Assembly: GCF_016433145.1 (NCBI RefSeq)
Contig: NC_058133.1
Coordinates: 246,778,201 to 246,841,389 of the forward strand
Origin: Gracilinanus agilis
Lineage: Eukaryota
DNA length: 63,189 nucleotides
Direction of reading: 5' to 3'
Under the pieces are notes generated by a model. The model ran no database searches, was not told where the DNA came from, and saw only the letters and a list, made by a program, of their open reading frames with translations. Positions 1-63,189 of this stretch are shown here, in pieces; within the stretch, counting starts at the first letter, position 1; each line of letters starts with the position of its first letter. The position numbers were made by a program, and so were the translations under genes.

Positions 1-171
1 GCTGTCTGTCTACCTTATGCCAAAACTTTCTGTGTCTGTGTATCTTTATTCTCGCCTTATGTTCTCTTTCCATTAATCCTTAACCCGTAGCCCATTTTCA
101 CTCAGTCCTTGGTTCCCCTTTCTAAGTGTCCAACCCACTAGGAATCTTCGTGGAGTCGGTGGACAGCTTCA
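1..171 (+). mobile_element. Possible 3' end (U5) of an LTR cut by the window edge
   Basis: Pyrimidine-rich segment ending ...GGACAGCTTCA (terminal CA) immediately before L1-derived sequence; no TSD checkable. Confidence 0.3.
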
Positions 172-194
172 TTATTCACTGTAACTAAATTGTA

Positions 195-2640
195 TTTATA
201 CCAGGAATGCAAGGTTGGTTCTGTATTGAAAATTCCATAAACATAATAGACCATATTAATAACCAAAAATAAATAATTATCAATAGATGCAGGAAAAGCT
301 CTCAAAAATGCAATAACCATTTATGTTTAAACATTTTTTTAAAAAACACAGACATAAATGACCTTTCCTTGGTTTGGTAAATACTATCTATATAAAACCA
401 AGAGCCAGAATTGTATGTAATTAAGAAACAATAAGGATTGGGATTAAAGCAAGAAAGTCTATTATCACCATTATTATTTCATATAATGTCACCTATTTTA
501 AGCAATTACAAGGAAAAAAAATGAAGGAACCAGCATAAGCAAAGAGGAAACAAAACTGTCAATTTTTGCAGATGATATATGTGATGGTCTACTTAGGGAA
601 CCCTAGAAATTCAACCAAAAACTGATTGGAACAAAAACCACAGCAAACAACTTTCTATAAATTGTCAGCTTTTCTCTATATTTAAAAAAATGAATGCAAA
701 TACAAAACACTACTTACTTAAATACAAACACATCTCCATATTTGGAGAGCTACTAATTACTTACAACTGAGCATGCCAATTTAACAAAAATTATAATACC
801 ACTTTATTTCTTTCCTAATATACCAATTCAAATCAAAATAGTTACTTCATAAAGCAAAAATAGTAAAATTGACCTGGAAGAACAAAAATAAAAATTATCA
901 AGGAAAACAAGTAGTAAGGAAGGAAAACTAGTAGAAGTCAAACTTTATTTTAAAGCAATAATCCATAAAAATCATTCAAAATGGAAAAAATTGGTCAGTG
1001 GGATAGATGGTACATAAGATACAGAAGCAAACATAATATCGATAAAACCAAATTTCAACCAGTTACTTGTCTAAAAACTCACTATTCCATCAAAAACTTC
1101 TGCAAAAACTGGAAAGCAGCCTGGCAGAAAATTATTCTATGCCAGCATCTCAAACCATTTAACATAAGCTCAAAATGGATACTCAGAAGAGGACATCAGA
1201 AACAACTCAGAAATGCAGTTAAAATTAGAATGCAAACTGAGAGAAAGAATTTTTAACAATTTTCTCTGGGAAAAAAAATGGTAAAATTTTAGTAACAAGC
1301 AATATAGGTAAATGATTCAAATACTATACTCTCCCAAAGCTTAAAACTGCACTGAGACTTATGGGTTGCTGTGTATTTGAATCAGCTTTAACCTTTAATA
1401 GTATAAAATGGTACCAAGACTTTGAGGGCAGCTGGGTGGCTCAGTGGATTGAGAGCCAGGCCTAGAGACTGGAGGTCCTAGGTTCAAGTCTGACCTCAGA
1501 CACTTCCAGCTGTGTGACCTTGGGCAAGTCACTTGACCCCTACTGCCCACCCTTACCACTCCTGGGCCAAGGACGATCCCTAGCCCAGATGAAAAAGGAG
1601 GAGGGTTGGGCGTGGGGCTAGCAACCCCACCCTGTAAAAACTAAATCTGCTAAAGAAACTGCAACCTAAAGTAGGGGCAGCTGGGCTAGCTCAGTGGATT
1701 GAGAGCCAGGCCTAAAGATGAAAGGTCCTACATAAAGTAGGGGCAGCTGGGCTAGCTCAGTGGATTGAGAGCCAGGCCTAGAGATGAAAGGTCCTAGGTT
1801 CAAGTCCGGCCTCGGACACTTCCCAGCTGGGTGACCCTGAGCGACTGTGTGTCCCATTGCCTACACACTGTGTGTCCCATTGCCTACAGGTTGTGGCCCT
1901 ATGCTCCTAGAATGGAGTCCCAGGATAAAAAAAAAAAAAAAAAGACTTTGAGGAGGACACCCTGTATAAGCAGAGCTATTCCCTAATAGATAAATGGGCA
2001 AATTTATAAAAAAAATCAGTTTTCAAAAGAAAAAAAAAACATGCTATCAACAACATTTGAAATATAGCATATAGTTTTATTAGAAAAAAAAAAAGGAATT
2101 GAAAATTTACCTCAAATCCATCATATTGGCAAAGATGACCAAAAAAAAGAAGAAAAAAGAAAATGACAGTTACTGGAGAGAATGTGGGAGAACAGAAAAA
2201 TCACTGCACTGTAAATTTATGCAGTCATTCTTAATAGCAATTTAAAACTATAACCAAGTCACTAACCTGTGCATTCCCTTTAACCCAGCATTAGCATCGT
2301 TAAATCCCAAAGATATATAAAGGTTGGAAAGAACTCAAATGAACAAGAGTATTTGTATTCTTATAACTGCAAGAAAATGGGAACTAAGAAAATACCTACA
2401 TATTGAGAATGAGCTAAACAAATTAAAGGAACAGTACAAAATATTATTGTACCATAATGATGCATGACAACAGGAATGTGTACAGAGAAACCTAGGAAAA
2501 CTTGTATGGGAAAAAATATAGAATAAAGTGAGCAGAACCAGAACAATGCATGCAGTGATTTACACCACTGTAAAGAAAAACAGCTTGGAACAGATTTAAG
2601 AACTGTGACCAATGTGGTAACTAATTAAAGTTTCAGAAAG
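195..2640 (+). mobile_element. Old, heavily decayed L1 (ORF2 RT region to 3' end), split by a SINE at 1426-1941
   Basis: Recognisable L1 ORF2 relics: GGAATGCAAGGTTGGTT, ATTATCAATAGATGCAG (IISIDAE-like), GCAGATGATA..TGATGGTCTACTTAG (ADDM.VYL-like), and 3' ORF2 motifs near 2100-2450; many stops and indels. Confidence 0.7.
1426..1941 (+). mobile_element. Composite dimeric tRNA-derived SINE, copy 1, with poly(A) and TSD
   Basis: Two GGGGCAGCTGGG..GCTCAGTGG heads with A/B boxes, shared linker, poly(A) 1926-1943; TSD AAGACTTTGA(GG) at 1416-1427 and 1942-1953. Confidence 0.85.
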
Positions 2641-3702
2641 CCAATCTTGAGCATGCTTCTACTTCCTGATGGATAAGTCTAGTGGTGAAAATTATGAAAT
2701 ACATTTTCTAATATGGCCAATACGTGGGTGTTTTTATTTGACTGTAACTTGTTAGGAAGGACTGAATTGGGGAAGGGGAGCATATAATCTGGCTAATGAC
2801 AGTAGTGGCCAAACAAAAAGGAAATAGAAGTACTGATGATGTTATTTAAAAAGAATGCTCAGAAGTATGTCCAAATGTTAAGACTCCATCAATCAAGAGC
2901 TCTTTTAAACTGCTGAATTTATTTTATACTCTTTAAAAGAAACAAGCCATGCATAGTAGTGATTCAGGGTTTGTTTTTTTTCCTGTTCATTGTATATATT
3001 CATGTCTTCTTATTGGGAAACCTTTAAACAAAAAAAAACAAAAACAAACAAACAAAAAAAAACTTTGGCACATACTGGAACACGGAGATCCATCTAGCCA
3101 AACTGCCTTTACAAATGAGAAAAGACTTGCTTAGGAACATAGCAAATCGCAGGGTTTGGGCAAAAATAAAAACCAGGTTTCACAATTGTAGGCCTACTAT
3201 TTGGTGGATTATATAGCATCCCCGAGTTGCTAAGCAAAAGGGCAAGTTTGGGGTTCTATGGACAACAAACCTTTTTTAAACTGAGTAATGACAAAGATAA
3301 AAAACTCCCCACAACCTTGATGGAGCTTACCTTTGTAGGCCTATTTCATCTTACTAATAGTGCCAACAGCTCTAGGTCTTTTGCTTCCTTTCAAGTTGGC
3401 CACTCCATTTTCTCACAAATGTAAACAATTTAAGGTACTTAAGCTAGACTGCTCTTCATTCTACCCAGTTACCTTAAAGACGACAGAGTTAATATAAACT
3501 ACATTCCTTTTATGATTCTCTCCCTCAATTTAACCCAGCAAACTACTTGTGAATTTCACCCCAATATAAAATGCTTCCAGCTTACCTTACTTACATGACC
3601 CCCCACACACAATCTGATGTGGGGGGCACTTATCACTATTACAAGCCCTCCCAAAATATTAAAATCTAAAAGGTCACAACTATTTTTAGTGAAAACGTGG
3701 GT

Positions 3703-3718
3703 GGCTCTGAAAAGAGCC
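3703..3718 (-). terminator. Histone 3' stem-loop of H3
   Basis: Minus strand CCCAAA-GGCTCTTTTCAGAGCC-ACCCA, followed by a purine-rich HDE-like AAAAATAGTTG. Confidence 0.95.
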
Positions 3719-3746
3719 TTTGGGGTGTTCGGATCTTATTGACAAG

Positions 3747-4181
<435 letters not shown>

Positions 4182-4193
4182 CTACAGTCGCGG

Positions 4194-4306
4194 TATTTAT
4201 AGAATAAGCCTAGTTCTGATTGGATTGAACAGCACATACAAATCCTGAGCTATGACTAAGGATTGGTTGATAATTCCAGTCCGTGTATTCCGAATGATTT
4301 GATTGG
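4194..4306 (-). promoter_or_regulatory. H3 promoter: TATA plus three CCAAT boxes
   Basis: Minus-strand TATAAATA at 4194-4201; ATTGG at 4219, 4262 and 4302. Confidence 0.8.
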
Positions 4307-4636
4307 ATGATCTTCCTTTAGGCCTCTCCTTCTCCCTCAATTTTGCAAACCGTTCCTTTAGCGGGCTAACTTCTTCCTGTTCCTTTACCCTCTCTAATTA
4401 CGGAGCACATAGGGAATATATCTTTCCGAGCACTATTATATACTTCTCGTGTCTCCCCAGGATTGCTGTCACTTTAAAGGCCAGAATGCTTTCATTGTTT
4501 TGATTTTTTTTAAAAGACCGCGCTAGTACAGGATTGGTCGGTTTGTTCGGGCCTGTTTCTTTCTCCCGCGCCTTTTCATTTTTTAGACCCTTCCTTTCTC
4601 CTAAAGACCACCCCCTCCCTAGTACGTTTAAGCAAA

Positions 4637-4880
4637 CTGTCGAAAAATGGTAAAAAGTATGTTTTTATTTCAACCTCCTAACCCAAGAATTAAAAAGGCC
4701 CAAGGTTCTCAGCTGCAGGATTAGACATCTGTTAAGACTGTACTTTGAATGGTTGACTTGTTGAATTTTTAGCGGAGAACCTAGTGTTTAGTTTTGAAAT
4801 AGGATTACTACATATTAGGCATGGAAATTTCTTTCAAGGTTAAGGTATATACCATGCGCTCGGGATATACGTTTATTCCA
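4637..4880 (+). pseudogene. Possible highly decayed histone H4 relic, divergent from H3
   Basis: By-eye matches: CTG TCG..GGT AAA (M-S-x-x-G-K register), AGG CCC AAG GTT CTC (RH.KVL) at ~4696-4710, ATGCGCTC.GGA TAT ACG TTT (YAL..GRTL) at ~4854-4875; H4-like CCCGCGCCTTTTCA element at ~4566. Confidence 0.4.
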
Positions 4881-4957
4881 GTACCTCTTTAAAAGTACTT
4901 CATTCTTAAAAAGGTGTTTGGATAAAATTAAAAAGGGTAGGCTTTTTGTCATGCTAT

Positions 4958-4998
4958 CAGCTCTCGTTTTGAAGACATGCGTGGCTCTGAAAAGAGCC
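4958..4998 (-). terminator. Histone 3' stem-loop and HDE of H2A
   Basis: GGCTCTTTTCAGAGCC at 4983-4998 (minus strand); HDE GAGAGCTG at 4958-4965. Confidence 0.95.
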
Positions 4999-5053
4999 TT
5001 TGGTTTTAGTTGATAGGCGAGGATTATATCCTTAAGCCCTAGCTGAAGACACT

Positions 5054-5464
<411 letters not shown>

Positions 5465-5509
5465 CTAGATCTTTAGAAAAAGGAAAAAATGAGTACCTAA
5501 CGTCAGACA

Positions 5510-5690
5510 TCAGAACCTATTATACCATTTTGTGGTAGGATAAAGTAAGCTTTCGGATTGGTTAAAAACAGCTTTTGCTGAATTAGCCAATCAGAAAGTA
5601 GGTCAAGAATCTACTTAATTACAGACGCCCTTCCCACTTCTGGTGATTTGACCCAATCAGATATGAGGTAAACTAACCCTTCGTTTGCAT
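5510..5690. promoter_or_regulatory. Bidirectional H2A/H2B-type promoter
   Basis: ATTGG 5557, CCAAT 5587 and 5653, octamer-like GTTTGCAT 5683-5690; CCAAT-to-TTTGCAT spacing 31 bp versus 32 bp in the intact H2B promoter. Confidence 0.7.
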
Positions 5691-5769
5691 AAAAGTCTTC
5701 AACCTGCTGTAATCTGACTCTTGCCTTTCTTTTTTGTTGTTTTTGTAATCTTGTCCTAGGAAACTAATT

Positions 5770-5870
5770 TTGTTTCCGTTTCTCAAGTCCGCTCCTGCCT
5801 CAAAGATGTCTCCAAGAAACTTGTAACTAGGATAAAAAGTAAAATAATTTATAGTTTATAATGTTTACCA
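5770..5870 (+). pseudogene. Truncated H2B relic (N-terminal fragment)
   Basis: 5785-5831 AAG TCC GCT CCT GCC TCA AAG ATG TC- TCC AAG AAA CTT GTA ACT = KSAPA(S)K(M)xSKK(L)VT versus H2[16 protein letters not shown]; weaker YS.YVY-like relic at ~5850-5870; ~320 bp from the H2A ATG. Confidence 0.6.
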
Positions 5871-6797
5871 AACCATTTTCTCGTAGCAGTATCTTAAGGA
5901 GGCTATTTGTTGCTTGCAAATGAAATGGAATCAGAAGAGTAAGCAATTAACCCAACATTTGATCTAGAATTCAAAATCAGATCTTCTGACTAAGGATTAG
6001 TTTTCTGTCCACTACACATCTTGCAACTCCTCCTTTCACAATAAAATGAATCTAGGAGGCTTACTGAGGAACTTATTTATCTTAGTACATTGACTCATCC
6101 AAATTTCTCAGACCTCATTTCACTTCTCCCAGCAGTTTTGGCTTTATTAACAACCTTTTCCGGCTTAGATGGCACTGCTCTTTCTTCCTGGTTCTCCCAT
6201 GTTCCTCTCTGTTTCTATTACATTCAGGATTTCAATGAACTTAGACACATTATTAAGATAAATAATTTCAGGGCTTATTGAATGAGATGTAAAGAGAGAA
6301 TACAAGAAAATATGCACATATTTTTCTCCTTCATTGCCACCCATCCACACCAATATTTGTCTGACCCTGGGAAATAAGACTATGCATATAACTTCTTAGG
6401 AGGTAGGTTCTTATGTGGACAATAATAAACCAATCATAATATAGACTAGAAATCATACATAAGGTTGTCAGCTGAGTTAGACAAGAAAAGCTGGAGATTC
6501 TTATAAATATGTCCATATTAAGTGAATGACTATGCATGATTTAATTTACTACTGATATGCAAATGTTTATGAAATGAAAGTGATAGATCAAAGCCATATT
6601 ATAACTTGTTATGGTTATCATTTTACTATTTATTGGATATTGAAAAGAAATTGCAATCTTCATTTTGGAAGACTCCTTTTCCAAGTAGAAAAAGTATATG
6701 AATTAAGTATGAAGTATTGTGTCCCTTTTTTGCTCTAGAATTAACAATTAATAGATTTTGAAGCAGAACCCCAACTTAAATTATCTCTACCCCCTCC

Positions 6798-6799
<2 letters not shown>

Positions 6800-6853
<54 letters not shown>
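6800..6853 (+). repeat. (CA)n microsatellite
   Basis: Direct reading. Confidence 0.98.
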
Positions 6854-6855
<2 letters not shown>

Positions 6856-6879
6856 TAAACTGTAATTGTTTCCTTTGGG

Positions 6880-7800
6880 GTTTTGTTTTTAATGATATTT
6901 TCTGTTCCTTACATCACAGCAGTTATCCCAAATATCCAAATCCCACCCTCCTCCTCCTCCCAGAGAGTCATTGCATATACAACAAATAGTATTTCTTAGG
7001 AAAAAATACCAACACAACTGGTCAATAAATTGAAAAAGTCCAAAAGCATATGCAGTGTGTGATTCCTATGGACCTTGCAACTCCACAAAGGGGTAGGTTA
7101 GGGATATCTTTGCTATCTCTACATTTGAATCCTGCTTGATTTTTATAATTTTGTTATATTAGATTTTTTGGCATTCAGTTCATCAATTTATAATGTTGTA
7201 GCACTAGATATATTGTTTTCTTGATTCTGCTTACTTTACTCTGAATCAGTACATGTATATTTTTCCATGTTTCTCAACACATGTCATTTCTAACAGCACA
7301 GTATTATTCTGTTACACTTATGTACCAGCATTTATTTAGCTAGTTCCCAATAGATGGGCATTTCTTTGCTTCTAATTCTTAAGCATCACAAAAAGTGCTG
7401 CTATAAATATTTTGTAGTATATGGAGACTTTTTTCCTCTTCAATAGTTTCCTTTGAGTATAAGCTTAGTAGTCTTTGTTTTAAAAGGTATGGACATTTTA
7501 GATACTTTATTTGCATAATTCCAAATTACTCTCCAAAATGGTTATACCATTTCTCAGTTCCATTAATAATGTATTCGTTTACCTATCTTTCCACAACCCC
7601 TCCAACATTAACTGTTGCAATTTCTTGGGTCATTTTTGCCCATAACTGGGTGTGAGATAAAACCTGTGGGTTGTTTTGATTAGGATTTGAAGCATTGTTT
7701 CATGTGGTTGTGAAAAATTCACAGCTCTTTTGGAAACTTGCTTCATATCCTTTAGCCATTTATCTACTGGGGAATAGGTACTAGTTTTATATATATATTA
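6880..7800 (-). mobile_element. Old L1 3' fragment
   Basis: Antisense L1 ORF2 C-terminal/3'UTR-like phrases (GCTGCTATAAATATTTT, ATAATTCCAAATT, GGGTGTGAGATAAAACC). Confidence 0.6.
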
Positions 7801-8474
7801 GCAATTGTTTTTTTAAGACAGCCAGGAAGCAATGAAATCCTGAGGCATTTACAAGCTCACTAACCACTGTAAGGAGGCTATAAGGAAATAACTTTAACTA
7901 TCATCCTAAAGGTAACTTGACTGGAATGAACCTGTTTAAAAACTGACTCTAAAACTAACTCTGGCTATGATCTTTATGATCTTTATATTATGGCGTATGG
8001 TACTTAAATATATTTTTGTATTTTTGACAACACAATTATAATAACATTGATATTTAAGGCTACAGAACTAGGAGACTAGATATAGAGAAACACAGATGAT
8101 TACTTTTGATTCTGAACAAAATTTAAATTAATTTATATTTAACAGGAAAATCTTTTTTCCAGGAAATAAGTCTTTCCTATAATTTCGACATAAATATTCA
8201 GAAACTGGATTGAGAGCTATTATCACAGATGAGTGAAAATGGGGTCTAGGACCACCAGAGAAGATCCTTTCCCTAGCCTTTTCAGATATTTCAGAGCCTG
8301 AAAGGAGATTTTTGGACAGCTCTTCTTGCAGCTGGGTACTCTGTTAAAAAATCCTCAGTAGGGGAAGCCCCTATTGATAGTGCAAGTTATGGTTAGCTTG
8401 AATCTTGCAAGGACCAGTCAGCTCATTTTCAGGTCAAAGCCTAATTACGATACTTAAAATATTCTCCCAATCTG

Positions 8475-8671
8475 GTTTTTTGTTGTTTTTTTTTTTTAAA
8501 CCCTTAACTTCTGTGTATTGACTTATAGGTGGAAGATTGGCAAGGGTAGGCAATGGGGGTCAAGTGACTTGCCCAGGGTCACACAGCTGGGAAGTGTCTG
8601 AGGTCGGATTTGAACCTAGGACCTCCTGTCTCCAGGCCTGGCTCTCAATCCACTGAGCTACCCAGCTGCCC
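8475..8671 (-). mobile_element. Young monomeric tRNA-derived SINE (opossum SINE1-like)
   Basis: Reverse complement of the GGGGCAGCTGGGTAGCTCAGTGG head; T-rich tail; TSD CTCCCAATCTG at 8464-8474 and 8672-8682. Confidence 0.9.
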
Positions 8672-8768
8672 CTCCCAATCTGTTTTAAGACAGTCATGGA
8701 CTGTCTGCCTAGACTGGAGAGACCAGGCTCATTAGCACGCTTATTATAAGGCAGTATTGCGATTTGGA

Positions 8769-9196
8769 GGGGCAGCTGGGTGGCTCAGTGGATTGAGAGC
8801 CAGGCCTAGAGACTGGAGGTCCTAGGTTCAAATCCGACCTCAGACACTTCCCAGCTGTGTGACCTTGGGCAAGTCACTTGACCCTTATTGCCCACCCTTA
8901 CCACTCCTGGGCTAAGGACAATCCCTAGCCCAGATGAAAAAGGAGGAGGGTTGGGCGTGGGGCTAGCAACCCCACCCTGTAAAAACTAAATCTGCTAAAG
9001 AAACTGCAACCTAAAGTAGGGGCAGTTGGGCTAGCTCAGTGGATTGAGAGACAGGCCTGGAGACGAAAGGTCCTAGGTTCAAACCCGGGCTCAGACACTT
9101 CCCAGCTGGGTGACCCTGAGAGACTGTGTGACCCATTGCCTACTGGTTGTGGCCCTATGCTCCTAGAATGGAGTCCCAGGATTTAAAAAAAAAAAA
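8769..9196 (+). mobile_element. Composite dimeric tRNA-derived SINE, copy 2
   Basis: Same head-linker-head-tail layout as 1426-1941; poly(A); TSD ATTGCGATTTGGAGG at 8756-8770 and 9197-9211. Confidence 0.9.
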
Positions 9197-9749
9197 ATTG
9201 CGATTTGGAGGTTTCAAAAATTGGAATTAAGAGTAAGAAAAACGTTGGAAAAACTATTTATCAAGTCATAGAAAAAGATATTGGATTCAAAAAGGTTCTA
9301 ATATGAGCCAATTCTTCATTTTGTAGTTCAAGGGAAAAAAACTCCAAAAGATTTCACGTCACAAATGCAAGCAATACAAGGACCAACTCCTCAAGGCTTC
9401 TAGTGCATTATCAAGTCTTTTCACTTGAATCACTGCTTTTCTCAAAAGAAAAATTTTTCTGTGATCCCACTGTAAATATTAGCATAACTTTGAAAGCAGT
9501 TTTTACACAGTCCCTAGAAAATGTTTTATACCCACTTCATAGAAAAAATTATTTTCCCAAGGTATTCCTCCGTTCCCGACCCTCCCCCCACCCCCAAAAA
9601 AATTTTTCCTGTGTATGCATATGCTCCAAACTACTAAATTTTCTATCACTGGTCAAAATTGATAGCTGGATTCTTTTCTGCTAAATGTGGACAAAGCTGA
9701 CAATGCTTTGGTTTAAATGAAGTAAAACTGAAGGAATATAGCAGATGAT

Positions 9750-10046
9750 CAATTCTTGTGAAAATTAAAGCTCCTGGTCTTGTGATTCAGTTCAAGAAAC
9801 CACTCTGAGAGATAGCCACTGCCAGCAGCGCGTGGAGCTCCTAATAGTTTGATGACCAGTGATAGAAGGCTGAATGCTGTTTACCTTCTGGTCTGTCTCT
9901 ATTCAGCTCCAGGCCAAGGCTCCCCAGCCCTAATAAATTGAGTAATGCTTTACAGATCGAGATGCGCATGCGCTGTACAAGAATCAGCAATACCTTTAAG
10001 CAATTGTTCCTGTAGGTTTTTATCCTAACTTTCCGCGTCCTCACGA
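9750..10046 (-). pseudogene. Decayed H2A pseudogene, divergent from intact H2B
   Basis: Minus strand GGA CGC GGA AAG TTA GGA TAA AAA (GRGK.G*K) from 10040; CTG GAG CTG; 9793-9840 GAG CTC CAC GCG CTG CTG G-CA GTG GCT ATC TCT CAG AGT GGT TTC TTG versus [17 protein letters not shown]; stops and indels. Confidence 0.75.
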
Positions 10047-10149
10047 AAACCGCATAAAGAAAGCAGTAAGATTTAAAAGAAAAAACCTCTAATGCAATGC
10101 TAGCCCCTGAGGAGTTCTGCCGTAGTTTTAGAGTGAAAAAAGTCATTAC

Positions 10150-10309
10150 ATCATTGATTGCGACGTATAGTTATGTAACCAATAGGAAAGCAAGATTGGA
10201 ATCTGTTATTTACATTGGACAATGCTTAGTCATGATAACCTTACAGAGAATTCTCCAATCAGAAAAGAACTCTGAAGGGCCCTCTATTTGCATACGCCCT
10301 GTATAAGTA
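10150..10309 (+). promoter_or_regulatory. H2B promoter (CCAAT array, octamer, TATA)
   Basis: CCAAT 10255-10259, perfect ATTTGCAT 10286-10293, TATAAGTA 10302-10309; further CCAAT/ATTGG boxes upstream. Confidence 0.9.
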
Positions 10310-10313
10310 CTAA

Positions 10314-10745
<432 letters not shown>

Positions 10746-10782
10746 GTTCCCTCAGAAGATTCCTGAGTTAAAAAAATCAAAA

Positions 10783-10822
10783 GGCTCTTTTAAGAGCCAC
10801 ATATTTTCATTAAAAAGAACTG
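10783..10822 (+). terminator. Histone 3' stem-loop and HDE of H2B
   Basis: CAAAA-GGCTCTTTTAAGAGCC-AC at 10783-10798; AAAGAACTG at ~10814-10822. Confidence 0.95.
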
Positions 10823-10970
10823 TAAATACTAAATTTTTCATGAGTTTTAGTGGTTTATGGTTTCTTTCTTCTACTCCACCCTGCCCACATAATTTTCCTT
10901 TTCCCCTTTATTGGCTTGTTTAATGTGAAGCGAGAGGCTCCTAAGAGGGTGAAAAATACCTATTCCGTTT

Positions 10971-11330
10971 ATGTGGGAGCTGAGGTCTTAACATGTGACC
11001 TCCCTGCATGGTTCCTCTTCCACAAACCTTTCCTCCTATGCGGCAGCCAGAGAAACCGCAAAGCTGGTTTTGTTTGAGTACTTGTACTTCAAAGAAGCAT
11101 TTCTATATCCTTTTCGCCAACATTCACTTCCTAAAATGGGTCTATCTCTCAGGTAAAAGATCAAATTTCTAATTGGGAAATTGCTTTCCACTTTGTCTCT
11201 GATAGCTCCTGATTTCAAGTGCTGTGGTGTGATGTGAACAGAAATGTGGCTAAGCAAAGTCATCTTGAAACCAATTTGAGGCCTTTCATTAATGCTTTTG
11301 GATTCCTGTATTTGACTGCATCAGGTTTTT
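10971..11330 (+). pseudogene. Decayed H3 pseudogene
   Basis: ATG at 10971 lies exactly 24 codons before GCA GCC AGA GAA ACC GCA (AARKSA-like); 11172-11219 ATT GGG AAA TTG C-T TTC CAC..ATA GCT CCT GAT TTC AAG (IRKLPFQ..IAQDFK); GAA ACC AAT TTG..ATT AAT GCT (E.TNL..IHA). Confidence 0.6.
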
Positions 11331-11959
11331 CTTCCTTAACTTCCCGTCGCTTATCCCTCATTTAAAAGGTTTTATAGCGAACAGACGTGTAGTGGAAAGG
11401 AAAAACACCAGATTAAGAGAGAAGACTGTAAAGATACCCACTCACACCGGAAGCTGTACTCAATCCTCTGCTGCCACCAAGCGACTTTTTATTAACAGGT
11501 CATCCCCCCCTTTTTGTCTGCTGCAACACCTTCAATCTTTTTTCCTTTTTATTTCTTGTAATATCTTCAATATTCATGTAATCTTATTAAAAGTTTAGCT
11601 ACACGTTTAGAGTAGAGGAAATTGAGTTAAGTCATTTACCCAGGATCACAAAACATGTAAGTAATTAAGTCAACATTCACATCTAAGTCCTTTTATTTCA
11701 AATTTAGTACACTGCTGCTTCCCTACTGCTGGCTTATATATTTATTCTCACAATTGGGTAGTCTGTTCTGCCTTCCCTTGCCACGTGCCTCTCCATACTT
11801 TCCCCATTAAAGAAAGGTTCACTTCTTTTGAATGCAGCACTGAAAAATTGTGAGGGAGAGAGTGAAAGGGAGGGAAGGAGGGTAAATAACTGTTATATAA
11901 TCTTTCCTGAAAATGTAAGATCCTAAGCTTTAGAGATGTAATAATCCTTACTGATAGTT

Positions 11960-12480
11960 TACTTAGATTTTAGCAAAGCATTTGAAGTTTCCCAAGCTAT
12001 TCATGTGGAAAAGGTGTAGGGAAATTTCTAGACTAAGCACTTAGAATTCAAAGCTGGTATTTAGTTGAACCTAAATAGAAAATCATTAATGACTTGAAAC
12101 TAACCTTGAAGATCTTCAGTTGAGTATCCTAGGGAATCTGTTTTAGGATTGTTTTTGTTTAGCATTTCTATCAATGACTTGAATAAAAGTATAGATAACA
12201 TATTTATCAGCTTTGCATGTGACAAAGAGATAAGTGCATAGCTTAAAGGCTTGGTGTTTATGGATCCCAAAAGGTTTTTGTCCAATAAGATTAAATTTAA
12301 TAGGGATCAATGTAAATTCTTAAGGCTTAAGGAAATTGATTTTAAAAGGATAACATGAGTGAGGTGTGGCCTTTCAGAAATTTTTCTGAATATGACCTAG
12401 AGGGTTAAACCAATAAAGAGACATGGTACCCGCAAAAAATTAATATGATTTCAGACTGCTTTGAGAGGAGTAGCATCTAG
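11960..12480 (+). mobile_element. Ancient CR1/L3 RT fragment
   Basis: GATTTTAGCAAAGCATTTGA (DFSKAF) and TTTAGCATTTCTATCAATGACTTG..ATCAGCTTTGCATGTGACAAAG (FNIFINDL..IKFADDTK-like). Confidence 0.65.
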
Positions 12481-14639
12481 GAATAAGGAAACACGCTCTA
12501 CACTGTGCTCCACCCTACTCAATTCACAGCTGTAGTTTTCCAATCCATTCTAGTTCAAAAAAAAAAAACATTTATTAAGCATCTGCTGTTAGGTCCTAGA
12601 CATAAACAAACAAAAAAAATTTAAGTAGTTCTGGACAACATATAAGATCATAAATTTAGAGCTAGAATGGCCATTGCAAATCATCTCATTGACACATCTT
12701 ATTTTACAGATGAAAAAACCAATACCTGGAGCTTACAGGAATCATGTTATCTAAATTCCAATCCTGGCTGTTGCTATCTCAAACTCAAAGTCCTATGGGC
12801 ATCTCAAATTTGCTATGCACAAAGTAGAATTCATTCTCTCCCAACCTTTGCTTCTATAACAGTATTTATATCAAGCCTCTCATTTTACAGAAAAGGAACA
12901 TGAGGTGTAACATGAATTCTCTGAAATTGGATTTAAGACTTTTCTAATGGTTCTTTCAATTTTACAATTAAGAACTTTTCATGATCAGCCCTAAGGGACC
13001 TCAGTTTCAAGATCTTGCAAAGAATGAACATTCTCAGACTACAATAGTGCTAATTATATCTTTGCTAAGATCAACAAAGGATATAGATAGGTATTGTATT
13101 AATTAAGGAAATGGGATAAAAAAATTGAACTTGATAGCTGTAGAAATCAGACATGGTCTTATCAGATGGGCTCCCACTATCCCTCACAAAGGTTCATCAG
13201 CTATCAAAGAACTCCCCAGGTCAGAACAATAACTCCCTCCCGGAAATTACTTCTATTCTCAAAATATTTTATATATCTTCTGTCTGAGGATTACTCAGAC
13301 AGATGCCAAAACAAAGTCTACATGATTTGAAACTATGAATCTTCTATAATCAAAATTTGTTTTTCTGTATTTTCCCTCAAGCCTTATTTTTCACGTAGTT
13401 AATTTCTTACCAGGCCCTTTGAGTGCTTCCTCATTCTAGATCTACATACAACAATTCAGATTTAGGGTCTAATGTAAGCAAAACTATTCCAATAAACATC
13501 TGTGCTGTATATGTAAACTACTTTTGTTTCATCACAGCATCCTTTTGTTTCATCCATCTTTTAAACAATATCCTTAGAAACAAGAGTTCAATGGCATTAA
13601 CAGCCTATGGTAGGATTTAGAGAAGGAGGATTCAAGAAAAGGTTTGAAGTAGAAAGATTTCTCATCAATTATATTCTAGAAAGCAGCCCTTTAAACCTGT
13701 CCTACTCTCTCCAGAACTTTAAGCTGGCTATCAGGAAATCTTTACCACTTATCTCTAGAAACATTATCATTTGACTGAAACAATCTTGAATATTCTTGTA
13801 ACATTCATTCTTTGGAATTTTAAAGTTCCAAAGGACCTCTAGTCCAGCTAATTCTTGAAAAACAATCCCCCCCTAGAGATCTCATAAGTGGTCACTCTGC
13901 ATTTGTTCAAAGACCTTCCCTTAGAAGGTACACACTACTTCCAGATCATTTCACTTTTTGGATAGCTCTAATTATTTAGGAAGTTTTTCCTTACAATAAG
14001 ACTAAACTGACCTAGAAATCTTCACCCATAGCTATTAACCCTGCTATTTGAGATCAAACAAAACAAACTTTACCTTTCTTTCTCAAGACAGTACTTCAAA
14101 TACCAGTAAAGTAATCAAGTCCCTCCCAAATCCTTTCTCAGCAAAAAACATCTCCAGTTCCTTCTATCAAATTGGGAAGGGAGGGAGGAGGACACAGGAC
14201 ATGAAGACATCCATCATCCTAGTTGCCATCCCTGGGCATTCTTTTCACTGTCCTTTTTAAAATGCAAAATTGCATTTACCAGAATTAGCAATACCAAAGA
14301 TGTGGTCTAACCAGGAGAGAGTATAGTAAAACTACCTCAGTTTTATTTCCCTTGATACTCAAATTTCACAGAATTTGGGAGCTGGGAAGGATCTCAACAA
14401 TGACCCAGTCCAACCCTTTTAGGAAAACACTCTGTAGTATAGATATAGATACATAAATTTATAGATATCTATATAGCTATATCTGACAAGTAGGGGCAGC
14501 TAGGTGATCTCCTAGGTGTATGACCCTAGGCAAGTTGCTCAACTAGTTTCCTCATCTGTAAAATGAGCTAGAGAAATGGCAAACCACATATGAAGATGGG
14601 ATTAACTCTCCCCTGCCCACTTCTAGATTTAATCACCAG

Positions 14640-14641
<2 letters not shown>

Positions 14642-14685
<44 letters not shown>
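14642..14685 (+). repeat. (TG)n microsatellite inside the LTR
   Basis: Direct reading. Confidence 0.97.
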
Positions 14686-14687
<2 letters not shown>

Positions 14688-14869
14688 ATACCCCCACATT
14701 TCCTTAAGTGAGAGGAAATGCTAAATGTGCTAAACTGGGTGACAATTCAAAAACAACTGACTGCTCCCTGGGTAGTCCTAAGAAAATTCTAAAACTGTGA
14801 TTGGTCCACATAAACTGGAAGGAATGAATAGAAAGTGATGCAAAGAAGGGTCTTTAAAAGTAATTGCAA

Positions 14870-15436
14870 GGGTATGCCCTTCAATTGGGGAATGGCTGAA
14901 CAAATTGTGGTATATGCTGGTGATGGAACAGTATTGTGCTCAAAGGAATAATAAACTGGAGGAATTCCATGTGAACTGGAAAGACCTCCAGGAATTGATG
15001 CAGAGTGAAAGGAGCAGATCCAGAACATTGTACACAGAGACCAATACACTGTGGTAAAATCAAATGTAATGGACTTCTGTACTAGCAGTAATGCAATGAC
15101 CCAAGACAATTCTGAGGGATTTATGGAAAAGAACACTACCCACATTCAGAGGAAGAACTACAGGAGTAGAAACACAGAAGAAAAACAACTGCTTGGACAC
15201 TTGGGTTGATGAGAACATGATTGGGGATGTAGACCTGAAAAGACCACACCCATGTAACTATCAATAATGTGTAAATAAGTCTTGACTGACCACACATGAT
15301 AAAACCAGTGGAAATGTGAATTGGCTACAGTGGAGGGGGGCCGGGGGTTGAGGGGGTAAAAGGGAAAGTAAAAACATGACTTATGTAACCATGGAAAATT
15401 TTTCTAAAAATAAAAAATTATTAAAAAAAATAAAAA
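14870..15436 (+). mobile_element. 5'-truncated L1 (ORF2 C-terminus plus 3'UTR)
   Basis: CPSIGEWLNKLWY-type sequence, G-rich 3'UTR tract, A-rich tail; 15-bp TSD TAAAAGTAATTGCAA at 14855-14869 and 15437-15451. Confidence 0.92.
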
Positions 15437-16064
15437 TAAAAGTAATTGCAACTTTCTATGACCAGCTCTTTCGCCTTTGAACTTGACCTTGGAGGGGCTC
15501 TGGCTTGGGACCTTGGACTACTCTTGGATATCTTCCTTTAGGACTACCACATGGGTGAGTGAAAAGGCTGACTCCTTGTCTGTCTCCTGAAGGGACTAGC
15601 TTCTGGAGAGGTCCCTCTGTCTTGAAGGAGGCCTCGTGGCTGGAACCCTTGCTTTATTCACCACTGGAACTTCCAACTTATGGTTCTCTGGTGGAGAGTT
15701 AAGGGGCCCTGCCTGGTTCGAACTGGGTGGGAGTAATTATCTAATGTGATAGGATAGATACCTTCTCTACTCTCTCTCTCTCATCTCTCTACCTTACTCT
15801 TTCCCTCTTCATTTTATAAATAAATTGGTATAAAGTCATTCTGACTTGTGTAATAATTTTGGTGATCACATTTCTCTTATATTTAGTCCAACCTTAATTT
15901 CTAACCCTTACAATGTCAGTCTCTTTGCTAGAAAAACCCAAATGGTTTCTTTTGCCAAAAAAACCCAAATGGTATCATAAAGAATTGGACACAACTGAAC
16001 AACAAAAAATAATAGCTAACATTTATATAGTGTTTACTATGTGCCAGGCACTGTGCTAAACATT

Positions 16065-16490
16065 TTATTTATTTATTTTTTAAACTTTACCTTCTGTGTT
16101 AGAATAAATACTAAGTATAGATTCTAAGGCAGAAGAGCAGTAAGGGATAGGCCAGTAATGGCAAACATTTAGAGACCAAACCAAGTGGCCCCACCACCCC
16201 CTTTACCGCAGAGAGGGGAGGGAAAAAGCACTCTGATTGGTCTGCTAGTTAGAGGGGTGGATGATGTCCTCAGACAAGCATGGACAGGGGGAGGGGAGCA
16301 GCCCAGCCCCACCTCCCTCTGGCTTTCTAATAAGGAACTTTGGTGAACTCTGTGACACTGAGTGCCCCACTCTGGCACATGTGCCATAGGTTCACCACCA
16401 TGGGACTAAGTAATTGGGGTTAAGTGACCTGCCCAAGTCACACAGAAATGTCTGAAGTCAGATTTGAACCTAAGGCCTCCAAATCCCAAC
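16065..16490 (-). mobile_element. tRNA-derived SINE split by a hAT MITE
   Basis: SINE tail 16065-16152 continues at 16404 with GGGGTTAAGTGACCTGCCCAAGTCACACAG. Confidence 0.7.
16153..16403. mobile_element. hAT MITE with CAGT(G)ATGGC(G)AACCT-type ends
   Basis: Left CAGTAATGGCAAACATT, right ATAGGTTCACCACCATGG (degenerate inverted repeat); subterminal GGCACATGTGCC; degenerate 8-bp TSD GGATAGGC/GACTAAGT. Confidence 0.65.
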
Positions 16491-16889
16491 ACCTCCCAAT
16501 GGTGCTCTATCCATTTTATTTTTACAAAACCTTGGGAGGTAAGTACAATTGTAAAATCATTTTACAGTTAAGGAAACCAAGGCAAGCAGAGGTTAAATGG
16601 CTTGCTCAGAGTCATACAGTCAGGTCATTTTGTCTGAGACTGTCTGAGGCTCATTTTGAACTCTAGTCTAACTGTACTGACTCCAGACCTAGCACTCTAT
16701 GTCTAGTGTGTTCATTAATAAGGGCAAATCTCTTGCTCTAAGTTGGGAGAGTGCCATTTTTTCCATTTGGGAGCAGTTCAAGGAGTTCAAAGCCCTTAAT
16801 ATCTTATCCTGACCTTCCTATCTTTCCAAGACTTCTTGTACCTTTATCTACCACTACCACTACCTCTAAGAACTTTTCACTTCAGTAAA

Positions 16890-17240
16890 ACTGACCTTTC
16901 TGTTCCTTGAACAAGACTCTATCTCTCAGCTCTGATCATTTTCACTTGATGTCCCCCATTTCCTATTTTCCCTAGCTTCCTTCAAATTCTAGCTAAAATC
17001 TCACTTTCTACAGGAAAACTTTCCTAATCCCCCTTAATTCCAATGCCTTCCTTCTGTAGATTATTTCCTATTTATCTTCTATTAGAACTGATCATACATA
17101 GTTGTTGACAAATCATCTCTCCAACTAGATTGTGAATTCCTTGAGGGCAAGAACTGATTTTTGCCTTTCTTTATATCCTCAGCCCTTATATTTGGTATAA
17201 AAATAAATATATAATAAATGCTTATTGACTGACTGACAGA
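16890..17240 (+). mobile_element. L2 3' end
   Basis: CTAGATTGTGAATTCCTTGAGGGCAAG..AATAAATGCTTATTGACTGACTGAC. Confidence 0.75.
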
Positions 17241-19703
17241 TGCTCACATGACCTACAAACAACTGTATACAGTGCAAAGTATCAGCAAAATTCTCCCAGT
17301 AGACCCTATCCCAAAGGATACTCTGTCTTCTTCAGGCCCCTAACCACTTAGACAGATCAACGGACACCATCTAGAAATTAGTGCAGATGAAAATTTTCTG
17401 TCAGATCCCCCAAGACTCTTTCACCTGCCACTATACATCCTGTAATGAAACCCACTGAAAAGATCTGCCAAAATCCCCATTCCTTAGGTATCCTCTATTT
17501 CTGGATTAGTGGCTGCCAAATTTCAGTTACGTATGCCTTTCTCATAAATTATTGATTACCTAGAAAAAAATTCTATTCTTCAGGTGCCAGGTCCTTATGT
17601 ATGGGGATCCACTGAGCCTCTAAAAAGGCAGATTGTAAAATAGTACGTCAGATTTTTTTCAGGACCATAAAACAAAGAATAGGAAAATAGTAGGAACTTG
17701 ATGGGGAAAGGAGTTTATAAATCATATGTATATATGATCATAGAATTTCAGATTTGAAAAAAACCTCAGATGTAAACTACTCCAACCTATAACTGGATGA
17801 ATGCTTTCCACAGCCTCCTAACTAAGTCTTTGATATACCTCTCTACTAATGAGGAAGTGCTACAAGGTCCTAACTCAGTCTATTTCAATGTATGGCTGAA
17901 AATTGGATTTTCCCTAAAACAATCCAAAATCTATCTCTATATAATTTCTACCCAATGCCTTCAACTGTTTTCTAGAACCAGACAAAAGAAGAAAGCATTT
18001 CCCATCTTGAAAGAACTTCAAATGCTTGAAGACAGTTATCATGTTAATCACCTCCCCAAGCCCACTCTTTCAGAATAAATATCTCTGTAAATATTTATGC
18101 ATAGTGTTCCCAAACCAATTATTAATCTCCTATTAGAAAGCAAACTTCTTGAGGACTCAGGTCTGTAGAAATTATTATTTTATCCCAAGCACGTTAGCAC
18201 AGTGCTTGACACATAGTAGACGCTTAATAAATGCATTTTTATTCATTAATTCATTCATTCATATCTGCTGTTCTTAATTACATTATGGCATCAGTTGCAA
18301 TGAGATGCCAATTTTTAAAACTTCTTGAAGGCTTCTGCTTAGTAACTAATGACATTAATAGACATGAATTCTATTGGATTCATTGACTAAATTTTACCAG
18401 TCCCAAGCTAGTTTCTATCTAGAAGCTTCCCATAAATACCATTCCCACCATACATCTTATCTTTGAAGACAATGTGTTAGATGTGTTTGACGTGTCTCTT
18501 GGTCTACAGTGGTGAGAACGTACAGGCGTTTTCATGGGAGTCAATTTCTTCATATTTCATTCATTGTTCTTTTACATTAAATTACTGTACCAAATCGGAT
18601 CTGGAAAGGAGGGGGAGAACTTGGAGACTGTTCTGGCCTGTTCTTGCAGGCACCTGTGTATGGGAATATGAGTTAGAGATTTAAAAATTTTAACATTAAC
18701 TCACTATATGCTGGTTTGTTGTGAAATGACTTCTAGGGGAAGTTTCTGTATTGTGGGGGTTTATTTTGGGATATTGAGTGGTCTGTGACTGTGGTTCTTG
18801 CCATGAACCTGTGTTGTTTTTCTATGTCTCCTTGGAGCTGAATAAGGATACTGAATGCAATAGTTTCAATGGAAGTGAATGTCACTGTAAAAAGAATCAC
18901 ATAGGGTAAACAGAGTGTGGAATTTCCATCCTCCTGACAACCTGCTAGGCTGGTTTGTCAGAGCTGGTGACGAGCTGTGCTAAACATCATGGCTTTGATG
19001 GATTCCTGCAGTGAGTGATCAAAACTAAACATACATAGTTACACATCCTGTCCTTAGTCCAAGGTTCAGCTGCTTTGAGCTCTCTGTGTGCCTAGTCTAT
19101 TAGGAAATTGATCAGATATGATTAGAGAATTTTTTATATTGACTTCATCCAATTTTTTCCATTTCCTTAAGACAACTAGTCTCATCACCAACTACATCAT
19201 ACAGAATTTAGCTGATAGCAAATTTTAGCTCAGGTGATTAACTAGTTAGTGATAAGAGAATTTCTGGCTCAACTTAATTACCTCTTTATTTAAAATGAGC
19301 CTGTCAAGTATGGTTAGAGTGCAAATTCCAGCTTTATACCTTTCATCTGACACAGATATTCCCCTTCTGCTATCTGTTCCTTGATATTTAAATCTTTGCC
19401 TCCTATTCTGCCCTCTGTAAAATACCATTGTATCCATCCTGCCTACGTAACTAAAACCTTTATGAGGTTCCTGAACATGGCTGCTCAAGGCTCACTGGTT
19501 TTTGTATATCATGGGTTTATGCTGAGCATATTATAACCTTATTGTTAAAATGTCTCTGCATATTGATAAATATGATCAGCAGCAGTATCTATCAACAAAT
19601 CTTTGGACAGTTTTTATGTCACAGGTTAGTAATAGAGAAAAGAATGGTTAGAAAACTCATCACCCAGGAGCAAGAAAAAAAAAATCCCTCTAGGAAGGAT
19701 TGT

Positions 19704-19772
19704 AGGAAGGAAGGAAGGAAGGAAGGAAGGAAGGAAGGAAGGAAGAAAGGAAGAAAGGAAGGAAGGAAGGAA
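19704..19772 (+). repeat. (GGAA)n polypurine microsatellite
   Basis: Direct reading. Confidence 0.97.
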
Positions 19773-20513
19773 AAAGATATTCTATGGAGAAATATCTTAG
19801 AGTAGCAAGTGAAAAACATGTTGAAAGGGGAGGTGAACTCAACATTCTGATGACAATATTATTATACCTTGATCTTCTCTGCCCCTTTATGTTAGAATAG
19901 AGTATGTGGTATGATAAAGAGGAAGAAAAAGAGATAAAGATAAGGGTGGCATGAAGGGAGAACATCCAAAGACAGAATTTTCCTGACCAAAATATAATGG
20001 ATTTGATTTCCAAACTCAGAATTTCACTGGCTCACAGTATCATATTAAAGCAACCCAACAGTCATTTCCTCCAAAAAATGAATTAAGCTACAGTGAGCAG
20101 TTTGATTGTGATTTTTTTTTCCTGACTAGAGAATCCTAATTACAGAAGCAGGGAATGGAAAAAAAAATTTATTAGGTCTTCCTTTCTTTTTTGTCCTACG
20201 AGTATCTTTTCCATAAGTATGTTGGAAGAGAGATGAAAATTTTGTTTTAGAGGCTTTCATCTGAAATGAAGAATCCTGGATGCTTCTACCCCCATCTAGA
20301 TGAACTGCAGGACTCAAAAGTTGTTCTGTCATTACTCTTTTTTGCCAGGAGATGGTGCCAACTTGTACTTAGCCACACTTAGTATCCCCATTTGGTTGGT
20401 TTGTTCCTACAAGTAAATCACTTCCATTCCACAAACTCAGCATGAAAGTTGATTTGAGGGTATAATTAAGATAAGTAGAAAAGTATCCGAGGGAGAGTAC
20501 ATACATGACTTCA

Positions 20514-20557
20514 ATATCGTCTTCCAAAGTAATATATATTACTTTGGAAGACGATAT
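20514..20557. repeat. Perfect 44-bp palindrome with no spacer, running into (AT)n 20554-20574
   Basis: ATATCGTCTTCCAAAGTAATAT followed directly by its reverse complement ATATTACTTTGGAAGACGATAT. Confidence 0.97.
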
Positions 20558-21207
20558 ATATATATATATATATACTTTTTTTTAATGGTTCTTTGAACAT
20601 TTTAACCCAAGGAAATTTCTTCAAAGATAGGAATCTCAAACATATTTTGTGGTAGCTGGACTTAGTGGTATCCTGAGAGAATTGAGAAGGTAACCATCTT
20701 CATCTATGAGTAACACTGTCATACTGTTTCCAATAGAAATGCCTCACTCAGCCTTTCCCCTTCCTGTTTACTAAGGCTGTTATCATTGAATTCCCTCTTG
20801 ACTTTCTGCTTGTCTCCTTTTGTACATAGTAAGGAAAAATGACTTCCTAGATGCCTCTCTTGCTGACATTACCATCTCTCTAGTCTTCTAGCTACTCAGT
20901 TTCTTCTGTTTTCTTTGTCCATGGAAATTTCATTAATTACATGTGAGATGAATTTAAAAAGCATTTATTAAGTAATATCTGTGCTAAGCACTAGAGCTCA
21001 AAATAGTCCTTGCTTTCAAGGAATTCACATTTTATTAAGAAGAGGTGATATATGCAGGAAAACAGAATGTGCAGAAAAGATGCAAAAGTAGAGGTATGCT
21101 AGAGCCAGTGCTGAGCTTGGAGAGCAACTACTATTAAATTTCTAGTGTGAGCATTTACATATCAGAAATCTGCAATGATACAAATCAAATTTGTTGATTA
21201 TCTAGAC

Positions 21208-21409
21208 CAGTGATGGGCAAACTCCGGCCCGTGAACCAGATGCAGCCCTTCTTCATAATCTTTCAGTCATTAATAGGACTTAGTATCACAAAAAATACAA
21301 GAATTTTGTAAAATGTATCATTGTTATTTTTTAATAAATTATATTGGCCTGCTAAAGTTTTTTTTTTCCTTTCCTTTGGCCCCCTCTTTAAAAAGATTGC
21401 CCATCACTG
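21208..21409. mobile_element. hAT-Charlie-type MITE (202 bp)
   Basis: Perfect 13-bp TIR CAGTGATGGGCAA/TTGCCCATCACTG; TCTAGAC on both sides (NTCTAGAN target); sits in an older, probably hAT-Tip100-like relic at ~21088-21520. Confidence 0.85.
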
Positions 21410-21572
21410 TCTAGACTTAAAAACAAATCAGTAATACAGACTAAATTAAATGTGTATATATACATTATTACCCTCCCCTCAGAGCCTAGATGTTAAGCAT
21501 TTGCCAGTATGCTTCTGTATTGCTTTATAAATACTGTTTGCACTCAGGAGGGTGATAGAAAGCTAAGGAATT

Positions 21573-21770
21573 ACCAGATTGGAAGTCCAGTGACTGCAGA
21601 ATAATAAGAAGAAGAATATTAACTGGCATTTACATAGCACTTTAAAGTTTGCAAAGTACTTTACATCCATCACCAGATTGGAAGTCCAGTGACTGCAGAA
21701 TAATAATAAGAATATTAACTGGCATTTACATAGCACTTTAAAGTTTGCAAAGTACTTTACATCCATCACC
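21573..21770 (+). repeat. Near-perfect tandem duplication (99 bp + 96 bp)
   Basis: ACCAGATTGGAAGTCC..ACATCCATC repeated; copies differ only in the AAT/GAA tract. Confidence 0.95.
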
Positions 21771-21799
21771 TCATTTGAGTCTCACAACACCCCTGAGTA

Positions 21800-22210
21800 T
21801 TGTTGGTGTTGTCATCTTGACTTTCAAGTGAATTGGACTTAAGTGAGGCAGAATTGCACAAAGTCATCATCCTTTCTCTCTCTTCCAGAGGCACCCAAGT
21901 CTAGTAGTAAGACAAAAGCCAGAATGGTTGACAATGGGCCAGGATGCAGTGGTTGATCTTGGCATCTTTGATGTCTGACAAAATTCTAAGTACTCCACAG
22001 TGGCTGCTTCAGACATCTTCATAGTAGTTGGAACAAATTGGTCTCATCAGCCCATTCTGCCAGAGGAAGTCTTTACCTGGGTAGAGGGTGGACATCCCTC
22101 TAAATAACTGATAGGTTTTTCTGTCAGTCACCTTTAACCTGGTCTAGCCCATCTGCTGAGATGGTTTTAGCAGAGTGTGGTCACTGCACATGATATAGCT
22201 TCTTAGAGCC
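21800..22210 (-). mobile_element. RTE-related element 3' end (RTE LINE or RTE-dependent SINE)
   Basis: Antisense of GCAACTCTGCCTCACTTAAATCCAATTCAC- and GCCAAGATCATCCACTGCATCC-like RTE tail; (ACA)n-like terminus. Confidence 0.65.
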
Positions 22211-23093
22211 ACAGGTAAGAAGAGTTGGGAGACAGATAGGCACCAGAGGCCCTGAAAAGTGCCTCCACACCAGAAGTATTAGACTCCCTGAACCCCCACA
22301 TACACCCCTGAATATAGTAGCAAAGCAGATGACAATTTGTTTTCTTTAGTTTTATTTCCATTGATATTATCCATTCCTTAGCCATTTCTGAAAATGAGAC
22401 ATTATCAAGGACTTTAATGGAAAAAACTTTCATTCCCATGTCTTTAATGGCTGCTGCTACTGATAAAACTGAGGTTAGTGAGTGCCCATAAGGGCAGACT
22501 CTTCAAGGATTGCTTTCCTGGTTAATAGCTGGGTGGGTCAGATTAGAAGCAGTGCCAAAGGACTGGGGTAGAGGGATGATACCATTCTCAGTGTGGTTAC
22601 AGAGTCCTAATCTGACTCCTCCATGGTTTGAATAATTTTCTACAAGAAAAACTGAAAGTAAAATAATATCTTCTCAGAGAATAATCTCCCCAGGGAAATG
22701 CTCAACTGGGAGAACACGTCCCTAATAAAAGTAGTGTACTACCATTCTCTTATAATATTGTCTTATCTCATGAGAGCTAGGTAATACAGTGGATAAAATG
22801 CCATGAAGTCAGGAAGACTCATCTGAGTTCAAATCTGGCCTAACATTTTACTAGCTACATGACCCTGGGCAAGCTACTTAACCCTATTTGCCTCAATTTC
22901 CTCATCTATAAAATGAGCAGGAGAAGGAAATGGCAAACCATTCCAATATCTTTGCCAAGAAAACCCCAAATGGAATCATGAAGAACTGGTTATGACTAAA
23001 GCAACACAGAAACAAAGAGTTGTCTATCTTTGTCCCTTACATCACTAAGATGCCTTAACTTCAGTTCCCTTCTATTGGCCAGTTCACTTTAAA

Positions 23094-23835
23094 CATTTAT
23101 TAATATTCATTTTTAACATGGTTACATGATTCATGCTCCCACTTTCCTCTTCACCCCCTGCTCCCCCACCCCACCCATGGCCGATGCACATTTCCACTGG
23201 TTTTAACGTGTCATTGATCAAGACCTATTTCCAAATTGTTGTTAGTTGCATTGGTGTGGTAGTTTCGAGTCTACATCCCCAATCATGTCCACCCCGACCC
23301 ATGCGTTCAAGCAATTGTTTTTCTTATATGTTTCCTCTCCTGCAGTCCTTCCTCTGGATGTGGGTAGCATTCTTTACCATAAATCCCTCAGAGCTGTCCT
23401 GTGTTATTGCATTGTTGCTGGTACAGGAGTCCATTGCATTCGATTTTACCATAGTATATGAGTCTCTGTGTACAGTGTTCTTCTGGCTCTGCTCCTTTCG
23501 CTCTGCATCAATTCCTGGAGGTCTTTCCAGTTCACATGGAATTCCTCCAGTTTATTATTCCTTTGAGCACAATAATATTCCATCACCAGCATATACCACA
23601 ATTTGTTCAGCCATTCCCCAATTGAAGGACATACCCTCATTTTCCAGTTCTTTGCCACCATGAAAAGTGCAGCTATAAATATTTTCGTACAAGTCTGATT
23701 ATTTATGATCTCTTTGGGGTACAAACCCAACAATGGTATGGCTGGATCAAAGGGCAGGCATTTTTTATAGCCCTTTGAGCATAGTTCCAAATTGCCAGCC
23801 AGAATGGTTGGATCAGTTCACAACTCCACCAGCAA
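23094..23835 (-). mobile_element. 5'-truncated young L1 with almost no poly(A)
   Basis: ORF track 23446-23790 is L1 ORF2 C-terminus; TGGCCAGTTCACTTTAAA duplicated at 23076-23093 and 23836-23853. Confidence 0.92.
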
Positions 23836-24220
23836 TGGCCAGTTCACTTTAAAATAAATTGGAACCACTTAAGCACATATTGGCCATGGTGGAAGTGTAG
23901 GTCATGTAGATCCAAAGTCTTTGAGGGGATTGCATTAGCCAAGCATTCCTCAAATGTTCAGAAGGACTGAAGCACTGAAATCTTTGTCTATTCTCTGTTA
24001 CAAATTTCTTTGGTGTAGAGGAAACATTTAGTAGTTGTCCTGCACTTGATTTGCATCATATATTAAATACTTTTCCACTCTTCTTCTCCTGTTTGGAGAG
24101 GCCCTAGTCATGAACCAAACCTAAATAATAAACTGATTTTTCTCCACACTGATAGATAATCTAGAGTAGTGGTTTACAGAATTAGAGAAATTGGAAGAGA
24201 GGAAGAAAAAAAAAGTCTGA

Positions 24221-24223
<3 letters not shown>

Positions 24224-24279
<56 letters not shown>
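24224..24279 (+). repeat. (TC)n microsatellite at a SINE tail
   Basis: Direct reading. Confidence 0.97.
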
Positions 24280-24282
<3 letters not shown>

Positions 24283-24493
24283 TTTTTTTTTTAAAAACCC
24301 TTACCTTCCATTTTTAGAATCAATATTGTATATTGGTTCCAAGGCAGAAGAACAGTAATGGCTAAACAACTAGGGTTAAGTAACTTGTCCAAGGTCACAC
24401 AGTAAATGTTTGAGGTCAGATTTGAACTCATGAAGATGAGTCTTCCTGATTCTAAGCCCCATGCTCTAGCCACTGCACCAGTTAGCTGTCCCC
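24280..24493 (-). mobile_element. Marsupial tRNA-derived SINE (older subfamily)
   Basis: AAACCCTTACCTTCC tail and CAGTTAGCTGTCCCC head (antisense). Confidence 0.8.
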
Positions 24494-25229
24494 TGATTCT
24501 TCTCTTTAGAGGGCTAGGCTCTCTTATGACTGATCCTGGTCTGCAGGTGTATAGAGAGGTCCAATACTCCTGGGTCTCACAGTGAATCTTATTGTTACAC
24601 CAGTCATTTCATATTGCCCACTTTCATGCTCTAAGCAACTAGATGGCACAAGTACAAATTTTAAAATACCATATGAATATTATGATATTGACATACTCTG
24701 GGTTTCAGTTAAACTAGCCTAAAAACTATGTTGTATGTAGTAATTATCTGTCTCTCCTTTCATGTTTTTGCACAAGTGTTTCTTCTCAACTTGAACAAGC
24801 TCCATCACCACTGCCTTCTCCTAGTATCTCTAGCATGAAGGAGGTAGCCTGAGTTTGGGGAAAACATTTTTGCCCCAGTAAAAGTAAGCTTAGAAATCAA
24901 AGAAACAGAGCTACAGGGTTTTGAAAAATAAAGACCCTCAGGTTGGCAAGGACGGGATCAGCCTTAGAGATTTTCTGCCCCACCAGCATATCTGATAAAA
25001 TTAGCCTCTGAGAAAATGCATTATCTCACTAGAACAAACACAATCTTTGTAGCTCCTGAGACCCCAAGGATAACAGTTATAAACCCAAGGTAAACACATT
25101 TCCCCCCAAATCAAAATTTAAAAATCCTGCCTCTTATTATTCAACCTCTCGAATAAAAAAATATGACTGACTAGTCTGAACTGATAGGCTCTTTTTGCCT
25201 GGCAGTAATGTTACCCTAAGGCTATGTAA

Positions 25230-25268
<39 letters not shown>

Positions 25269-25769
25269 CAACTTCCTTGTTTCAGTACTCTACTCTTGGC
25301 TTACTTACTGCTTTTTTAACCAGCCTCTACATTTATTGATTTCTAGTCAAACAGACAAAGGTAGGAGAATTACTCTCTAGAGGATCTTAGGAACTCTCCA
25401 GGTTAAGTAACTCCCCAATACTAGTTTCCTCCAAAATACAACATAAGTCATTTGTCTGTTATTGACCTCTTTGTATAACTTTCACATTCTTTGGGTTTAT
25501 TTATTTTTGTACATGTCCTATTCCCCAGTAGAATCTAAATTTCTGGAAGAGACGGACTGTTTTATTATATGCCTTGTATATAGTAGGTGTTTAATGAGTC
25601 TTTGTTGAACTGAACACTAAAGTCCAGAAAGAGAGGAATCCTCCACAAAGTATACCTAAGCAAGCCTACATCGATCTTATGACTGTGCTTTTTCAATTCA
25701 AATTATTTTATGTAAATATTTCAGGGTAGAATCATTGAAATAGTCAAGTCAAATAAATAAGTCAACATT

Positions 25770-26560
25770 TATTAAATGACTATCATGAGCCAGGCACAGT
25801 GCTAAGCTTTAGAAATGCAAAGGAAGGCAAAAAACAGTTCTTGCTTTGAAAAAGCTCACAATATAATAGGGGAAACAACAAGCAAACAACTATATACAAA
25901 CAGGGTAAACTGGAGAAAATATTATAGAGAAGGAACCAAGATAAGGAGAACCTGGGAAGGTTTTCTACAGAAGATGAGAATTTAGCTGAGGGAACCAAGA
26001 AAACCCAGGAGTCAGAGATGAGGAGGGAGAAAGTTACAGGCATAGAAGATGACCAGTGAACTTTGCAGTTGGGAGATCAAGTGTCTTGTGAAAGGAACAG
26101 CGAAAAGGTCAGTGTCACTGGATCATAAAATACCTGGAGGAGAGTAAGATACAAGAAGATTAAAAAGATAAAAGAACTCAGATGTGAAGGGCTTTAAAAG
26201 ACCAACAGAATTTCATATTTGATTCTGGAGGTGATAGGGAGCCACTAAGAGCCACTAGAATTTAGGAAGGCAACATATTCGTACTTCAGAAAAATCAGTT
26301 TGATAGTTATGGCGGGGTGGGGGGGGGGGGTGAATTGGAATGAAGAAAATTTAATAGTAGAGTATTGCCTGCACCAAGGTAGTGGTAGTGTGAGTCAAAA
26401 AAATGTTAACAAGGTTAATTTGACAAGACTCAGAGACTCATGAGAGAACATGACAGTTGTTCACCTAGATGACTGAGAGGATAGTGCTGTCCTTGGAAAG
26501 AAATGGGAGGGCAGAGGGGTGGAGGAGATAGAATTCAGTTTTGGACTTGCTGATGTCATA
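25770..26560 (-). mobile_element. L2 fragment
   Basis: AAGTCAACATTTATTAAATGACTATC..CCAGGCACAGTGCTAAG antisense L2 tail followed by purine-rich L2 body. Confidence 0.7.
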
Positions 26561-26573
26561 AGTCTATGAGATA

Positions 26574-26784
26574 GGGGACAGCTGGGTAGCTCAGTGGATT
26601 AGAGCCAGACCTAGAGACTGGAGGTCCTAGGTTCAAATCTAGCCTCAGACACTTCCCAGTTGTGTGACCCTGGGCAAGTCACTTGACCCCCATTGCCTAA
26701 CTCTTACCACTCTTCTGCCTAGGAGCCAATACACAGTATTGATTCCAAAACGGAAGGTAAGGGTTTTTATTTAAAAAAAAAAAA
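26574..26784 (+). mobile_element. Monomeric SINE1-like SINE
   Basis: GGGGACAGCTGGGTAGCTCAGTGG head, GGTTCAAATC B box, AAGGTAAGGG..poly(A) tail. Confidence 0.9.
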
Positions 26785-27110
26785 TGTCTGAGACATACTA
26801 ATAGGCAGTTGCAGATGCAAATGGAGGTCAGGATAGTTCATGAAAATAGCTTTCCTGCGAGTCAAAAATTCAAATTTTGCCTCTGATACATACTCTGTAT
26901 GACTCTGGACAAGTCATTTTAACTTCAATTAAGTGCGGAGCAGCATGGGCAGAGACTACCTATATGGATGATATCACAAGACTTGTAAAAAAAAAAAAAA
27001 AAGAAGGAAAAAGCAACCTTTCCACATTCATTTATCCTTACTTACATATCTTTGAAAGTTTTCATTCTTAATTACACTATAGCATTCCGTTACATGATAC
27101 ACTGCTTCTT

Positions 27111-27175
27111 AAACGCTCCAGATGAGTTTTCTACCCAGTAACTAGTGAGGTCTTTAAATTCTAATATTCTATTGG
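27111..27175 (+). promoter_or_regulatory. MHC-class-II-type S-X-X2-Y module of the BTN2A promoter
   Basis: S-like AAACGCT 27111-27117, 16 nt, X CCCAGTAACTAGTG 27134-27147, X2 TGAGGTC, then ATTGG 27171-27175, 23 nt after the X box. Confidence 0.75.
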
Positions 27176-27229
27176 ATAAACAGGCTAAAAATCTACCAAT
27201 CCCAAGGCAGGTCCTGTAAAGTGGTGCCT

Positions 27230-27372
27230 GGGCTCAAACTAAGAGGAACAACATCCTCCTGCGGCTGAGCAGAGGTTCCTGTGGTTACTGAAGAAAGGCT
27301 AAGAAAACTCTGTCCCCTTCTTTCTGCAACTTTGGGCTTTCGGTTTGGCTGTCCCATGGGGAACCCAGGCAG
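27230..27372 (+). other. Putative non-coding exon 1 of BTN2A (5' boundary uncertain)
   Basis: Strong donor CAG|GTGAGT at 27372/27373 downstream of the SXY module; GC-richer than flanks. Confidence 0.55.
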
Positions 27373-30300
27373 GTGAGTAAGGAGGGAAAGCGTGTACCAG
27401 TAATTTACAGAGGAGAATCGAGAACAGAACATGATTCTTCTAAGAGGAGGAGAAATCATTCACTGCTAAAGGGAAGTATCTCCTTGTAGCAGAGAGAGGA
27501 GGGACAGAGTAAAAAGGGAAAGTGAATCTCATTTTCTAATGGCTGTATTATTAGCCTTTATTTACCCTACAGGGCATTTTTAAGAAAATAGGAAACCGAA
27601 GATGAGGAAAGGCAGGCAGAGAAAGTGGAGTAATTCTACTCAGGATAGAAAATGGGTACAAACTGTTTTGCATTGAAGCCCCAAATAGAACTCTGAGTTT
27701 ACTCACTTTCCGCCATACCCAAATTTCTTCCCCAGGAAGAAAGGAACAATTATGCTCTGCAGGTTATTTACTGTAGCCATTAGGTATTAGTACCCTCTTT
27801 ACAGAAGTGGGGCATCTCTAATGGTGGAATATTGCATAAAAACTTTCAGATTCTATTGATATGTTGGTTAAATTTGCTAAACTGCTTTCTCTGTCTCTGT
27901 CACTGTCTCTGCCTCTTTTGTTATAAAAGACAAACTGGAGTGGGGAAGGTGATGGATATTTTGGAAATAAAAGATACATTTTTTTAAAAATAATGATTTG
28001 TTGGTACCAAATCAAAGCATAAAATTAAAGCTATCCTGTGACCTTCACCTGGGGTTCCCTTTGTTTAGGATTATACAGCAGCAAATTTGTTTTCCAGGAT
28101 TGGATGAGCTCTGCCAATCAGACAACAAGCATTTCTAAGTCCATAGCTTACTGCCCTCCTAAAGATTTTTTGTTTGGTCTACTTGGTTTGTTTGGGTTTT
28201 TTTTTTCTTGGTGCGGACCTGAGATTTTATTGTATAAGGAGTTTCCTGGTGAGGAATCTCCTCATCCAGTAGAGATCAGTGCGTGTTTGCTTTACATTTT
28301 AAATTTTAGAGCCTAAGTAGGTAATAAGAGGTTAATTGACTTACCCAGGGCCACTGAGGCAGTATGTATCAGAGATGGGACTTGAACTTAAGTCTTTCTG
28401 ACTCCAAGGATAATTGTCTATCCCCTACAGCAGGATGCCTCCCCTACAAAGAATAAAATCAGAGTAAGCAATCAATCCTGTCCTAAATCTGGTCCTACTA
28501 TCTTCAGTGTTTCTCTCCAATATTCTACCATTCTTGCAGACTTCCAAGTTTATCATTTTGGAGCTTTCTTTAAGTCTTTTCTCACATCAAAATAGTTATG
28601 GACCCTATAGATTTCAACTCTAAAATATTTTTTTAATTTGTTCCCACTGCCTATTACTGGTTACCATCTGCATGGACTATTACAATAGCCTTCTGAAGGT
28701 TTTTCCTCTTTCTTTTCCTCTCTTTTGCATCATTTATGTCTTCAATCTTCTGACTTCTTGCTTACCTCATATTACTCTCTGTAGGCCAAAAAAAAAAAAA
28801 AAGATTACTTACTGTCCTTAAAATATTCCTTGTGCCTTTCTACCCATAAGTCTTTGATCATGGATTAATGAAAGTTAATTTATTCATCAATATTTATTTA
28901 CTTAGTACTTATTATGGGGATACAAATAAAAAAGTAAACTAATTTCTGCTCTTAAAAGGGTTCACACTAGTGGGAGAGACAAACCAAACAGAAGATTTCA
29001 GGTACAAGTCAAATGAAAATATTTATTGGTCCTTAGGATACAGTGGCAAAGCAGGTGGTCACACAACTTTTGAAGCATCCTGCAGCTCCACTGGGACTGG
29101 AAAACAAATGGAAAAATGGCCTAGGAAAGAGTTTTAAGGCATATAGAGACAAATGAGAGACACGGAGAAATCTAGCATGGAGGCAATCAGCAAGAGAAGA
29201 ATCACTCACTGACCCTTCACCCAGAAGGTTTATTTAAGATGTAAAAATTTCAAATGGGTTTTCAGATAACACAAAAGAGAAACCAAAAATATCTTTACAT
29301 CAAATTGCAAGCCTAATTACAAAAACAATGATCCAGGTGGCCAGGAAACAGGGATTTGGAAGGAAGTACCAATGCTTTTGTAAAAATCTCCCTTCCCCAA
29401 AAAATCCAGTCCAAGAACCTTCCTGAGTATTAGCAATTTTCATCCTGCTTGTTCAAATGATGATTTTAAGCCTTTGAGATTCCAAAGATCTTTTCGGCGT
29501 GCTGGCCAGCTTCCAGACCACAGCTGTAGTTCTTTGCAAAAATAGAAGCTTAATTTTTAAGTCCAGCAATTTTTTACTCCAATCCAATTGAAGGATTCAA
29601 TATAAATCAATCATGTGAAATATTAAAAATATATCCAGATAAGTCTGATCCATGAACACCTTGCTCACTGGCATCAGCTTTTGAATACATCTTTAACATC
29701 CTCATGATTTGTCATTACTAAAACCTTTCAACTTTAAGGCTCCACTAGGGCCTATGTGATAGAAAGGGTGACAGTGGTTTGGTTCATGCTAGTCTCTCTG
29801 CTTAAAATATCCTCTTTTCTACTTTTGAACTGATGAATTCCTTCTTATTCATCCTTTGAAACGACTCAAATGCCAGTCAACAATCATATTAAGTATTTAT
29901 GTGTCTGACACTGTGCTAAGCTCCAGGAATACAAATTCAAGCAAAAAAAACTCTCAGACTTCAAATAACTTCTGTTCTAATGGGGGAAGCTGAAAGGTGG
30001 TGGAAAGGAATGAAGGCAGGCAATGGAGAACAGCCAGTAAGAAATATGACTAGCCTGAATACCCTCTTTAAATAGAGGTTCTATGAGGAAGCCATCCAGT
30101 CAAAGGAAGGAGTCTATACATAGAGACAGAGTATGTGTACTTCCATGATGTGAATGCCAGGGCTGGAGTGAATGTTCAGGATGAAGAGAATTTGGGACCA
30201 GGTAAAGAAATTGTAAGTGTCGCCTGACGAGAAGCCTTCCTGATTCCCCCAATTGATAATGATCTTCTCTTATAAACCTAATGCTGTACTTTGTTTTGTA

Positions 30301-30479
30301 CTTCTCTAAAGCACTTGTGTATTGCTGCAGTATATTCATATTTCATCCCCCTCCTGGATTGTATTGTCCAGGAGAATGAGGACTACATCATATCTATGGT
30401 AGTTTGTTTTTTTTTAATCTTCTCTTAGCACAGATCTTTTGACACAGTTAAAATAATGTTATTATCTTCTCTAGAAATT

Positions 30480-30564
30480 ATGAATATGGCCTATTTCCAA
30501 GACCATTCTGTGCTAAGTGATCTTGTAGCTGTCCTCTTCCTCCAGCTGCTCACAGTGATCTCAG
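30480..30564 (+). CDS. BTN2A2: BTN2A signal-peptide exon ([28 protein letters not shown])
   Basis: Acceptor TCTCTAG 30474, hydrophobic core, donor CAG|GTAAGT. Confidence 0.85.
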
Positions 30565-33500
30565 GTAAGTATTTCTCTTTCCCAACATGGAGACTTCTCA
30601 AGAGGCAAAAATAATTTCCTCTCTACACTTTTCTCCTATGGAAGGTAATTGTCACCCTCATCTAAGGAAGCCCCTGAAGCTAGAATACCATGGGAATAAA
30701 TTTATCCTTCTCTTGAAAACTTATTCTATTTTCATCCCCCACTCACCCACACACATCTCTGATATATTGCCTATAACCAGTTTCTCTATAACTCTCTTCC
30801 TTTGTTGAACAGCTCAATTTACTGTGGTTGCACCTGCTAAGCCTCTCCTGGCCATGGTAGGGGAAGATGCCATATTACATTGTCACCTCTTCCCCAAGAA
30901 AAATGCTGAGCAAATGGAGGTGAGGTGGTTCCGTTCCCAGTTCTCTCCAGCCATTTATGTGTATAAAGATGGGAAAAATAGAGATGAAGAACAAATGGAA
31001 GAATATCGAAGCAGAACAACGTTTATGAGAGACAATATCAAAGACGGACATGTTGCTCTGAGAATTCACAATGTTACAGCTTTTGAAAATGGAAGGTATC
31101 ACTGTTATTTCCAAGAAGGCAGATCATATGATAAGGCCTTTATAGACTTGAAGGTGGCAAGTGAGTTACTTGGTTTTGCTCTTTGACCTTTCCTCAACTT
31201 GACCCAGGGGGAACCAGACTCAGAACTGGCAGGTCAGCAACCATTTATTGGACACTTACAATATGGCAGACACTGTGCTAAGCCCTGGGAATACAAATAC
31301 AAGTAAAAAATAACACAATCCCTGACCTCAAGGAGCTTATATTCTAATGGGATCCAGGAAGACTACTAAAGAATGGTAGGAAAAGAAATCCAGAGAATCA
31401 GGAGATAGGAGAGAAAGGAATAAAGGAGTAAACAAGGTTGACCTGGGTACTTCCTTAAAATGTAGGTTCTCTGAGGAACTGACCTATGAAAGGAAGAAAA
31501 ACCCTCATTGACTTTATGGGCATTTTTAGTGACCCTTCTCTTTTAACTAGACAATCAATCCCCTTCCTACTAGGTAGGCCATGTATAGCATTTATTGAAA
31601 AAATAATCATAAGTTTTATTTAAACATAACCCAAAGTGAGGAGTGAGGAACCTTTGTGGCCCCCAGGAAATAGCCCAGAAAGAACCACAGAACTTAAAGA
31701 TGCTATTTAAAATTCTCTTGTCCAGCCCTCTTCTTCAGGCAAAAATGAATACCCAAACTTTTCAATTCTAGTCTCCAAGAAGCTTCTTCAGGAAGTACTA
31801 TTTATCAGAAAACTCAGTTTTGAACATAGTATTGTTAAATTGGCCAGTAAATTCTTAATCTTTTTCATTAGAACCCATCACTCATTTCTTTAAACCCATT
31901 TCTTTTTATTTAATCCCTCATAGACAATGCTTTGAGTCTATTGACTTGTGCAACTCATACTACCACTCCTTTTCTCCCAGTTAGCCCTGGAATTTGGCTC
32001 TCTTAGGCCCTGTATTTCATTAAGCTGCCATCTCCTCTCTTCTTTAATCTGGATACACTGTTATCCAATTTGGTCTGTCAGAAAGAATACATTCTTTTTC
32101 TCTTCCATTCCTTTCTGAAAATAGCTCTCTACCCTTCTTTTACTTTACTACAAAACAATATTCTAGTGGGTCATAACTGACCAAAATGAATAGTTACAAA
32201 GTCTGTAATAGTCTTTTCAGTCAATTCTGGTCTTCTATTAAAGCTTTTGAGGGAACCAAACCTAACTTTTTTCTTGGTTTCTTCTCTGTCTTCTTGGTCC
32301 TCAGGTCCTCAGCCCCTTTGCCTTCAATCAGCTAGTTCATTATCTAGATTAGCTATTATCTCTGTTCTTGCTTTATTAATGCTAGAGATACTTCAGCCCT
32401 TTCAGAATTCACCCTTCCAACTCTTAATTTCTGGTTACAAAAACCACCAGCCCCCCTTTTCCAGCCCCACATTGTCTACATAACACACAGGACTAGTGAA
32501 GAGCTAAGCCAGATATGCTTCTCCATATCATGAGTCTTTCCCTTGTTTCTTGTCTTGTTTCAGATCACAGAATAAAGTATGGTTGAGCATTTTATAGGCT
32601 CCTATGAATCCTTTATGATTCTTCATAAGGTAAAATAAGGGCAATTCTATTAACTAATATGTAATGATAGTTTGAACAGTTTCATGGGATCCAAGGGCTT
32701 TTTAACCTACATCTATGGAAATCTCCATGTAAGCTATATTCTGATATCCTTAGGAAGATCCTGACTAAGGGCAAATGGGCCAAAATCTGAAAGACCAAGA
32801 AAAAACCTTGTTGGGGATTGGGTCAGTGAGGAGTTCACAATCCAAAGAAAGATTCATAAGAAGCCTATCCAAGTAAATTCAAATCTGTGGTTCTAGGCAA
32901 TATTTTATAGGCAAATTACACCAATTGCTTACCATCATCTATGTGATGTATAAAATTGATGTGACAAAACCACTCTTTTGGGGTGATTGCAAACTGGTTG
33001 TTGAAAAACCCATTCAAGTATGTTTCCAGTTTGAAACTGAATAGAAATATGGATTTAGGAGTAGTGTGTAGTTTCCAGATTTAGCCATTTTGCCCCATTA
33101 ATTCGCATAGACATGACATTTGCCCTTTTCCAATCCTCAGAAATTCTTGTCCTCAATGATTTCTCAAAATGAATGGTTAGTCAATCTGTAACAACATCTA
33201 TCAGTTCTTTGATCTTATAATCAGATTCTGCTAATTTCAATACATACAGTTCTTTCTCAGCTTGAGTCTGAATTGAATTGAATCTCAACACAACTAGACC
33301 TCTCTAGAAACAACAGTAAAACAAGATATTTTATGAAAAGATTAAAATTATGACTTTTAAAATTTCTGTTTTCTCTGCCTTCAATGATTTTTTCCTGACA
33401 ATTTAGGAAATTTGGATGAATAAAATTTTCTCTAGACCTCTTTGCCTAAAATAAGTAAATATTAAAGACAGAATTTTTTTGTCTTTTATTCACTTATTTG

Positions 33501-36500
33501 CTTTCTAGCACTCTTCTCTTGTTCTCATGCAGTCACACTTATCTAGTGAGAAGGATCAATTTCCATATTTGAATGCTTCTTTTAAATTTTTCAACTCCAT
33601 AGAGAGTTGCAGGTTTAGCCAAACTTCACCTTTATGATATTTTTCTTTCCAATATACTTTGTTCTAGAACAAGAACTTTTTTAAACCACAGCCAGTTCTC
33701 TTTTTAAACCACTGATATTAACACTTCAGTTCTTTCTATCATAGTTTTCCTACTGATTCTTCGCTACTATAAAAATCAATTGTTTTGCCTGTTTAAGTGT
33801 TCCCTCCACTAACACAAACTGCATTTTCTAAATGCCTTATTGGATTAAAAAAAAGTTTTAGTTACTATAACTGAACCCTGCAACAAATCCAATAATGAAG
33901 CATGAGTCTAATTAGCAAGTGCCTAATAGAATACTACCAGTAACATTTATAGGAATCTTGAATGAGGAAAAAATCATATGATATAATACAGTACAGGGTT
34001 AACATTCCAGAATAGTCACCATTCAATTCCTTCCTGGACTACTTCTCTCTAAGAGTTTATTATAAGGATTATCAGAATCCTTACCTTGAATTTCAAAAGA
34101 GGACAGATGCTGTCAGTAGGTAAGTCTTAGAGCCAATTACCCCAAGTGGTAGGGTAGCAACTAGTTATATTTGTTTGTAACCTTTACTGAATTTTATAGG
34201 AAGACCTTAACCTTGTTCTTCCTAATTCCTGAAGGGAAATACTAGAAAGAATTTTAGACTATAGAAATGATATTCCTTACATAAATAGAAAAATTAGAAA
34301 GAAAGGTGGTTGTTGTTGTTTTTAATTCCACAAATTTAATTTGTTGGCTCCCACAACAGAATACCAGTAGGAAAGAAATATTCAAACAAATCACCATCAA
34401 AATTCATAACGATGATGACAAACGATTCTTAAGAACCTAAAATGAAAATAATAGCATACTAAAATCTAAAACCTGCCTCTGAAGGACTTGAATTACAGCC
34501 AGGTGAATCTATGATGAAAAGTTCATGAAGCACAAAAAATTGCCAACAGTGCATTTGGTACATAATTCCAAAATGAGGAAAACTGAAGAGCCTCTATTTC
34601 TCCACAAGCTTTCTCCATGACAATATAAATATCAGTATTTATGTGAGGGCCAAAGGGTAAGTCATTGCCAGGAATGTATTTGAAGTTGGGTTGTTTTTGT
34701 TTATATAGATAAAAAAACTCCACTTCTAAAATGAGCTTAATGTTCTTAAATCTTCAGATTTAAGCTCAGGGGCTCTCTTTTCTCTATGCCAAATGCCTAA
34801 CTCATGGGCAGTCTTTTTCAATCTCGGAATTGATCTTAGAGACATCTTGACCTTGGCATCTGTTCAAGATTCTCAGTAGCCTTGGTCATAGGTATCTACT
34901 TCTTTTCTAGGGTGGTTGGGGAGAGGGAAGGGGAAAACTTTTAACAAGCTGATAACCACAATTAACCTAAAGATAATATAATAGAGTCAGTGATATTAAG
35001 GGGTGGTGATTATCTCGGGAAGGGTGACTTATTTAGCTTAATTAAATAGTAAGAACTATGAGTGACTTTCACATAAGCTACTATTTTCTTAGATTGGGGT
35101 TGGGAGGACAGAGTGAGAGAAGCATAAAGTTTTTTATAAGAAAAGGGTTGAACTTTTAGCATGAAGATTAATAAGGCTACAAGTAGCTGTGCTTTCCCTT
35201 CCCCTGAAAAAAATTTAATTCATTACATGCAAGCAAAAAAAAGACTACAAGTAAGATAGTTAATACAAAATTTTTTTCTGCCTGGGAGAGTTAGTCATTA
35301 GCTAGAAAGTTAGAAGTATTAATAACATTAATAATTATAAAATAGTAATGCTAATAATAATAATAAAATGTTGTAGCAGTGAAAATAAGGCACTGGATAA
35401 TGAAAAAAATATAAACCAATACAGTTTTTCTTTGTTCATTTGTTTAATTGTTCGTTTTGGAAAATTTAATTGTCTTTGTTTTAAGGCTTCTATAATGCTG
35501 CTGCTTCTTCCTTTTCTGTTTTTGAGAGAATAACTAAGGATACAGACTTTCCCCATGATCTCTAACTACACAAGTCTGAAAGTCCTTCAATTTTTCCATC
35601 TGTAAAATAACAATAATAATAATAATATCTCTATTGCCTATCTCACATAGTTGTTATAAGGACCTAAAGAGTTAAGATATATGAAGTTGTAGTATAAATC
35701 AAAATTATTATTATTATTGGATTCCTCTGTTTCTTGAAAATAATTTAATTCCCAAACCTGCTTGCTGTAGTTTTGAATGGTTTAAACCCTTAAAAGTGTT
35801 TGAGGCAATTTGATTTTTTTTTAACTTGAAAAAATTTATTTAATTAATTATTTTCCTATGGTTACATGATTCATGTTCTTTCCTTCCCCTCCTCCTACCA
35901 CACTCCAGTAGCCAGTGAGCATTTCCACTGGGTTTTACATGTGTCATTGATCAAGACCTATTTCCATATTATTAATATTTGCATTAGGGTGATTGCTTAG
36001 AGTCTACATCCCCAATAATATCCCCATCGACCCATGTGATCAAGCAGTTGTTTTTCTTCTGTGTTCTTTCTCTGGATGTGGATAGTGTTCTTTCTCATAA
36101 GTCCCTCAGAATGGTCCTGGATCATTGAATTGCTGCTAGTAGAGAAGTCCATTACATTCAATTGTGCCACAGTGTATCCATCCCTGTGTATAAGGTTCTG
36201 TTTGAGTCAATTTTGAATGGTTAATTCATTCAAGAATTTAGAGATTTTATTCATTTCTTTTTATTCTATTCATTGATTCTATCCATTCAAGAAATTAGAA
36301 CATGACATGAAAAAATTCACCAAAATAGCAATAAAAATAAAGCAGATAACAATTTTTGTAAGTACTACTCTAGATCGTCTGAAAATGTAAAAGTGTAAGA
36401 TAATGATACTTGCCCTTAACAAACCTGTAGTCCAATTTCCCAAGTTCAAGGTAGTGTTCCCTTTGATCAGCTCTAATAAAGTTGACTACAGTAAGTGGAA

Positions 36501-39500
36501 TAAACCATCTTGATTCTTCTTATTCAAGGATGACTCTATTCAAGCCCATTTTTTTCTTCTCCAGGTATGGGCTCAGATCCCCTCATTGAAATTACAGGTT
36601 ATGAATATGGATGGATACAACTAGAATGTACATCAGCTGGATGGTACCCCCAGCCCCAGGTAGAGTGGAGAAATCTTTCAGAAGAAACGATTCCATCCCT
36701 GGAGGAAAACTTGGTTCCCAGTGAAGATGGGCTGTTTGTTGTGAAATTGTCTGTGAATATCACAGATCACACAGTGGTTAGTGTGTTCTGTTCCATTCAA
36801 AACTCCCTTCTCAACAAGGAGTTGTTGACAGTGGTGTCTATACCAGGTCAGTTCTCAGCTTTAGATTATCCTTACAGAGTCATAGTCTTTATAGTCATTG
36901 GAGCACCATGAAGGGAGTATTTAAAAGGAAAATTTCTACCAGCTGTAAACTATGGGGCTAGACCAGTTGTCTCTATACTTTTTTGATCCATTAAAGTGTT
37001 TTAATCTCAACAAATACAACAGTTTGTTAAAATCAAAATTAGATTTGGAAAGCAGTTTAACACATCAGTAAAAAAAAAAAAAGCAATACTTCTCTGGGCT
37101 TCATTTGGATTCTATTTTGGAACAAAAAGTAATGTCCAAAGAATTTGGAAATAGGGAAAGAAGGAAATAGGGGAAAATTTCAACCAGAAAAATAACCCTT
37201 CCTTTTCCTTTTCTGAGTGGGGTCACAATCTGAAAGAATCTCCTCTTTTTTTATATTTGGAAAAGAGACCCTGGAATGTTTTGGCTCGTTTAACTCTTTC
37301 TCCTTTATGTCTTTTACCATAGAAACTGTTTGGATTACAACTTCCATTCCCTCTGAGAGCACTTCTGAAATCCCAGACCTAATAACAACTCCCAGTCCTG
37401 AAGAGGTCTCTACCTGGATGGTTGCTCTCACTGTGGCCTTGCCAGCTCTTGGCCTTTTTATTGCCTGTAGTATTTGTTTCACATGGAAACAACACAGGAG
37501 AAAAAAGACTCTATTTATAGAAAAAGAAATTGAATGCGAAGAAAAAGATGAAAAGGGGCAAGGTAAAAAAGAAAAGGAAAGGCAAAGATGACATTTTGGG
37601 GAATAAAAGAACCTCAGCTTCTGATATGGGATGCTGGAGAAGAAAAAACTGAAAATATATATAAAATATAATATAACATAATATAGAAATAATGTGTCAA
37701 TAATCTGCATATGTATATATCATGTCTCCTAAAACTCCATTCCCACACCACTAAACTTTCCTCTTAGTTAACCAAATGCAAAAGTATTTTCATCATAAAG
37801 ATATGAGTAAATGGAGATACTAATACTAATCTAGATGATGCTTCATTGTTCTTGGTTCCTTGGTTTCAGAGGACATTCATAAAGGGATTATTCTCTGTTA
37901 TATATTCCAGAAACAGATTGCTAAATCTTTCTTTCTTGAGATCCATTGGTTCCTTTCCAGAGAAATTCAAGGAAGAGCTCAGTAAATTCAGCATTCTCCT
38001 TATTCTCTAATTCCTCTTAGAGATAATTTGCTTGTTTCTCATATAATAATTATATAAAAGAGTTCTAATCTTTCTGTTTGTCCATTGCAGGATGGAGAAG
38101 GACCCAGTTACATGCTGGTGAGTGACTCTTATGTTCTCTGTGAATCTAAGATCTCTCTTTTCTCATTCCTCAGGCTACTACTACCTCCCCCCCACCCAAA
38201 AAAAAAGATGGGAACAGGACAGAACAGTCATCTAGAGGGCAAACTAAATACAATACCAAAAATAAAAGAGTTGAAAGTCTCTGTAAGATTAAGCAATTCC
38301 CCTGGGACTACCATGGAATGATTTGGAGGAATCATTGAGTTTCATTATCAGTTCTACAGTCATTTCACTGGCTTCTTTGTTATTTTAAAAGATAAAGTCC
38401 TCTGGAGATGGGAAGTCCTGAGTTCAAATGTGATCTTAGACACTTTCTAATTGTGTGACCTTGGGCAAGTCACTTAACATCTATTGCCTAGCTCTTTCAG
38501 CTCTTCTGCCTTAGAGCTGATACTTGATATCAGTTCTAAGACTTTTTAAAAGGTAAGGGTTTTGTTTTGTTTTAAGTAGTCGTTGGCATAAGCTTATTGG
38601 AGGAAGGAAAGTATCTCAAACCACTAAACCTGTTGTCTTCCATATTTTGAATTAACAAAGTCATTAAACTCAGAACTTTCCTTTGGCTAATACAGTGTTT
38701 CCCTTACTATGATACTATGAAATGGAAGGTATCTTAATGGCCATCTAGTCCAATCCTTATCCAAAAGGAATCTCTGCTGTGTCTCAGGCTCTACTTGAAC
38801 ACCTCCAATGAGAGGGATTCAAGGCAACATGTTACATTTTGATAACACTTATTATTAACATTTTCCCAACATCAAGCATGAATTGGCCTTCTTATAATAG
38901 CCATCTATTGTTGTGCTTCTTATAAGATTCCATTAGCTTTTTGTGGCTGCCAACTTCAGTTGAGAATGCAGTCCACTAAAACTCCCAGATATTTTTCAGA
39001 CAGACTGCTGACTATCTTGCCTTCAACTAGCAATGCTGACTTTTTAAACCCAGCTAAAAGATTTTACATTTATCCCTGTTGAATTTCCTCTCATTAGATA
39101 CCATTTAATGATCTAGCCTATCAAGATATTTTGGGATCCTGACTCATTCATTGTGTTACCATCTCTGCCAGTTTTGTCATCTGTATTTCTGATCATTTTA
39201 TACAAACAAAATTGTTAAATAACACAAGGCTAAATATAGATTCCTGAGGCAGTCCAATGAAGATCTCTTCTCAAGTTGATATTGATATTCTTTGAGTTCA
39301 GTCATTCAGTCAGTTCAGGATGCATCTAATTGTAGTATTGACTGGTTCCCATCTCTCCATTCATTCCACAGGAACAGAAATTATAAGCCACTTTATGATT
39401 TGTTTTTCTAAAAAAGTAGGAGGGCTTTAGCTACCATTTCTTCTCATTAAAAAAAGTTAATAACATAGTAAAATAAAAGGAAATAAGGATAGTCTGACAT

Positions 39501-42500
39501 AGCCTCAATCTTGTAATCACTACTTCCTTTTTCTTGATGCTCAGTAATCATTTCTTTATTGATCTGTTGTATAAACTTTCCAGGAATTAATAATTAATAA
39601 TAATAATAATAATAATAAAATTCCTTGGCCTATAATTTTCAGACTATTCTCTTCTCTTTTCTGGAAATCATGATATGCCTTTCTCTGATTCTTTGAAATT
39701 TAATCATTTTCCATAAACTTTAAAGTATCACTGATGATGACTCCACAATTATAACTGTTCTTTCAATGCTCAAGAATATTGCTTCTTTTGGTCAGGTAAC
39801 TTGAATCTTAAAAGGAAACAAGGTGTTCTTTTACTATCTCCTAACTTATTTATATTGAGTATCAGCTCCCTCTTGGCTCTTTCTTGTTCCATCTTTTCCC
39901 ACTCAAAGGTTATTCTCCTTGAAAGGGAAAACAGACAAAATAATGATCAGGCAGCACTGCTTTCTCTCTTCTGTCAGTTGTCATCATCCTGTTTGCCCCA
40001 ATTAGCAGTTCTATCTCTTGTTTAATCTTTTTCTTTATCATTTTATCAAGATAGCTGAAAAAAATTAAAAATAAAAAGCCTTTCCTATTGTCCCTATTGT
40101 TCTTTACCAGCTCATTGTGTGTTAACATCATACTACTCTCTTATATTCATCCTTTTGCTTCCCATTTTTGTAAATAACTTTTGAAAATGAAATCTGATTA
40201 ATTTCCTATGTATCCACATCAGTCTTTTCAAACAAGCCCCATTTTTCTTCCTTGATGAAATTGTTTCTTTTGGGGTCTTCAGACTTTTAAATAGTAAGAG
40301 TTTCCAATCCTTTCTCACCTAACTTAATCCTACCTTAGTGTTCCCCTGAACACTTGGAAATTGCTAGGAAACATTTCAGACTGTGCTCAGATTTCTTCTT
40401 CTCTGCCACAGACTCTAGGAGGGAGAAGTTACTTCTCTAAACCACAAGTTTCACTTCATCTCCCTTTCAGTACCCAGTACCCTGTTAGTGAGGATCAGAT
40501 CCAGAATAGAATTTCCCCCTTGTCAGTTCCTCTACCTTTTAAAATGATGATAGAGAGAAACTCCACTAGATTTCTAGATAATTAAAGTCTTCTATCACTA
40601 CTCTATCATGCCTTTGGGCCAGATTCATAATCTATTTTCCCAAATTTCTCATTTCCTTTTTCCATCCAAGTATTTTGTAAACTTGTTTCTAATGACAAAA
40701 TCACTTGTTTCTCCTCCTATTGATCTTCACCAAAATATCATTATTTCCCTGATCTGGCTTCTGAATTTTCTCTTCTTTCCCACCAATAAACATAGTTTAT
40801 TAAACATCAGTTGTGTTCCTGGCATTATGCTAGACCCTTGAAATTAAAAAAAAATTAAAAAAGTTAAACAGTCCCTGTCCTCAAAGAGGTTACATTCTAT
40901 CTGGAAAAAAACCACATACACATATTTGTAGATAAAGGGAGCTGATATAAGCTGTAGGGATTTTTATCTCAATTCACATTCATGCTGATGAGTCAGGTCC
41001 AGAGCATGGTTGCATATTCCCCCTCAGGGATATAAGGTTACACTTAAGGAAATGGTATGTCTTTCTAATGTTATCATCTTAAGCACCCTCTTCTGGTGTG
41101 TTCTTCCCAATATCAATCACAAGATACAGCTAGTATTTCTCTTACATCATTAATACCCTGCAGTGATTAGCACACTCATTTCATTCAACCACTTAACATC
41201 AATTAGCTTTTCCAAAGAGATATTTGCTGAGAAGATATAGTCAGAACAACAATACAAATATTTCCACCCAACTTTCAGGGCCACACTCTCCTTTATTGTC
41301 ACCTCAATCTCTAGGAAGAGAGGATTGAACCTTAAAGCAATTGCTACAAAGCATTCACCCCACCACAGTCATGTCTCAGTACAGCATGGGTGTTGGACAG
41401 AGTCAAGCTCTTGTAGGACCTGGCATCTCAGCTGCAGGATGAGTCTATGGCTAGGCTAAGCCTCGAGCACTCTGAGGGGCTGCACTAGAAGACTGGACTT
41501 GTCTGACCACATTCTCTAGTGTGAACTCTTGTCCATGAACCTCTGGTACTCTCCCAACCTTTCAGAACTCACAAAGTCAGTCTATTCTTTTCTATCTCCA
41601 GTACTGCTTCATACAAAGCAGGCCAGAATAGACATAACAGGAACATAAAAAAAAAAAAACCATAAGGCCATATACTAGAAGCTTCATGTTGACCTGAAGA
41701 AAAGACTAAGTCACTGACAAAAATTCTCTCTGAACAACAAGGACATGCACTTATGGCTCCTTGAAATAAAAGATCCTTCTACCACTCAGAGGTCAAAAAT
41801 ACCTTGCCTCCTCATTAGTCATCACCAGAGAGAAAAAAAGAACTCATTCCTGGATTTTCTAATGTGCTATAACTTCTTAATATTTGATGCTACCATTGGA
41901 CAACTAGGTTTGACCTCAGATACTCTTTAGCTGTGTGATCCTGGGCCAGTCACTTAACTTTTATTGCCTAGCCCTTACCATTCTTCTAACCTGGAATTAT
42001 TGATTCTAAGACAGAAGGTAAGGTTTTACTATAATCTATATCTATCTATAACTATCTATATAGAGCTGCCCTGTGAATATTCACACCTAATTTTACCTAT
42101 TTCTTTTGAATAAGTTATATCCATCCAGAACAAATATTTCAGTCATGAGTTTTATTTCACCAAATCTCACTGACATGAAGTCAAGAGTGCTTCCTTATAC
42201 TTAAACCTTAATTTCCCTTGTTGCTGCCTAACTTATTTGTGTATAGACATTACACACTTTTTTTGGTTTTGTTTTTTTACCACTGGATTTTTTTCTTAGA
42301 TTTTAGTCTTCTTTAAAATGTAGCAATTTTCAATGGTACAAAGTTCTGTGGATATATATGAATGTATGAATAAGCAATTTGCTCTTTCTTCTATATTGTT
42401 TTGAAGCCCCTTCATTGTTGTTGGTTTTTTTCAAGATATCAAGCCCTTAACATTTGTTAGGTGCTTATCATCCTTGACCAGAAGTCTACTATCCCTATAT

Positions 42501-44652
42501 AGCTCAGAAATTCAAAACTTAGCCACATACACCATGAATCAATTTTCCATTTTACATTCCATTCCTGCAATGGACAGTAATGTGGAAAATATTACCTTTG
42601 CTTCATGCCTTTCAGTTTCTTGCCTTCATAATTTGGGGCAACACTTTGTAGTTTCTACTGGCAATGTCATTTGTACCCACAAAAGAAAGTGCCAGGATTC
42701 AGTAGTAGTCATCCATCATGATGAGTCGCAGCTCATTGTTAGCTCTTAGATACACCGGAAAAAAAAAATTTCTCTGATCAACAAACAGCTGCTTCTTTAG
42801 CCCTAAGCAGAGAGTCATCAACCACCACTTTGTCCTCAGTCCTCTAAAACCTCCTTTTCAGAAAAAGACTCAAATGTGTTATTTTGGATTTTTTTGTTAT
42901 TTTTAATTCCAAGTTTTCAATTGTCCATTTCCTTCCTTTGCTCCACTACAAAATATTCTCCTACTACTTCCAACACTTTAGATTCTTTTCCCTCCCATAN
43001 NNNNNNNNNNNNNNNNNNNNNNNNNNNNNNNNNNNNNNNNNNNNNNNNNNNNNNNNNNNNNNNNNNNNNNNNNNNNNNNNNNNNNNNNNNNNNNNNNNNN
43101 NNNNNNNNNNNNNNNNNNNNNNNNNNNNNNNNNNNNNNNNNNNNNNNNNNNNNNNNNNNNNNNNTCAATAACCTATGGAGAAGAGTTTCTAAATCCCTTC
43201 ACCTTCTTTTTGAAGAAGGAGAAAAATTTACCCTTAAAATATGTTTATGCTTCCCAGAATGAGAGCATTTAGGGCCAAATCAGGACCATTTTAAAATAAT
43301 GGTTGAATTGCCCTTTGGCAAAATAGTCCCTAATGTGTGACAAATTGGGGTTCCTTGGAAAGACATATACTGCTACAGGGACCAGTTGACTACAGTGCCT
43401 CAGAGAAGCAAGATAAAGAGGTAACTATAATACTTAATTTTAAAAAGTAAGGATGCATATACATATTGACAACTAGGAGACCTGGCTATGTTCTCCTTCA
43501 CATAAATTAAATTAAATATGGATCCAGTTCCTCATCTGTGAAATAAAAGGTTTGGACCTCTTATGGTTTTTTTCTAGCTCTAAAATGCAAAAGCTTCATA
43601 CCCTTCCAAGTTTGGCCCTGCTCATAGGATCATATCATGTGTATTGTAAGAATGATTATGTCTAATCATGAGGAAACAGTTTCTGTGTTATGCTAGAGAA
43701 AGATCTCTAATTTAGAATTAGCAAAAGAACAATGTCACCAGATTCAGTAGTTAAGGTGGATTGTAGAAATGGTAAGTGGTATGCAGATAAATTTCTCTAG
43801 CAGCCTTTAGTGCTTAGGCCCCTTCTCTGAGGATGGGATGTCTGTAATGATCAACTCCCATAATGACAGTTTCTCTAATTTTAGTGGTGATAGGGAGAAA
43901 GCTATGATTGGAACACTATGGAACATCAGGAAAGAATGAGGTCCCAAAGAAAAGATATACAAGAAAACCTCTACAACCCTCCGTCCCTCCTTTAATATCC
44001 TTTAAGTACTAAATAGGGTCCAAAGTCAGAGATAGAACACTCCCAAACTGAACCAAGAATTCTTTCTTTAGCTGATGTGACTCTGGATGGAAATACAGCT
44101 CATCCTGAACTCTACCTCTCTCAGGATTTGAGAAGTGTGATTCGAGGAGATACAAGGCAAGATCTACCTGACAACCCTGAAAGGTTTGACTGTAGACCAT
44201 GTGTTCTTGGCTGTGAAAGTTTCACCTCAGGGAGACATTACTGGGAAGTGGAGGTAGCAGACGTCATGGTGTGGGCCCTTGGCGTCTGCAGAGAAAACTC
44301 TGAGCGAAAGGGGGAGGCCCTACTGATTCCTCAAAATGGTTTCTGGGTCATTGAATTGTTTGGAAATAGATATCAGGCCCTTACCTCTCCTGATATTCTC
44401 CTCCCTTTGTCAGATCACCTCTATAGGGTGGGAATTTTCTTGGACTATGAGGCTGGAGATGTCTCTTTCTACAATATGATTGACAGATCCCACATCTATA
44501 CTTGCCCCCGAACCTCTTTCTCTGGGCCTCTCAGACCTTTTTTCAGGCTCGGGTCTGATGACAACCCTTTGGTCATCTGCCCAGCATTCACTGGAGCTGA
44601 GGGAGTCACTATTCCAGAAAGTGGCCTAATCCTTTATAGAAGACCCTACTGA
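30480..44652 (+). CDS. BTN2A2: Butyrophilin subfamily 2 member A-like; join(30480-30564, 30813-31160, 36565-36846, 37323-37562, 37961-37981, 38091-38117, 44072-44652), 1584 nt, 527 aa
   Basis: All exons have GT-AG borders and phase-1 junctions with no stops; Ig[14 protein letters not shown] and YFQEGRSYD and B30.2 [24 protein letters not shown] match BTN2A and lie closer to BTN2A2; probably pro-orthologous to both human BTN2A genes. Confidence 0.9.
30813..31160 (+). CDS. BTN2A2: BTN2A IgV exon (348 nt)
   Basis: QFTVVAP..HCHL..WFR..GRYHC..DLKVA; typical BTN IgV exon size. Confidence 0.95.
35815..36200 (-). mobile_element. L1 3'UTR fragment in BTN2A intron
   Basis: T-rich start; similar to the 23094-23835 L1 3'UTR; imperfect TSD TTTGAG(G/T)CAATTT. 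Confidence 0.75.
36565..36846 (+). CDS. BTN2A2: BTN2A IgC exon (282 nt)
   Basis: [33 protein letters not shown]; typical BTN IgC exon size. Confidence 0.95.
37323..37562 (+). CDS. BTN2A2: BTN2A stalk + transmembrane + juxtamembrane exon
   Basis: Long pyrimidine tract to CATAG|; [26 protein letters not shown]; basic KQHRRKK; donor CAAG|GTAAAA. Confidence 0.85.
37961..37981 (+). CDS. BTN2A2: BTN2A 21-nt heptad exon (EKFKEEL)
   Basis: TTCCTTTCCAG|..|GTAAAT; BTN EKLQEEL equivalent. Confidence 0.9.
38091..38117 (+). CDS. BTN2A2: BTN2A 27-nt exon (RWRRTQLHA)
   Basis: TTGCAG|..|GTGAGT; BTN2A RWRRTFLHA equivalent. Confidence 0.92.
38740..41560 (-). mobile_element. Ancient CR1/L3 fragments in the last BTN2A intron
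   Basis: Antisense CR1 RT/EN-like phrases (TTTACATTTATCCCTGTTGAATTTC, CATCTCTGCCAGTTTTGTCATCTG, AATAAACATAGTTTATTAAAC L2/MIR inserts); fragmented. Confidence 0.5.
43000..43163. other. Assembly gap (164 N) in the last BTN2A intron
   Basis: Run of N. Confidence 1.
44072..44652 (+). CDS. BTN2A2: BTN2A B30.2 (PRY-SPRY) exon
   Basis: [39 protein letters not shown]..stop TGA 44650-44652. Confidence 0.97.
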
Positions 44653-45241
44653 CCCCTGATGAGGGGAAGGAACTCTCAGGTTCAGGGCTTAAGTTGCCTA
44701 ATGGATAGAATTTATTTTATCATATAGCTTTTAAATTTGATCATTTCTTCTAAGAAAGATTCCCTTTCTTTTCTCCTCCCACCTCTCTTTCCTCCCTGAG
44801 CTCTGACTGCCTGCAAAATCTAGTTCTGTTCCTCACAAGGCAAGCCGACTTAGAGACTGGTGCAACCAAAAAAAGATTTCCTAACTGGGCAGGGAGAGAT
44901 GTTGGGGAGAGGAGGAATGGTGAGGGAAATAGAAGGTAAACTTTATTAAAGTTGCAGTACTGGGATGGGGATTGAAAGGATTTGAAGAAAGGACAAAAGA
45001 ATAGGAGCTTGAGCTCTGGAATATACATCAGCAATTTTCAGAGTAAAAAAGAAACCAAAGAACCTCCTAGGGATAAGGAAAAAGGGAAGATTATAGGCTT
45101 AGGTCAGATATTTTGAATATAGAAACAGGGAACTTGGGAAGAGAAAAGAAGCTTGTAAAGATGTGAAATCGACAATGTCAGGTATGATTCAAGGGAAAAA
45201 TGTTATTCTCTGGACCCATCCTTTTTTAAAAAACATACCTT

Positions 45242-45445
45242 GGGGGCAGCTGGGTGGCTCAGTGAAGTGTGAGCCAGGCCTAGAGATGAGAGGTCCTAGG
45301 TTCAAATCTGGCCTCAGACACTTCCTAGCTGTGGGATCCTGGGCAAGTCATTTAACCCCCATTGCCTAGCCCTTACCACTCTTCTGCCTTGGAACCAATT
45401 CACAGTATTGACTCCAAAACGGAAGGCAAGGGTTTGAAAAATAAA
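45242..45445 (+). mobile_element. Monomeric SINE1-like SINE downstream of the BTN2A stop
   Basis: GGGGGCAGCTGGGTGGCTCAGTG head, B box, tail ending AATAAA 45440-45445. Confidence 0.9.
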
Positions 45446-48400
45446 TGAATGAATGAATTAAAAACACATCTTATCTGATCCTGTAATCCCCTAAAGCAGG
45501 AATCCTTTAACCTAGAGTCTATTTTCCTACAAAAAATCCATGAATAGATTTCAGATGATTCATGAATTTGAATGGGAAAAAAATACATCTTTATTTCAAT
45601 ATAATGTTTCCTTTGTAACAAATATATATATATATACATATAATGCATTTACAAACATCATTCTGAGAAGGGGTCCATAGGCTTCACCAGACTGCTGGAA
45701 AAAAAAAAGTTTAAGAATCACTAACCTAAAACTATCCTATGTCTCTCTTCCCTTTCACATCTTAACTCCTAGAAAAATTATCTTCATTTGTTACCTTCAC
45801 TTCCTCACCTGTCACTCACTTCTGAACCCCTTGTAATTGGGTTTAGACCCCATCATTCTACTGAAACCTTTATCTCCAAGGTTATCAGTGCTCTCTTTGT
45901 AACCTCTTTCCAGTGTACAGAGACTGTTACTGTAAAAGCCAGCTAAGAGCTCAGATAGTGTTGCAGTAACTTTAAGAGCTGACTAGGACTGTTAGGGGAA
46001 CGACAGGCTGACAGTTAGGGGTGACAATTAAGAAATGGTTCCCTTTGTATGGAGTAAGGAAGAAAGTGGGTGTTATAAACTCCAAGACACTAGTTGAATG
46101 TTAGTGATTATTATTTCCAGCCTCCAGGATTTCTTGGGTCAAAAAGTCCCAGATCTTATTCTTGGAAGGAGGAAAGACCAGCACCCACCTCTTGGGGAGC
46201 TGGCTGAGAGAAGAAGGGAAAGTAAAAAAAGCTCTGGTACTTTATAGCTCTTGCTTTACTTTCATATGCATTTATCTTGTATCATTCCTTATTACAACTA
46301 TTTGTATATATGTTACATCCCCTTATCTAGTGTTTCTACATTTCTGACAAACATTTTTGGAATTTGGGAATGAAAAATCAGAATTTGTGGGAATTCCCAT
46401 GATCAAAAATTATTTCATATTTTTCATAAGATTTTATTTATATGTTTTTAAATAATGAGTGACCATAATAAAAAAATTAATCTTTTTTCTGTGATAGAAA
46501 TATACAAAAAGTTTCAGTGGCTTTCTGTAAAAAAAATAATAAAAGTAATAATAAATATATGATTTATTGTTAATACAACATAGTATGACAGTTATTTAAA
46601 ACATCCAGCACTGGACTAACTGATTTCCTTTATCTTCCTTAAAATATTTCCATTTGTTATACTCTTTACTCATTATTGCAAGTATCTAAAAAACTTGCTT
46701 AATAAATGAGAAATATTGTTTGGTAGTGTTTATAAAGAGCTATAGCCTGTAGCAAACACTGGAAAATGCAAGTGAAAATTACCAGTTAGTACTTGAAGAG
46801 CATAACATTCAGATTTCCTAGCAATATTATCAATACAACACAAAATCAACAATCAAAATTGCCTACCTAAGGGCTTATTTTGCTTCCAAAACTTATGTCT
46901 TGGAACACTACACATAATGGTTTATATAAAGCAGTGGTATCAAATTCAAAAAGAAGCACACTGACTGAAAAGCACAATTTGACCTTATCTACGTTATTGG
47001 AGGATTTTTATTTTGTTAAATATATTTAATTACTTTTTAATCTAGTTTGCAAAAAGCCAGAAGTTTTGCTGTTTGTGACACCTCTGAATTATAAAAATAC
47101 AAAATACTTTATCTATGGTGGTAGTTAATAAAACATACTATGCATATAAACTTATTAATGTTTTATTTGCAAAAATGACTCACTGCTTGTTAAAGACAGG
47201 ATCAAAAAACACACACCTCTGACAGCTCATGATCACCTTTCTCATACCTCCTTTTCTTCTTTCCATTTCCTTCTACCTTAACATAAATGTTAACCATAAC
47301 TTTTATCTATGTGCCAGCATTCCTTTTCTTGTTTTGACTTGATATCAGTTGATTCCTTTAAATCAAAAATGTCTCTGTGAAAACTGTTGACCTTTGATTC
47401 TTGCAGAATTATACTTCTTCCCAACTTCTCAAGTGATTTTTTTGAGAGATTCAGAAAAAAAACATCAAATTCTCAAAAAATTCCAGGAAGGATTTCCTGC
47501 ATGGAAACACTACCCCTACCAAAGGGCAAGGGATAGTTTCTCAATTTTTGCATCTTCCTTAAGACCTAGTTTAGTGTACTGCACAGACTAGTGATCTGCA
47601 CATGTTTGTTGAAGTTAGATGAAGGGAGTGAAGAGATAAATTTGGAAAATGGCTACAGAATCTCCATTAAAACCCAGCTGAGGCACCATCTTCTCCGGGA
47701 AGCCATTTCTCCCTATTCACCCCAACTCTCCCCACACTCCACCAGGCAACATAGAGCATTTTTCTTAAACCATTCTATGACATTTGTCATTAATTATTTC
47801 ATATTAGAATTATATATGTGTATGTCATCTCCCCTAATGTGCTGTAAGTTCCATGGAGAGGGAACCCCATCTTTGTTGCCTCATAGAAACTTACAAAAAT
47901 GTTTGTGAAATGGATATGAAAGATTTGAGAAAACTCAACCAGGGTTATTGTGAATATTTGAAAAGAAATTTTGTGCTCAGAGACCAGGAGAAAGCCATGA
48001 CCTTTATCAGACTCTGAAACACAAACATGTCTCTCATGGCCTTTACTGAGTCTGATGTTCCTAGTGTTGTGAATACATTCTGCTTCCTGCTCCAAGAATC
48101 AGGTCTGCTATGTCACCCTCTCATCACTCCAAAGAGGAACCTTGAGGTATTTTTCTACTGTCATCAGTTCAAGATCCCATTGGCTGTGTTCCCCTTATTG
48201 TTAGAGGACAGTACTTAGCACCTCAGTTCCATTGATTAGCTTTTTACAAAAAAAGATAATTACTTCGATATTATAGCAAAAAAAACCCCAAAACATGCAA
48301 ACACCCTTCCCACCCTAATATCTTGAGAGCACACTAGATATTACACCATTTTAGGAGTGGAGAGGAATAAGCTCAATTTAGTATATGTCCTATATAACAT

Positions 48401-50462
48401 TGGTCCCATCAAATTTATGTCTGAGTGTAGCATAATTGCCAAGTAAGAACTTCTGCTAGACTAGGGTCCCAAAGATCTTTTCTGGTTCCATAGGGTATTG
48501 ATACTACCTTAGCTTGTATTCTGGAACACCAAGGGTGCCAGAACATCTTTCAAACCCATTAAGTCATGAGGATCTACTTTCAACTAGAACAATTACAGAG
48601 GCCAAAAACCAAGCCCCATTTTTCAGAATCCTCTTGACTTCAGAGGAGAGAGGACCCTAAGGTCTCATCCTTTATAGCATGGTCTCTCCCCAAATTCTGT
48701 GGGTAGAAAAATCAAAATCCTCTGAGAACTACTGAGGCAAAAGAGAAGGTGGCTGAGACCGATAGGACCTTCTCAAAATATCCAAGGTCAATCAAAGGAT
48801 CTTTACATCCCCAAATGGTTAACTAACCAGAACCAATTACAGACTATCTACAATTGCTCTGTGGTTTCTTCAAGATACTTCCTTTTAACATCATCACAAT
48901 TATCCAGGAAGCAAGCCTCCTCACTTCCGCTATGTAGAAAATTTGTATCAGCCAAGCAAACTGATAGGGCCTTCACATGCCAGACCCACATCATGCTGAG
49001 AAAGACAAGAGAAGGGCCTAGGCTTGTCTCCTTGCAAATGAAAGGCGTGGTCAATTGTAAATGTGGACCAAGGCTGCTGGTCATCTGTACCTGAACCTGT
49101 TCTTTGCTGGGAAACATACCAGAAACTTAACTACATCTCAAACAAATATCCTTCTACTGATCTTAATAACATGCTGGGAAAAGTCACATTACTATGATGA
49201 ATGAATCCACTATAAATTTGCACAACGCAAACTAAACTGGGTCCTCTCTGAAGCAAGGCAACCCCTTTATTCCTTCTAGTTTCACTTTCCTCAGAAGCTA
49301 TTCCAAATTTCTCTTTAAGCCTCCCATGCTATTTGCTCCTCCTACACTCCCTTAAGGATTTACTCCTTCATTGAGAAAACTGAGGCTATTTGCCATGAGC
49401 CCCCTCTTCTCAAAAACCTATATTAGTCTCTGCTCTCTTATTTTCCTCTATAAAGTGAAGTGTTTACAAAATATTTAGCACATTTCTTGTTACATAATAG
49501 GTATTCAATAAATGCTTATTCCCCTCCTCTGTCTGATCATCCTTCTTGCTCAGCCTAATCCTTCTATAAGTGCTCTTGGTCCCATTCCCCTATCATCTTT
49601 TCCAGTAGATTGTTCCCTTAAATTTCTTCTCTCTCTATTCTCTCTCTACCTACTATTTCCTACTTTACTGCCTTAAAACATGCCCAAATCTTCCCCATCC
49701 TTTAAAAAGAAAAACCTATATTACATCTTTCTATTCCTTAAACCATTATCCTATATTCTTCTCCCTTTCTCAACTAAATGTCTGGAAGAGTATTCTGTAC
49801 TTGATGCTGTCACTTTCCTCAACTCAACCTTTTGCAATTTGACTGCTGAGTTTGTCTCTCTATTGAAACTGTTCTCTCTCTACCTATAATCTCTTAATCA
49901 TCATAACTGATAGTCTTATTAATCCTCATCTTTCTAGGTCTCTGCTGTATTTCACTCTGCTAACTAAGCTATCTTCCTGGTTACTCTTTCCTCCTTGGGT
50001 TTTTATGATTCTATTTTCTCTTGATTCTCTTACCTGCCTAACTATTCCTCCTTAGTGATATTTGCTGACATTCAACATACCCCCAGAGATTCTATTCTAG
50101 GCCCTCTTCTTACCTCTGTCTCTTTGTGGTCTTATCAACTTCTTTGTATTTAATCATCTCTGAAGATGATTAGCTAGCTCCAGTCCTTTCTGAGCTTCAG
50201 GTTAACATCCTTAACTGCCAATTAAACATTTCAAATCTTATATCCCTTAAGCATCTCAAGCAGGACATGTTCAAAACAGAGCTCATTAGGTCTCCTCTAA
50301 AACCTACCCCTCTTTAAAATTTCCCTATTTCTATTGAAAGTGTCACTAAAGGGGACAGCTAGGTAGCTGTGGATAGAAAGCCAAGCCTAGAGATGGGAGG
50401 TCCTGGGTTCAAATATTACCTCAGATACTTCCTACCTGTGTGACCCTGGGCAAGTTACTTAA

Positions 50463-51333
50463 TGTTATGGTGATAATAACAGATAATTTGGAGAAGCAGA
50501 CAAATGTGTCAAGGCCAATAGACCTTCAAGTCACAAACACTGATTGACAAGCTTCAATGAGAAAGGAGGGGGTCAGAAACTCCTGGATCTCAAACCCCTC
50601 CCCCCAAACAGTTGCTGGTTTCAGTTGGAAGATGGAGACTGAATAAGATTCTTCTGGTAAGTTTCTGTTATGGCTGAACCCCAACGATGTTCCCTTTCTT
50701 TAATTTATATTCCTCACAGGTCTGATAGAAGAATAAGTAGAAGCTAGCTATCTAACTGATGAGGACAGAGATGATCTTCTTAAAACTGGTAGCAGACAGA
50801 ATTCAAACTAGATGAACAGATTTGAGTTGTATGTATTCCCCCAAATAATTTCCAGGCACAGATTTGAAGGTAACGGTTATATTATGAAGTAAAAGGAAAA
50901 CTAAAGGAGTTAATGAAGGGTTTGGGGATAAGGAAAGGTGACCCTGAACTATTAGGTTGAAGCTGCCCTTCCCCCCCCAAAAAAGGGGATGAAGGCACTT
51001 AACTAAAACTGGCTGTCTTGCTATTAATGAATATTTTACTCTCTAATCACTAAATATTTGTTGTATTGAAGTTGATAAAGATCAACCCTATTAAACAGGC
51101 TAACCCTTATGTAGAAACCACAATGGCTTATGCCACAATGGCCACTCAAGTGATCCCCAAGTCTGGAGTAGTAAGCAGAGTGTCTGCTCACTTCAACCTC
51201 CACCAAACAACTGTCTCAACCCTTGTCAACTGCCCCCTCACCCCAAAGTTCTCCATGGGGGTCCCCTGGAATTCTGGGTGAGGCTGTCCCTGTATCTTTG
51301 CAGGGATTCCATGCTTTCCATCTCCACATAACA
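50463..51333 (-). mobile_element. ERV 3' LTR (~870 bp)
   Basis: Perfect 7-bp terminal inverted repeat TGTTATG..CATAACA; polypurine tract AGAAAAGGGGGAA (minus) at ~51339-51351. Confidence 0.8.
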
Positions 51334-52702
51334 GTAAATTCCCCCTTTTCTATTAGGAATTTCCACTGGAAATTCTGCAGGCTTAAGATATTGTAGCACA
51401 GATTACCCTGTCTACACTAAACCTAAATGTCTTATTCCAAACCCCTTAACAGTCTTACTATGCTATTGCTTACTATACTATCTACCCCTATCTAAGGAGG
51501 GAAAAAGGAAAATTTAAACAAGGGAAAAAACAGGTTTTGGAATAAAATACAAGCATCATAACACATATAACAGATTATCACAAGCAGAAAATCCAAACTG
51601 CAACAATTATAAATTGCAAGCACTATCCCTAAAGCATGCAATGCAAACATCTTTGAAACACATTCAAAGCAAAAATGTAAAAACCTACAGATCTTCTAAA
51701 ACTTGCTCCTAACTCATAACAAAAGAAACATGGTAAAACTCTATATGCAAAATGTCATAGAACTAAATTTCCATGTTAGTACCTTACTTAAGCTAAGTTA
51801 GTGGTGTTAATAATCCTAAATTCTAATTTGTTAGTATATTAATTTTATTCTATTAGTCATAAGTATATGTACACTATATACATTACCTATTCTTATAGAC
51901 TATAGTGACTCTCCCTGACTAACTCTGTATTTCAAAGATCCCTAAAGCTATCTTTCCCTATGATGTTAGTAACTCTATACTATGGATTAGTAATTATAAT
52001 ACAGGCTATCCACAATGCCTATTTACAGATGGAAGTTCCCTTGATGTCTACCAAATCAAAAAACAAACAATGGATCTTTTGATATGTTAGAGATCCTAGG
52101 ATACTCTTCCAGTATATACAGCTATTCACATATAATACATATAATACAGAAGAAACTCTCATTTATCTACATGAGGTCTTTATTAAAAAGATGAACAATC
52201 AGTTTGTGCTGTGTCCAATGAACTAAAGAGTGCTGATGTACGTACATACTTACCCTTACTGCAAGGATCTTCTGGCCCACTGGAGAATCATAATTCTTCT
52301 TGTGTAGCCATATGTGGTGTGGCATGACACTACCATGTGATGTTTCATATGTGCAATGTAAATAACATGATATTGCTGCTCCACGTATTTCTTCCTTCCA
52401 GTACTCTTCCTGCACAGTACTTAATAAAGATTACAACACTCTTGTGATTGTCCATTCCTTGGTACTGCCTCTGCTGTGAATTTCTGCAGCTTGTTAATTT
52501 CTGTGTTCTTCATTTCTTCCTCTGTACTGCAAGCATACTTGTCTATCGTCTATTGTCTTGTCTGATGGTTGACTTGTCACCTTCTCAATAAGGAACATTA
52601 GTTGTTGTGATGTAATTGTGTTAACTTTGTATTGTTTTGTGTTGCAAAAAAATTTTGCAGTTTTTTTTCTCTTGTTTTTTCCTTTTTAGAATTTCAAGCA
52701 GT

Positions 52703-54658
52703 TCATTCATTTTCATCATAACCGTCTGTTTGCTGTGGATCTGGCAGTGCATTCATTTCATTTTGCTCTAAGTCAGGAGGTTCTTCATGATGTTCTTCAT
52801 GTACCATATGTTCTTTAACAGGCTTCACATGCGTGATGTGGAACCAAGGCTCCCTATTCTCAACTTTCACACAAGTTGGGCTAGTTAATAGCACCTGGAA
52901 AGGCCCGACCCATTTAGGGTCTAGAACAGATTTTCTTATAAAGTTCCTTATGTAGACCATGTCTCCCGGTTTAAGCTGATGTAAGCTAAAGTCTAAAGGA
53001 ACTCTCTGGGTTAACAAACCAAGTTTGTGCAATTCATCCAGTCTCTTTTTCAAAGCTTTTTATATATCTATATAGTCGACACTCAGCTCCAATGTGTGAC
53101 AAGAGAGCTGACTTCTGGGATGAACTATGCCATGGAGCGTGCCCATACAGGAGTTCATACGGTGACAATCTTGTGTCACTACAGGGTTGACTTCTTAAAT
53201 AAAAAAGAACAATGGAAAGTGCTTCTACCCATTTCAGATGGCTTTTAGAACACACTTTCCCAATGAGAGTTTTAATTCTCTTATTACAGATTTCAATTTG
53301 CCCTGAGGAAGAGGGGTGATAGACTGAATGTAAACTTCTCTTTATCCCCAAGGTCTTATAAATCTCATGCAAGATGTTCTGGGAAAAGTGTGACCCATGG
53401 TCCGAATCTATTCTAGCTGGTACAGAGAATGTTGGAACCATCTCTCTCAGAAGTGTCTTCACCACAAAGGCTGTGTTGTTTTTCTTTGCAGGGAACACTT
53501 CTGGCCATCGAGTCAACCTGTCTATGATGACTAGGGCATATTTGTATCCTTGACAATTGGGCATTGATATATAATCAATCTGCAAGCACTCAAATGGGGT
53601 ATATGCCAATTGTCTGCCTCCTAGTCCCTTAATTCTGGTCACGCCCTGATTGTATTGTAAGCAAACTTTGCATTTCTGGCATGTTCTAATTGCACATGTG
53701 GATATACCAGGAGCCGTCCAGTGTCTTCGAATACCATCCACCAAGGACTGGGTCCCATAATGGCCTTTGACATGCAATGCATTACATAGGGTATTATATA
53801 AAGATCTTGGAAGAATGGGTTTGTCCTCACTAGAAAACCATACACCGCTCACTAATTTGGCCCCTAGATTTTCTATCCAGTGCTTCACTTCCCTCGGGGA
53901 GTATGCCTGTTTTAGATTTGCTTCATCCACCAAGGAGAAATTCAGCACATGGATAGGGCCGAATCGGGCACCAAATTTGGCGGTTATATCTGCCCTCTTG
54001 TTTCCTAATGAGACTTCATCCACACCCTTTTGATGTGATTGGCAATGCATCACTGCCACTTTCTTAGGTAACTGGACAGCTTTCAGGAGTTGGTTTATAA
54101 GGCTCCCATAGGCTATCTCCTTCCCACCAGCTGTTATATATCCCCTATATTTCCAAATTTGGCCTATACAATGTACTACATTAAATGCATATTTACTATC
54201 AGTCCAAACGTTCAACCTTTGACCCTGGCCAATTTCTAAAGCTCTGGTGAGACTCAGGATTTCAGCCACTTGAGTACTCATGGACTTAAGCTGCATACCA
54301 TAAAGTCTCATCTTGAGCTACTACAGCCGTGCCTGTATACCGTTCTCCATCTACCACATACGCAGAACCATCGGTAGACAAAGTGAGATTGGGAGAGACC
54401 AAAGGAATATCGGTCAGTTCATCTCTCGTTTTCTGAACTAAGTCCAAGGTTTCTGCACAGCTATGGATGGGTTCCCCTTCTAACGGTAAGTCTGGCATTA
54501 GTGTAGCTGGGTTGATCTCCTTACAACGATGGAAATTTAGGTTCTCATTGCCCAGCAACACAATTTGATACTGGGATAAGTGCTGGGATGCGGGTTGCTG
54601 TTTTTCAAGATGGTATCTATTTGATGAGGAGAGTACAGCATAATCCTGCATCCCAAAA
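52703..54658 (-). mobile_element. pol: Class I (gamma/epsilon-like) ERV pol remnant: RT tether, RNase H, integrase
   Basis: INPATLMP, TDGSAY, NVWTDSKYAF, HHCC zinc finger, LQIDY/SDHG/QIEICN catalytic triad, GPFQVLL; frameshifts near 54290 and 53040. Confidence 0.92.
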
Positions 54659-57174
54659 CCCTTACTGCTCTTCTGCCTTGGAATCAATGCACAGTATTTA
54701 TTCCAAGATGGAAAGTCAGATAGTTTTTTAGAAAAAAAAGGAAGTGCTACCTACCATTCTTTCTAGTTCCTAATTCTGCAACCTCCACCTTACTGTCAAA
54801 TCTTCACTCTCACTTACTCTACATATCCAACAGTCACACCTTGCTACTTCTACCACAGTATTTTTCTGATCTGGCTTCTCTCTCTCTATTAATAGGCTAC
54901 TAACTTACTTCAGGCCCTCATCACTTCTATTGCAGAGTCTCCTAATTATCTCTTTGTCTCAAATCTTTCCCTTCTACAAGTCATTCTCTGCACAGCTGAC
55001 AAAATGATTTTCCCCCTTAAGTATAGATCTGGTGTCACTGTTCTACAAAATAAACTTCAGTGTCTCCCTATTACTCCTAGGATAAACTTAAAACTCCTTT
55101 TTGATCTTTAAAGTTCTTGTAACCTGGTTCCATCTTCTTTCTAGGCTCACTCTATACTATTTCTCTTCTTGTGTTCTAGCCAAATTACCCTTCTCTCTCT
55201 TCTTGATACTCTTGCACTGGTTGCCCTCTATACCTGGAATGTGCTACCTCCTCACCTCTGACTCTCACAATCCATTTTTTTCTTCATGAAGGAAAACCTT
55301 CAATATATAGGAAGCTTTTCCTGATGCCTCCAATTGTTATTCCCCTAAATAGTTATCTTTTATTTAATTATTTTGTATTATTCTTCAAATACTTACCAAT
55401 GTACAAGGTGTTCATTTAATCCTTATAAGATCTTTGAGAATTGAGTTTCACTTTTTTGTCTTTTTGTCTTTACTTCCCCAGCATCCAGAACAGTATTAAT
55501 AAATGTGTGGTGATTGATTTCCAAGAAAAATCATCTCATCTCTCTAAGCTTAAATTTTCTCATATGAAAAGGTTAAATTAGATTCTCTCTTAAGATCCAT
55601 TGAACTCTTTAGGTTTTATGACTCACTGACTTTCTCCTTTTAGGTACAGTGCATACAATACTGCCCTGTGCTGAACACTATTGGGTTGCAAAGACAGTAT
55701 GACATAATCCCTATCCTAGAGAAGGCTCTCAAACAAACAAGCCTTTGAGAGAAACAGTAGCCAGCCTATTCTCAGAATCTGAGGACTGAAAAAACTATTG
55801 AGCAACTCCCTGGAAGGTCAACCACATTCATTTTAATTTCCTAGTTCCAAGAAATTCTATAGATTCTAAGTAACAAGAGCAACTTCCTCGTTTGTTTGTT
55901 TGTTTTTTTTCTGGTGTGTATATGCCAGAAAAGGCCTGTGCCAATGCCCGTTGGCATACTCAGACAGTGGGGATGGGAAGTTGGAGAGAGAAATGTATTA
56001 CTGTATCTGTTTTCTATTTTTTGTTAGGGTTACAATCTATAGTTTGAATAGCCCAAAAGAGCCACTATTTTTACAATTCCAGGTCTCCCTTAACTAAAAA
56101 TTAAGAAGTTGGGCTAACTTCCGAAGTCTCTTTTGGATCCATCATTCTACAATTCTATGCTTCTCATACCTCAACAAAAAATGTGCAATTATATCTGCTT
56201 TTTAAAATTTTTTTTATTTTGAACTTAATAAACATCAAATAAAATAGGCATTTCTATATACATTGTAGAATGCAAAAAAAATCAACTAAATTTATTAAGT
56301 GTTTACTATGTGCTAAGTGCTAGAAATACAAATATAAGCAGGAAGGCAGTACCTGTCTTCAAAGAGTTTATATTCAAATGGGGAATAAAAGAAAGCAAGA
56401 AAACAGGAGTTTAGGAGATGAAGATCCCCAGTAATGGACATTGTCGAAAAAGTATGAGAAGACCAGTACATGAAATTGCAGATCAATTGTGCACAGTTCA
56501 CAATTGGCTTTCGAGACTGTATTTGTCTGTAATTCTCTCTGGACTTCTTTCTGTTCTATTCTCTGCATTTAAAAAAAAAATGCTTTCATGACCCTTTTCT
56601 CTGTCTGTCTTTCATCCTTTCTTCATTTCTCTCTCTCTCTTTCTCTCCTAGCCCTATCCTGGCATGCTTTTTACAATTAATATGTCTCTGTATTCAGACA
56701 TAGCTTATTTTAAACTCTGGCTATGTGAAGATTAAAGAAATGTGAGATATTCAAAAACGTGGCAGGATTTTCCTAACATACTGGAATAATTCCTAGTCCC
56801 AAGATGGGTATAGCATTTGTTCATTGTTCATGAAAGGTAAAATCTGCATTTTTTCCATATTTCCATGGTGATATATGAAAAAGGCATTACCTTCACTTAT
56901 ATTTCTATTTATATGATCATAGAACTAAAGTTGAAGGAGACCTTACCCAACCTCCTCATTTTCACAGAATCACAGAATTTGACATTTGGAAGGGTTTTCA
57001 GCAGCCATCTCCTCCAACCCACACTTGAAATTCACACTATAACATACCAGAAAAGTGACCATACGCAATTAATGTAGCCCAAAATTGGTTGAGGAAATTG
57101 AGGCTAAGAAAGATTAAATACTTTGCCCATGGTCACATAGCAAGGATATAGAATTTAAACCTAGACCAACCTGA

Positions 57175-57420
57175 CTCCTGATAACTAGGTGGTACGGTGA
57201 ATAGAGTTCCTGGTCTGAAATGAAGAAAGTTCATCTTCCTGAGTTCAAATCTAGCCTTACTAGCTGTGTGACTCTGGGCCAGACACTTAAACTTATTTGC
57301 CTTATTTCCTCATCTGTAAAATGAGCTGGGAAAGGAAATGGCAAACCACTCTAGTATCTTTGCCAAGAAAATCCCAAATGGGGTAATGAAAAGTTGGATA
57401 CAACTGAACAACAACAACAA
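57175..57420 (+). mobile_element. MIR/CORE-SINE
   Basis: TTTCCTCATCTGTAAAATGAGCTGG..GAAATGGCAAACCACTCTAGTATCTTTGCCAAG..(ACA)n. Confidence 0.85.
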
Positions 57421-58106
57421 AATCTTTACTCCAAGTTCTTGTCTAGAGCCATTATTTTTCCTTATAATTAGTGGTTAGAAGGCTAATGACTATAAAAATA
57501 AGAGGAAACCCAAAATAAAGGGACAAAAATGAATAAGTATGTAACCCTCTGTTACAGAAACTAGTAAGAATCATTCCACTATAGATCCACTGCAACTGTC
57601 TATTACTGTGCATAGAAAACTTCAGGAAGGCATCTCCCTTCATTCTATATAGAGTCAAAAGTTGTATAAAATATTTTTACTATATTATTTAATATATGCT
57701 CAGTTTGTATCTCCCTAAACATCCTATGAGTAAGGTGGGACTAGAATTATTCTTTTCTAGTTATGGGTGAGAAAATTATAGCTCATAGTGATTAAAACAC
57801 ATACTACCAATCACACGGCTAATTCATATTAGAATCAGGACCTGAACCACTGTTCTCTCCAAGAGAGCATGCTGCCTCTAAATTACATTTCCTGTCTAGG
57901 ACAAGATTTGGATCTAATTTACTGGCAATATTAAGATATTGTGTCATCTAGTAGAAGTTACTTTAAAGTGTAATCAATAAAAATAGGCTAGAAATTTGCA
58001 TGATCTATTTGAATTTGTAGAATATTATTGGAAGTATTTTGCAATAAAAGTCAAATAATAAATAAGGATGTGAACAATTTTTAAGAGAAATAAATTAAAA
58101 CTATCA

Positions 58107-58135
58107 ACTTCCGGTTTTCCGGGTTAAGATGGCGG
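58107..58135 (+). promoter_or_regulatory. L1 internal promoter start: ETS-like ACTTCCGG and YY1 site AAGATGGCGG
   Basis: ACTTCCGG 58107-58114; AAGATGGCGG 58126-58135. Confidence 0.75.
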
Positions 58136-58327
58136 CAGAGTAAAAAGCAGCGCTTAACTTCTCCTGACCGAAACACACAGGACTCCTCAAGGGGGCATAA
58201 AAACAAACCCAGTCGAACGGAGGGACCCCACAACAGGGTGCAGTGTGGAAGGTACGTGGAATCAGGACATTTCCATGCTATAAAGGGGTGAAACAGCTCT
58301 CACTAAATTGCGGGCTGAGCAACCACC

Positions 58328-58367
<40 letters not shown>

Positions 58368-58786
58368 CCTGCAGCGCCGAAGCCAGGTCAAAAGAAATAG
58401 AGCAAGCTTGGGCCACCCATCAATTCATTGGCAGCTCCAGGGCCTGTTCCTGAGAGCGGCAAGATTTGGGACCCCAAAAAGCTGAGGAACGCACACGGAC
58501 TCTGAGCGCAGATGCGGAGCACAGGTGTGGGTGGAGACGCGGGCAGAGGCGGACACAGGCAGGAGCGAAGGCTCTGAAACCCTGAGTGGGGAACCAGTGC
58601 AGTCGGGTATACAACTATGGAAGCAGCACCCTGAGACTTGTAAAGGAGCCTCCTGCAGAGGATCAAGCAAGAGGGTCCACCAAGGGGCTTGACCTTGGAA
58701 AAAACCAGACCTCAGACCTCAGGAGCCAAAAGACCGCAGACAGACCCTGAGCGCGAGGATAAAGCTGAGAAGCTGCTGGGCTAACA

Positions 58787-59900
58787 ATGGCTACCCAGAA
58801 CCAGGAAGTCCAGAAGAGAGAGAAAAAGATTAACAACAATAAAAAGAAATCTTTAACACTGGACAACTTTTACACAGAGAAAATCCAGACTACTGAGCAA
58901 TCAGAAGAGGAGAAAAAGCAAGCAATCACATCCAAACCATCCCAAGATAATCAAAACTGGTCACAAGCTCTTGAAATGTTCAAAACTGAGACGATGAGAA
59001 AGTTGGAAAAGATTTGGTCAGAGAAATGGGAAGTAGCTCAAAAGGAAATCAGGCAAGAAAATAACAGTTTAAAAGGCAGAATTTCACAATTGGAAAGTGA
59101 GGCAAGTCAACTGAAGACCAGAAATGACCAGATTGAAAAGGAGAAACCAAAAGATTATAGCCGAAAACCAAAAGATTATAGCCGAAAACCAAAAGATCAT
59201 AGCCGAAAACCAAAAGATGATAGCCGAAAACCAGTCCTTAAAGGCTAGAATTGAACAATTAGAAGCTAATGATCTCTCAAGACCACAAGAACAAATAAAA
59301 CAAAGCCAAAAGACTGAAAAAATAGAAGGAAACATAAAATATCTCAATGAGAAGGTGACAGACCAAGAAAACAGGGCTAGAAGAGACAATTTGAGAATAT
59401 TGGTCTCCCTGAAAAGGGTGAAATTAATAGAAATTTGGACTCCATACTAAAAGAAATTATTCAGCAAAATTGCCCTGAAGTTCTACAACAAGAGGGCAAT
59501 ATAGACATTGAAAGGATCCATAGATCACCCTTGACATTCAATCCAGATAAGAAAACGCCCAGGAATATAATTGCCAAATTCAAGAGCTTCCAAGTAAAAG
59601 AAAAAAATCTTACAAGAAGCCAGAAAGAGACAATTCAAATACCAAGGAGCACCAATCAGGATCACACAGGATCTGGCAGCCTCCACGCTAAAAGACCGCA
59701 AAGCTTGGAATATGATATTCAGAAAGGCAAGAGAGCTGGGCCTACAACCACGGATCAACTACCCATCAAAATTGACTATATATTTCCAGGGGAAAGTACG
59801 GGCATTCAACAAAATGGAAGATTTCCAAGTATTTGCACAGAAAAGACCAGGGCTAAATGGAAAGTTTGATATCCAACCACAAAAATCGAGAGAAACATGA
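58787..59900 (+). pseudogene. L1 ORF1 (frameshifted)
   Basis: Coiled coil, RRDNLRI, IERIHRSP, PRNIIAKF, PRINYPSKL spread over three frames. Confidence 0.9.
59144..59233 (+). repeat. 4.3 x 21-bp tandem repeat encoding ENQKIIA heptads in L1 ORF1
   Basis: AAACCAAAAGAT(T/C/G)ATAGCCGA repeated four times. Confidence 0.97.
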
Positions 59901-60602
59901 AAAGGTAAATAAGAAACAGAGGGGAAACTAAGAAAATTCATAATTTTTTAAATTTGCCTTTTTAAGGACCTCAGTAAGATCTAATTATCTGTATTCCTAT
60001 GTGGAGAAATGCTATGTATAATTATGTGTAGTGAACTCTATTCACTATTAAGTATTCACTATTATAGTGGTCAGAAGAATGATTAATGGGGAGAGGGTGG
60101 AGTGCTGAATGGTCTAAGATGATATGGGGGGTGGGAAAGAGGAGGGCGAATGAAGGTGGACACCAGGAGAAACTTGAGAGAATAAGAAAAATAGGATAAT
60201 CTATTACACAAAAAGAGGGCATGGGATGGGGAGGGGACAAATACTATTATAAGAAGGAGAGGAAGAGGTAATTTTTAAACCTTACTCTCAGTGTAATCAA
60301 CTTGGAGAGGGAAGAGTAGCTATACTATCCACTGGGATATAAAAATCTATCTAACCCTACTGAGAAAGTCAGAAGGGATAAACCAAGGGGAGTAGGGGAG
60401 TGGGGAGGTCAAAAAAGGAAGGGGAGAAGAAGGAGGAGGGAATTTATTAGGCCTTCAAAACAAAAAGAGGGGAATAACAAGGGAGGGGGTAGAAAGGGAA
60501 GTTAATCAAGGGAGGGGATAAGGGATACTGGCTTAATAGCAAACCACTGGTTTAAAAAGAAATAGTTTAAGAAGAAGGGGTAGAATAAGGGAGAATACAA
60601 AA

Positions 60603-63189
60603 ATGTCAGCGAATGCACAGCTGATAATTATAATGCTGAATGTGAATGGGATGAACTCTCACATAAAACAGAAGCAAATAGCAGAGTGGATTAGAAACCA
60701 AAATCCCACCATATGTTGTCTACAAGAAACACATATGAGGCGGGGGGACATACACAAGTTTAAGGTTCAGGGCTTGAACAAAATCTTTTGGGGGTCAAAT
60801 GAGAAAAAGAAGGCAGGAGTGGCTATTATGATTTCTGGCAAAGCCAAAGTAAAAATAGATATGATTAAAAAAGACAGGGAAGGTCATTACATCCTGATTA
60901 AAGGCAGTATAAACAATGAGGAAATAACACTGCTCAATATATATGCACCAAGTGGTATAGCATCCAAATTCATAAAGGAGAAACTGGCAGAGCTCAAGAA
61001 GGAAATAGATAATAAAATCATAATAGTGGGAGATCTAAATATTTCTCTTTCAGATCTAGATAAATCAAACCAAAAAATAAATAAGAAAGAGGTAAGACTG
61101 GTGAATGAAGTCCTAGAAAAATTAGATTTAATTGATATGTAGAGAAAAATAAATAGGGACAAAAAGGAATACACCTTCTTTTCAGCTGCACGTGGTACAT
61201 TCACAAAGATTGACCATGTAATAGGGCATAGAATCATTGCAAACAAATGCAAAAGAGCAGAAATAATAAATGTAACCTTCTCAGATCATAATGCAATAAA
61301 AATAACAATTAGTAAGGGCACCTGGACAGGCAAATCAAAAACTAATTGGAAATTAAATAATATGATTCTCCAAAACCAATTTGTCAAAGAAGAAATCATA
61401 GAAACAATCAACAATTTCATTGAAGAAAAGAAGCTGATACTTTGAAAAAACAGATAAAATAGACAAAGTACTGGTCAATCTAATAAAAAAAAAGGAAAGA
61501 AGAAAACCAAATTGACAGTATCAAAGATGAAAAGGGAGACCTCACCTCTACTGTAGGGGAAATTAAGGCAATCATTAAAAACTATTTCGCCCAACTATAT
61601 GGCAATAGATATAACAATTTAGGAGATATGGATGAATATTTACAAAAATATAAACTGCCTAGATTAACAGCAGAAGAAATAGAATACCTTAATAATCCCA
61701 TATCAGAAAAAGAAATTGAACAAGCCATCAAAGAACTCCCCAAGAAAAAATCTCCAGGGCCTGACGGATTCACAAGTGAATTCTATCAGACATTCAAAGA
61801 GCAACTAATTCCAATACTATACAAATTATTTGATATGATAAGCAAAGAAGGAGTCCTACCAAATTCCTTTTATGACACAAATATGGTACTAATCCCAAAG
61901 CCAGGGAGATCAAAAACAGAGAAAGAAAACTACAGACCAATCTCCCTAATGAACATAGATGCAAAAATCTTAAATAGAATACTAGCAAAGAGACTCCAGC
62001 AAGTAATTAAGAAGATCATCCACCATGATCAGGTGGGATTTATACGAGGAGTGCAAGGATAGTTCAACATTAGGAAAACCATCCACATAATTGACCATAT
62101 CAATAGTCTATCAAACAAAAATCACATGATTATCTCAATAGATGCTGAAAAAGCCTTTGACAAAATACAGCATCCATTCCTATTGAAAACATTGAAAAGT
62201 ATAGGAATAGAAGGACCTTTCCTAAAAATAATAAACAGTACATACCTAAAACCATCAACAAGCATTATATGCAATGGGGATAAATTAGAAGCCTTCCCAA
62301 TAAGATCAGGAGTGAAACAAGGATGCCCATTATCACCTCTATTATTCAACATAGTACTAGAAACACTAGCAGTAGCAATTAGAGAAGAAAATGAAATCAA
62401 AGGTATCAAAATAGACAAGAAGGAGACTAAGCTATCACTCTTCGCAGACGATATGATGGTCTACTTAAAAAATCCTAGAGAATCAACTAAGAAGCTTGTA
62501 GAGATAATCAACAACTTTAGCAAAGTTGCAGGATACAAAATAAATGCACATAAATCATCAGCATTTCTATACATTTCCAACACATTAGAACAGCAAGAGG
62601 TAGAAAGAGAAACACCATTTAAAATTACCTAGACAATATAAAATACTTAGGAATCTATCTACCAAAACAAGCACAGCAATTATACGAAAACAACTACAAA
62701 ACACTTTCCAAACAAATAAAATTGGATCTCAACAATTGGAAAGCCATTGGTTGCTCATGGGTAGGACGAGCTAACATAATAAAAATGGCCATTCTACCCA
62801 AATTAATTTACCTATTTAGCGCCATACCTATCAAACTACCAAAAAACTTCTTTACTGAATTAGGAAAAACTATAACAAATTTCATTTGGAATAACAAAAG
62901 ATCAAGAATATCAAGGGAAATAATGAAAAAAATGTGAAGGAAGGGGGCCTAGCAGTACCAGATATTAAACTATACTATAAAGCAGCAGTCATCAAAACAA
63001 TATGGTACTGGCTAAGAGACAGAGAGGAGGATCAGTGGAACAGACTTGGGGTAAATGATGTCAGCAAGACAGTGTATGATAAACCCAAAGAGCCCAACTT
63101 TTGGGACATGAATCCACTATTTGACAAAAACTGCTGGGAAATTTGGAAAACAATATGGGAGAGATTAGGTTTAGATCAACATCTCACAC
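60603..63189 (+). pseudogene. L1 ORF2 (endonuclease + RT) with stops, frameshifts and an internal deletion
   Basis: LNVNGMN, CCLQETH, IYAP, GDLN; SPGPDGF, YRPISL, FADDM; premature TAG 61140-61142; roughly 100 codons missing near 61430 between FIEE and the KSWFFEK-like motif. Confidence 0.92.

Follow-up and report, generated by a model that had tools for sequence, protein, structure and literature searches.

A promoter module of X box, Y box and CCAAT box upstream of a marsupial BTN2A2-like gene, probable ortholog of the RFX/CIITA-targeted SXY module of eutherian BTN2A2

Genes and repeats in the window

The window, by which we mean the whole stretch of 63,189 nucleotides from Gracilinanus agilis that was analysed here, contains three histone genes which could be assigned by Pfam. 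Histone H3 (3747-4157) and histone H2A (5054-5446) are encoded on the minus strand, histone H2B (10365-10745) is encoded on the plus strand.

The plus strand furthermore encodes a butyrophilin, for which Pfam identifies a V-set domain, a BTN-type C2-set domain (C2-set_3), and PRY and SPRY exons. Its coding span (30480-44652), determined by Pfam and by tblastn with marsupial BTN2A2 proteins, comprises 14173 nt and equals the gene span recorded for the BTN2A2-like protein P0277 of G. agilis; gene ranges recorded in this way are coding spans only and are silent on the annotated transcription start site (TSS). The exons for leader, IgV, IgC and transmembrane (TM) region are 100% identical to P0277 in tblastn. 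Exon 2 (30475-30564) carries the start codon at 30480 and the signal peptide, its translation is the N-terminus of P0277, and a donor GT follows at 30565. The IgV exon (about 30813-31160), the IgC exon (from 36567), the TM region (about 37322-37585) and the PRY/SPRY exon, which ends with the stop codon at 44652, were all located on the plus strand by tblastn and Pfam. The intron preceding the PRY/SPRY exon contains a run of N (43000-43164), which is an assembly gap or a mask.

For the assignment of this gene, the PRY/SPRY exon was compared to a representative library, which led to a BTN2A2-like protein of the koala and from there, by word search and cluster listing, to BTN2A2 proteins from marsupials and eutherians. 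The named relatives closest to the window gene are all BTN2A2 or BTN2A2-like. Its identity to eutherian BTN2A2 is 68% in the IgV domain and 70-74% in B30.2, in comparison to 40-61% for BTN1A1. The gene thus combines an IgV-IgC-TM-B30.2 organisation closest to BTN2A2 with a location in the neighbourhood of the histone cluster and of BTN genes. According to its domains, its named relatives and the tblastn identities, it is a marsupial BTN2A2-like gene, which agrees with the sequence-only reading that had placed a regulatory module upstream of a marsupial BTN2A.

The same reading had also proposed a relic minus-strand butyrophilin with multiple Ig domains (18715-24120), so that the module would be flanked by two butyrophilin genes. 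We had to abandon this part, as the relic could be detected neither by tblastn nor by Pfam. A tblastn search of 11000-26655 with seven BTN proteins gave nothing relevant at E values up to 1, and no Ig domain was found by Pfam in the eight ORF pieces. A repeat found at 35809-36200 has further copies at 23091-23481 and 15021-15441. Further downstream, a retroviral pol remnant with RNase H, integrase zinc-binding and integrase core domains is spread over several frame pieces of the minus strand (52703-54687), and LINE-1-like ORFs are located at 58.8-62.6 kb of the window.

Elements of the promoter block

A conserved core promoter block (27064-27210, plus strand) with S-like, X1, X2-like, Y and CCAAT elements could be delimited by alignments to other marsupials and to a duplicate at 18272-18415. 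The module within it is located 3.3 kb upstream of the exon that carries the ATG. Just upstream of the block lies a SINE-like repeat (26695-27003) with a 16-nt A run at its end; further copies of it were found at 16060-16152, 24282-24351 and 45364-45453, and the module is situated outside of this repeat.

All motifs described by the sequence-only reading were recovered at the positions and spacings given there, and all of them are on the plus strand. The heptamer AAACGCT (27111-27117) is a candidate S box, for which a distance of 15-17 nt to X would be expected, and is followed after 16 nt by the 14-nt X box CCCAGTAACTAGTG (27134-27147), by AGGTC (27148-27152) and, 23 nt after the X box, by ATTGG (27171-27175). 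The predicted RFX site, the X1 box in the wider sense (27131-27147), consists of CTACC-C-AGTAAC followed by TAGTG and was recognised by comparison of its 12-mer to other species. It contains an RGYAAC half-site within a CCYAGNRAC context (CCCAGTAAC at 27134-27142), and RFX binding is predicted from these letters. An X2 box is expected to be a CRE-like sequence (TGACGTCA or TGCGTCA) abutting X1. At this position the window shows TGAGGTCT (27146-27153, plus strand), which contains TGAGGTC and is weakly CRE-like; the motif TGARGT is kept among the marsupials. The Y box (27166-27178) comprises the ATTGG core, an inverted CCAAT and putative NF-Y site, together with flanks that are conserved among the marsupials. 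It follows X in the same orientation, and the distance between the two boxes is constrained. A second CCAAT box in forward orientation (27196-27200) is found 20 nt after the Y box.

Short motifs of this kind might co-occur by chance. By our own estimate, a loose combination of RGYAAC and ATTGG is expected about once per window, and the X core alone, if two mismatches are allowed, gives four matches in the window where 4.1 are expected, which is the level of chance. It is therefore the composite of several elements and its conservation that carry weight. The loose X1 pattern CCYAGNRACNRRTG occurs only once in the 63 kb window, namely in the module, when both strands are scanned. The X core of eutherian BTN2A2 together with ATTGG 28 nt later, with at most one mismatch, has its sole match in the window at 27131-27175, and this composite was not reproduced in any of 100 dinucleotide shuffles of the window.

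Conservation among marsupials

Alignment of orthologous promoters had been suggested as a check of the module. We compared the 10 kb upstream of the ATG from Dromiciops (monito del monte), Sarcophilus (Tasmanian devil) and Phascolarctos (koala). The promoter block aligns in all three species with about 70-74% identity in blastn, the combination of X, Y and CCAAT is kept, and the donor of exon 1 is intact.

The mean identity of the module among the marsupials is 78% against a background of 55%, which places it only in the top 14% of all 65-nt windows. The first intron as a whole aligns among the marsupials with about 70% identity. Footprinting with marsupials only is therefore not discriminating, and conservation among the marsupials is by itself not decisive for the module. 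Its individual elements differ strongly. The Y box with its flanks reaches a mean identity of 0.97, the S-like heptamer only 0.62, with the variants AAACTTT, AAATTTT and AACTTT. The 16 nt between this heptamer and X (27118-27133), which contain CAGATG, are with 0.92 better conserved than the heptamer itself; mouse and manatee do not share this spacer.

Comparison with eutherian BTN2A2 genes

Two eutherian loci were included in the comparison, Btn2a2 of Mus caroli and BTN2A2 of the manatee (Trichechus). The X 12-mer CTACCTAGTAAC is identical in these two species and in Sarcophilus and Phascolarctos. The window contains CTACCCAGTAAC (from 27131), which differs by one T>C change and thus agrees with BTN2A2 of mouse and manatee in 11/12 positions of the X core. 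In Dromiciops the same base is deleted (CTACC-AGTAAC), and this is the only one of the six species with such a 1-nt deletion in the X box. Both changes affect what we take to be the variable spacer base between two RFX half-sites.

The distance from AGTAAC to ATTGG is 26 nt in Mus caroli, 27 nt in Trichechus, 28 nt in Sarcophilus, Phascolarctos and the window, and 29 nt in Dromiciops. The ATTGG core is invariant in 7/7 aligned sequences. It is followed by a CCAAT box in all six species, after 15 nt in Mus caroli, 18 nt in Phascolarctos, 19 nt in Trichechus and Sarcophilus, and 20 nt in the window and Dromiciops; the context CCAATCCC of this box is common to the window and mouse. A composite of X (at most one mismatch), ATTGG and CCAAT is found exactly once in each of the loci from the window, koala, devil, mouse and manatee. 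In the two eutherian genes the module precedes the exon with the ATG by about 1 kb.

We also scanned the marsupial loci by local alignment with the 101-nt mouse module as query, using about 650-700 tiles per locus with a background score of about 9.2 ± 1.6-1.7. The best tile of the koala is the orthologous place with a score of 22.5 (next best 15), and the same is true for the devil with a score of 20 (next best 16). The module of the window reaches 18.5 and is surpassed only by the tile 18201-18500. Apart from the module, no convincing similarity between mouse and marsupial upstream DNA was found by blastn, the only hint being a weak match to the koala with an E value of 0.15. At the level of the alignments, the comparison with the eutherians is the decisive evidence for the module. 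Chance co-occurrence of the motifs, which the estimates given above would allow for the loose pattern, is refuted by this cross-species match, as five other species, including two eutherians, show the same composite, in each case a single time in the locus and at the corresponding place of the promoter; we consider it extremely unlikely.

The comparison supports only a part of the S-X-X2-Y module that had been claimed. Mouse and manatee have the X and Y boxes as well, and this part stands. The letters assigned to S and X2 do occur in the window, but both boxes are candidates at most: in an alignment including mouse and manatee, the S heptamer shows no recognisable conservation and has no clear counterpart in the manatee, and from X2 only TGA is common to the marsupials and the two eutherians. 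This distribution corresponds to what is known from the eutherian gene itself. In reporter assays of the BTN2A2 SXY module the X box and, to a lesser degree, the Y box are the critical and best conserved boxes (PMC4749920). S and X2 are the least conserved ones there, their mutation had no adverse effect, and X2 is dispensable in the human module (PMC4749920).

The marsupial module therefore resembles the SXY module of eutherian BTN2A2/Btn2a2 (PMC4749920) in several respects. It belongs to the orthologous gene, has the same orientation and the same position before a first exon which is probably non-coding in the marsupials too, its X core is identical or one base off, and it shows ATTGG at 26-29 nt and then CCAAT. 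It differs in the spacing between X and Y, which is 1-3 nt longer, in the sequences at the positions of S and X2, and in the length of intron 1 (about 3 kb in the marsupials in contrast to less than 1 kb).

A second, degenerate promoter block

The tile with the highest score in the scan with the mouse module belongs to a paralog of the promoter block in degenerate form, which is located on the plus strand at 18272-18415 and aligns to 27064-27210. It contains the X-like sequence CTGCTTAGTAAC at 18335 and, 26 nt later, ATTGG (18373-18377), and the CCAAT is replaced by CCAGT (18397-18401). The copy also matches the BTN2A2 promoters of the devil (E value 1.5e-6) and of the koala (E value 2e-4). 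The similarity ends after CCAGT, and neither an exon 1 nor a donor follows. The copy is found 8.8 kb upstream of the real promoter, right after a MIR-like element.

This second copy is newly described here and probably represents, as far as its alignment goes, the fossil of a tandem duplication of the promoter. An origin of the module from a transposable element was considered as well and rejected, since there are two copies in the window and one in each of the other loci, at the orthologous place.

Probable exon 1 and the start of transcription

A splice donor (CAG|GT at 27372|27373) is found 200 nt downstream of the Y box and about 3.1 kb upstream of exon 2. Together with about 30 nt on its 5' side, this donor is conserved in four marsupials, and the segment 27342-27381 belongs to the 40-nt windows with the highest conservation. 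Because of this conserved donor, and because the non-coding first exon of mouse directly follows the SXY module (PMC4749920), the region from roughly 27211 to 27372 on the plus strand is probably a non-coding exon 1, with its 5' end (TSS) predicted. An ATG at 27356 within this probable exon is conserved in all four marsupials. Reading by eye across the junction of exon 1 and exon 2 (27356-27372 to 30475) gives a short upstream frame, which runs across the main start codon in a different frame.

It could be argued that the conserved element is an intronic or distal enhancer and that transcription starts further upstream, given that the TSS of the window gene is a predicted one. An older BTN2A2 model from Monodelphis (UniRef F6PHC4, P0280) indeed has its start in a different upstream exon. 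Its first residues correspond to the H2B gene region (window 10591-10923, plus strand) read in another frame and spliced onto the leader exon (exon 2). Such an H2B-derived start is due either to a chimeric gene model or to read-through from the histone gene, and it looks like a chimeric model. This appearance of the Monodelphis start, the conservation of the donor in the four marsupials and the position of the mouse module directly before a non-coding first exon all speak against a distal element, so that we regard this explanation as very improbable and keep to the reading of a proximal promoter.

Relation to known SXY modules and their transactivators

In human and mouse, the BTN2A2 promoter is occupied by RFX and CIITA, its expression depends on both, and the response is mediated by the SXY module (PMC4749920). 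The control of eutherian BTN2A2 by RFX and CIITA, on which the sequence-only reading had relied, is thus well documented in the literature. Our literature search found no description of an SXY module for a marsupial butyrophilin.

There is expression evidence from a marsupial. In tumour cells of the Tasmanian devil, stable expression of CIITA raises BTN2A2 in both lines, DFT1 and DFT2 (PMC9579919). Only nine genes are significantly upregulated in DFT2 cells with CIITA; BTN2A2, with a log2 fold change of 3.49, belongs to the same set as the class II genes DA and DM and CD74 (PMC9579919). The devil protein that bears the name BTN2A2 is the product of the module-bearing devil locus of our comparison, and judging from the name, the symbol BTN2A2 in the RNA-seq data would denote this gene.

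With the SXY modules known from MHC class II genes, from the invariant chain gene and from class II genes of the opossum (PMC1351924), the marsupial module has in common an RFX-type X box, an inverted CCAAT as Y box, a constrained spacing and the location near the predicted TSS, and with its candidate S and X2 positions it would also follow the order S-X-X2-Y. For the 14-mer of HLA-DRA, with which the sequence-only reading had compared the X box, a literature search gave two papers. In contrast to these, the S box of marsupial BTN2A2 is unrecognisable, X2 is only weakly CRE-like, and an extra forward CCAAT is present downstream. The products differ as well, as BTN2A2 encodes a B7-like co-inhibitory molecule and not an antigen-presenting one.

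Other butyrophilin promoters of the same cluster, those of BTN3A1-3 and BTN2A1, also possess an X box and depend on an enhanceosome (PMC7753138), which by analogy may hold for the marsupial promoter too. Human BTN2A1 has an SXY-like promoter which needs the RFX complex and responds only moderately to CIITA (PMC7753138). The marsupial promoter could accordingly be a conserved RFX/NF-Y promoter without control by CIITA. That human BTN2A1 carries such a module (PMC7753138) is in favour of this idea, and so is the origin of the marsupial gene before the duplications of BTN2A in eutherians, by which it could resemble either copy; furthermore the S box, which is thought to aid the recruitment of the transactivator, is unrecognisable. 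Nevertheless, the very few genes that CIITA induces in both devil lines include BTN2A2, and in its X and Y boxes the module corresponds to that of the mouse gene, which depends on CIITA. A promoter that is independent of CIITA is for these reasons improbable.

The promoters of human BTN3A1-3 contain an SXY module of the NLRC5 type (PMC7753138), and the specificity for NLRC5 or CIITA is mainly determined by the S box (PMC4374748). The S-like heptamer of the window is not classifiable in this respect, and one may ask if the module is of the MHC class I type and recruits NLRC5 instead of CIITA. The S box of human and mouse BTN2A2 points to CIITA, however, and the expression of Btn2a2 is unaltered in Nlrc5-deficient mice (PMC7753138). 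A paper on the overexpression of NLRC5 in devil cells does not mention BTN2A2, which is a weak argument. Moreover, in BTN3A the S box is of the NLRC5 type and the Y box is a reversed CCAAT closer to X, at 13 bp, whereas the Y box of the marsupial module is ATTGG at a distance similar to that of MHC class II. Its layout is that of BTN2A2 and MHC class II, and we consider recruitment of NLRC5 very unlikely.

Interpretation

X and Y boxes in fixed orientation and with nearly fixed spacing, followed by CCAAT and located upstream of a donor, are found in four marsupial orders, and the X-Y-CCAAT architecture is also present in two eutherian superorders, represented by mouse and manatee. We are fairly confident that the module is the proximal promoter enhancer of marsupial BTN2A2 and the ortholog of the SXY module that is targeted by RFX and CIITA in eutherians.

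In the mechanism that we propose, the RFX5/RFXAP/RFXANK complex would bind to the X box and NF-Y to the Y box, perhaps also to the second CCAAT. Together the factors bound to X and Y would form the platform that recruits CIITA. BTN2A2 would then be expressed alongside MHC class II, both in antigen-presenting cells and upon stimulation with interferon-gamma. The positions of S and X2 probably contribute little, as in the eutherian gene.

Since the cis element is common to the therians, our comparison supports that BTN2A2 was coupled to the MHC class II programme before marsupials and eutherians diverged. The sequence-only reading had already suggested this for BTN2A, and it agrees with the occurrence of these X and Y boxes in mouse and manatee, with the eutherian gene being a target of RFX and CIITA, and with the induction by CIITA in the devil. 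Such an early co-regulation is mostly already implied by the papers from 2016 (PMC4749920) and 2022 (PMC9579919). On a more speculative level, the X-Y-CCAAT promoter might be older than the therians and have been present in an ancestral butyrophilin of the mammals or amniotes, and the copy at 18272-18415 might be the switch of a lost tandem paralog of BTN2A. We consider this rather doubtful. If it were true, the extended MHC would have possessed the joint regulation of a B7-like co-inhibitor and MHC class II since ancient times.

These results do not alter the accepted view of the function of SXY modules. They show which positions of the module are truly constrained, namely the X core, the Y box and the downstream CCAAT, and not S or X2. 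They also date the connection of this co-inhibitory ligand for T cells to the programme of MHC class II, at the strength given above, to the time before marsupials and eutherians separated. The module would provide the cis-regulatory basis for the published induction of BTN2A2 by CIITA in Tasmanian devil tumour cells and thereby bears on marsupial immunology, for example on vaccines against devil facial tumours which are made from CIITA-expressing cells.
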